Assembly: GCA_964510585.1 (NCBI GenBank) | Contig: CAZECW010000114.1 | Location: forward strand, 5,746 to 37,745 | Length of the DNA: 32,000 nucleotides | Direction: 5' to 3' | Origin: an uncultured archaeon | Lineage (GTDB): Archaea > Asgardarchaeota > Jordiarchaeia > Jordiarchaeales > Jordiarchaeaceae | Shown here: positions 1 through 32,000 of the stretch, piece after piece | Layout of the letters: every line of letters starts with the position of its first letter | Numbering within the stretch: position 1 is the stretch's first letter | Made by a program: the position numbers and the translations under genes | The notes under the pieces: generated by a model | What the model was told of the DNA's origin: nothing | Databases searched by the model: none | The model's input: the letters and a program-made list of their open reading frames with translations, nothing else

Positions 1-350
1 GCCATTGCGGGTAACCATTTCTCACGCTGCTCATCGGTTCCAAAGGTTTCAATCTGGTGGACTCCCCCGAACTGGGATCCTCCATATATTGTTCCTACTA
101 CTCCCAGTCTTGATATTCCCTCGTTTATTATGCAGGCACCTGTTATTGCTAATTCCTCCCGCAGTCCCCCATACTTTTTGGGGATTAGTGCTCCGAACCA
201 TCCTTTTTCTTTTACGGCGTTTATAACTTTCCAGGGAGTTTGTTTCCTCCAAGCGGCTTCTTCGGCGTCTGGGTAGTATTGGTCTGCGAAGGCTTCTACC
301 TCATCCGCAAGCTTCTTTTGAGTTTCGTTCCACCAAGGGAATTTGTCCAT
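1..350 (-). CDS. Acyl-CoA dehydrogenase, N-terminal part (runs off the left edge; not in the ORF track)
   Basis: Hand translation from ATG at 350 (GGAGG 9 nt upstream): MDKFPWWNETQKKLADEVEAFAD...GWFGALIPKKYGG...FGTDEQREKWLPAMA. The frame is open to the edge and carries the typical ACAD N-terminal 'iPxxYGG' and 'fGtxeQkxkwLP' motifs. Confidence 0.92.
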   Translation of the reverse strand, partial: MDKFPWWNETQKKLADEVEAFADQYYPDAEEAAWRKQTPWKVINAVKEKGWFGALIPKKYGGLREELAITGACIINEGISRLGVVGTIYGGSQFGGVHQIETFGTDEQREKWLPAM

Positions 351-583
351 AAATATTTCCTCCAGAAAGGATTTAATTCAATTTTGATCATCAAACATAT
401 TAGTCTTCCTATAGATTAGGATAAAAAGAGGGATTTGTGGTGTTTCCTAGGGAGCGAATATTATTTTTAAATTATCTATATAAACGATTAGAGGGGATAG
501 GAGATTTTATTTTTAGGGAGTTGGCATAATTCTTTTTATATTATAATGTGTATAACAAGTTTAAGATCAGGAGGCTCAAATTT

Positions 584-2284
584 ATGGTTACTGTAAAGGG
601 AAATAGGGCAATTGTAGATGCACTTGTAGAAAATGATGTGGAATATGTATTCGGGATTTGCGGCACTTCCGTTGCTGGATTTTTATCTGCGCTGAGCACT
701 GAGAATCGCATAAAATATGTGGTTGCACGTCATGAACGGTGCGCAGGTAGTATGGCTGATGGTTACGCTCGTGCCAGTGGAAGGGTCGGCGTTTGCCAGA
801 TGCATTCTGGCCCTGGAACGTTAAACGGTGTGCTTAGTATAGTCGACGCCTATAGGGATTCCTCCCCAGTCGTTCTACTCGCAGGCCAAGTGGAGAGGAA
901 ACTTATTGGACGTGAAATCTTCGGTGAGGCTAACCAGTTTGCGGTTCTTAAGCCTTATACCAAGTCCTGTCAACGCATTGGGCGTGTAAGTGACATTCCG
1001 AGGATTATCAATAATGCTTTTTACTTGGCGAGAGCGGGTAGACCGGGCCCGGTTATGGTGGAGATGCCTGAGGACATATACAATGAGGAAGGTGAGGTGG
1101 AGCCAGACTTTAAAATTAGAGTTGATTCACAAATAGTTTCTCCCTCAATCATTGAGGAAGCAACGGATAGATTGATAGAAGCTGAAAAACCAGTCATTTT
1201 GGCTGGGGGAGGAGTAATATGGTCTAATGCTTCAGAGGAGCTTAAAACCATATCGGAAATGCTTCAGATACCTGTAACAACAACCCAGAATGGTAGAGGA
1301 TGCTTCCCAGAGGATCACCCCTTGGCGTTGGGTGTAAGCGGCTGGTGTGGAGGAATCAGTGTGGCTGACGACGCTCTGGAAGAGGCTGATGTCGTCCTTG
1401 CAGTGGGATGTACTATTTCTTCCCTGACCACCTACAACTTTACAACCCCAATAAAGGGGGATATCATCCAAATCAATATTGATCCAGCATCGATAGGTCA
1501 AAATTATCACTGTGACTATGGCATTGTGGGAGACGCGAAAACAGTGCTTTTGGAAATGATAAAAATCCTCGATTCTAGGGGAGCGGTGAAAAAGTCATCC
1601 TCAAGGGCAGAAGAGATAAAAAAGAAGAAGGAGGAGTGGAACGCTATCTGGGGAGCAGATATAAATTCAGAAAGTGTGCCTGTGAAACCTCAGCGTTTAC
1701 TTCGGGACGTACAAAAAACTATTCCCAAAAAGTCCATAATTGTCTCTGGAGCTGGGCTTCATCGCTTATTCATAACTGCTTATACAAAGACAATTTACCC
1801 CAGAACCTTCATTGGCTCGGTTAATCTGGGAGCTATGGGTTTCGCGTTCCCCGCTGCGATAGGTGCAAAGGCCGCTAAACCCGAAGAACCGGTGGTTTGT
1901 CTGGTGGGGGACGGAGACTTTATGATGACCATCATGGACTTAGAAACCGCTGTGAGATGTGGCTTCAACGTGGTAACAATTATTATGAATAACAACTGTT
2001 ACGCTGCGCCCAAAATGTTTCAAAAGGTAAACTTCGGAACAGATTTTGGCAACGATTACACTAACCCAGATTTTGCCAGAGTAGCCGAGAACTTCGGGGC
2101 ATGTGGTTGGACTGTGGAGAAACCAGGCGAGATTGCCGATACTGTGAAAAGCGCATTGGACTGTGGAAAACCAGCAGTAATAGACGTAAAAATAGACCCC
2201 GCAGCATTTCCGCCATTAAACCTAAAAGCAAGTTCAAGACTAAGGGGCATAGATGCAGAAAAGGCCACAAGAGGAGTACGCTGA
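584..2284 (+). CDS. TPP-dependent enzyme, acetolactate synthase large subunit-like (substrate unknown)
   Basis: RHE catalytic motif (VARHERCAGSMADGYAR), GPG, RPGPV, and TPP-binding GDGDF...NN. Start moved from GTG 548 to ATG 584 because AGGAGG lies at 569-574. Confidence 0.9.
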   Translation: MVTVKGNRAIVDALVENDVEYVFGICGTSVAGFLSALSTENRIKYVVARHERCAGSMADGYARASGRVGVCQMHSGPGTLNGVLSIVDAYRDSSPVVLLAGQVERKLIGREIFGEANQFAVLKPYTKSCQRIGRVSDIPRIINNAFYLARAGRPGPVMVEMPEDIYNEEGEVEPDFKIRVDSQIVSPSIIEEATDRLIEAEKPVILAGGGVIWSNASEELKTISEMLQIPVTTTQNGRGCFPEDHPLALGVSGWCGGISVADDALEEADVVLAVGCTISSLTTYNFTTPIKGDIIQINIDPASIGQNYHCDYGIVGDAKTVLLEMIKILDSRGAVKKSSSRAEEIKKKKEEWNAIWGADINSESVPVKPQRLLRDVQKTIPKKSIIVSGAGLHRLFITAYTKTIYPRTFIGSVNLGAMGFAFPAAIGAKAAKPEEPVVCLVGDGDFMMTIMDLETAVRCGFNVVTIIMNNNCYAAPKMFQKVNFGTDFGNDYTNPDFARVAENFGACGWTVEKPGEIADTVKSALDCGKPAVIDVKIDPAAFPPLNLKASSRLRGIDAEKATRGVR

Positions 2285-2326
2285 TAACTCAATTTTACCT
2301 TAAAGGGATGAGAGGTGAGGCAGTTA

Positions 2327-3760
2327 ATGGATCAGAACGAGATTTTCAAAGTCCTTGCATCCATTGTGGGTGAAGAAGATGTTACAATAGATCCCGTTGA
2401 GCTTTTGGCCTATTCTTCGGACGCATCGCAATTAAAAGCAGTGCCAGTGGCGGTGGTGAGACCGGAAAACAAGGAGGAAGTTGCAGAAATCCTCAAATTT
2501 GCAGATGAAAACCGGATACCAGTTACTCCCAGAGGCGCGGGAACGAGTACTGCAGGGCAATCCCTTGCCTACAAAAATGGAATTCTAATGGACATGGTCA
2601 AAATGGACAAAATCTTGGAGATCAGCCTCAAAGATAGGATTGCGGTGGTTCAACCTGGAGTAATCTATGGAGAGCTAAACAAGGAACTTAGAAAGTATGG
2701 CTACTGCTTCCCCCCAGACCCAGGCTCAGCGATTGCCTGCACTGTGGGAGGAATGGTGGGAAACAACGCCAGCGGAGTGAGAGCATTAAAGTATGGAGCC
2801 ACAGTAGACCATGTTCTCGGGTTGGAGGTTGTTCTGCCAGGAGGCAAAATCATTAGGACCGGGGGGCGGGTCTGGAAAAGCTCCTCGGGCTATAACCTGA
2901 CTAGGCTTCTGGTGGGTTCTGAGGGAACCCTGGGAGTTTTCACCGAAATCATACTGAAGATAACGCCTATACCAAAGTACGTTGCGCTGATAGTTCCGGT
3001 TTTCGAAAAATTTGATCAAAGTTTGGAGGCAGCCACAGAAATCACAAATGCGGGAATCATGCCCTCGGCAATGGAAATTCTGGACGACCTTTGCATCATG
3101 GTTATGAACTCCTTTCTGGAAGAAAAACTTCCCCAGGCCGAAGCGCTTTTATTCATTGAGGTTGATGGAAACAACCAAAAGGCAATAATAGACGAATCAA
3201 ATATAATTAAGAGTATTTGCGAGAAACTTGGAGCCCAGCAAGTAATACAATCCACAGATCCTAAGAGGACAGAGGAACTCTGGAATCTAAGACATACTTT
3301 GGCAAACTTGCTTGCTAAAATAAGAGGGGAAAAAATGGCCATAAGCAGCATTATGGACTTCGCGGTGCCCATATCTCAGGTACCGGAAGCAGTAAGGGAA
3401 ATAAAAGCTTTGGCAGCCAAGGAAAAAAGACTTATGGCAGCGTTGGGACATATTGGGGATGGAAATGTACATTTTGGTTCGGCAATTAATGTGGAGGATC
3501 CTAAGGAGAGGGAAGCTGCTACCAAGTTTTCGAGACAAGCAGCAGAAGCTATAATAAAGAAATATGGGGGTACCTTAACAGCGGAACACGGCCTCGGACA
3601 GGCTAAATCTCATCTTGTAATGCTTGAGCACGGAGAAACAATTGAGCTTATGCGTGGAATTAAAAGAGTATTTGACCCTAACAACATAATGAACCCCATG
3701 GTGATGGGACTAACCGAAATCCCAGAGGACGAATACGTTTACATGCCAGGAGCAAAATAA
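2327..3760 (+). CDS. FAD-linked oxidoreductase, GlcD / D-lactate dehydrogenase family (copy 1)
   Basis: PRGAGTS, PPDPGS, GGMVGNNASG, GSEGTLG, GHIGDGNVH and AEHGLG motifs. ATG 2327 follows GAGGTGA. Confidence 0.92.
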   Translation: MDQNEIFKVLASIVGEEDVTIDPVELLAYSSDASQLKAVPVAVVRPENKEEVAEILKFADENRIPVTPRGAGTSTAGQSLAYKNGILMDMVKMDKILEISLKDRIAVVQPGVIYGELNKELRKYGYCFPPDPGSAIACTVGGMVGNNASGVRALKYGATVDHVLGLEVVLPGGKIIRTGGRVWKSSSGYNLTRLLVGSEGTLGVFTEIILKITPIPKYVALIVPVFEKFDQSLEAATEITNAGIMPSAMEILDDLCIMVMNSFLEEKLPQAEALLFIEVDGNNQKAIIDESNIIKSICEKLGAQQVIQSTDPKRTEELWNLRHTLANLLAKIRGEKMAISSIMDFAVPISQVPEAVREIKALAAKEKRLMAALGHIGDGNVHFGSAINVEDPKEREAATKFSRQAAEAIIKKYGGTLTAEHGLGQAKSHLVMLEHGETIELMRGIKRVFDPNNIMNPMVMGLTEIPEDEYVYMPGAK

Positions 3761-3913
3761 TCTAGGGAAAGGAAGAGCCTAGGTGGGTTGGTTAATTCTA
3801 TATCGAAAAATGTGGCTAGAGTTCAAAACGTTAGGTTTAATGCTTTGTTAGGAGTAAAGGATATAATCATAGTGAATCTTTGTAAAACAGACAATTTTTT
3901 GGGTGAATTATTG

Positions 3914-5353
3914 ATGGATCAAAAGGAGATTTATGAAGCCCTTGCGGCGATTGTGGGTGAAGACGACGTGACCATAGATCCAGTTGAGCTGGTGGCCTAT
4001 GCTTCGGATGCTTCGTTTCTGAGAGCCATACCAGTGGCGGTGGTGAGACCGGAAAGCAAGGAAGAAGTTGCAGAAATTCTCAAATTTGCAGATGAAAACC
4101 GGATACCAGTTACTCCCAGAGGTGCGGGAACGAGTTACGCGGGACAATCCTTAGCATACAATAACGCAATTCTCATAGATTTCGTTAAAATGGATAAAAT
4201 CTTGGAAATCAACCTGAAAGATAGAGTAGCAGTGGTTCAACCAGGAGTAATCTACGGAGAGCTAAACAAGGAACTTAGAAAGTACGGCTACTGCTTCCCC
4301 CCAGACCCAGGCTCAGCGATTGCCTGCACTGTGGGAGGAATGGTGGGAAACAACGCCAGCGGAATTAGAGCGGTAAAGTATGGAGCCACAGTAGACCATG
4401 TTCTCGGGTTGGAGGTTGTTCTGCCAGGAGGCAAAATCATTAGGACCGGAGGGCGGGTCTGGAAAAGCTCCTCGGGCTATAACCTGACTAAGCTTCTGGT
4501 GGGTTCTGAGGGAAGCTTGGGAATATTCACAGAAATAATATTGAAGATAACACCTGCACCAAAGTATACCGCCATGATAGTGCCGGTTTTCGAAAAGTAT
4601 GAGCAGGGGTTGGATGCGGCCACGGAAATTATTAATACGGGCATTCTGCCCTCAGCGATGGAGATTCTGGACGACGTATGTATAATGGTTCTGAATTCTG
4701 CCCTTAAGGAGCAGGACAGACTCCCGCCGGCTGGCGCAGTATTATTCATTGAAGTTGATGGAAGCAACCAAGAGGTTGTCAAGGAGGAGGCGGAGACAGT
4801 TAGAAAGGTTTGTGAAAAAATAGGTGTGAAGCAAATTATATACGCCACAGATCCTAAGAGAACAGAGGAGCTTTGGAAACTTAGACATTCCTTGGCAAAC
4901 TTGTTAGCGAAACTGAGGGGAGAAAACATTGCGATAAACAGTATTCAAGACTTTGCGGTACCCATATCTCACGTGCCAGAGGCTATTAAGGAGGTTAAAG
5001 CGTTGGCTGCCAAGTATGGGAGACTTATGGTGGCCTTTGGACACATCGCCGATGGAAATGTTCACCTAGGTAGCGCCATAAATGTGGAGGATCCTGCGCA
5101 GAGAGAGATGGCTGTGAAGTTTGCAAGTGAAGCTGCAGACATTATTATCAAGAAGCATGGTGGAACTCTGTCGGCGGAGCATGGGACGGGTGTATCAAAG
5201 GCTGCGTTTATTGAGTTGGAGCACCGTGACACCCTTACCCTGATGCGGGGAATTAAGAAGGTTTTTGACCCACACAACATTCTGAACCCCATGGTTATGG
5301 GATTAACCGAAATACCAAAAGATGAATTTGTTTATATGGCTGGTGTGAAGTAA
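3914..5353 (+). CDS. FAD-linked oxidoreductase, GlcD / D-lactate dehydrogenase family (copy 2, tandem paralog)
   Basis: Same motifs as copy 1 (GHIADGNVH, AEHGTG). ATG 3914 follows GGGTGA and aligns with the copy 1 start (MDQ). Confidence 0.92.
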   Translation: MDQKEIYEALAAIVGEDDVTIDPVELVAYASDASFLRAIPVAVVRPESKEEVAEILKFADENRIPVTPRGAGTSYAGQSLAYNNAILIDFVKMDKILEINLKDRVAVVQPGVIYGELNKELRKYGYCFPPDPGSAIACTVGGMVGNNASGIRAVKYGATVDHVLGLEVVLPGGKIIRTGGRVWKSSSGYNLTKLLVGSEGSLGIFTEIILKITPAPKYTAMIVPVFEKYEQGLDAATEIINTGILPSAMEILDDVCIMVLNSALKEQDRLPPAGAVLFIEVDGSNQEVVKEEAETVRKVCEKIGVKQIIYATDPKRTEELWKLRHSLANLLAKLRGENIAINSIQDFAVPISHVPEAIKEVKALAAKYGRLMVAFGHIADGNVHLGSAINVEDPAQREMAVKFASEAADIIIKKHGGTLSAEHGTGVSKAAFIELEHRDTLTLMRGIKKVFDPHNILNPMVMGLTEIPKDEFVYMAGVK

Positions 5354-6537
5354 TGTCGACGGATGAAGAGAAAAGGAAAGCAATGGAAGATTGGGAAAAA
5401 TTAAAGGCTGCGGAGAAGAAGACTCTGAATGATTTTCGAACACAGCTTGCTATGTGTAATATTTGTGCCTTTTGTAGAATTAGGTGTCCAGTTTACCAAC
5501 AGGTTAAGTGGGAGTCGGTGACGCCGAGGGGAAAGATGCAACTACTCAGGAATGTGGTTAAGGGATGGATTAAGCCCACACCACAGGTTGCGGAGAGAAT
5601 TTTCTCCTGCACAACCTGTCAGATTTGCAACCAGCAATGCGACGCAGAGGTTCGTCCATTTGACATTCTCAAAGTTGCGAGAAGAGAATTCACAGAACAG
5701 GGTCTGGGTCCTCTTCCAGAGGAGAAAAAAATGGACAGGAGAATAAAGGAGTATAAGAATCCCTACAAGGAGCCTCAGGAGAAACGTTTTAACTGGTTAG
5801 AGGTTAAGGTTCCAAAAACTGCGGATACTCTGCTCTATTTTGGCTGTGTTACAGCTTACCGATTTGGAGAAACGGGCAGGGCCATTGTGGAACTGCTCAG
5901 AAAGGCGGGATACCAATTCACAATAACTCCTGATGAGGGCTGCTGTGGTATGCACCCCTACTGGGATGGGGAAATTAAACTCTCTGCAGAAATAGCCAGG
6001 GAAAACTTGGAAATATTCAGAAAAACTGGGGCGAAGCAGATAGTCACCGCCTGCGCTGGGTGCTATTCTACCTTTAAAAACGCCTATCCTATGCTCGTGG
6101 AAAATTTCGACTTTAAACTAATGCACTTCTCAGAGCTTCTACAGGAACTGATTAAGAAAGGCAAGCTCAAACTTAAGAAAAAATCTCCCATGAAGGTGAC
6201 CTACCATGATCCCTGCCACTTGGGGAGACATGCTGGAATATACGATGCACCCCGAGAAGTAATCAAATCCATACCTGGATTGGAGCTGGTAGAGATGGAG
6301 CATAGTAGGGAAGATTCACAGTGTTGTGGTGGCGGGGGAGGATACTTTACTGCATTTCCAGAAAACTCCGTGGAGATAGCTGAAAAACGTATAAGGGAAG
6401 CCGAGGAAACCGGAGCAGATGCAATAATTACAACCTGTCCCCTCTGTAGAACAAATTTGGATCTGGCTATTAAGAGATTGGATTCTAAACTAAAACTTTA
6501 TGATTTATCAGAGTTAGTGTTAGAGCACGTAGTCTAG
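5353..6537 (+). CDS. Fe-S oxidoreductase, GlcF/HdrD family (two ferredoxin-type motifs plus two CCG domains)
   Basis: CNICAFCRIRCP, CTTCQICNQQC, EGCCG, YHDPCHLGR, QCCGGGGG. TAATG overlap with the upstream stop codon. Confidence 0.92.
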   Translation: MSTDEEKRKAMEDWEKLKAAEKKTLNDFRTQLAMCNICAFCRIRCPVYQQVKWESVTPRGKMQLLRNVVKGWIKPTPQVAERIFSCTTCQICNQQCDAEVRPFDILKVARREFTEQGLGPLPEEKKMDRRIKEYKNPYKEPQEKRFNWLEVKVPKTADTLLYFGCVTAYRFGETGRAIVELLRKAGYQFTITPDEGCCGMHPYWDGEIKLSAEIARENLEIFRKTGAKQIVTACAGCYSTFKNAYPMLVENFDFKLMHFSELLQELIKKGKLKLKKKSPMKVTYHDPCHLGRHAGIYDAPREVIKSIPGLELVEMEHSREDSQCCGGGGGYFTAFPENSVEIAEKRIREAEETGADAIITTCPLCRTNLDLAIKRLDSKLKLYDLSELVLEHVV

Positions 6538-6562
6538 TAGGGTTTGAATCCGTTCTCCCAAA

Positions 6563-6579
6563 TTTTTATTTTCCTTTTT
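6563..6579 (+). terminator. T-rich putative archaeal terminator after the GlcF-like gene
   Basis: tttttattttccttttt about 25 nt after the stop codon. Confidence 0.4.
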
Positions 6580-6700
6580 ATAATCTGGTTTTAAACTGTT
6601 GTATCATTACTTACTTTTCCAGCTGCTAATTTTTATGTGAGAATGGTGTGAAAAGTTTTGATGAGATGTGGAATGGAATCATTTATGGATGTGAATTTGT

Positions 6701-8401
6701 ATGAAGCAGAGTTTGCGGAGCGACCTTATTAAGAGGGGATTTCAGAGGTGTACTCAGAGGGCGCTGCTTAAATCTTTGGGTTTAGACGATGAGGCTATTG
6801 AGAGGCCTTGGGTGGCGGTGGTTAACTCCTGGAATGAGATTGTTCCGGGTCACATACATCTCAGATCTATTAGTAGAGCGGTTAAGGCGGGGATTATTTC
6901 TGCAGGAGGCACACCCTTTGAGTTTGACACCATAGCTATTTGTGACGGTTTATGTCAGGGAACTATCGGTATGAGGTACCCTCTCCCCAGTAGAGATATT
7001 ATTGCGGATAGCATTGAAGTTATGGTAGAGGCCCACATGTTTGACTCCATGGTACTTATTCCCTCCTGTGATAAAACTGTTCCGGGACACTTAATGGCCG
7101 CGGCCAGGCTGAATATTCCCTCCATCGTGGTAACGGGCGGCCCCATGCTTCCCGGCTCATATAGGGGTAGGAAGATTACCACAGTGGAGATGCGGGAGTT
7201 TATGGGCAAATTTAAGTTGGGTGAGTTAAGCGAGGAGGAGTTGAACATAATTGAGGGATTAGCCTGCCCGGGTCCAGGTTCCTGTGCCATGCTGGGAACC
7301 GCAAACACCATGGCCGCAGTAACTGAAGCTTTGGGAATGTCGCTTCCCGGCTGCGCCACGGCCCATGCTGTGGATGCCAAAAAGATCCGCATAGCCCAAG
7401 AGACTGGAAAAAGAGCAGTCAAACTTTTGGAAGAAGGATTGCTTCCCAGGGATATAATGACGCAGCAAGCATTTGAAAACGCTATTATAGTGGACTTGGC
7501 TCTGGGAGGCTCTCTCAATGCTACTCTACACATTCCAGCCATAGCGCGGGAGGCAAAGCTAAACATTAGCCTAGAGAGGATGGATGAGTTGAACTCGTTA
7601 ACACGCCACATTTGCAACCTTCTGCCATCGGGTCCCTACAACCTTAAAGATTTAGATGAGGCGGGAGGAATACCCGCAGTTATGAAGGAGCTGAGCGGAA
7701 TTCTCAATCTTGACTGTATTACGGTGACTGGAAAAACAGTTAGAGAAAACATTAGTGATGCGAGAACATTGAGGCCGGAGGTCATAAGACCATTTGACAA
7801 CCCAGTTCACTCGGAGGGAGGGCTTGCTGTCCTTAAAGGAAATCTAGCCCCAAACGGATCCGTGTGTAAACATGTAGCGGTGGTTAAAGAAATGCTGGTT
7901 CACAGGGGCCCCGCAAAGGTCTTTGACTCCATGGAGGAGGCTATAGAAGCCCTATTAGGTGGCCAAATAGTGGCCGGCGATGTCATAATTATCAGGTATG
8001 AGGGACCGAAGGGTGGGCCGGGAATGCGTGAAATGCACCAGATAGCTTCCATAATAAACGGAATGGGGCTGGGGGACAAAGTGGCATTAATAACTGATGG
8101 ACGTTTCTCTGGTTCCACCAGAGGAGCCATGATTGGACACGTCTCCCCCGAAGCCGCCGAGGGCGGACCCATAGCAGTAGTAAAAAATGGAGATCCGATA
8201 CTAATTGATATTCCCAAAAGGAGACTAAACATGGAAGTGTCTGAAGATGAACTTAAAAGGCGTCTAGACGAGTGGAGGAGCAAAAAGCCAAAGCTTAAGG
8301 GCGCTAAGGGTTATCTTAAGCGTTACCGCTTTTTCGTCACTTCTGCGGATAAGGGTGCAGTACTCAAAGAGCCAAATGGTGATCCTGCCTTAGGCAAATA
8401 A
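6701..8401 (+). CDS. ilvD: Dihydroxy-acid dehydratase (IlvD/Edd family)
   Basis: [59 protein letters not shown]. Confidence 0.93.
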
Positions 8402-8449
8402 TCCGTTACATACAAAAGGAATATTTTTGGTTTTGAACTATGTTATTTC

Positions 8450-8782
8450 ATGGACACTGAAACTTATGTTGCCAATTTTTTGGAGGTTTTTCCACCCATC
8501 AGGGACGCAATGACTTCTAGAATGGCGGAGCTTAACAAACAATTGAACAAAAAAAAGGAGAAGAACCCTTTTCTCATAATGCAAAAAATGATGGAAGTTA
8601 CAATGGAAGTCATCAAAAAATTTGAGCCTCAAATCAAGAAAAAAACAGGAATGACAGCCGAAGAATTCCTCAAATACCAAAAAGAACACGAGGAAGAAAT
8701 TGAAGCCTACCTAGAGGAGCACCCAGATCTAAAGGAGAGAATGGAAAAACTCAAAGTAAAGATAAACATCAACGAATTGTAA
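8450..8782 (+). CDS. Hypothetical small charged all-helical protein (110 aa)
   Basis: Clean ORF filling the gap after ilvD, K/E-rich helical composition, followed by T-tracts. No motif recognised with confidence. Confidence 0.7.
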   Translation: MDTETYVANFLEVFPPIRDAMTSRMAELNKQLNKKKEKNPFLIMQKMMEVTMEVIKKFEPQIKKKTGMTAEEFLKYQKEHEEEIEAYLEEHPDLKERMEKLKVKININEL

Positions 8783-9012
8783 GAAAAGTTACTCCTTCCT
8801 TACTAATTATTTTTTCTATTTCCCTCCCTACTTAATATTTATTTAGATATCATGTATTCCCCCTTTATGTTGGTTTTTCTTTTTCTGGAAAAAAACTAGG
8901 TTTCGGCTGTGTAAATCGTGTAGAGATTTTTATTAATGAGCTGGGTGGATAACGGTTATTAGAAGAAAAGGTCTCATACACTTCTGATGCAAAACGTTTT
9001 GAGTGTGGTTAT

Positions 9013-10764
9013 ATGCCTTACTTGACTGGCGGAGAGATAATTGCCAAGACTCTTTTAGCTGAGAAAATTCCCTATGCAGTTGGAATCCCTGGACATGGGA
9101 ATCTCGGTTTGGTTGATGCCTTTAAAGAACATGAAGTACCCATCATCCAAGTTAGACACGAACAGTCCGCTTGCCATCTGGCAGACGGTTACTGTAGAGT
9201 CACTGGTAAACCATTAGCGGTTTTCACTTCTATAGGTCCCGGCGCCTGTAACACGGTTATTGGTGCAGCCACCGCCTACCTAGACAGCATTCCTATGCTG
9301 ATTTTTACTGGTTCGGTTCACACCTACATGTTTGGTAGGGGCGTTCTGCAAGAAATTGAGAGAAAACACTGGGCGGATTTCCCCAGAGTTATGGAGCCAG
9401 TGGTAAAGAAGAGTTATCAGGTAACCAGAGTCGACCAGTTGCCGTGGGTTTTAAACAATGCTCTCAGAACCGCTCTTGGTGGAAGGCCGGGTCCTGTACA
9501 TATAGATTTGCCTATGGATGTTCAAGCAGAGGCCGCCGAAGTGGAACTTCCGGAGCCTATAGGTTCCAAACTTGGGGGAAGAGTTCAGGGTGATCCTGAG
9601 AAAATACTTGAAGCGGCCAAACTTTTGGCGAAGGCTGAGAGACCTGCGATTCTTGCTGGTGGAGGAGTAATACTCTCAAATGCTGAAAAGGAGCTTGTAG
9701 AGCTGGCAGAATTTCTGGGAGCCCCAGTAATAACAACAATGATGGGGAAGGGCGTGATTCCAGAGGATCATCCGCTGAACGCCTTTTATACTGGTTCCAA
9801 GGGTTCACCTGTGGGAAGCAAGATTGGGAGGGAAGCAGATGTGCTTCTTGCGGTGGGATGCCGCTTTGCCGATGAAACCACCAGTTCCTATAAGCCTGGT
9901 GTATCCTTTAGTATTCCTCCCACCAAACTGATACATGTGGACATTGACCCTGGAGAGATTGGGAAAAATTATCCAGTCGAGGTGCCAATACTGGGTGACG
10001 CGAAGAGTGTTCTGGGAGAACTGCTCAAAGCCCTTCAAAAAATAACTTCAAAAAGGAAGTATGAGCAGTCAGAATACTTCAAGAAGCTGTGCAGGCTCAA
10101 GGAAGACTGGGAAAAGGAGTTGCAAAGGCTGAGGGAGGGCTATCCCACTACGATATCTCGCTATCTTAAGGAGTTGAGGAAAGCTTTGCCTCGTGAAACC
10201 ATAGTTGTCACGAGTGCTGGACATGCGCAAGCGTCGGCATGGCAGGAGTTTCCAGTTTACTATCCTAGGACTCATATTTCACCCGGTGGATTTTCAACTA
10301 TGGGGTTCGGTGTCCCCGCAGCCATAGGAGCCAAACTTGCCAAACCTGAGGTACCAGTCATTGCCATAGAGGGTGATGGTTCATTCCTTATGACCTGCCA
10401 AGAATTGGCAACAGCTGTCCAGTACGAAGTGCCCATACTGGTCACCATTTTCAATAATTATGGCTGGATCGCTATACGAGACCTGCAAATTGACGTTTAT
10501 GGTAAAGAAAGAAGCTATGGTGTGGAGTTTAGGAACAAAGCCGGGCAACTCTACTCCCCAGACTATGTGAAGCTAGCCGAATCCTTTGGATGCTACGCGG
10601 AAAAAATAGATAAGGGTGAACAAGTGGCGCCGGCTATTCAAAACGCGATAAGCTCAGGTAAACCAGCAGTGATAGAATTAGAGGTGGCTCTGGAGCATCC
10701 TAGAAGCCAGGGCAAAGCATACGGCTGGTGGGATGTCCCTATACCCAAATATCTAAGAAGATAG
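9013..10764 (+). CDS. TPP-dependent enzyme with an IolD-like N-terminus (acylhydrolase/ALS superfamily)
   Basis: GIPGHGN (compare IolD GIFGHGN), RHEQ, GRPGPV, GDGSF...NNYGWIAIRDLQ. Confidence 0.85.
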   Translation: MPYLTGGEIIAKTLLAEKIPYAVGIPGHGNLGLVDAFKEHEVPIIQVRHEQSACHLADGYCRVTGKPLAVFTSIGPGACNTVIGAATAYLDSIPMLIFTGSVHTYMFGRGVLQEIERKHWADFPRVMEPVVKKSYQVTRVDQLPWVLNNALRTALGGRPGPVHIDLPMDVQAEAAEVELPEPIGSKLGGRVQGDPEKILEAAKLLAKAERPAILAGGGVILSNAEKELVELAEFLGAPVITTMMGKGVIPEDHPLNAFYTGSKGSPVGSKIGREADVLLAVGCRFADETTSSYKPGVSFSIPPTKLIHVDIDPGEIGKNYPVEVPILGDAKSVLGELLKALQKITSKRKYEQSEYFKKLCRLKEDWEKELQRLREGYPTTISRYLKELRKALPRETIVVTSAGHAQASAWQEFPVYYPRTHISPGGFSTMGFGVPAAIGAKLAKPEVPVIAIEGDGSFLMTCQELATAVQYEVPILVTIFNNYGWIAIRDLQIDVYGKERSYGVEFRNKAGQLYSPDYVKLAESFGCYAEKIDKGEQVAPAIQNAISSGKPAVIELEVALEHPRSQGKAYGWWDVPIPKYLRR

Positions 10765-10825
10765 AGGTTACAATCTACCTATTAACAGTTTGATAAAAGA
10801 AAAAAGATTAGTAAATTTACTCGTG

Positions 10826-10862
10826 TTTCCTTTTTTCCTACCTTTTCATTTTTTTCTGTTTC
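10826..10862 (+). terminator. T-tract terminator region between convergent genes
   Basis: Pyrimidine/T runs (tttccttttttcctaccttttcatttttttctgttt) downstream of the TPP gene. A-runs near 10795-10805 read as T-runs on the minus strand. Confidence 0.45.
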
Positions 10863-10911
10863 TTACTGCAACTTTGTGGATCTTCAAGGGGTATTTGGTT
10901 AGTTTTTTTCA

Positions 10912-11997
10912 TTATTTGATTTCGTCTGGGCTTACTTCTTTGTGGGTTTCTGCGGATTTTAGGGCTGCGAGGGCGAATTGGAGAACCTTTTTTCCCTCCT
11001 CACCGGATAGTATTGGTTCCTTGTCCTCTAATATGGCATCGATAAAGTGGAGGGTGGAGTCAATGAAGCTGTCCGCCCAATCGCATCGAAGATTCTCAAA
11101 GCACGTCAATTCTCCATCTTTATACATTATGACTGAGGGAATATCGAGCAGTTGTCCAGTGCACTGGTTTATCCAGATATAACCTTTTGTACCTGTGATT
11201 TCCACCCTCTCGTCAGTGCCATAATATTTGGATTTAATTTTCATTTCTGGAGCGAAGGATGTGTCCCATACTCCCAATTTTCCGGGAGACTTGTACTTCC
11301 ACATAATTATAGCTGGAGAGTCAAGACATAAGCCAGGCCCCAGCTCTGTAGTTTCAATCCAAGCAAATACTTTGTCCACATCTCCCATAAAGTAGCGTGC
11401 AATGGAAAACTTGTGATAGCCGTCATCCCAAATGGTGGGTCCCCCACCACACTGTTCCGGCGTAAAACGCCACATCCAAGCCTCCAAGGGCACCTCCCAG
11501 CCACACTCCACGGAGCCCGAAGTCATCTTGATTCGAATCATGTGTGGGTTTCCAATTTCTCCAGCATCCATTAGCTCCTTTGCCTTGCGGTAAGGTGGAT
11601 AGAAGATGAAGTTTTCATAAACCTTAAACTTGACTCCCGCCTTTCTGGCGGCGCTTATCATCTCATCCATTTCCTTCACATTCATGGCGGGTGGTTTCTG
11701 AACCGAAACATGCTTACCAGCCTCAGCTGCGGCGACAGCAACCTCTTTGTGCAAATAGTGGGGAAGCAGTATCTCCACCATATCTACCTGTTCGTCCTTG
11801 AGTAAATCCTTGTAATCCCTGTAAATTTTAGCTTCGGATAAACCATACTCTTTAGCCTTCTTTTTTGCTCTCACTCCTCTCGAATCACAAAGAGCCACAA
11901 TCTTAGCCTTATCGGTCTGTAGATAGCCGAGAACATTAAGGTCGAAAATCCGACCACACCCAATAATTCCGACACCCAGAGGCTTCAACTTTAACAC
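10912..11997 (-). CDS. Gfo/Idh/MocA family NAD(P)-dependent oxidoreductase
   Basis: GIIGCGRI Rossmann motif, PHYLH, GKHVSVQKP, DDGYH. The start could also be TTG at 11988. Confidence 0.92.
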   Translation of the reverse strand: MLKLKPLGVGIIGCGRIFDLNVLGYLQTDKAKIVALCDSRGVRAKKKAKEYGLSEAKIYRDYKDLLKDEQVDMVEILLPHYLHKEVAVAAAEAGKHVSVQKPPAMNVKEMDEMISAARKAGVKFKVYENFIFYPPYRKAKELMDAGEIGNPHMIRIKMTSGSVECGWEVPLEAWMWRFTPEQCGGGPTIWDDGYHKFSIARYFMGDVDKVFAWIETTELGPGLCLDSPAIIMWKYKSPGKLGVWDTSFAPEMKIKSKYYGTDERVEITGTKGYIWINQCTGQLLDIPSVIMYKDGELTCFENLRCDWADSFIDSTLHFIDAILEDKEPILSGEEGKKVLQFALAALKSAETHKEVSPDEIK

Positions 11998-12139
11998 CTT
12001 ACAAATGCAAATTTCAAAAAAGACTAACCTGTTTTAGAAAACCAGCATTTAATCCAAGTTTTTAAATTAAAATTCAGCCAGTTCTCTTATATAAATTTAA
12101 GGAGCAGTGATTAAGAATGCCATAGAAGAGGATAAATTT

Positions 12140-12433
12140 TTACCCTCCAGCAAAGGCCATAGTCAACTCTACCTTGGAGCCCTCCTTAAGTTTTACCCTG
12201 TCATAGCCACCTTGCTCTACAGGGTCCTCGCCGTCAACAACCACCATAACTAGGGGTTTAAGCTCATTCTCATTCTTATCCCAAAGCTTATCATACAATC
12301 CGTCCCCCTCATGCTTGTTAACAATTAGATTCATCAAATCTTTGAGAGAAGAACCATGCGGTAAGTCATACTCTTCCAAAGAAGTGCCAGCAAGCTCCTT
12401 AATCACACCATAGTACTTGACGATAACCCTCAT
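12140..12433 (-). CDS. MoaD/ThiS (SAMP-like) ubiquitin-fold sulfur carrier
   Basis: MRVIVKYYG...C-terminal AFAGG di-glycine. ATG 12433 follows GAGGTGG. Lies downstream of AOR. Confidence 0.9.
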   Translation of the reverse strand: MRVIVKYYGVIKELAGTSLEEYDLPHGSSLKDLMNLIVNKHEGDGLYDKLWDKNENELKPLVMVVVDGEDPVEQGGYDRVKLKEGSKVELTMAFAGG

Positions 12434-12595
12434 GAAACCACCTCGGAAGCCCATAGGCCAAGCAAAGCACCCAGCAAGTTCAACTAATCGAAAAAGGGTA
12501 TTTTAGCCTTTTGGAATATATTGTCAGGAAATATACCTAAGAAAAAACAGTCAATCAAAAAATAAAGTGGTGAGGTATATTCAGTTCAAATAGCT

Positions 12596-14449
12596 TTATG
12601 CGCCCCACAGATCTTTTGCTACGTCGGGCAAACCGATAATTATTAAGCGATCCTTGGTAGGAATCGCGTCCTCGGTCCATCCGCGGAATGCATAGTAGTC
12701 CTTCATCATCACATCCATTGGAGGAACCCTACCCTTCTGGCCACCCTCTTTGGTAGGCGTCAGAAGTCTCGGGGGAAGCCTATTGTCCTTAGCAGACATA
12801 CCGGCACGGACACAGTAAGCCCATTTAAGGTTAAACAGGCGGTCGGCGGTAATATTCAGTGTCAGCTCATCAATATTCCAACCACAACAATTTCTGAAGG
12901 CCTCCAAGAAGGTCGGCGTACTCATTGCGGTTCCGCCAAACATGCAAATGACTCCCGCTGCCAGTACCGCGAAAACGTCTTGCATGACTGCAGTGAGTGT
13001 ACCCTTTCCGGTGGGGTCAAATCTTCCGGTTCTTTTGGTTATACCTGCGGGTGGTTGTAGTAGTCCCATATCTGCTATGGAGGGATAACCCGTTACGTGG
13101 CATGCACCTCGGGGTGCGGTGGCATACTCTACTCCCATGCTGTAGAATGCTCGGGGGTCATGCATTGGGGCTTCGAGTCCTTTGACTGTTGTTAGAAATT
13201 CGTGTCCTTTACCCAGCTTGTCGGCTGCTGCTTGTGAGCCGTCTGCCAATAGTTGTCCCGCTTTTCCTTCTCTTCTAACGATTTTTTCTGTGAGTCTTAC
13301 TACTGCGTCAGCGTTTCCCCATGCTAGTTCTATTCCGTCTATGTCGTTCTTTTTTATTATTCCCTTTTCGTAGGCTTCTATGGCCCAGGCTACTGTGGCT
13401 CCCGTGGATATAGTGTCCACTCCATAGTCGTTGCAGAGATAGTTAACCCAAGATATTGCTTCAAGATTATCTACAAGTAGTAATGAGCCGAATGTTCCGC
13501 ATGTCTCGTATTCTGGTCCCGGTCCCTCGTATTTGTAGGGTCCTTTTTTGATTTCCACCCATCTACCGCACCTTATGGGGCAGTTGTAGCAGGCAGTTTG
13601 TTTTTTGAGTATAGTTTTGTACATAGCTCCGCCGCCGATTCTGTCCGTCCCATCCCATTCTCCTAGTTGCCAGTTTTTGATGGGTATGTCTCCGAGGGGC
13701 TTCATAGAATCCATGAAGTATTCGGTTCCATATTTTCCCAGTCCTAGTGCGACCATTGGGTTGATTTCTATCCAGTGGGTGTACTTTTTAATTTGTTCTT
13801 TTACTGCGTCGGGGTTTGCCCACTTTATGTCTCCTGTTCCTTTAATGGCTATGGCTTTGAAATTTTTGCTTCCCATCACTGCTCCAGCTCCTCCTCTCCC
13901 TAAGGCACGGGCTTCATCGTTTATTATGCAGGCTAGTTTAGATTTCTTCTCGCCAGCAGGTCCTATACACAGAACTCTGGCTTTTTTCTCGCCGATTTCT
14001 TCTCTTATCATTTCTTGGGTCTTAAATGTGCCTTGTCCCCATATTTTTGAAGCGTCTCTCAGCTCGTATTTGTTGTCTTTTACTGAGAGGTATACTGGTT
14101 TCTCTGATTTTCCTTCGATGACTATTCCATCGTATCCCGCTCTCTTCATTTCAAAGGCGAAGTATCCGCCAGAGTTTGCTTCTCCATACCCGTGGGATAT
14201 GGGAGATTTGAATACTACGGTGAATCTTGAGCTACAGGGCAAGCCTCCCGATAGGGGTCCGGTGAAGAAGTAGAGTTTGTTTTTTTCGTCGAACTCATCT
14301 ATTTTTGGAGGAACCTCATCGTAGAGTAGACGCGCCCCAAATCCGCTGCCCCCAATCCATGTTTTAGCCCATTGCTCATCTATAGGTACCTCTTTTATTT
14401 TTCCCTCTGTTAGGTTCACTCTTAAGTATTTACCCATCCATCCAAACAT
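12596..14449 (-). CDS. aor: Tungsten-type aldehyde:ferredoxin oxidoreductase (AOR family)
   Basis: GWMGKYLRVNL, GRGGAGAVMGSKN, CYNCPIRC, GPEYET, NDYGVDTIS. ATG 14449 follows GAGGTGA. Confidence 0.93.
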   Translation of the reverse strand: MFGWMGKYLRVNLTEGKIKEVPIDEQWAKTWIGGSGFGARLLYDEVPPKIDEFDEKNKLYFFTGPLSGGLPCSSRFTVVFKSPISHGYGEANSGGYFAFEMKRAGYDGIVIEGKSEKPVYLSVKDNKYELRDASKIWGQGTFKTQEMIREEIGEKKARVLCIGPAGEKKSKLACIINDEARALGRGGAGAVMGSKNFKAIAIKGTGDIKWANPDAVKEQIKKYTHWIEINPMVALGLGKYGTEYFMDSMKPLGDIPIKNWQLGEWDGTDRIGGGAMYKTILKKQTACYNCPIRCGRWVEIKKGPYKYEGPGPEYETCGTFGSLLLVDNLEAISWVNYLCNDYGVDTISTGATVAWAIEAYEKGIIKKNDIDGIELAWGNADAVVRLTEKIVRREGKAGQLLADGSQAAADKLGKGHEFLTTVKGLEAPMHDPRAFYSMGVEYATAPRGACHVTGYPSIADMGLLQPPAGITKRTGRFDPTGKGTLTAVMQDVFAVLAAGVICMFGGTAMSTPTFLEAFRNCCGWNIDELTLNITADRLFNLKWAYCVRAGMSAKDNRLPPRLLTPTKEGGQKGRVPPMDVMMKDYYAFRGWTEDAIPTKDRLIIIGLPDVAKDLWGA

Positions 14450-14454
14450 TTCGC

Positions 14455-15780
14455 TCACCTCACTTTTTGTAAGTCTGGGTGTTCGACTCGTTTGAATCCC
14501 TCTTTGGGAACGGGGTGTATCTTCTTATAGAATTTCCTCAGAGTGGAGCCTGCGGTCTGCTGGTACAGGAAGGTTGATAACGCTGACTCCATGGGTTCAA
14601 CAGTTTTCAGCACGTAATCCTTACTGCCTAAACCTATCTCCTGCCCCACATTACACTGTATGTCTTCACTTACACCCATGAAGGAACCTGCAGCACTAAA
14701 CTTTGGCAAACCCGGAGCTGCTACGAATTTTTGTTCAGCAGCTGACCCCGGCATTCCCACTGATTTTATAGCCATATCTAAGCAGGCTCTATCTATAGCC
14801 ACAGGATCTTTGCCAGCAAAGATTCCCATGTTTGGAATAATGGGGCGGTCGGAGTATGGGATGCAGTCGCACCAAGGAGTGCTATCTATCGCAAAGTTTA
14901 TGAATCCCACTTTCCCAGGCTCGAAAGTTTTCATACAGGCGAGTGCCGAATCAGCTATCGCAACGGAGCTCGCTTCAAGGGTGTCTAGTACTTCCAAGGT
15001 TGCGAAAACACCACAATCCAAAGTCATAAATAAGTGAGCTAAACAACCCTTGCAAAGTTCCCGATTAAATTGAATTGGCCCATCTTCAGGAACAGAAAGT
15101 GCACCTTCAGGGCAGCAGGAGATGCATGTCTCCCACTTTGCGCATTTCCTACCATCACAGTATTGTGGGAAGTAACTTAACGCCTGCAAACCTAGTACGG
15201 GGTGAACTCCTAAGTGTAGATTGTATTTCCCTCTCTTAGATGCACACCCTACACCAATGTTTTTAATAGATCCTCCAAATACTCCCATCGGGTGCCCTTT
15301 AAAGTGGGTTAGTACTATCATGGCGTCTGCACATGCTATTGCAGTTGCGATATATTGTTCTTTGAGTATGTATCCCTCTGGTAGGTCTACTCGGACATCG
15401 TCTGTTCCTAGGAAGCCGTCTCCTATTATCACTGGGCATCCTACTGTTCCTGAGTTGAAACCGTTTCTCTCTATGGTCATGTACTCGTCCCATGCGTTTG
15501 TTCGGAACACGTAGGGAGCGTAGGGTAGAGTGGTTGTATCAACAACGAAGGGCCTTCCTCCCAGTTCTTTCACTTTATCTGCAATTGCCCTCACATAGAC
15601 TGGTCGGAGGTAGGCGGTGTTGTTCCATTCACCCATATGTACTTTTATTGCTACATAATCGCCTTTATCTATGCACTCGTTTAGCTTGGCCTGATCGAAT
15701 AGGTGGAGTGCCTTCGCTACTAGACTGGTTGCTGTGCTTTCACTCCTGTCATCCATATAAAAAACTTCAGATTTTGCCAT
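14455..15780 (-). CDS. DUF362 family Fe-S protein with a ferredoxin-like insert
   Basis: IKVHMGE...YLRP, THFKGH, GGSIKNIGVGC, PWCDC, DPVAIDRAC, plus a Cys cluster CDGRKC...CISCCP...CKGC. Stop lies 5 nt from the AOR start. Confidence 0.85.
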   Translation of the reverse strand: MAKSEVFYMDDRSESTATSLVAKALHLFDQAKLNECIDKGDYVAIKVHMGEWNNTAYLRPVYVRAIADKVKELGGRPFVVDTTTLPYAPYVFRTNAWDEYMTIERNGFNSGTVGCPVIIGDGFLGTDDVRVDLPEGYILKEQYIATAIACADAMIVLTHFKGHPMGVFGGSIKNIGVGCASKRGKYNLHLGVHPVLGLQALSYFPQYCDGRKCAKWETCISCCPEGALSVPEDGPIQFNRELCKGCLAHLFMTLDCGVFATLEVLDTLEASSVAIADSALACMKTFEPGKVGFINFAIDSTPWCDCIPYSDRPIIPNMGIFAGKDPVAIDRACLDMAIKSVGMPGSAAEQKFVAAPGLPKFSAAGSFMGVSEDIQCNVGQEIGLGSKDYVLKTVEPMESALSTFLYQQTAGSTLRKFYKKIHPVPKEGFKRVEHPDLQKVR

Positions 15781-16139
15781 CTTTCTCCTCCTATCTAATA
15801 TTTTTGAATAATTATTTTTGGGTGTATGTTCTTAAAATTATTTTCGCTTCATTTCAAAATTTTAAGAATTTTTCAACATTTGCCGTATCTATGCTGGAAC
15901 AAAATAGTAATTATGAATATAATTTTGTTCTTATCATTATATTATATTTTTCTATATTAAAGGCAAAAGCAAGCTGGTTGCCCATAGTTTGAGAGTTTTT
16001 AGTGGGAACATATGCGAAGAAGCATTTTAGGTTCAATGAAATATTTTCGGTTCTTTTCATCCCTTTTTTGACAAGATTTATATTCTATGGTGTTGGATTC
16101 TTAATTTTTAAGGAGTATTGTTGGTTTGGAGTTGGTTTG

Positions 16140-16544
16140 ATGGTTAAGTTTCCTAGCGACGATTGGGCAAAAGCTTATATGAAGGCTTTAAACGAAAATA
16201 GGGCTTATGAGGATGCTGCTTTGGACTGGGAAGGTGACTTTCTCTTTGTTATAGATCCTGATGACAAGTTAAAGCAGAGGACAGCCATATACCTTGATCT
16301 TCATCATGGGAAGTGTAGGGAAGCTTATGTTTTGAAGCCCGGTGAGGAGAAAAAGACAAGCTTTGTCATTGAGGCTCCCTACGGTGTTTGGGTTAGAGTG
16401 ATTAAGAAGGAACTGGATGCAATTCGGGGATTGATGACTGGTAAGTTAAAGTTGAAGGGAGATATGGCTAAGGTAATGCGGTACACTAAGGCAGCGCAGG
16501 AGATGGTTAACACCACAACTGCGATTCAGAGTGAGTTTCTCTAA
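16140..16544 (+). CDS. SCP2 (sterol carrier protein 2) lipid-binding domain protein
   Basis: MVKFPSDDWAKAY...LDLHHGKC...GLMTGKLKLKGDMAKVMR. The N-terminal 46 codons in the ORF track look non-coding, so ATG 16140 is taken as the start. Confidence 0.85.
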   Translation: MVKFPSDDWAKAYMKALNENRAYEDAALDWEGDFLFVIDPDDKLKQRTAIYLDLHHGKCREAYVLKPGEEKKTSFVIEAPYGVWVRVIKKELDAIRGLMTGKLKLKGDMAKVMRYTKAAQEMVNTTTAIQSEFL

Positions 16545-16572
16545 ATCTTTTTTTATTATTTTTGGGCGGGTG

Positions 16573-17742
16573 ATGGCTTTGTGGTTTTTTATCGGACCCA
16601 AAGTGGTTTTTGGAGAAGACGCTTTGGATTATTTGGAGCAGATTCAGGGCAGTAAGGCGCTTATAGTTACGGATAGAGTTATAGCGGATTTGGGGATTGT
16701 TGACAGGGTTAGGGAAAAGTTGAAGACTGCAGGTATAGAGTGTGAGGTTTTTGATGAGGTGGAGCCGGATCCTTCAGATACTACGGTGTTTAAAATTTTA
16801 GATAGGCTGAAGGATTACGAGCCGGATTGGATAGTGGGCTTGGGTGGCGGCTCCAGCATGGACGCTGCCAAAACTGCTTGGGTATTGTGGGAGAATCCGG
16901 AAAAGAGATTAGAAGACATTAACGCCTTTACTCCAGTGAGCGTTAATCAGAAGGCGCGGCTCATTACTATTACGACTACTAGTGGTACGGGTTCTGAGGT
17001 TACTTGGGCTACGGTGGTTACTGATACAAGGGAGCATAGGAAGATGATATTGATGGCGAAGGAGATTGTTCCCTTTGCGGCGATTGTTGATCCCAAACTT
17101 ACACTTAGTATGCCTCCCAGATTGACTGCGGTTACTGGTCTGGATGCTCTGACCCATGTGGTGGAGAGTTACATTAATTCTTGGAAGAACGATTTTTCCG
17201 ATGCCTTTGCTATGAAGGCTATCCAGTTTATTTTTGAGTATCTTCCCAGGGCTTACAAGAATGGTGAAGATATGGAGGCCCGCACCAAGATGGCGAACGC
17301 AGCAACTATGGCTGGCTTATCCTTTGGAAATGCTTCTGTGGGCATCGCACATGGGGTGGCTCACTCTGTAGGAGCGGTGTTTGGTTTACCTCACGGCTTA
17401 GTTTGCGGCGTTGCTCTACCCTATGTTATTGAGTATAATATTCCCACCTCTGCAAAGTACTTGGCTGAACTAGCGGAACTTATTGGGATTAGGGAGAGGG
17501 ATGAGAGGAGGGCGGCGAAGGCTCTGGCTGAAAGGACAAGGAAACTTTTGAGGGAGATTGAAATTCCCCTGTGTTTGAAGGATTTGGGTATCGGGGAGAA
17601 GGAGTTTAGAGAAAATTTTGAACGCTTGGTCAGGCTGACAATTCAGGACGCTTCAAGCACACTGAATCCCAGAACATTTACCAGAGAGGATATAGAGAAA
17701 ATCTATGAATGTATTTATTATGGTAGAGAGGTTGATTTCTAA
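16573..17742 (+). CDS. Iron-containing alcohol dehydrogenase
   Basis: GLGGGSSMDAAK, TTSGTGSEVT, DALTHVVE, GIAHGVAH, HGLVC. ATG 16573 follows GGGTGA. Confidence 0.93.
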   Translation: MALWFFIGPKVVFGEDALDYLEQIQGSKALIVTDRVIADLGIVDRVREKLKTAGIECEVFDEVEPDPSDTTVFKILDRLKDYEPDWIVGLGGGSSMDAAKTAWVLWENPEKRLEDINAFTPVSVNQKARLITITTTSGTGSEVTWATVVTDTREHRKMILMAKEIVPFAAIVDPKLTLSMPPRLTAVTGLDALTHVVESYINSWKNDFSDAFAMKAIQFIFEYLPRAYKNGEDMEARTKMANAATMAGLSFGNASVGIAHGVAHSVGAVFGLPHGLVCGVALPYVIEYNIPTSAKYLAELAELIGIRERDERRAAKALAERTRKLLREIEIPLCLKDLGIGEKEFRENFERLVRLTIQDASSTLNPRTFTREDIEKIYECIYYGREVDF

Positions 17743-17747
17743 AGAGG

Positions 17748-18635
17748 TTATATGCAGCGGTATAGTTGAATGAGGGGAGTTACATCGTTTATGGCGGCTT
17801 CGAGGCTTATGGAAGCGTATTGGTCTATATGATATTTTCCCCCTTCTTCTTTTAGTATGCGGTGTTTGACCAGTATTTCTAGGGTTTCTATTAGGCGTTC
17901 CTGGGGATTAAAGTTTTTAATTTGGTTCACGGTTTGGTTCTGCAAAATTTGGAGCGTGGTCACTTCTAGTTTTTTCTGGCGTATTTCTCTTAGTGCGGAT
18001 ACAATGTTTTTGGGGGGCGGTATTCCCACTTTCCAGATGAGTGTTTCTCTCCCCAGTCCTTGGAGGTTTATTATTTTGTTGTCGTGGAGCTGTTTTATGA
18101 TTAGTTTGGGGTTGTTAGAAAAGTTTTGTGTGATTTTTATAATTTCTTCCTTATTTACAAGTGGGGGGGAGTGAAGTATGGCGTCGAATAGTTTTCTGGT
18201 TTCTCTCCAGTCTTGGTGTGTTCCCTCAAGGGGGAGGGGACTGTACTTTAGCACGGAGAGTCTTCCGTCTTTCTCCAGGATGGGGGATAGTTCCTTTTCG
18301 ACTTTTTGGATGAGTGTTTTGAGGCAACCGTTACCGTTTGGTGTTAGTCCAGTTATTTCCGTTACCAGTTCGGGTAGTTCTGCAGGTATGCTGAGCAGTC
18401 TTGTGGCTCGAGCGATGATTGATTCTATTCCCCGGGAGTAGAAAACATCTATGAGTTTCCTTATCTGCTGGGTGGGCAGGATGGGCTTTTTCTCACAGAA
18501 TTTTTTTATGCACTGGTCAATGAATTTTCTTCGGAGTTCCTGCCCTACCTCCAGTGATGGGAAAAGTGTGGTGAATGATACCGCATCCCTATTCGCTCGG
18601 ATAAAGCCCATCGAATCCGAGTGTTTGTTGTTCAA
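17748..18635 (-). CDS. Hypothetical protein (295 aa), third gene of the herA-nurA operon, possible C-terminal winged-helix repeats
   Basis: TTG start 1 nt after the nurA stop, with GGGGGG upstream. Segments PKLIIKQLHDNKII and LIETLEILVKHRILKEEGGKYHI resemble wHTH recognition helix plus wing. Confidence 0.75.
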   Translation of the reverse strand: MNNKHSDSMGFIRANRDAVSFTTLFPSLEVGQELRRKFIDQCIKKFCEKKPILPTQQIRKLIDVFYSRGIESIIARATRLLSIPAELPELVTEITGLTPNGNGCLKTLIQKVEKELSPILEKDGRLSVLKYSPLPLEGTHQDWRETRKLFDAILHSPPLVNKEEIIKITQNFSNNPKLIIKQLHDNKIINLQGLGRETLIWKVGIPPPKNIVSALREIRQKKLEVTTLQILQNQTVNQIKNFNPQERLIETLEILVKHRILKEEGGKYHIDQYASISLEAAINDVTPLIQLYRCI

Positions 18636-18636
18636 A

Positions 18637-19851
18637 TCAAACCCCCCTAGGCTTGCTTACCTTCCAAATCACCTCTAATCCATGTTTTGGTTTAAAAAGG
18701 CGATAAAACTTTTTGGGAGAAATTTTATTCTGCCGGGCTATTTTGACAATCTTGGCTAACAACTCGTCCGCAAGAAAGTTGGGTAAATCTGTCTCTATGA
18801 GACTGAACGCATGGGCAAACTCAAGCGACCAAGGTACATTGTTCAGGTTGCTTGCCTGGTAATAAATTGCGGAACACACATATTCGAGTTGCTTTTCGCT
18901 TTCCGCTATATCCTTGTGTAACTCTACTCTGATGGGGAGAGCTTCTGGGTGGGGCTTTATGTAGAAGAACTTTTGTTGGGAAAGAAATTTGGAGTAACGT
19001 TCGCCGAATATTTTCCTATTCGCCAGAGTTGTCCACAGATCACTTGTTTGGGGAACTGTGATGTTTAGCTCATCCCGATTACCCGGTCGGAGAAGGGAGT
19101 CCAAAAGGTTGGCATCATTTATTCGGCCATAAACTCCACTTAACCAGTAGGAAACGTTCTTGTATTTTGAAATTAGATCCATAGAGTGGGGGGACTTTAT
19201 CACAAAAGCATGGAGTGTCTCTAAGAGCTTTTCAGACAGTATATCTGCCGTGCCCTGGCTTCCATAGATTTTTTCGAAAATAATTTTGTACTCCTGCTGC
19301 ACCTCTCGACTCTGGTTACTGAAAATTTCTGATTCCCCCAGACTATAGGGCAGAAGATCATAGTGAGGAACAAAGGGGCCGTCCAGCAAAACGAGATCGC
19401 AACTGTTTCCCTCAAGTGCACGTAGACTAACAAGGCGCTCAAGATACTGTCGGGACACTGCTTGAATCCGCTCCACGTCCTCGTCTACCAGGCCCATAAC
19501 AGGTATACACTTTCCAACAATGTAGGGATTATGTGCCACGGGATTGTTACATTTGAAGGTTATTCCCGCCGCTGAAACTACAATGAGATCCAAACCCGCC
19601 CTTTGGCTTCTATTGGAGGAGCCGTCAACTGCAACTGTAACAGCATCTCGGGCTGCAGGATTGGTGTTAAGTGTTAGGGTTTCAAGCTGCTTACTCTCAC
19701 TTAGATTCTCAACTGATTCTATGAGATCCAGATACACGTCGTAGAACCGATATACTTCAGATTCGAGTATGTCCAGTGTCTGGTGGAAGATTTCTCCACC
19801 ACAATTTCCGCCGCTTTTCTCCTCTTCCAAGAATTTTAAAAGGTTGTTCAC
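18637..19851 (-). CDS. nurA: NurA-family 5'-3' nuclease
   Basis: AVDGS, LERL, LLDGP, FFYIK...PIRVE, PWSLEFAH: all canonical NurA motifs with the acidic/His catalytic residues kept. GTGA overlap with the herA stop. Confidence 0.88.
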   Translation of the reverse strand: MNNLLKFLEEEKSGGNCGGEIFHQTLDILESEVYRFYDVYLDLIESVENLSESKQLETLTLNTNPAARDAVTVAVDGSSNRSQRAGLDLIVVSAAGITFKCNNPVAHNPYIVGKCIPVMGLVDEDVERIQAVSRQYLERLVSLRALEGNSCDLVLLDGPFVPHYDLLPYSLGESEIFSNQSREVQQEYKIIFEKIYGSQGTADILSEKLLETLHAFVIKSPHSMDLISKYKNVSYWLSGVYGRINDANLLDSLLRPGNRDELNITVPQTSDLWTTLANRKIFGERYSKFLSQQKFFYIKPHPEALPIRVELHKDIAESEKQLEYVCSAIYYQASNLNNVPWSLEFAHAFSLIETDLPNFLADELLAKIVKIARQNKISPKKFYRLFKPKHGLEVIWKVSKPRGV

Positions 19852-21449
19852 ACTCTATTCCTCTCCGCGAAGTCCCTATGGAGATCAAAGACTGTGTTTC
19901 CGCCGTAGCCCAGCTGTATGTCTCCCTTTTCAATGGTTACACAGAGAGGGTCCTTCAGCGGAGTGGCCATACCAGCTATCAGGAACTCTCCCACCCCCAA
20001 ACGAGGAAGAATCTTTTGAATCTCTGGAAAATCAGTGTAGTCTTCTATGGCTCTCATATCATTTGCTGCTGTTAAACACCCACAGAAGAGAGTGCTGAGG
20101 TTTGAGAAGACTGTTTTTGAGATTCGGGAGATTCTTTGATTAATGATGGTTAGGTTTGCCCCGAACTTGCGGCCCTCCTCAGAGAGGCTTGTTATTTTTC
20201 CTGAGGAAAGGTAGGGTTTTCCAACGGTTATCTGACCGTAGGAACCACCCATTTCAGGAATATAGTTTTTCGCCTCATCAATTATTAGGTGAATCGGGTA
20301 TCTGTTTCGAAGAATCAAATCAGCAATAGTTCCAATCTTAGCCTGTCTGGCATCCAATGTGTCACAAGAAGCGTCAATAACCAGTATGTTACCAGCAGCC
20401 CTCTTCCAAATTGTGTTGTACTGATCCACGCTGCCCCCTGCAAAAATATCTTTGCCCAGCAATTTAACCCGACGCCGTATGGCTGCACTCCAGCTGCTTA
20501 TAGAACCATCCTTTTTATAGAATTCGTCTAGCCACTCATTCACATAGGACATAAAACATTCACTATTAAGCTCCGCAGCACCACATGTGAAATCCATCAC
20601 GAAAATATCCGCCGCCACCTCTACAGCCTTCTTAGCCTGAGAGGGAAGCACATCTAATCCCAGAGTTTTAACAATATCGTTAGCATCTGTAGGAACCACC
20701 GGTAATTCTAAACTAGACATAACCTGGAAATTGCTACACAACTTGTCCAGATTGCTGGTAGCATATTCACCAGTATGATCCCAAACTATAACATTAACTT
20801 TCTTTTTTAGAGAGGATAACCCCACAATATTAGCCGCAGTGGTGACGCTCTTGCCCATACCTATACGGGCGAATATTCCCACCCCCAAACGCAGTATAGC
20901 TGAGGCGTCTAGATCCACTGGGTAATCGGTTTCGCGAATCTTACCCACAGGATAGTATTCTCCCTCCCTAGCGGGGTCTCGGAATAGGGCTTCGTAATCT
21001 TCCTTGTTGGATATGAATATGGGGGAACAGGGTTTGGGAGGGTGAGATAACCTGCGCACTCCGGGATGGGCAGGAATTCCATATATGCGAAGCTCGCCGA
21101 ACTTCATATTTTGATCTAGTCTGGGAACCTCACCGTAAAGGCTGGAGAAGTAGTTCAAAACGTCGGTGGTTGCCCCCCTTGTGGCAGCGAAAAGGTTTGA
21201 AACCAGCCCAATAGCTTTAGTTTTTTGGTGGCTGACGGTGAGGAGTTGGCCCTCATAAACATAATCCGTGGCGTAGTCGAAGACTGCGAAATCGCACTTT
21301 TTAGTGCTGGTTGGACTTGTTACGAAACCTACGGGAGAGGCGCCCTTCAAGATTTGTTCTTTTGAACGCAAATACTCATATTCTTCGACTTCGGAGCTCA
21401 TAACGGCTCGCAGCACGGATGTTTCGAGGCCTGTTTCCTCAACCGTCAT
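19848..21449 (-). CDS. herA: HerA-family ATPase/helicase (HAS barrel plus FtsK/HerA ATPase)
   Basis: Walker A FARIGMGKS, VWDHTGEY, Walker B LIIDEAK, arginine finger EGRKFG, and QR motif. N-terminal beta-rich HAS-like region ending in PPKPCSPI. Confidence 0.9.
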   Translation of the reverse strand: MTVEETGLETSVLRAVMSSEVEEYEYLRSKEQILKGASPVGFVTSPTSTKKCDFAVFDYATDYVYEGQLLTVSHQKTKAIGLVSNLFAATRGATTDVLNYFSSLYGEVPRLDQNMKFGELRIYGIPAHPGVRRLSHPPKPCSPIFISNKEDYEALFRDPAREGEYYPVGKIRETDYPVDLDASAILRLGVGIFARIGMGKSVTTAANIVGLSSLKKKVNVIVWDHTGEYATSNLDKLCSNFQVMSSLELPVVPTDANDIVKTLGLDVLPSQAKKAVEVAADIFVMDFTCGAAELNSECFMSYVNEWLDEFYKKDGSISSWSAAIRRRVKLLGKDIFAGGSVDQYNTIWKRAAGNILVIDASCDTLDARQAKIGTIADLILRNRYPIHLIIDEAKNYIPEMGGSYGQITVGKPYLSSGKITSLSEEGRKFGANLTIINQRISRISKTVFSNLSTLFCGCLTAANDMRAIEDYTDFPEIQKILPRLGVGEFLIAGMATPLKDPLCVTIEKGDIQLGYGGNTVFDLHRDFAERNRV

Positions 21450-21476
21450 ACAAATTACCCCGTAGGGCTTTAGCTT

Positions 21477-21515
21477 GGTTCATTTTATAGGTGAACCACT
21501 ATTTAAATTTAGTGG
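21477..21515. promoter_or_regulatory. Two overlapping inverted repeats around TATA-like cores upstream of herA
   Basis: GGTTCA-N9-TGAACC (21477-21497) and CCACTA-tttaaatt-TAGTGG (21496-21515). The minus strand reads TTTAAATA and TATAAAAT within them, 30-60 nt upstream of the herA ATG. Confidence 0.45.
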
Positions 21516-21551
21516 AAAACACAAAAAATTTTTGAATTAATGGAAGGATAA

Positions 21552-21592
21552 CCTATCATAATATATAAATAAAATGCGTTTTTTGTGATAGG
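21552..21592. repeat. 41-bp element copy 1: CCTATCA-N27-TGATAGG
   Basis: Perfect 7-bp inverted arms around an AT-rich spacer containing TATATAAATA. 31/41 identical to copy 2 by hand count. Confidence 0.75.
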
Positions 21593-21737
21593 ACTTCTTA
21601 TTTACTGAAAAAACTTTCTTGAAATTGTGAAAGTGGCAGGAGCAAAAAGAAGTAAGGTATGATACTTTGGGGAAAATTTGGATACTTTTTGAACAATTTT
21701 TACTGGTCTGGGGGCGAATCTGGAGGGCAAGCTTGTT

Positions 21738-21778
21738 CCTATCATTATTTATAAATAATTTCGGATAGTTGTGATAGT
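21738..21778. repeat. 41-bp element copy 2: CCTATCA-N27-TGATAGT
   Basis: Same arms and the same 27-nt spacing as copy 1. Contains the perfect palindrome ATTATTTATAAATAAT (21744-21759). Confidence 0.75.
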
Positions 21779-21966
21779 AGCTATGTTGTGCTTATTGTAC
21801 TTTTAAAGGGATATTTCTGAAAAAGACCATAAAATATATATACAGGATATATGATATTTCATACAAAAACCACCACTTCCACTCGTTTAGAAATAAATAA
21901 AATAATATTGACAGGTTTATTCGTCTTACCTACGGGAAAATCGGTGATTATTTCGAGGCGTCCTAG

Positions 21967-22263
21967 ATGATAGATGAATTACTAGGTTTGGGTAGATCAA
22001 AGACACGTTTGGATATTGTAAACCTCATGTTGGATGAGGGTAGACCCTTATCAGCTTCAGAGATAGCGGAAAAGCTGGGTATCAGCCTTAACGCTGCAAA
22101 TATTGCTATCCACTATTTGAATAAGGCGCGTCTTTTGAATAAGGTTGAACGTGGCATGTATGAGGTCAATGTTTATGCCTTCTGTAAGGCGTTTCTAACT
22201 TTTCTTTTAGGTTCTAAGGTTAGCGGTTATGCTGGTAAGAGTCTTGAAGAATACACAAAGTGA
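21967..22263 (+). CDS. Small winged helix-turn-helix protein 1 (98 aa)
   Basis: PLSASEIAEKLGISLNAANIAIHYLNKARLLNKVERGMYEVN. Confidence 0.85.
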   Translation: MIDELLGLGRSKTRLDIVNLMLDEGRPLSASEIAEKLGISLNAANIAIHYLNKARLLNKVERGMYEVNVYAFCKAFLTFLLGSKVSGYAGKSLEEYTK

Positions 22264-22283
22264 GTGGGAGGTGAAAAGCCAGG

Positions 22284-22562
22284 TTGAGTGGTCTATTAGA
22301 CGATACGGTGCTGCGGCTCCGAGGTGGCAGTCTAAAGGTTCTATCGCTTCTATCCATTTCGCACCGTCCCTTAAGGCCGGTTGAGATAGCGGATATTCTG
22401 GGCATGCAGCTCAACGATGTGGGAAAGTATCTTGTTAGGTTGGCTAGTAAAGGGCTGGTTTCGAAGGTTAACTTGAATGGCAATTCCACTGGTTACACTT
22501 CAAACCTAGATATTCTGGAACTTGTGCTGGACCATGAGCGTAGATTAAGGAATTTGGAGTAG
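22284..22562 (+). CDS. Small winged helix-turn-helix protein 2 (92 aa)
   Basis: PLRPVEIADILGMQLNDVGKYLVRLASKGLV. TTG start with GGAGGTGA RBS at 22267-22274. Confidence 0.85.
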   Translation: MSGLLDDTVLRLRGGSLKVLSLLSISHRPLRPVEIADILGMQLNDVGKYLVRLASKGLVSKVNLNGNSTGYTSNLDILELVLDHERRLRNLE

Positions 22563-22589
22563 GGCCTGTTTAGGAATGGGGGCTGCTTT

Positions 22590-22889
22590 TTGAGTTCCGA
22601 GGATAGCGATAATCTTTTTGACAAGTTCGACAAGCTTATGAGGATGAGGGATAATGCAAACAAGGTGCTCATCTACATTCTAACTAGCCCTAAGCCAGTG
22701 ACTCCTAAGGAGCTTATGGATAACTTGGGTTTGACTGAGAATAGTGTTTGGAAGACTGTTAGGCGATTGGAGGCAGATGGTTTTCTTAGATTGGTTGGTA
22801 GGGGGGAGTATGAGCCTAACTTGGGTTTGTTAACTGCGCTTCTTCTGTTTAAAGTGCAGGAGTTAATTAAAATGTTAGAAAAGAGATGA
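22590..22889 (+). CDS. Small winged helix-turn-helix protein 3 (99 aa)
   Basis: SPKPVTPKELMDNLGLTENSVWKTVRRLEADGFLRLVGRGEYEPNLG. Confidence 0.87.
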   Translation: MSSEDSDNLFDKFDKLMRMRDNANKVLIYILTSPKPVTPKELMDNLGLTENSVWKTVRRLEADGFLRLVGRGEYEPNLGLLTALLLFKVQELIKMLEKR

Positions 22890-22893
22890 TTGG

Positions 22894-23205
22894 ATGAGTG
22901 ATGATGAAGAGCAGATTAGTTCCAAGGAGGCGTTTAATAAATTATTGAGGCTGGGCGAGTCCTCCATTCAGATAATTGAGTACATACTTTGCTCACCTAA
23001 ACCCGTGACTCCTAAAGAACTGGTGGAAAAGTTGGGAATTACGGAAGGCACGGCTTGGAATGCGTTAAGCAGATTGCAGAAGATTGGTTTCCTTGTTACC
23101 AAAAGTAGGGGGGAGTACGAGGCAAATATAGGATTTATTTTAGCCATGGTTCTTTTCACACTAAGCGATATGGCTGAAAAATTGAGAGAAGTAAAGAGGA
23201 GGTGA
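22894..23205 (+). CDS. Small winged helix-turn-helix protein 4 (103 aa), close paralog of protein 3
   Basis: SPKPVTPKELVEKLGITEGTAWNALSRLQKIGFLVTKSRGEYEANIG. 38 of 87 aligned positions identical to protein 3 (hand count). Confidence 0.87.
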   Translation: MSDDEEQISSKEAFNKLLRLGESSIQIIEYILCSPKPVTPKELVEKLGITEGTAWNALSRLQKIGFLVTKSRGEYEANIGFILAMVLFTLSDMAEKLREVKRR

Positions 23206-23556
23206 ATACAAGGAGGAGTAACCGGAGAATGGAAAAGTTTGCAGGCTATTAAAATTTTCCGGGGAAGACATTTTCCACATCGAAACCATATTTTCCAGAA
23301 TTGAGAGATAGACTTGGCGGCTCCTACAAAACATGGAAAGATTTGGGTTCGTTGGTCTTGTGGTTTAAATATGAGCCCAATCAAATAATCAGGTGTAGGA
23401 AGGATGTGTCCCAAATATAAGATTCTTGGTGGCTAAAGCTCTGGAAATTGTTCTAAACGCTGACAAAGGGGATAAATGGTAAGAAGGAGGAACCAAAATG
23501 AATTAATTAAAATTTATGATTTAAAATTTAATTCAATGTGTTTGGAGGTTTAACAA

Positions 23557-23883
23557 ATGGAAGATGAAGATGTGTTTGAGGAAGGAGAGGCATTTGGGGG
23601 AGATTATAAGACTCTAATAAAGAAGTTAATTGATCCTAGAGCCAGAACTATGTATTCCATCTTGGAACTTCTGCTTCAAAATGTGAAGAGTGAACCGGTT
23701 TCTGCCAGTAATATAAAGGATAAGCTGGGGATTTCTAAGCAGGCGGCTACCAATGCTGCGCGTAGGCTTGAGGAAACAGGATTCATAACCCGCACGCCTG
23801 AGGGATATATGGTAAATCAGGGATTCATAATAAATTTGTTAATCCAACTTGTTGGGGAAATCTTGAAAAAACTGGAGCTCTAA
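23557..23883 (+). CDS. Small winged helix-turn-helix protein 5 (108 aa)
   Basis: PVSASNIKDKLGISKQAATNAARRLEETGFITRTPEGYMVNQG. GGAGGT RBS upstream and an acidic N-terminus. Confidence 0.87.
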   Translation: MEDEDVFEEGEAFGGDYKTLIKKLIDPRARTMYSILELLLQNVKSEPVSASNIKDKLGISKQAATNAARRLEETGFITRTPEGYMVNQGFIINLLIQLVGEILKKLEL

Positions 23884-23966
23884 ATCGAAAATTGGTAACT
23901 CAAAGAGCGTCCGCGAAGAAAAAGTAGAATAATCTGGAAGGTACTTGACAGAATCTTTGGAACTTT

Positions 23967-25076
23967 TTATATGGATATTTTCTCCAAGCCCTCAACTATG
24001 CTCTGGGTTCCCTTGCTTATTGCTACTTTTTCTAGGTCTGAACGTGTTACTATTTTACCCGTTTTTGCCGATAGGTAACATAGAAGAGCTACCTCTACAG
24101 CTTTTTTTGCCTCTTCGGGGGAGAAGGCTGGCTCCCTGTCGTTGAGTATGCATTCGGCGAAATGGGCATCCTCATTTCTAAATGAGATAATGTAATACAT
24201 TGGAAAAGGTTCATGCTCCACATCAGGGCTGAACCACTGGTATCTGTGTTCGCCAGCTTCTTTGCTAGTCGAGAATATCTGCACCGGTTTTTTCCAGGAG
24301 TGATCCTCTAGAATAGTTCCCTCTGTTCCGTAAAATTCCAGTCTGTTGTTTGGAGGGCTAAACACTGTGTCGCTTACAACAACACTACCAACGCATCCGT
24401 TTTCAAATTTTAGAAGCATCATAGCGTTGTCCTCAGCCTTATTCTGCAGTTTTATAATCTGCTTAGCTAGCCAGCAGTAAGCTGAATGCACGTCTCCTAA
24501 CATCCAATTCAGTATGGCGAATTTGTGCACTGCAGCGTCCATTAACACGCCGCCGCCTGCTTTTTTTGGTGAGCCCTTCCAGTGTTCAGGCTTTGCAAGA
24601 TCCGGGGTTTCATCCACACCCTCATAACCCCTTACGAGTATGGGGGTTCCTATCAGCCCAGTTTCCAGTGTTTTTTTGATGAGTTGATGTGCGGGTAGGA
24701 AGCGGTGGTTTTCTGCTATCATAAGTTTCACTCCAGCCTTTCTTGCCGCCTTTATCATTTTGTCGCACTCTTCAAGAGTTGGGGCCATAGGTTTCTCACA
24801 GAGAATGTGTTTACCAGCCTCTGCCGCTGCGACGGTTAGCTCGGCGTGTAGGTGGTGGGGGAGGGCTATGAGAACTGCATCAATATCATCATTTTTCATA
24901 ATGTCTTGATAATTCCTGGTTACTGTTAGATTGTAAATATCGGCCAATTTCTTAGCGTTTTCATAGTTCACATCAAAGGCAGATACTAGCTTAATCTTGT
25001 CCACATATTTACATGCCGAAGCGTGAAAATGAGCCGCTGTCCCGCATCCCAAAACACCAATTTTAACTTGTCTCAT
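23967..25076 (-). CDS. Gfo/Idh/MocA family NAD(P)-dependent oxidoreductase
   Basis: GVLGCG, PHHLH, GKHILCEKP, GGGVLMDAAVH. Confidence 0.93.
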   Translation of the reverse strand: MRQVKIGVLGCGTAAHFHASACKYVDKIKLVSAFDVNYENAKKLADIYNLTVTRNYQDIMKNDDIDAVLIALPHHLHAELTVAAAEAGKHILCEKPMAPTLEECDKMIKAARKAGVKLMIAENHRFLPAHQLIKKTLETGLIGTPILVRGYEGVDETPDLAKPEHWKGSPKKAGGGVLMDAAVHKFAILNWMLGDVHSAYCWLAKQIIKLQNKAEDNAMMLLKFENGCVGSVVVSDTVFSPPNNRLEFYGTEGTILEDHSWKKPVQIFSTSKEAGEHRYQWFSPDVEHEPFPMYYIISFRNEDAHFAECILNDREPAFSPEEAKKAVEVALLCYLSAKTGKIVTRSDLEKVAISKGTQSIVEGLEKISI

Positions 25077-25376
25077 TGTTTTCTACTCCTTAAAACCAAG
25101 TGTAATACATTCTCCAAATACTTAGTTTATTTTTTCTATATTACTGGAATTTAACCCTAATTGTAATATGATGTTATCTGCAAACTTATCAATTAAAATC
25201 ATAGTAAGGCAGGTTTCCCTCACACTTAATGCATTCTATGATGTAAGACTTGTGCCCGCCTCCTTATAGAAAAACTAAAATAGTGAGAATACGTGAATAA
25301 TCTGAAATCTTTTGAGTGGTTAGGAAAAATAATTTTGTTATTGGACGTTAAATTGTTTTGAGAAGAGGGTTTACCT

Positions 25377-27533
25377 ATGACGGTGTACGTGAATTTTCAC
25401 TTCCACTTGAACATGTTCTATGCAGAGTATACGGATGAGGAAGTGATTAGGCGTTTTCCAAACATTTATAGGGCTTTGCTGGATTTTTTTGACCGCTTTC
25501 CAGAGATTAGGGCGGGTTGGGATATTGAGTCTTCCCGATCCATTAATTTTCTCAAGAGAGCCGCCCCCGACGTCATTGAAAGAATTAACAAGGGTATTGA
25601 GAGGGGCCAGTTTGAAATTTTGCTAGACACTTGGAGTTTTAGTCTTCCTTCTATGCATACGGGTGAAGAGTTTGATTTTCAGCACAAGTTGGCCTTAAAG
25701 ACTTTAAGTGAAACTTTTAAGCGAGTCTCTAAAGGGTATTTTGCCCAAGAGTGCTCCTACCACTCTGCTATGCCCATCCTTTTGCGAAGGAACGGCGTGG
25801 AGTATTATGTGACTCAAATGGCTGCAGTTCGCAACTGGGTGGAAGATCTATCGGATCTAGATTACAGGATGCATGAGTTGGTTGCCTTTGATGGCAAAAC
25901 TACTATTCCCTGTGTGTTTTTCATAACTGGTGTTGTGGAGGATCCAGTTTCCAAGATAAAAGAAATGAAAGACCATAAGTTTGGCGATGTTCTAGTCGTA
26001 ATCTTGGAGGACGCTGAGGTTTTGCGAACAGACGTACTTGAAGGATACATAAAAGAGTTTGAGAAGTTAAAATATGTGAAGTACACTCTTTGCAGCGATT
26101 TTGTACGCAGAGCAAAGGTGGGAAGACGCTTAAACGCTCAAGATTTAACTTGGGTTACAGGTCCCTATGATCACCTGCTTTGGGTTAGGGATCCTTGGGA
26201 TCAGCATTTATGGACCTTGAATGAAAACGCTAGACAAGAAATTCGCAAAGCAGAGTTTTGGATAAATTGGGCCAAAAACCAAGGAATCGATGTGAGTGAA
26301 GAGGAAAGTGAATTGGAGGAGGCGAAGAAGTGGCTTCTTTTGGGCCAAAACTCGGACAAATTGGGTTGGGCTCCTTGCCCCTATAAGAGGTTTCAGGGAG
26401 AATATGAGTATCGCTACGCCTCCGAAATCGCAAGTATCGCGGGTGCATTTTCCAGCGAAAAGATTTTTTCAAGAATGAACTTCGATTTTTCAAGGGATTC
26501 TATCAAAAAGTATCTAATTTTCAATTACCACCCATACGAGGTGCCACTTATGCCTCTAAACATTGGGATCAAGCTGGAAGACCGGGTTCTAAAAATGGAG
26601 GAGCTGAGTTTCCAAGTTAAGGGAGAAACTGTACCTTGTGATTTTACGAGTTTCAGGAACCATTTTGATGGAACACTAAACGAAGCGAGCCTAGTTTACA
26701 TTGGAGGTTTGAAGCCTAGAGAGATTGCCACCGCCCAAATAGTTAGAGGAAAAGCGGAAGTTATCGGCAAAAACGCCTTTTCAGTTTCGAAAAAGGCTTT
26801 GGGCAATGAACTAGTTGAGCTACAGTTTGATGGGGGAGTTCCCTTGCGACTGGTTGACAAGTCTGAAGGTTCTGTTTATGGCGTGGAGGGTAAGGCATTC
26901 ATAGATTCTTTAGCCTTCTTCTTAGATGAAGACTCGCTTGAATCCGCTCCCTCACTGGAAGTGTCAAACAAGGGAAGCCGGGGTGTTTTTGCCGAAGTTA
27001 AATACACTCGGAAACTAACTAATAGTTCCAGCATATCCACGAAGTTCAGAGTTTATCGAGGCCTTCCTTTACTGGAGGTAGAAAGCCAAGTTGATGTGAG
27101 GGGTAGCCACGCGGGACGTATTGAACCCTTAAATATTAGACCTGGCATAAATAGGCCGAGGAAGCTCTGGAGAGACTTGGGAAGTCATCTGGTTCCCTTA
27201 GAGGTTAGCGGTAATAGAAAGTTCCATCCTTTTGTTAATGATTGGCTGGCTGTATCTGATGGCAAAAAAGGTTTAATTGTAGCTGGAGACGGCAAGATTC
27301 GATCATTTAAAGAAATTAGAGATGATGAAATGGAGATTAGCCTGTTTAAGGTAGAGTCCACCTACTCAAATGACCCTATGGAGGCCTTTCGAGGAGTATA
27401 CACCCAAAAATGTATTATGGTGCCCTTCTCGGGAAGTCTTCCAGACAAGTACGTATCTATGGCTAGATGCTATACAATGTCTCCAGGAATTGTAGGCATG
27501 ATACAATATGAAGGATTCAGAAAAGTAGTGTAA
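25377..27533 (+). CDS. Glycoside hydrolase, GH57-like catalytic domain with C-terminal beta-rich domains
   Basis: FHFHLN (HxHQP-like), GYFAQE (nucleophile region), ILEDAE (acid/base region), W...W and NSD..GW motifs, followed by a beta-strand-rich C-terminal half. Confidence 0.65.
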   Translation: MTVYVNFHFHLNMFYAEYTDEEVIRRFPNIYRALLDFFDRFPEIRAGWDIESSRSINFLKRAAPDVIERINKGIERGQFEILLDTWSFSLPSMHTGEEFDFQHKLALKTLSETFKRVSKGYFAQECSYHSAMPILLRRNGVEYYVTQMAAVRNWVEDLSDLDYRMHELVAFDGKTTIPCVFFITGVVEDPVSKIKEMKDHKFGDVLVVILEDAEVLRTDVLEGYIKEFEKLKYVKYTLCSDFVRRAKVGRRLNAQDLTWVTGPYDHLLWVRDPWDQHLWTLNENARQEIRKAEFWINWAKNQGIDVSEEESELEEAKKWLLLGQNSDKLGWAPCPYKRFQGEYEYRYASEIASIAGAFSSEKIFSRMNFDFSRDSIKKYLIFNYHPYEVPLMPLNIGIKLEDRVLKMEELSFQVKGETVPCDFTSFRNHFDGTLNEASLVYIGGLKPREIATAQIVRGKAEVIGKNAFSVSKKALGNELVELQFDGGVPLRLVDKSEGSVYGVEGKAFIDSLAFFLDEDSLESAPSLEVSNKGSRGVFAEVKYTRKLTNSSSISTKFRVYRGLPLLEVESQVDVRGSHAGRIEPLNIRPGINRPRKLWRDLGSHLVPLEVSGNRKFHPFVNDWLAVSDGKKGLIVAGDGKIRSFKEIRDDEMEISLFKVESTYSNDPMEAFRGVYTQKCIMVPFSGSLPDKYVSMARCYTMSPGIVGMIQYEGFRKVV

Positions 27534-27800
27534 CCTACATTCCAAACCCCTCGATTAATTCTTACTTTTTGGCACAATTAGAAGTCATGTTTAGGGGAGA
27601 GTTTTCCCGCCTAAATTTTAGGAAGTCTGAATTGACACCAGAAGAAACAAACGTTAACAAGAAGAGACGCGAAAGTTGTAAAAGGAGTGATGAGACTGAG
27701 CCTAAATGAAGTAAATTGTTTAAAGGGCCATAAGAAGATTTTAAAACTTGGATGTGTCCTCTAAAAACAGAAAAGAAGCTTTTCTACATGAGGGTAGTTT

Positions 27801-28400
27801 ATGAAGAAAGGGGTTATTAGAAGCCCTGACACTGAAAGGGAGAATAGGGTTCCTCCGGGTCAGAGGGTTGTAGAGAAATTGCCGGTTCTTCACTACGGAA
27901 GGATACCGGAAATAGACGTTTCAAAGTGGACATTTAGAATTTGGGGCTTAGTGAGAAAAGAACGAATTCTTAATTATGAAGAGTTCATGTCGCTTCCCAT
28001 GGTGAAGGTGTTTTCGGATGTCCACTGTGTTACTGGCTGGTCCAAACTTAATAATCTCTGGGAGGGAGTGAGCACCAGTGTCATAAAAGAACTTGTTGAC
28101 ATACTTCCGGAAGCTAAATTCGTTATGGTTCACTCGGTTGGAGGGTTCACAACTAACCTGACTCTCAGCGATTTCTTCCAGCCGGACGTCTTGTTTGCCG
28201 TTAAACACGATGGAGAAACAATCACACCAGCCCACGGTTACCCAGTGAGACTCGTGGTCCCTAGACTGTATTTCTGGAAAAGCGCGAAATGGGTTACAGG
28301 TGTGGAGTTTATGGAGAAGGATAAGAGGGGATTTTGGGAAGAACGCGGATATCACAATCATGGTGATCCATGGAAGGAGGAGAGATACAGCAGCTATTAA
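27801..28400 (+). CDS. Sulfite oxidase-like molybdopterin-binding oxidoreductase (Oxidored_molyb, single domain)
   Basis: RVPPGQ, DVHCVTGWS, HGYPVRLVVP, WKSAKW, GFWEERGYH..GDPW. Confidence 0.9.
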   Translation: MKKGVIRSPDTERENRVPPGQRVVEKLPVLHYGRIPEIDVSKWTFRIWGLVRKERILNYEEFMSLPMVKVFSDVHCVTGWSKLNNLWEGVSTSVIKELVDILPEAKFVMVHSVGGFTTNLTLSDFFQPDVLFAVKHDGETITPAHGYPVRLVVPRLYFWKSAKWVTGVEFMEKDKRGFWEERGYHNHGDPWKEERYSSY

Positions 28401-28496
28401 TTAATGAAATATTTCCTATCTGCAGCTCTTCAAACTGACCAAAAATTTACTAGATATTGGTTTGTTGATTTTAGGTAAAGGTTTGTTAATTGTTGG

Positions 28497-30692
28497 ATGT
28501 GGTTAGATTTGGCAAGATTGTTAATAGTTTCGAATAGATTGCCGGTAAACATTGTGAAAAGAGGAGGTAAATTGAGTTTCCAGTCTAGTGTTGGAGGGCT
28601 GGTTACCGGGTTAGGGCCAGTTCATAAGTCGCGAGATAGTTTGTGGATTGGATGGCTGGGGATTACATTAGATAAATTTGGGGAGGAGGAAAAGGAGGAG
28701 ATTCTTGAAAGGCTGGCTACGAAGGGCTTGTCGCCAGTTTTTCTGTCAGAAGAAGATGTTGAAAATTACTATAACGGCTTTTGTAATGAAACAATCTGGC
28801 CTCTTTTTCATTACTTTCCAGAATTCACCGTATATAGCAAAGAGTACTGGGAGTCTTACGTCAGAGTGAACAGGGCTTTTTGTGAAGCAATTGTTGAAAA
28901 CGCCCAGCCTGAGGATGTAATTTGGATTCATGACTATCATTTGATGCTGCTTCCAAAGCTGGTAAGAAACCAGTTGCCAGACGCGACCATAGGCTTCTTC
29001 CTTCACATCCCCTTCCCCTCCTTTGAAGTGTTTCATCTGCTTCCGTGGCGCAATGAAATTGTTAAGGGACTCTTGGGGGCTGATCTCATAGGTTTTCACA
29101 CTTACGACTATGTTAGATACTTTTTATCTAGTGTTCGGCGGATTTTGGGACTGGAACATACTCTGGGACAGATCACCCTAGAAAACCGCTTGGTAAGGGT
29201 AGAAACCTTCCCTATGGGGATAGAGTACGAGAAATTCGCTGGGATTGAACGTGACCCTAAGGTACAGAGAGAAATCAGAAATATTCGTAAAAAGGTGGGG
29301 GAACGTAAAATAATTTTATCGATTGACCGTTTAGACTACACTAAGGGTATACCTCAAAGATTGGAAGCATTTGACACCTTTTTGACGAATCATCCAGAAT
29401 ACAGGCAGAAGGTTACTCTGGTTATGGTTGCTGTGCCTTCACGAACAGAGATAGAAAGCTACATTACGTTAAAAAGGCAGGTTGACGAACTCGTCGGTAG
29501 AATTAATGGTACCCATGGAACAATAGGCTGGGTGCCGGTATGGTACCTTTATCGTTCCTTGCCTTTTTATACCCTAGTCAGCCTGTATCGAGTTGCAGAT
29601 GTTGCCCTAGTAACACCCCTCAGAGATGGAATGAACCTAATATCCAAAGAATTTATTGCCACAAAAACTGATGGAAAAGGCGTACTGATTCTTAGCGAGA
29701 TGACCGGAGCCGCAAAAGAGTTAAGCGAAGCAATCATAGTAAACCCAAACAATAGAGAGGAGATCGCAGAAGCCATAAGAGAAGCTTTAGAAATGCCAGA
29801 GCAGGAACAGATTGAGAGAAATAGAAATATGCAAAGCAGACTACGCCGCTACGACATTGTAAGGTGGGTGAACGAATTCATGGAGAGGTTAAACAACATT
29901 AAAAGCCTACAAAAGGAACTAAACGCCAAAATATTAACAAATGGTGACAGGAAAAAAATAATTGAGGATTACGTTAAAAGTAATAATCGCTTAATTTTGT
30001 TGGATTATGATGGCACCCTCATCCCATTTGCTCCAAGACCCCAAGACGCAAAACCGGATGAGGAAATCCTAAATCTACTTAGAACACTAGTCCAAGATTC
30101 CAAGAATGAAGTAATACTAATAAGCGGAAGGGAGAGAGGCACACTAGAAAGCTGGTTCGGCAGCCTCAATGTGGGCTTAACTGCTGAGCATGGAGTTTGG
30201 GTGAAGGATAAGGCAAAACCATGGGAGATCATAAAACCCTTGAAAAATGATTGGAAAAAAACAATCCGCCCCTACCTGGAGCTGTACACGGATAGAACCC
30301 CTGGTTCCTTCATAGAGGAGAAGGAATTTTCTCTTGTTTGGCACTACCGGAAGGCAGACCCTGAAATGGGTGCAATGAATGTGAGGCAGTTAAAGGACGA
30401 CCTTTTATATGTTGCCGCCAGTCTTAATCTTGGGGTTTTAGAAGGTAACAAAGTGATTGAAATCAAAAACGCCGGAATAGACAAAGGACTTGCCACATCA
30501 CGCTGGCTATCGAAAAGAAACTGGGACTTCATCATAGCAATAGGCGACGATTTAACAGACGAGGACACCTTCGCCGCACTTCCAGAACACGCATACACAA
30601 TAAAAGTAGGCTTAGGGCCGTCACGAGCAAAGTACAATCTAAAATCTGTAAGCGACGTGAGGTCGCTGCTAAAAGAATTGGCTAAAATATAG
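28497..30692 (+). CDS. Bifunctional trehalose-6-phosphate synthase/phosphatase (GT20 fused to HAD)
   Basis: LIVSNRLP, GGLVTG, WIHDYHL, FFLHIPFP, DRLDYTKG, RDGMNL, then LDYDGTL, SGR, AEHG, IGDDLTDED. The start may be TTG at 28509. Confidence 0.95.
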   Translation: MWLDLARLLIVSNRLPVNIVKRGGKLSFQSSVGGLVTGLGPVHKSRDSLWIGWLGITLDKFGEEEKEEILERLATKGLSPVFLSEEDVENYYNGFCNETIWPLFHYFPEFTVYSKEYWESYVRVNRAFCEAIVENAQPEDVIWIHDYHLMLLPKLVRNQLPDATIGFFLHIPFPSFEVFHLLPWRNEIVKGLLGADLIGFHTYDYVRYFLSSVRRILGLEHTLGQITLENRLVRVETFPMGIEYEKFAGIERDPKVQREIRNIRKKVGERKIILSIDRLDYTKGIPQRLEAFDTFLTNHPEYRQKVTLVMVAVPSRTEIESYITLKRQVDELVGRINGTHGTIGWVPVWYLYRSLPFYTLVSLYRVADVALVTPLRDGMNLISKEFIATKTDGKGVLILSEMTGAAKELSEAIIVNPNNREEIAEAIREALEMPEQEQIERNRNMQSRLRRYDIVRWVNEFMERLNNIKSLQKELNAKILTNGDRKKIIEDYVKSNNRLILLDYDGTLIPFAPRPQDAKPDEEILNLLRTLVQDSKNEVILISGRERGTLESWFGSLNVGLTAEHGVWVKDKAKPWEIIKPLKNDWKKTIRPYLELYTDRTPGSFIEEKEFSLVWHYRKADPEMGAMNVRQLKDDLLYVAASLNLGVLEGNKVIEIKNAGIDKGLATSRWLSKRNWDFIIAIGDDLTDEDTFAALPEHAYTIKVGLGPSRAKYNLKSVSDVRSLLKELAKI

Positions 30693-30912
30693 CAACTAAT
30701 GCGGAAAGGTGCACTATCTAGTCTTTACCAACAAAATATTATAAATGGGAACAAGACACATTAGAGGAATTAGAGTCTCCGTTCGTTTATAAATGCCAGT
30801 ACCATTGTGGTTACTCTGAATAAATAGAAAAATGTAAAAAAATAATTTTAAAAACAGAAAAAATTAGTTGAAAGTTTTTCATTTTAATTCAAATATTGGA
30901 GGTTCTGTAATT

Positions 30913-31864
30913 ATGAAAGTTTTAGATAGGGTGCGTGAAGCTGCAGGAAAAGCCGGATTGGATGCGGTGTTAGCTTTAAGCCCCGAGAATTTTTACTACT
31001 GCAGTGGATGTCCCAGCTACATTCTCTATACAGGGAGAATTGCTGGTTTGGCAATTGTGGTTGTTCCAACAGTGGAGAGTTATGATCCGGTTATGATAAT
31101 TAACGATTTTGAGGAGGAAGAGATTCGGCGTAAATCTTTTGTAAAGGACATTCGAACCTATCCCATGTGGGTGGATATTGACAGGGGAGAAGAAACTGTT
31201 GAGAAGGCGGGGTTAGAGCGTAAGGGAGAATCTATAAATCCCATGGATATAGTGAACTTGTTGGAAGAAGCCTTGAAGGATTTGAGTTTATTAGAGGGAA
31301 AAATCGGGGTTGAAACTCTCTTTGTTCAGGGCTTAATATGGGACTTATTGAAAGGAAAATTTCCCAAGGCCAAATTTTTGGATTGCGCATCTGTTTTCTA
31401 TGAAGCTAGAAGGGTTAAAACTGAGGGGGAAATTATTAATCTGCGTAACGCCGCAGAGATAGCTGAGAAGGCTATCATCAAAACAGTTGAGCAACCTGTT
31501 ATGGGGGCTACTGAGGAAGAACTTGTTAAACGTTTCCAGAAGTCTGTCATTGAAGATGTGAGAAGCACAGGGTATAGGCACACCATCATCAACATTGGTG
31601 AATTTTTTTCTCCCACGTATTTTCCCCGCAAGAACGCTGCGAAGGTGGGAGACCTAGTCAAATTTGATGTGGGTGCTGATTATAGAGGGTATGGTTCAGA
31701 TATTGGAAGGACCTTCGTTGTGAAAAAGGCTACATCCAAGCAAATAAAAGTTCACGACGCATTAATGAAGGCGCACAACGCAGCCTTAGAAAAAGTTAAG
31801 CCAGGGGTCAGAATGTCAGAAGTGTTTAAAGTTGGACAAAAAGTTGCAAGAGAAAATGGATTAC
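30913..31864 (+). pseudogene. M24 (Xaa-Pro peptidase/creatinase-like) family gene truncated by IS insertion
   Basis: Creatinase-like N domain (SPENFYYCSG), RRVKTEGEI, FDVGADYRGYGSDIGRT. The C-terminal GHGxG, E..P and ED metal-ligand segments are absent. Homology stops at ...ENGL where the IS end begins. ATG 30913 follows GGAGGT. Confidence 0.75.
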
Positions 31865-32000
31865 AAAACCTTGGCGAGAAAGCCCCCGACTTTAGTCGTG
31901 GGGATGAATCGCCAGAAAGTTTATTTGAAAGTATGGTATATAAATAGTTGTTGGTAGCTGAAGGGTTTGGCTTGGGCTTAAGAGGCTAAACAAGACGCAG
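31865..32000 (+). mobile_element. IS200/IS605 family (IS608-like) left end; the element continues beyond the window
   Basis: TTAC (31861-31864), then 14 nt, then AAAG (31879-31882), then hairpin CCCC-CGACT-tt-AGTCG-t-GGGG (31883-31903) with a bulged T, all enclosed by TGGCGA/TCGCCA arms. No transposase is visible in the window. Confidence 0.8.

Follow-up and report, generated by a model that had tools for sequence, protein, structure and literature searches.

A vertically inherited HerA–NurA paralog of Jordarchaeales opposite an array of winged-helix genes: a candidate locally regulated accessory module for DNA-end processing

The HerA–NurA pair is the core DNA-end-resection machine of Archaea, whose roles in the cell and whose control are under debate. 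To our knowledge, none of the NurA and HerA proteins of Asgard archaea has been characterised. All that a 2026 review notes on this group is the presence of four NurA homologs in Freyarchaeum (PMC13748450). In the canonical arrangement of Sulfolobus, Pyrococcus and Thermococcus, the adjacent and coupled herA and nurA genes share an operon with mre11 and rad50 (PMC13748450, PMC12977600). Beyond this operon, Thermoproteales possess a CRISPR-linked nurA-csm6-herA paralog, a vertically inherited accessory pair beside the repair pair (PMC3396285), and other HerA paralogs act in anti-phage defence together with an effector enzyme, as in the Sir2-HerA and DUF4297-HerA systems (PMC11472057, PMC11291478). 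Here we compare with these systems a herA–nurA locus found in the window (the whole stretch of 32,000 nucleotides analysed) from an uncultured member of Jordarchaeales.

The block consists of two divergent arms (Table 1). Its minus-strand arm is formed by three translationally coupled genes encoding HerA, NurA and an orphan protein X, and its plus-strand arm by five paralogous small winged-helix (wHTH) genes. As read directly in the sequence, the GTG start of nurA overlaps the stop codon of herA (GTGA), and a single nucleotide separates the nurA stop from the start of X (TGA-T-TTG); both junctions are preceded by a purine-rich SD-like run, with GGGGGG before the TTG of X. Each arm ends convergently on a metabolic gene, at a gap of 5 nt (Fe-ADH) and 83 nt (Gfo/Idh/MocA), respectively. 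The original prediction, made from the sequence alone, had given exactly these reading frames, junctions and flanks along with a repeat-bearing spacer, all of which we confirmed, the repeat being two 40-nt copies, at 21552-21591 and 21738-21777, that are 78% alike. The surrounding 32 kb are metabolic in content, and neither the Rfam nor the tRNA scan gave a match in the window. No tandem repeats were found in the 32 kb, and no gene for a membrane protein was seen in the block, as judged from domain hits and alignments. One RNA-Seq run yielded short contigs from a strain about 95% related, with parts of X/nurA, herA, wH1 and wH2–wH3; since contigs reveal neither transcription nor starts nor strand, they were not counted as evidence. 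Two further runs carry a metatranscriptomic label but probably represent DNA.

Table 1. Features of the block, in positions of the window.
Feature	Position	Strand	Remarks
gene X, 295 aa	17748..18635	-	orphan third gene; TTG start; no family
nurA paralog, 404 aa	18637..19851	-	PF09376; GTG start
herA paralog, 533 aa	19848..21449	-	FtsK/HerA-type ATPase; first gene of the operon; PF01935
divergent control region, 517 bp	21450..21966		near-invariant blocks in an otherwise diverged spacer (within-genus alignment)
CCACTA-TTTAAAT-TTAGTGG palindrome	21496..21515		TATA-like box inside; about 50 nt upstream of herA
element copy 1	21552..21592		CCTATCA-N27-TGATAGG around TATATAAAT
element copy 2	21738..21778		CCTATCA-N27-TGATAG around palindromic core TTATTTATAAATAA
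conserved GACCATAAAATATATATAC block	21825..21843	+	invariant in four genus-level spacers
wH1, 98 aa	21967..22263	+	HTH_24, HTH_20, HTH_5 matches
wH2, 92 aa	22284..22562	+	HTH_IclR match; wing insertion
wH3, 99 aa	22590..22889	+	HTH_11, HTH_24 matches
wH4, 103 aa	22894..23205	+	modelled representative of the array
wH4b, relic of a sixth array member	23399..23464	+	12/22 identity to an intact gene of genome G005
wH5, 108 aa	23557..23883	+	MarR, HTH_11 matches

Adjacency and coupling of herA and nurA are shared with the canonical operon, as are the Pfam HerA central and NurA domains, the Walker motifs and the acidic residues of NurA. The HerA protein matches the central (DUF87) domain PF01935 at 8e-13 (49.4 bits, cut-off 23.2), and its Walker A (GMGKS, 197-201; G197-x-G199-K200-S201) and Walker B (IIDEA, 389-393; D391-E392) motifs are invariant in seven orthologs. 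The NurA protein matches PF09376 at 6.6e-14 (52.4 bits, cut-off 21) over positions 3-238 of the 254 in the domain. Its residues D76-G77, E138 and D157-G158 (a DGS ... E ... DG pattern) are invariant across eight NurA sequences of three paralog types (that of the cassette, the Mre11-Rad50-linked type of contig C118 and the C137 type, including two other Asgard genomes); equated via published motifs, D76, E138 and D157 are the putative catalytic metal-binding residues of an RNase H-like fold. This NurA is too diverged for a sequence match to any solved NurA: the single sequence had no match in the PDB, and the lone short match of its profile (RNase A, 13 bits per stretch) was regarded as spurious.

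In contrast to the canonical operon, the block contains neither mre11 nor rad50, and carries gene X and the divergent wHTH array. The genome harbours four NurA-HerA pairs in total (four NurA and at least five HerA-type genes), and on contig C118 one such pair is followed by Metallophos (Mre11-like) and SMC_N/AAA_23 (Rad50-like) genes. Since the Mre11-Rad50-linked pair is located there, the pair described here is an accessory paralog, in agreement with the original suggestion of a stand-alone paralogous HerA–NurA. A Rad50-linked HerA separate from the cassette HerA is also found in genomes of a second family (f2). Against the NCBIfam repair-HerA equivalogs the cassette HerA scores only 45.7 bits (NF040937, cut-off 800) and 30.9 bits (NF040819, cut-off 970). 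Among models of the Ced/Ted DNA-import ATPases it reaches 45 bits for CedD (cut-off 600) and has no match to CedB.

The whole block, including gene order and the duplicated element, is kept in nine of the ten other Jordarchaeales species genomes (all five of the same genus and four of the five in f2, the one lacking it being 83% complete), and it recurs on several metagenome contigs; 390 other Asgard genomes yielded no copy. In genus g1 and family f2, X-NurA-HerA lies opposite wH1-wH4(5), while the flanks differ between genomes. A more distant, Heimdall-labelled MAG contains HerA (61% identity) and NurA (41%) with six collinear wHTH genes. Of the six nearest non-orthologous HerA loci read (in other Asgard genomes and one metagenome contig), four have an adjoining NurA and none a wHTH array of the cassette family. 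In the HerA tree, the cassette protein is separated from the other HerA types in a clade of its own (support 100/100), with short tips and a topology mirroring taxonomy. On this comparative evidence the block is inherited vertically in Jordarchaeales, and its HerA (70-72% identity to f2 and 90% to G005) is evolving more slowly than the order-wide C137-type paralog (62-64% and 85%, respectively). The original prediction had named as contrary evidence a sole, housekeeping-type HerA and an array not syntenic with it. What we observe is the opposite: the array keeps its synteny in both families and in a further, more distant MAG, and this HerA is neither of the housekeeping type nor the only copy in the genome.

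The spacer between herA and wH1 contains no credible small open reading frames and no Rfam family, and it holds both matches to CCTATCA-N27-TGATAG that exist in the 3.78-Mb genome. Copy 1 of this element is shared by the genus and by three of the four f2 spacers read (degenerate in G009), copy 2 is recognisable though degenerate in f2, and in the spacer of the Heimdall-labelled MAG the half-sites are lacking but two ATTTATAAATAAA cores persist. In five other genomes the version of the element with a TATA core is likewise confined to this spacer. The palindrome nearest to herA, of which the right arm and TTTAAA are kept in the genus and the left arm is not kept in G005, is a candidate core promoter of herA; the GACCATAAAATATATATAC block may be that of the wHTH operon. 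The elements lie about 100 nt from the start codon of herA and about 190 nt from that of wH1. These distances leave their TATA-like cores as either promoters or upstream sites, a point that counts against reading the array as a set of regulators.

A merely historical or chance adjacency, with the array regulating unrelated genes and having no functional tie to herA–nurA, is scarcely credible. Small wHTH regulators are indeed abundant in the source genome, as such an explanation would have it. However, an arrangement that recurs in nine other species genomes is more than chance: adjacency, orientation and element are kept down to the identity levels of the Heimdall-labelled MAG while the surroundings change, the TATA-core element occurs only here in six genomes, and in none of the ten loci examined was an orthologous array seen away from herA–nurA.

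All five small proteins match HTH or wHTH families in Pfam. Orthologs of wH1 are 52-57% identical in f2 and 45% in the Heimdall-labelled MAG, and form a positional clade in the tree. The most conserved member is wH2 (clade support 100/100), with 76-79% identity in f2, above that of HerA (about 71%), and with homologs in Jord- and Freyarchaeia only, as seen in a word-limited search. The clade of wH3 and wH4 is supported at 99/98. An ortholog of wH5 is present in the Heimdall-labelled MAG (44% identity), and none was seen in the f2 arrays. Genome G005 has the sixth gene intact (L025:11630-11956); the window's relic, wH4b, matches its C-terminal portion (E 0.003), and the two closest relatives likewise have relics only. 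According to the tree, the positional orthologs predate the split of the lineages, and in the alignment each retains its own recognition helix. Strong members of this family occur in the source genome in this array only.

The AF2 model of wH4 (pLDDT 91.5) shows four helices and a wing of two strands, plus a long helix at the C-terminus, and its Foldseek matches include AbfR2 (6cmv), ST1889 (2d1h) and an ArsR-like protein (2oqg), at TM 0.57-0.71, as well as CadC. It thus displays the Lrs14 fold, in which a protein of some 100 aa places its wHTH between an N-terminal helix and a long C-terminal one, and the match to the Lrs14/Sta1 regulators AbfR2 and ST1889 extends over about the whole length (TM 0.57-0.66). 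Lrs14 and Sta1 are also the best NCBIfam matches of the array proteins, albeit at 16-27 bits (best wH4, 27.4) against the 90-bit cut-off of the curated Lrs14 equivalog NF040939, which places them outside that family. Another difference from Lrs14 is the fixed operon of five or six paralogs tied to herA–nurA; we know of no such multi-paralog operon among Lrs14 proteins. Judging by the modelled Lrs14/ArsR-like fold, the best-matching families, the positional orthologs and the restriction of the family to this locus, the wHTH genes look like regulators. The fold and the locus-specific palindromic element suit transcription regulators at least as well as the "directing subunits" of the original prediction.

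We therefore favour, with a probability of roughly 0.5, a vertically inherited, locally regulated accessory module for DNA-end processing in which the wHTH array provides dedicated regulators. By analogy with the characterised HerA–NurA complexes, NurA would act as a dimer, digesting from the ends the DNA driven into it by a HerA hexamer. The second arm, in which five or six Lrs14/ArsR-like paralogs with their own recognition helices form an operon of fixed order, would supply proteins (probably dimers or mixed oligomers) that bind the spacer elements and other conserved boxes and set the transcription of both arms. The nuclease machine would thus be under tight local control, as might befit a specialised role in repair or recombination more than one in phage defence. 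Within this scheme we infer the binder of the element, the regulation, the formation of complexes, the substrate and the role of X.

A set of five or six regulators exceeds the regulatory need of a three-gene operon, which speaks against this assignment. Tentatively, the paralogs could instead be stoichiometric subunits for DNA targeting or loading, which perhaps form a hetero-oligomer, direct HerA–NurA(–X) to particular DNA sites and so take the recruiting place held by Mre11–Rad50 in the canonical system. This possibility, which we consider unlikely, would account for the fixed gene order and ancient positional orthologs, the five or six distinct and conserved recognition helices, the confinement of the family to this locus, the tight packing of the array (with overlaps, as in operons of multi-subunit complexes) and the conservation of wH2 above that of HerA, which suits a structural subunit better than a local repressor. 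On the other hand, the fold and the nearest families are those of classical small dimeric transcription regulators, the array is divergent from herA rather than co-translated with it, and autoregulators typically use palindromic elements of this locus-specific kind around TATA-like cores. It is unlikely, too, that a wHTH hetero-oligomer forms a sequence-reading DNA platform loading or gating HerA–NurA(–X) at defined chromosomal sites; if it did, the block would encode an archaeal machine for site-directed DNA processing.

Protein X has no family in Pfam, NCBIfam or PADLOC, its six orthologs share none in a Pfam scan, and its relatives amount to three cluster representatives among 1.84 billion proteins. 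An AF2 model built from a six-row alignment (pLDDT 44) was too poor for a fold search. The Atlas structural neighbours of X (model pLDDT 0.49) are tandem wHTH proteins at TM about 0.5 by target, a weak lead to a possible resemblance; the hhalign comparison with the wHTH family was not significant (probability 0.4%). Gene X is absent at the Heimdall-labelled and Korarchaeota-labelled loci, an observation that also goes against the array being a set of dedicated regulators.

An undescribed antiviral or anti-plasmid defence system, with a HerA-type ATPase, a nuclease effector, X as sensor or adaptor and wHTH regulators, is in our view quite improbable, even though HerA paralogs are defensive elsewhere. 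The best PDB sequence matches of the cassette HerA (9c1m, 8ziq and 8xau, titled just "ATP-binding protein" or "HerA" in the search output), all of which we take to be anti-phage HerAs of the Sir2-HerA or DUF4297-HerA systems, outscore the repair HerA 4d2i. This resemblance is limited to the C-terminal ATPase part, the effector here is NurA rather than Sir2 or DUF4297, and the NCBIfam anti-phage HerA models give 42.6 bits (NF042943, cut-off 800) and 40.9 bits (NF042944, cut-off 850). PADLOC returned generic HerA matches only, nothing for NurA or X, and weak matches of the wHTH proteins to the wHTH parts of Csa3/CasR, the last in keeping with defence. The Thermoproteales precedent (PMC3396285) resembles our block in being a vertically inherited accessory pair with a lineage-specific third gene, but csm6 is missing here and the attached genes are X and the wHTH paralogs; no cas genes, CRISPR array, restriction-modification or other defence genes lie within 32 kb. 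Unlike a patchy defence island, the block is near-universal in the order, collinear, vertically inherited, more slowly evolving than the order-wide HerA paralog and flanked by metabolic genes that vary between genomes. Vertical inheritance is no strict bar to a defence role, which has to be weighed against the assignment as regulated repair module. Neither HerA nor NurA is mentioned in a published DefenseFinder/PADLOC and mobile-element survey of the complete genome of a member of Freyarchaeia (PMC11529989).

That the block derives from an integrated plasmid or virus and survives as a domesticated replicon or partition module is very improbable. Its self-contained nature, the variable flanks and matches of single wHTH genes to RepL, KorA and phage-replisome-organiser families (weak, all below cut-offs) would fit such an origin, but integrase, transposase, tRNA and direct-repeat borders are all absent around it, its base composition resembles that of the surrounding DNA and its phylogeny is congruent with taxonomy. 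Phage records yielded no match, and bacterial plasmids only distant ones to the ATPase domain, at 33% coverage. The complete Freyarchaeia genome had no detected integrated elements (PMC11529989). The vertical, near-universal inheritance, slow evolution, metabolic flanks, lack of a PADLOC system match for NurA or X and lack of plasmid or phage relatives thus disfavour both the defence and the domesticated-replicon roles originally considered.

We found no published description of HerA–NurA combined with a wHTH array, as the original prediction had assumed. The block supplies one Asgard NurA–HerA paralog with a defined, conserved context, namely a candidate site for binding and proteins that may serve as DNA-binding partners or regulators, so that the role and control of extra HerA–NurA pairs may be addressed with a few recombinant proteins and one 517-bp fragment.

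The positions in the original prediction agree with the ORF list for X (the 295-aa third gene of the herA operon), nurA, herA and the five small winged-helix genes wH1-wH5, which face the operon across a 517-bp spacer (see the table). On the minus strand the herA/nurA junction reads AGA GTG TGA, with the nurA GTG inside it (a GTGA overlap), the nurA/X junction reads TGA-T-TTG, and a purine-rich run precedes both. The block is bounded by convergent genes, an Fe-alcohol dehydrogenase (ADH; 5-nt gap) on one flank and a Gfo/Idh/MocA oxidoreductase (83-nt gap) on the other, and the rest of the 32-kb window is metabolic (ThDP enzymes, FAD oxidases, dihydroxy-acid dehydratase, aldehyde:ferredoxin oxidoreductase, ADH, glycosidase and trehalose-phosphate synthase). 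Neither tRNA, tandem repeats nor Rfam families were found in this window, nor any compositional break. The upstream metabolic cluster (548-11997) comprises two ThDP enzymes, two GlcD-like FAD oxidases, a CCG/Fe-S protein, dihydroxy-acid dehydratase and a second Gfo/Idh/MocA gene.

Features of the HerA-NurA cassette, with array members, spacer blocks and Rad50-adjacent HerA loci of the second family
Feature	Position	Strand	Recognition helix or sequence	Remark
X	17748-18635	-		ORF list; no above-threshold match in Pfam scan
nurA	18637-19851	-		ORF list; Pfam NurA PF09376, 6.6e-14
herA	19848-21449	-		ORF list; Pfam HerA central domain PF01935, 8e-13
wH1	21967-22263	+	NA-N-A-HYL	ORF list; Pfam HTH/wHTH family match
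wH2	22284-22562	+	DVGKYLVRL	ORF list; Pfam HTH/wHTH family match
wH3	22590-22889	+	NSVWK-VRRLE	ORF list; Pfam HTH/wHTH family match
wH4	22894-23205	+	GT-WNALSRL	ORF list; Pfam HTH/wHTH family match
wH4b relic	23399-23464	+	PSNLSH (signature of the wH4b group)	decayed sixth member, in 351-bp wH4-wH5 gap (23206-23556)
wH5	23557-23883	+	ATNAARRLEE in genus; SVTNVGARLEE in Heimdall-labelled MAG	ORF list; Pfam HTH/wHTH family match
Near-invariant block	21496-21515		CCACTA-TTTAAAT-TTAGTGG	palindrome with TTTAAAT box, about 50 nt upstream of herA
Near-invariant block			ATGGAAGG	box directly before element copy 1
Element copy 1	21552-21592		TATATAAAT	TATA-like core
Element copy 2	21738-21778		TTATTTATAAATAA	palindromic TATA-like core
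Near-invariant block			GACCATAAAATATATATAC	about 120 nt upstream of wH1
Near-invariant block			ACTTCCACT	spacer, within genus
Rad50-adjacent HerA	G006:C1:220413-225000			second family
Rad50-adjacent HerA	G007:C28:14365-19116			second family
Rad50-adjacent HerA	G009:C17:44964-49022			second family

The feature is real and conserved. Each of the five other species in the genus has an ortholog of its HerA (90-100% identity), as do four of five species of f2, a second family in the order (70-72%; the genome lacking one is 83% complete). A search of 400 Asgard species genomes gave matches at E <= 1e-30 in the ten Jordarchaeales genomes alone, and HerA-specific patterns applied to GTDB species genomes and JGI metagenomes retrieved Jord/Freyarchaeia-type loci only, plus one distant relative. 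Homologs of X, HerA and wH2 are labelled, among others, Candidatus Freyarchaeota, Freyarchaeum deiterrae, Jordarchaeia and Jordarchaeales, which places the window in an Asgard archaeon of this lineage. A tblastn comparison of all window proteins with the 8-18 kb around the orthologs showed that X-NurA-HerA opposite wH1-wH2-wH3-wH4(-fifth) is kept in order and orientation (two of the six contigs are incomplete, that of G009 stopping within nurA and that of G002 beginning just upstream of herA). Identity to f2 is about 52% for NurA and about 34% for X, and in the arrays 52-57% for wH1, 76-79% for wH2, 48-56% for wH3 and 58-62% for wH4. In the same comparison the ADH and Gfo/Idh/MocA genes were absent beside the block of G005, another species genome of the order, and none of the window's flanking genes was present beside the f2 blocks. 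This synteny amid differing flanks bears out the view of the block as a self-contained conserved unit. Two further loci are metagenome-derived and oddly labelled. A Heimdall-labelled MAG carries HerA (61%), NurA (41%) and six divergent wHTH genes in collinear order, the genes around the block being merely 28-50% identical to those of the window's genome; a Korarchaeota-labelled 5.4-kb contig carries HerA (39%) and NurA (31%), the side upstream of the pair lying beyond the contig end.

The genome itself (3.78 Mb, 217 contigs, 96% complete) contains four NurA matches, each adjoining a HerA match, and further DUF87 proteins besides. On contig C118 a NurA-HerA pair is followed by a Metallophos (Mre11-like) and then an SMC_N/AAA_23 (Rad50-like) gene, the canonical arrangement. 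Behind the third pair (C137) lies a metallo-beta-lactamase-fold gene, with a 94-aa ArsR-type wHTH nearby, and the proteins of the fourth (C195) are unusually long (644 and 623 aa). Given these three further pairs, one of them in the Mre11-Rad50-type arrangement, the cassette pair is an accessory paralog. Elsewhere in the genome (C130) a lone HerA adjoins a 486-aa family-less protein. A 2026 review counts four NurA homologs in Freyarchaeum and terms Asgard NurA uncharacterised (PMC13748450). In f2 a Rad50-like gene likewise adjoins a HerA, of a different type from the C118 HerA of the genus, so every genome examined has a Rad50-linked HerA besides that of the cassette. The C118 type itself lies at the end of a very long branch, and f2 yielded no ortholog of it at E <= 1e-20; the order therefore seems to have seen a replacement or exchange of its Mre11-Rad50-linked HerA.

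In a maximum-likelihood tree of 24 HerA sequences (cassette orthologs, own-genome paralogs, the orthologs of these paralogs and the nearest other-Asgard matches), the cassette HerA, including those of both oddly labelled MAGs, form one clade (100/100 support) with a long stem, short terminal branches and an internal topology that follows taxonomy; the C137, C130 and Mre11-Rad50-linked C118 types form groups apart. The tree, in which branches are long and references with experimental characterisation are absent, shows that the cassette clade is distinct, not where it came from. Identity among cassette HerA exceeds that among the order-wide C137-type HerA, both between families (70-72% vs 62-64%) and within the genus (90% vs 85%). 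The outcome that would have refuted the original prediction, a sole copy grouping with housekeeping HerA beside a non-syntenic array, was not observed: there are paralogs, a separate clade and kept synteny.

Both enzymes look active, as judged from invariant motifs: Walker A (GMGKS) and Walker B (IIDEA) of HerA within the cassette clade, and D76-G77, E138 and D157-G158 of NurA in an alignment of eight NurA of three paralog types. By order and context, we take the latter to be the published DGS...E...DG metal-binding motifs. Cassette HerA scores 31-46 bits with every curated HerA equivalog model (repair, antiphage, CedD), against cut-offs of 600-970. By sequence search, similarity to solved HerA structures is confined to the C-terminal ATPase part, and no solved NurA structure was detectable from cassette NurA. 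A short match of NurA profile residues 89-133 (window about 19453-19587, minus strand) to residues 17-60 of bovine RNase A (E 4e-3, single chain) was taken as chance similarity.

X is an orphan gene. Searched against 1.84 billion proteins, a six-ortholog profile retrieved only three cluster representatives, and a Pfam scan gave no family common to the orthologs. Its AF2 model is unreliable (pLDDT 44); the predicted secondary structure has helix-helix-helix-hairpin stretches, and the nearest structures to a low-confidence Atlas model are tandem-wHTH proteins. The X profile showed no significant similarity to that of the wHTH array. X is absent at the two most distant loci (the Heimdall-labelled MAG and the Korarchaeota-labelled contig), which makes it an addition of one lineage and not part of the core.

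The five array genes are the only strong matches to their family profile in the genome (79-120 bits; next best 38 bits). The wH4 model (pLDDT 91.5, from a 27-sequence alignment) comprises an N-terminal helix, a three-helix wHTH, a two-strand wing and a long C-terminal helix, and its Foldseek neighbours point to regulators (IclR, the Sulfolobus Lrs14-family AbfR2, ST1889, ArsR/CadC and MarR). The best NCBIfam matches of the array (Lrs14, Sta1) fall far under the cut-off. In the array-member tree, wH2 (100/100), wH1 (87/80), wH3+wH4 (99/98) and wH4b (95/90) are supported, wH5 is placed beside the last array gene of the Heimdall-labelled MAG, and positional orthology holds across the genus, f2 and this MAG. 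The duplications are for this reason older than these lineages, with gene order kept since. Each orthologous group has a distinct recognition-helix signature. The sixth member, wH4b, is intact in the G005 lineage (L025:11630-11956), f2 and the MAG. In a strain about 95% related, 126 other letters stand in place of 23236-23356.

The spacer holds two copies of the element CCTATCA-N27-TGATAG(G), the sole matches in the genome. Of the four f2 spacers read, three retain copy 1 and that of G009 has a degenerate version; copy 2 can still be recognised in f2 in degenerate form. In five other genomes, TATA-core versions occur in the spacer only, other matches being at the level of a reversed-pattern control. 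Within the genus the spacer has diverged except for near-invariant blocks; of the 21496-21515 palindrome the right arm alone is conserved in G005. The TATA-like cores may be promoters, or else the elements may be upstream sites of gene-nearer promoters. With half-sites 34 bp apart, centre to centre, binding to both would take two dimers or else a larger oligomer.

For cassette HerA, phage records gave no match, and the matches on plasmids were distant and partial. No integrated mobile elements were found in the complete Freyarchaeia genome, which was also surveyed with DefenseFinder and PADLOC, HerA/NurA being absent from the text (PMC11529989). One precedent for an accessory pair with a lineage-specific third gene is the nurA-csm6-herA of Thermoproteales, adjoining CRISPR arrays (PMC3396285), but none of its defining neighbours is found at the cassette. 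A similar layout of unrelated sequence occurs on metagenome contig Ga0080006_1133872 (L052, 378-4659), where a distant HerA (549 aa)-NurA (406 aa) pair is followed by a family-less 354-aa gene and preceded by a divergent 95-aa gene without Pfam match. Regulated cellular DNA processing accounts for the near-universal vertical inheritance, slow evolution, metabolic variable flanks and locally unique palindromic element better than defence or a remnant of a mobile element would. Given their regulator-like fold and the element, the wHTH proteins are most simply read as serving dedicated transcriptional control; that they are instead subunits or targeting partners is kept alive by the many retained paralogs, the fixed array order and the very strong conservation of wH2. 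No description of such an architecture was found in the literature searched. Overall, we infer a HerA-NurA theme to which a candidate regulatory or targeting layer has been added, a layer that is concrete and testable.

Follow-up and report, generated by a model that had tools for sequence, protein, structure and literature searches.

A conserved array of winged-helix paralogs faces an accessory HerA-NurA operon in Jordarchaeales

Introduction

In archaea, the canonical end-resection operon has the layout herA-mre11-rad50-nurA. Among the small DNA-binding proteins that carry a winged helix-turn-helix (wHTH), those of the ArsR/SmtB family are about 100 amino acids long, form dimers through their terminal helices and bind inverted repeats overlapping promoters; their genes normally occur singly, beside a resistance operon. 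MarR chains, of about 140-150 amino acids, possess beyond the wHTH a helical dimerisation domain built from the N- and C-terminal helices. The Lrs14 proteins exhibit an H0-H1-S0-H2-H3-S1-S2-H4 topology with a dimer interface formed through H0/H4, and their genes occur only in Sulfolobales, where they are scattered in the genome, their DNA binding being reported to have little sequence specificity (PMC11841832). According to a 2026 review, none of the Asgard NurA proteins has been characterised, and the four copies of Freyarchaeum are noted there without explanation (PMC13748450).

Here, we analysed a stretch of 32,000 nucleotides (hereafter, the window) from an Asgard archaeon of the Jordarchaeia ('Freyarchaeota'), in which a HerA-NurA pair lies back-to-back with an array of five wHTH genes, designated W1 to W5. 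No published description of such an array facing HerA-NurA was found in the literature.

Results

An accessory HerA-NurA pair with an orphan partner

The operon that faces the array comprises three genes:

X, 17748-18635, minus strand: orphan protein of 295 aa, third gene of the herA-nurA operon
NurA-like nuclease, 18637-19851, minus strand: 404 aa, its start overlapping the herA stop by 4 nt (Pfam NurA, 52 bits)
HerA-like ATPase, 19848-21449, minus strand: 533 aa, divergent from the array (Pfam DUF87/HerA central domain, 49 bits)

Like the canonical herA-mre11-rad50-nurA operon, it places a HerA-family ATPase and NurA side by side, with an overlapping stop and start. Unlike the canonical operon, it is devoid of Mre11/Rad50 (neither gene was found within the window), it carries the orphan X and it faces a wHTH array. 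The array-facing HerA-NurA is an extra, accessory pair, as an Mre11-Rad50-linked operon occurs elsewhere in the genome, on contig C118, where a HerA-NurA operon has a metallophosphoesterase and an SMC/AAA_23 protein (Mre11-Rad50-like) after HerA; matches to the Rad50 zinc hook were found on contigs C5 and C191. Counting the array-facing one, the genome has four NurA genes, in agreement with the four of Freyarchaeum (PMC13748450).

The array-facing HerA stayed far under cut-off with the HerA equivalog models of NCBIfam, and neither NCBIfam nor PADLOC returned a system-level match for the block. Distant HerA homologs (22-25% identity), followed in order to look beyond Asgard, stand in unrelated contexts, with no wHTH arrays, and the contig of a Korarchaeota homolog (39% identity) is cut inside herA. 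As for X, no match was found in Pfam, NCBIfam, PADLOC or the PDB sequences. It is single-copy in 11/11 Jordarchaeales genomes, a distribution that it shares with the array, and occurs in 0/290 other Asgard genomes. Comparison of X with the W family (hhalign) gave a 17% probability over residues 208-273, the structure model from a 5-row alignment had a pLDDT of 39, and the Atlas model (pLDDT 0.49) returned weak tandem-wHTH look-alikes (TM 0.31-0.37); a C-terminal winged helix in X is weakly hinted at by the hhalign comparison and the Atlas model.

Five single-domain paralogs

The array reads away from herA and consists of the following genes:

W1, 21967-22263, plus strand: 98-aa wHTH paralog, ATG start, first gene of the array (open reading frame; Pfam HTH_24, HTH_5, HTH_20)
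W2, 22284-22562, plus strand: 92-aa wHTH paralog, TTG start (open reading frame; HTH_IclR, 25 bits)
W3, 22590-22889, plus strand: 99-aa wHTH paralog, TTG start, sister to W4 (open reading frame; HTH_11, HTH_24)
W4, 22894-23205, plus strand: 103-aa wHTH paralog, ATG start (open reading frame; HTH_11, 34.5 bits)
W5, 23557-23883, plus strand: 108-aa wHTH paralog, ATG start, last gene (open reading frame; Pfam MarR 34.6 and MarR_2 32.5 bits)

W1-W5 are true paralogs that make up one single-domain wHTH family. The common layout seen in the first-pass annotation was confirmed, and each of the five proteins consists of an N-terminal helix, a winged helix-turn-helix and a long C-terminal helix. Six positions are invariant (P27, L37, G38, L51, Y65 and N68 in the numbering of W1), and they read as a P-x9-LG motif, a leucine of the recognition helix and a Y-x-x-N motif before the hydrophobic C-terminal helix. 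W2 is distinct in that its wing is longer and its C-terminal helix shortened. Between W3 and W4, the identity is 41.8% over 98 aa (BLAST E 3e-29), close to the 44% or so counted earlier by hand, and the remaining pairs share 30-38% identity (E 1e-5 to 3e-11), W2 and W5 giving no direct BLAST match to each other. The acidic N-tails attributed to W3-W5 can be read straight from the sequence, and the absence of a ligand-binding domain was borne out by Pfam, which matched the five proteins to generic winged-HTH models only (HTH_24, HTH_11, HTH_IclR, MarR) and revealed no second domain besides the wHTH.

When a profile of the five members was run against the 3.78-Mb genome, W1-W5 were retrieved at E 8e-42 to 2e-25 and the next best gene at E 2e-5, which shows that the likeness of the family is not due to chance; within the genome, each of the five finds its best matches among the other four, and they are much nearer to each other than to any other gene.

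Comparison with ArsR, Lrs14 and MarR proteins

The AlphaFold model of W4 (pLDDT 90) shows helices H0 (10-18), H1 (22-33), H2 (40-47), H3 (51-64) and H4 (79-102) and a wing (67-77), arranged in the order H0-H1-S0-H2-H3-S1-S2-H4. Its top full-length structural match is the ArsR-type 6j05_A (Z 12.0 over 91 aa); the likewise ArsR-type 2oqg_C matches with Z 11.5 and an rmsd of 1.9 over 93 of the 103 residues, and the Lrs14-like structures 2d1h and 6cmv with Z 10.0 and 9.8, respectively, over 90-92 aa. MarR structures match the model only in part. Judging from this model, the architecture of the W proteins is of the ArsR/Lrs14 type.

The W4 model has the whole-chain fold of ArsR/SmtB proteins (alpha1-alpha2-alpha3-alphaR-beta-beta-alpha5), from which the W genes differ in being five or six fixed paralogs next to a nuclease/ATPase pair. 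With Pfam HTH_5 (cut-off 22 bits), W1 scored 23.3, just over the cut-off, and W2 12.4, the others being unlisted; with the NCBIfam ArsR/SmtB model NF033788 (cut-off 55 bits), W1 and W5 reached only 22.9 and 17.9. The W1-W5 sequences possess no conserved Cys/His motif of the ArsR metal/metalloid-sensing type: neither residue occurs in W3 or W5, and the other three contain a single Cys (W4), one His together with one Cys (W1) and two His (W2). We therefore rejected the assignment of W1-W5 to ArsR/SmtB by sequence, with W1 alone passing HTH_5, all scores below the NF033788 cut-off and no sensing site.

The secondary-structure order of the W4 model is identical to that of the Lrs14 family of Sulfolobales (Lrs14; AbfR1/AbfR2, 6cmv; Sto12a/ST1889, 2d1h; Sta1), and in both cases the proteins are small, archaeal, about 100 aa long, devoid of a ligand domain and present as several paralogs per genome. 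In contrast to the Lrs14 proteins, the W proteins are from Asgard archaea, are encoded in tandem at one locus, are near neutral in charge and have recognition helices that are conserved in a paralog-specific manner. The NCBIfam Lrs14 model NF040939 (cut-off 90 bits) gave 27.4 bits for W4, 18.6 for W5 and 16.5 for W3, and no match for W1 and W2. Regarding the Tyr(H0)/Asp(H4) pair that anchors the Lrs14 homodimer, which binds DNA cooperatively, the W alignment has no conserved Tyr in H0 (residues 10-18 of W4 include none), and an acidic residue is common in H4. The earlier comparison with Lrs14 thus stood for the architecture (topology, matches to 6cmv and 2d1h) and fell for sequence membership (27.4 of 90 bits). 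With Pfam MarR (cut-off 24.6) and MarR_2 (cut-off 27), W5 passes both, W1, W3 and W4 score below and W2 obtains 14 bits; with 92-108 aa and a single helix after the wing, the W proteins differ from MarR chains. As for the earlier proposal that the C-terminal helix mediates hetero-oligomerisation, a complex prediction for W1+W2+W3+W4 with ortholog alignments scored 0.02, a value that weighs neither way.

An old array held next to HerA-NurA

We compared the locus with 10 other Jordarchaeales genomes (five of the same genus and five of a second family) and with one further Asgard metagenome-assembled genome (MAG), WJIK01000119. The array lies back-to-back with X-NurA-HerA in 10/10 of the Jordarchaeales genomes. 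The MAG has the arrangement as well, with HerA-NurA facing six such genes in the order W1-W2-W3/4-W6-W5, a single W3/4-like gene standing in place of W3 and W4. The block is single-copy throughout the order, the gene order of the array is fixed and the orthologs correspond one-to-one across the Jordarchaeales genomes. The outer flanks of the divergent block differ between the two families, its upstream neighbours being constant within the genus. Hence, the tie to the adjacent nuclease-helicase that had been suspected proved to be strict across lineages while the outer flanks change.

The identity of the HerA orthologs is 70-73% for the second family and 61% for the MAG. W1 orthologs share 80% identity within the genus, 52-57% with the second family and 45% with the MAG (clade support 97/92), and W3 orthologs of the second family share 48-52%. 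W2 is the best-conserved member of the array, with 76-80% identity across the two families and 58/92 positions invariant in six genomes; its clade (support 99/98) takes in homologs from two other Asgard lineages. From these comparisons, the W paralogs stem from old duplications that pre-date the split of the two Jordarchaeales families and, in part, the further Asgard lineage.

The within-genus dN/dS values of W1-W5 (0.03-0.16) imply that all five are real genes under selection. The dN/dS check suggested in the first-pass annotation was thus run within the genus, and it pointed to purifying, not diversifying, selection. The proposal of a 'diversified' specificity array is not upheld in this respect, the paralogs being old and frozen by purifying selection rather than fast-evolving cassettes. 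Homologs similar to W5, with a nearly identical recognition helix, occur as single copies in 72/76 genomes of another Asgard family, where their neighbour is a PLP decarboxylase instead of HerA-NurA; membership of the W family therefore does not entail a link to HerA-NurA.

Recognition helices

Eleven positions are fixed inside the ortholog groups and yet differ among at least four groups, and six of them fall at positions 52-59, which make up the N-terminal part, about one half, of the recognition helix, a significant clustering (Fisher p = 2e-5). The recognition helices had been called divergent; their differences lie exactly at the DNA-facing positions, and the version of each paralog is kept across the order. 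This pattern favours sequence-specific DNA binding by the W proteins.

Co-expression and a decayed sixth member

The intergenic gaps from W1 to W5 are 20, 27, 4 and 351 nt. The operon-like spacing of the first four genes noted earlier is exact, with W4 starting 4 nt past the W3 stop, and in the relatives the arrays have overlapping, translationally coupled starts and stops. Being overlapping or 4 nt apart, the W genes are expected to be expressed together. Sequencing runs were examined as contigs, two of them being probably DNA and one an RNA library; the latter gave short contig pieces (95-99% identity) over W1, W2-W3 and parts of X, NurA and HerA, for which DNA carry-over is possible. These pieces are weak evidence of expression; they do not bear on transcript ends, strand or operon structure, and no meaning attaches to the uncovered parts. 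W5 probably has its own promoter and, being 351 nt from W4, may be regulated separately. Most of this gap is filled by one further element:

W6 remnant, 23206-23500, plus strand: decayed sixth paralog, broken by stops and frameshifts

Using the intact W6 of genome G002 as a query (tblastn), we found a match at 23399-23497 of the window (54.5% over 33 aa, E 2e-7), and the N-terminal motif is legible in a different frame near 23230-23300. An intact W6 is present at the same position in G005 and G002, in the second Jordarchaeales family and in the MAG, and related strains have, in the remnant region, a 119-nt stretch swapped for 126 different letters. An Rfam search of 21400-24000 gave no match.

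Operator-like elements in the shared spacer

The 517-bp spacer between herA and W1 contains two copies of a 41-bp operator-like element, which are 78% identical:

Element copy 1, 21552-21592, no strand assigned: inverted-repeat ends CCTATCA / TGATAGG around a TATA-like core
Element copy 2, 21738-21778, no strand assigned: copy 1 repeated in direct orientation, 186 bp further downstream

In a genome search, the TATA-containing form of this element occurred in this spacer only. The element is conserved in G004, G005, G006 and G010, and more loosely in G009; when the ten copies of five genomes were aligned, the conserved columns were the arms (CCTAT.A and TGATAG) and the TATAAAT core. Both copies are conserved across the order. 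Between the centres of the two half-sites there are about 34 bp, more than a single compact wHTH dimer can span, so that a one-dimer operator model does not fit unless the DNA is bent or two dimers bind.

Discussion

One of the four genomic HerA-NurA pairs is a distinct module, which has an orphan partner, a conserved promoter element and five to six winged-helix proteins. We tentatively propose that the W proteins are a co-expressed, sequence-specific, ArsR/Lrs14-like set dedicated to HerA-NurA-X and controlling both divergent operons, a reading to which we give somewhat less than an even chance. In such a mechanism, one or several dimeric W proteins would bind the paired palindromic elements enclosing the TATA boxes of the shared spacer, this binding would regulate both herA-nurA-X and the W operon itself, and the different recognition helices would provide the module with several distinct conserved DNA inputs or targets. 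Here we infer the DNA binding by the W proteins, the binder of the element, the composition of the dimers and the direction of the regulation. For a single pair of divergent promoters, five or six regulators would be a large number, which speaks against local control.

The W proteins could instead be structural or targeting subunits of a hetero-oligomeric multi-wHTH assembly that would recognise certain DNA sites or structures and load or direct HerA-NurA-X there, with promoter regulation being secondary. We regard this as unlikely, even though the order and number of the genes co-inherited with HerA-NurA are fixed in three lineages and their translational coupling is typical of complex subunits; X possibly has a winged helix of its own, and the lack of Mre11-Rad50 next to the pair makes other DNA-recognition partners plausible. 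However, the array is divergent from herA-nurA-X and thus lies outside that operon, neither HerA nor NurA was seen fused to a W domain, and the W5-like singletons exist without HerA-NurA. The more specific version, in which the five to six paralogs form a hetero-oligomeric complex with several reading heads that aims HerA-NurA-X at conserved chromosomal sites or structures, we consider unlikely. The same singletons, standing alone in an unrelated context in another Asgard family, would suit a set of ordinary independent transcription factors that have their own regulons elsewhere and neighbour HerA-NurA by an accident of linkage, as would the matches, all of them to generic regulator HTH models, and the different recognition helices, which imply different targets. 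This possibility appears rather unlikely, as order, number and divergent orientation persist in both families and in a third lineage with flanks that are not kept, X and the array share one distribution, and the genes overlap or are 4 nt apart and hence co-expressed.

A nucleoid-associated, chromatin-like role, in which the proteins would coat or bridge DNA in the manner of Lrs14 or Sso10a with little sequence specificity, had also been put forward. The combination of a wHTH with a long C-terminal helix is found in Lrs14, Sso10a and Sul12a, with several paralogs per genome, and W4 obtained a weak NCBIfam Lrs14 score of 27 bits, which is, however, far below the 90-bit cut-off. We found little to support such a role and deem it very unlikely: the proteins are not strongly basic (net charge about -3 to +2, pI 5.0-9.3), the family is tied to a single dedicated locus, which has a conserved palindromic element of its own, and the conservation of specific DNA-facing residues in each paralog argues for sequence-specific binding. 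Finally, the block could be a mobile or defence-type cassette, whose wHTH proteins would act as sensors for, or repressors of, a HerA-NurA effector that degrades foreign DNA, in line with the occurrence of HerA-family ATPases in several anti-phage systems, the modest scores of our HerA with the PADLOC HerA and mad8 models, and the outer flanks that differ between the two families. We judge this most improbable, given that the block is single-copy and vertically conserved across the order, with the same upstream neighbours within the genus, that PADLOC returned no defence model for NurA, X or the W proteins apart from generic wHTH ones, that the recognition helices are under strong purifying, not diversifying, selection, and that no integrase or mobile-element gene lies beside the block. 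With no such genes present, constant upstream neighbours throughout the genus and a single copy order-wide, we rejected a mobile-element origin.

Conclusions

No part of DNA-end processing in archaea is less well understood than HerA-NurA, and the organisms that carry the module described here rank among the closest relatives of eukaryotes known. Should the multi-head complex be real, its association with HerA-NurA-X would represent an undescribed Asgard DNA-processing system. The locus offers a clean natural case in which paralogous DNA-binding proteins appear to have divided up their specificity through changes in the recognition helix and to have stayed frozen afterwards. Together, the small, soluble-looking W proteins and the defined 41-bp element provide a concrete, testable handle on the function of an accessory HerA-NurA pair and on its control or targeting.

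A conserved tandem array of winged-helix paralogs

The five plus-strand open reading frames W1 to W5, claimed in the first-pass annotation to encode small proteins of the winged-helix-turn-helix (wHTH) type, were found at exactly the coordinates claimed for them, divergent from an upstream herA-nurA-X operon.

Features of the herA-nurA-X and W region of the window
17748-18635, minus strand: X, orphan 295-aa gene
18637-19851, minus strand: NurA-like nuclease
19848-21449, minus strand: HerA-like ATPase
21552-21592: 41-bp element, copy 1 (inverted-repeat ends CCTATCA / TGATAGG, TATA-like core)
21738-21778: 41-bp element, copy 2 (inverted-repeat ends, TATA-like core)
21967-22263, plus strand: W1, 98 aa, ATG start
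22284-22562, plus strand: W2, 92 aa, TTG start
22590-22889, plus strand: W3, 99 aa, TTG start
22894-23205, plus strand: W4, 103 aa, ATG start
23557-23883, plus strand: W5, 108 aa, ATG start

The successive intergenic gaps are 20, 27, 4 and 351 nt, and the Pfam matches of the five proteins are limited to generic winged-helix-turn-helix models, with no other domain. Their alignment bore out the wHTH layout said to be shared by all five, the P, LG, L, Y and N positions being invariant and the C-terminal helix hydrophobic. W3 and W4 share 41.8% identity (E = 3e-29), and the remaining pairs 30-38%. Against the 3.78-Mb genome, a profile of the five proteins retrieved W1-W5 at E values of 8e-42 to 2e-25, the next match being at 2e-5. 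The tandem array is genuine and no chance pattern.

Two members of the genus and the second Jordarchaeales family carry an extra gene, W6, between W4 and W5. In the window, the 351-nt W4-W5 gap holds a W6 remnant: tblastn with the intact protein of a related genome, G002, matches 23399-23497 (E = 2e-7), and the N-terminal motif is still legible in a different frame, with intervening stops and frameshifts. In trees, the second family's fifth array gene is orthologous to W6, not to W5. The array thus gains and loses members at its 3' end, around a stable W1-W4 core.

In a W4 model built from a 36-sequence family alignment (pLDDT 90), helices H0 (10-18) and H1 (22-33) are followed by a short strand, H2 (40-47) and H3 (51-64), then by a wing of two strands (67-77) and by H4, which is 24 residues long (79-102). 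Over its full length the model most resembles ArsR-type repressors (6j05_A, Z 12.0 across 91 aa; 2oqg_C, Z 11.5 across 93 aa at rmsd 1.9), closely followed by Lrs14-like proteins (2d1h, Z 10.0; 6cmv, Z 9.8). Lrs14 proteins dimerise through H0 and H4, and their published topology is that of the W4 model (PMC11841832). At the sequence level, the W proteins score below the curated NCBIfam cut-offs for Lrs14 and for ArsR/SmtB and, unlike ArsR/SmtB, W1-W5 have no metal-sensing Cys/His motif. A new small family of ArsR/Lrs14-like architecture is the description that suits them best.

Conservation of the block

Array genes occur in each of the genus's five other genomes and in all five of the second family (three to six genes per genome, the low counts being an effect of contig ends). 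Wherever the sequence suffices, the block has one layout: X-NurA-HerA occupies one strand, and the other carries the W genes in the order W1, W2, W3, W4 and onward. Its outer flanks differ between the two families. The orthologs pair one-to-one by position, each group being recovered in trees, with between-family identities of 52-57% (W1), 76-80% (W2), 48-52% (W3) and 60-62% (W4). The W genes of relatives abut or overlap, including by 4 nt, which points to co-translation.

Beyond the order, the contig WJIK01000119 (from a MAG labelled Heimdallarchaeota) encodes a HerA 61% identical to that of the window, and its HerA-NurA pair faces six small wHTH genes (new gene-W1-W2-W3/4-W6-W5) without X. 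The array and its HerA-NurA link are thus older than Jordarchaeales, the W3/W4 duplication and X being later additions. In that MAG, a 205-aa gene with no Pfam match on record (L044 3081-3698) follows the array.

All 11 Jordarchaeales genomes have X as a single copy, and it was not found in the 290 other Asgard genomes searched. About 70 of its residues are invariant across the order, including R-A-x-R-D-A near the N-terminus, P-A-E-L-P and H-x-D-W; it gave no family match, and structure prediction yielded no usable model.

The window's genome has four NurA-HerA pairs in total, and four NurA genes were counted in Freyarchaeum in a recent review, which regards the Asgard copies as uncharacterised (PMC13748450). 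Contigs C137, C118 and C195 (L041-L043) carry the three other pairs. The pair on C118 is followed by metallophosphoesterase (Mre11-like) and SMC/AAA_23 (Rad50-like) genes; therefore, the window's HerA-NurA is an additional pair, not the Mre11-Rad50-linked one. On C137, HerA is followed by metallo-beta-lactamase-fold, RIO-type kinase and DUF460 genes; on C195, adjoining NurA (644 aa) and HerA (623 aa) genes are both unusually long. Upstream of the block (12596-17742) lie genes for a tungsten-type aldehyde:ferredoxin oxidoreductase, a DUF362 protein, an SCP2-domain protein and an iron-containing alcohol dehydrogenase, the first two of which likewise adjoin the block in genome G005.

In one public RNA-library run, assembled contigs 95-99% identical to the window span W1, the junction of W2 and W3, and portions of X, NurA and HerA, which weakly supports expression.

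A candidate operator between herA and W1

The 517-bp herA-W1 spacer contains two direct copies of a 41-bp element, both of which occur in the spacers of five genomes representing both families. Across the ten aligned copies, conservation falls on the columns of both arms and of the TATAAAT core, and a search allowing one mismatch per arm found no further copy with a TATA-like core in the whole genome. This is the footprint expected for a protein-binding site over promoters, which makes the element a candidate operator specific to the locus; we infer that one or more W proteins bind it. With about 34 bp between the centres of the arms, a single compact dimer could not span them on straight DNA; two dimers, a higher oligomer or bending of the DNA would be required.

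A second small palindrome, CCACTA-TTTAAATT-TAGTGG (21496-21515), surrounds a TATA-like core some 50-65 nt upstream of where herA starts. G004 has it unchanged and G005 in part, and it may represent the herA promoter and operator proper. Between the two elements (21593-21737), blocks such as GACTGTCTTA and GTGGCAGGA are conserved across both families, with no conserved ORF and no Rfam match; transcription from the first element could yield this stretch as a leader or small RNA.

Divergence of the paralogs and the wider family

Alignment columns were scored for conservation within the six ortholog groups against difference between them. Eleven positions are fixed within groups and differ among at least four groups, and six of these (52, 53, 55, 56, 58 and 59) fall in the recognition helix, within its first two turns (Fisher's exact p = 2e-5), in agreement with the divergent recognition helices claimed earlier. 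Others lie before H2, within H2 and at the wing tip. All six groups share the hydrophobic core, the G-x-Y-x-x-N turn and the beginning of H4. Within the genus, pairwise dN/dS is 0.03-0.16, with synonymous sites near saturation. The paralogs thus differ where a wHTH protein reads DNA, each version having stayed constant since before the families split, which supports different, conserved DNA targets and speaks against rapidly evolving specificity cassettes directed at invaders.

Among 1.84 billion representative proteins, the W-family profile matched only 85 at E values up to 1e-10, the majority being long multi-wHTH repeat proteins and about 25-30 small single-domain ones. Many long proteins (P0003, P0009, P0012 and others; 400-2300 aa, 5-11 tandem wHTH repeats) score highly against the profile and resemble a multi-wHTH set in covalently linked form. 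Among the 301 Asgard genomes sampled, arrays are confined to the two Jordarchaeales families. One other Asgard family has a single full-length homolog in 72 of 76 genomes, W5-like and with nearly the recognition helix of W5, which adjoins genes for a PLP-dependent decarboxylase, a TraB-family protein and a CobW-type GTPase, not HerA-NurA. The block around it is conserved (L035 6347-9440, L036, L039 and L040), with the decarboxylase gene convergent and with TraB/PrgY-family, CobW/HypB-type GTPase and TrmB-type regulator genes. One Asgard genome has a W2-like and W5-like pair.

Possible roles of the W proteins

We tentatively favour, at somewhat under even odds, the proposal that the W proteins would be expressed together as a set of sequence-specific DNA binders, probably dimers, dedicated to the accessory HerA-NurA-X module, and that they would act, most simply, on the pair of promoter elements belonging to the two divergent operons. 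The hetero-oligomerisation through the C-terminal helix that the first-pass annotation put forward is a possible further property. That they serve instead as targeting or loading subunits of a HerA-NurA-X machine is distinctly less probable, and slightly less so again is that they are independent regulators linked to it by history alone. A role as nucleoid-associated proteins is improbable, their net charge (-3 to +2) and pI (5.0-9.3) being atypical of abundant chromatin proteins, and we give still less credence to the block being a defence or mobile cassette.

Full-text literature searches on HerA/NurA together with winged helices and Asgard archaea, and on Jordarchaeia/Freyarchaeia, turned up no account of a W array-HerA-NurA arrangement. 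The superfamily of the W proteins and the kinds of neighbouring enzymes are already known; the novelty lies in a fixed set of several paralogs linked to an accessory HerA-NurA that has a cis element of its own.
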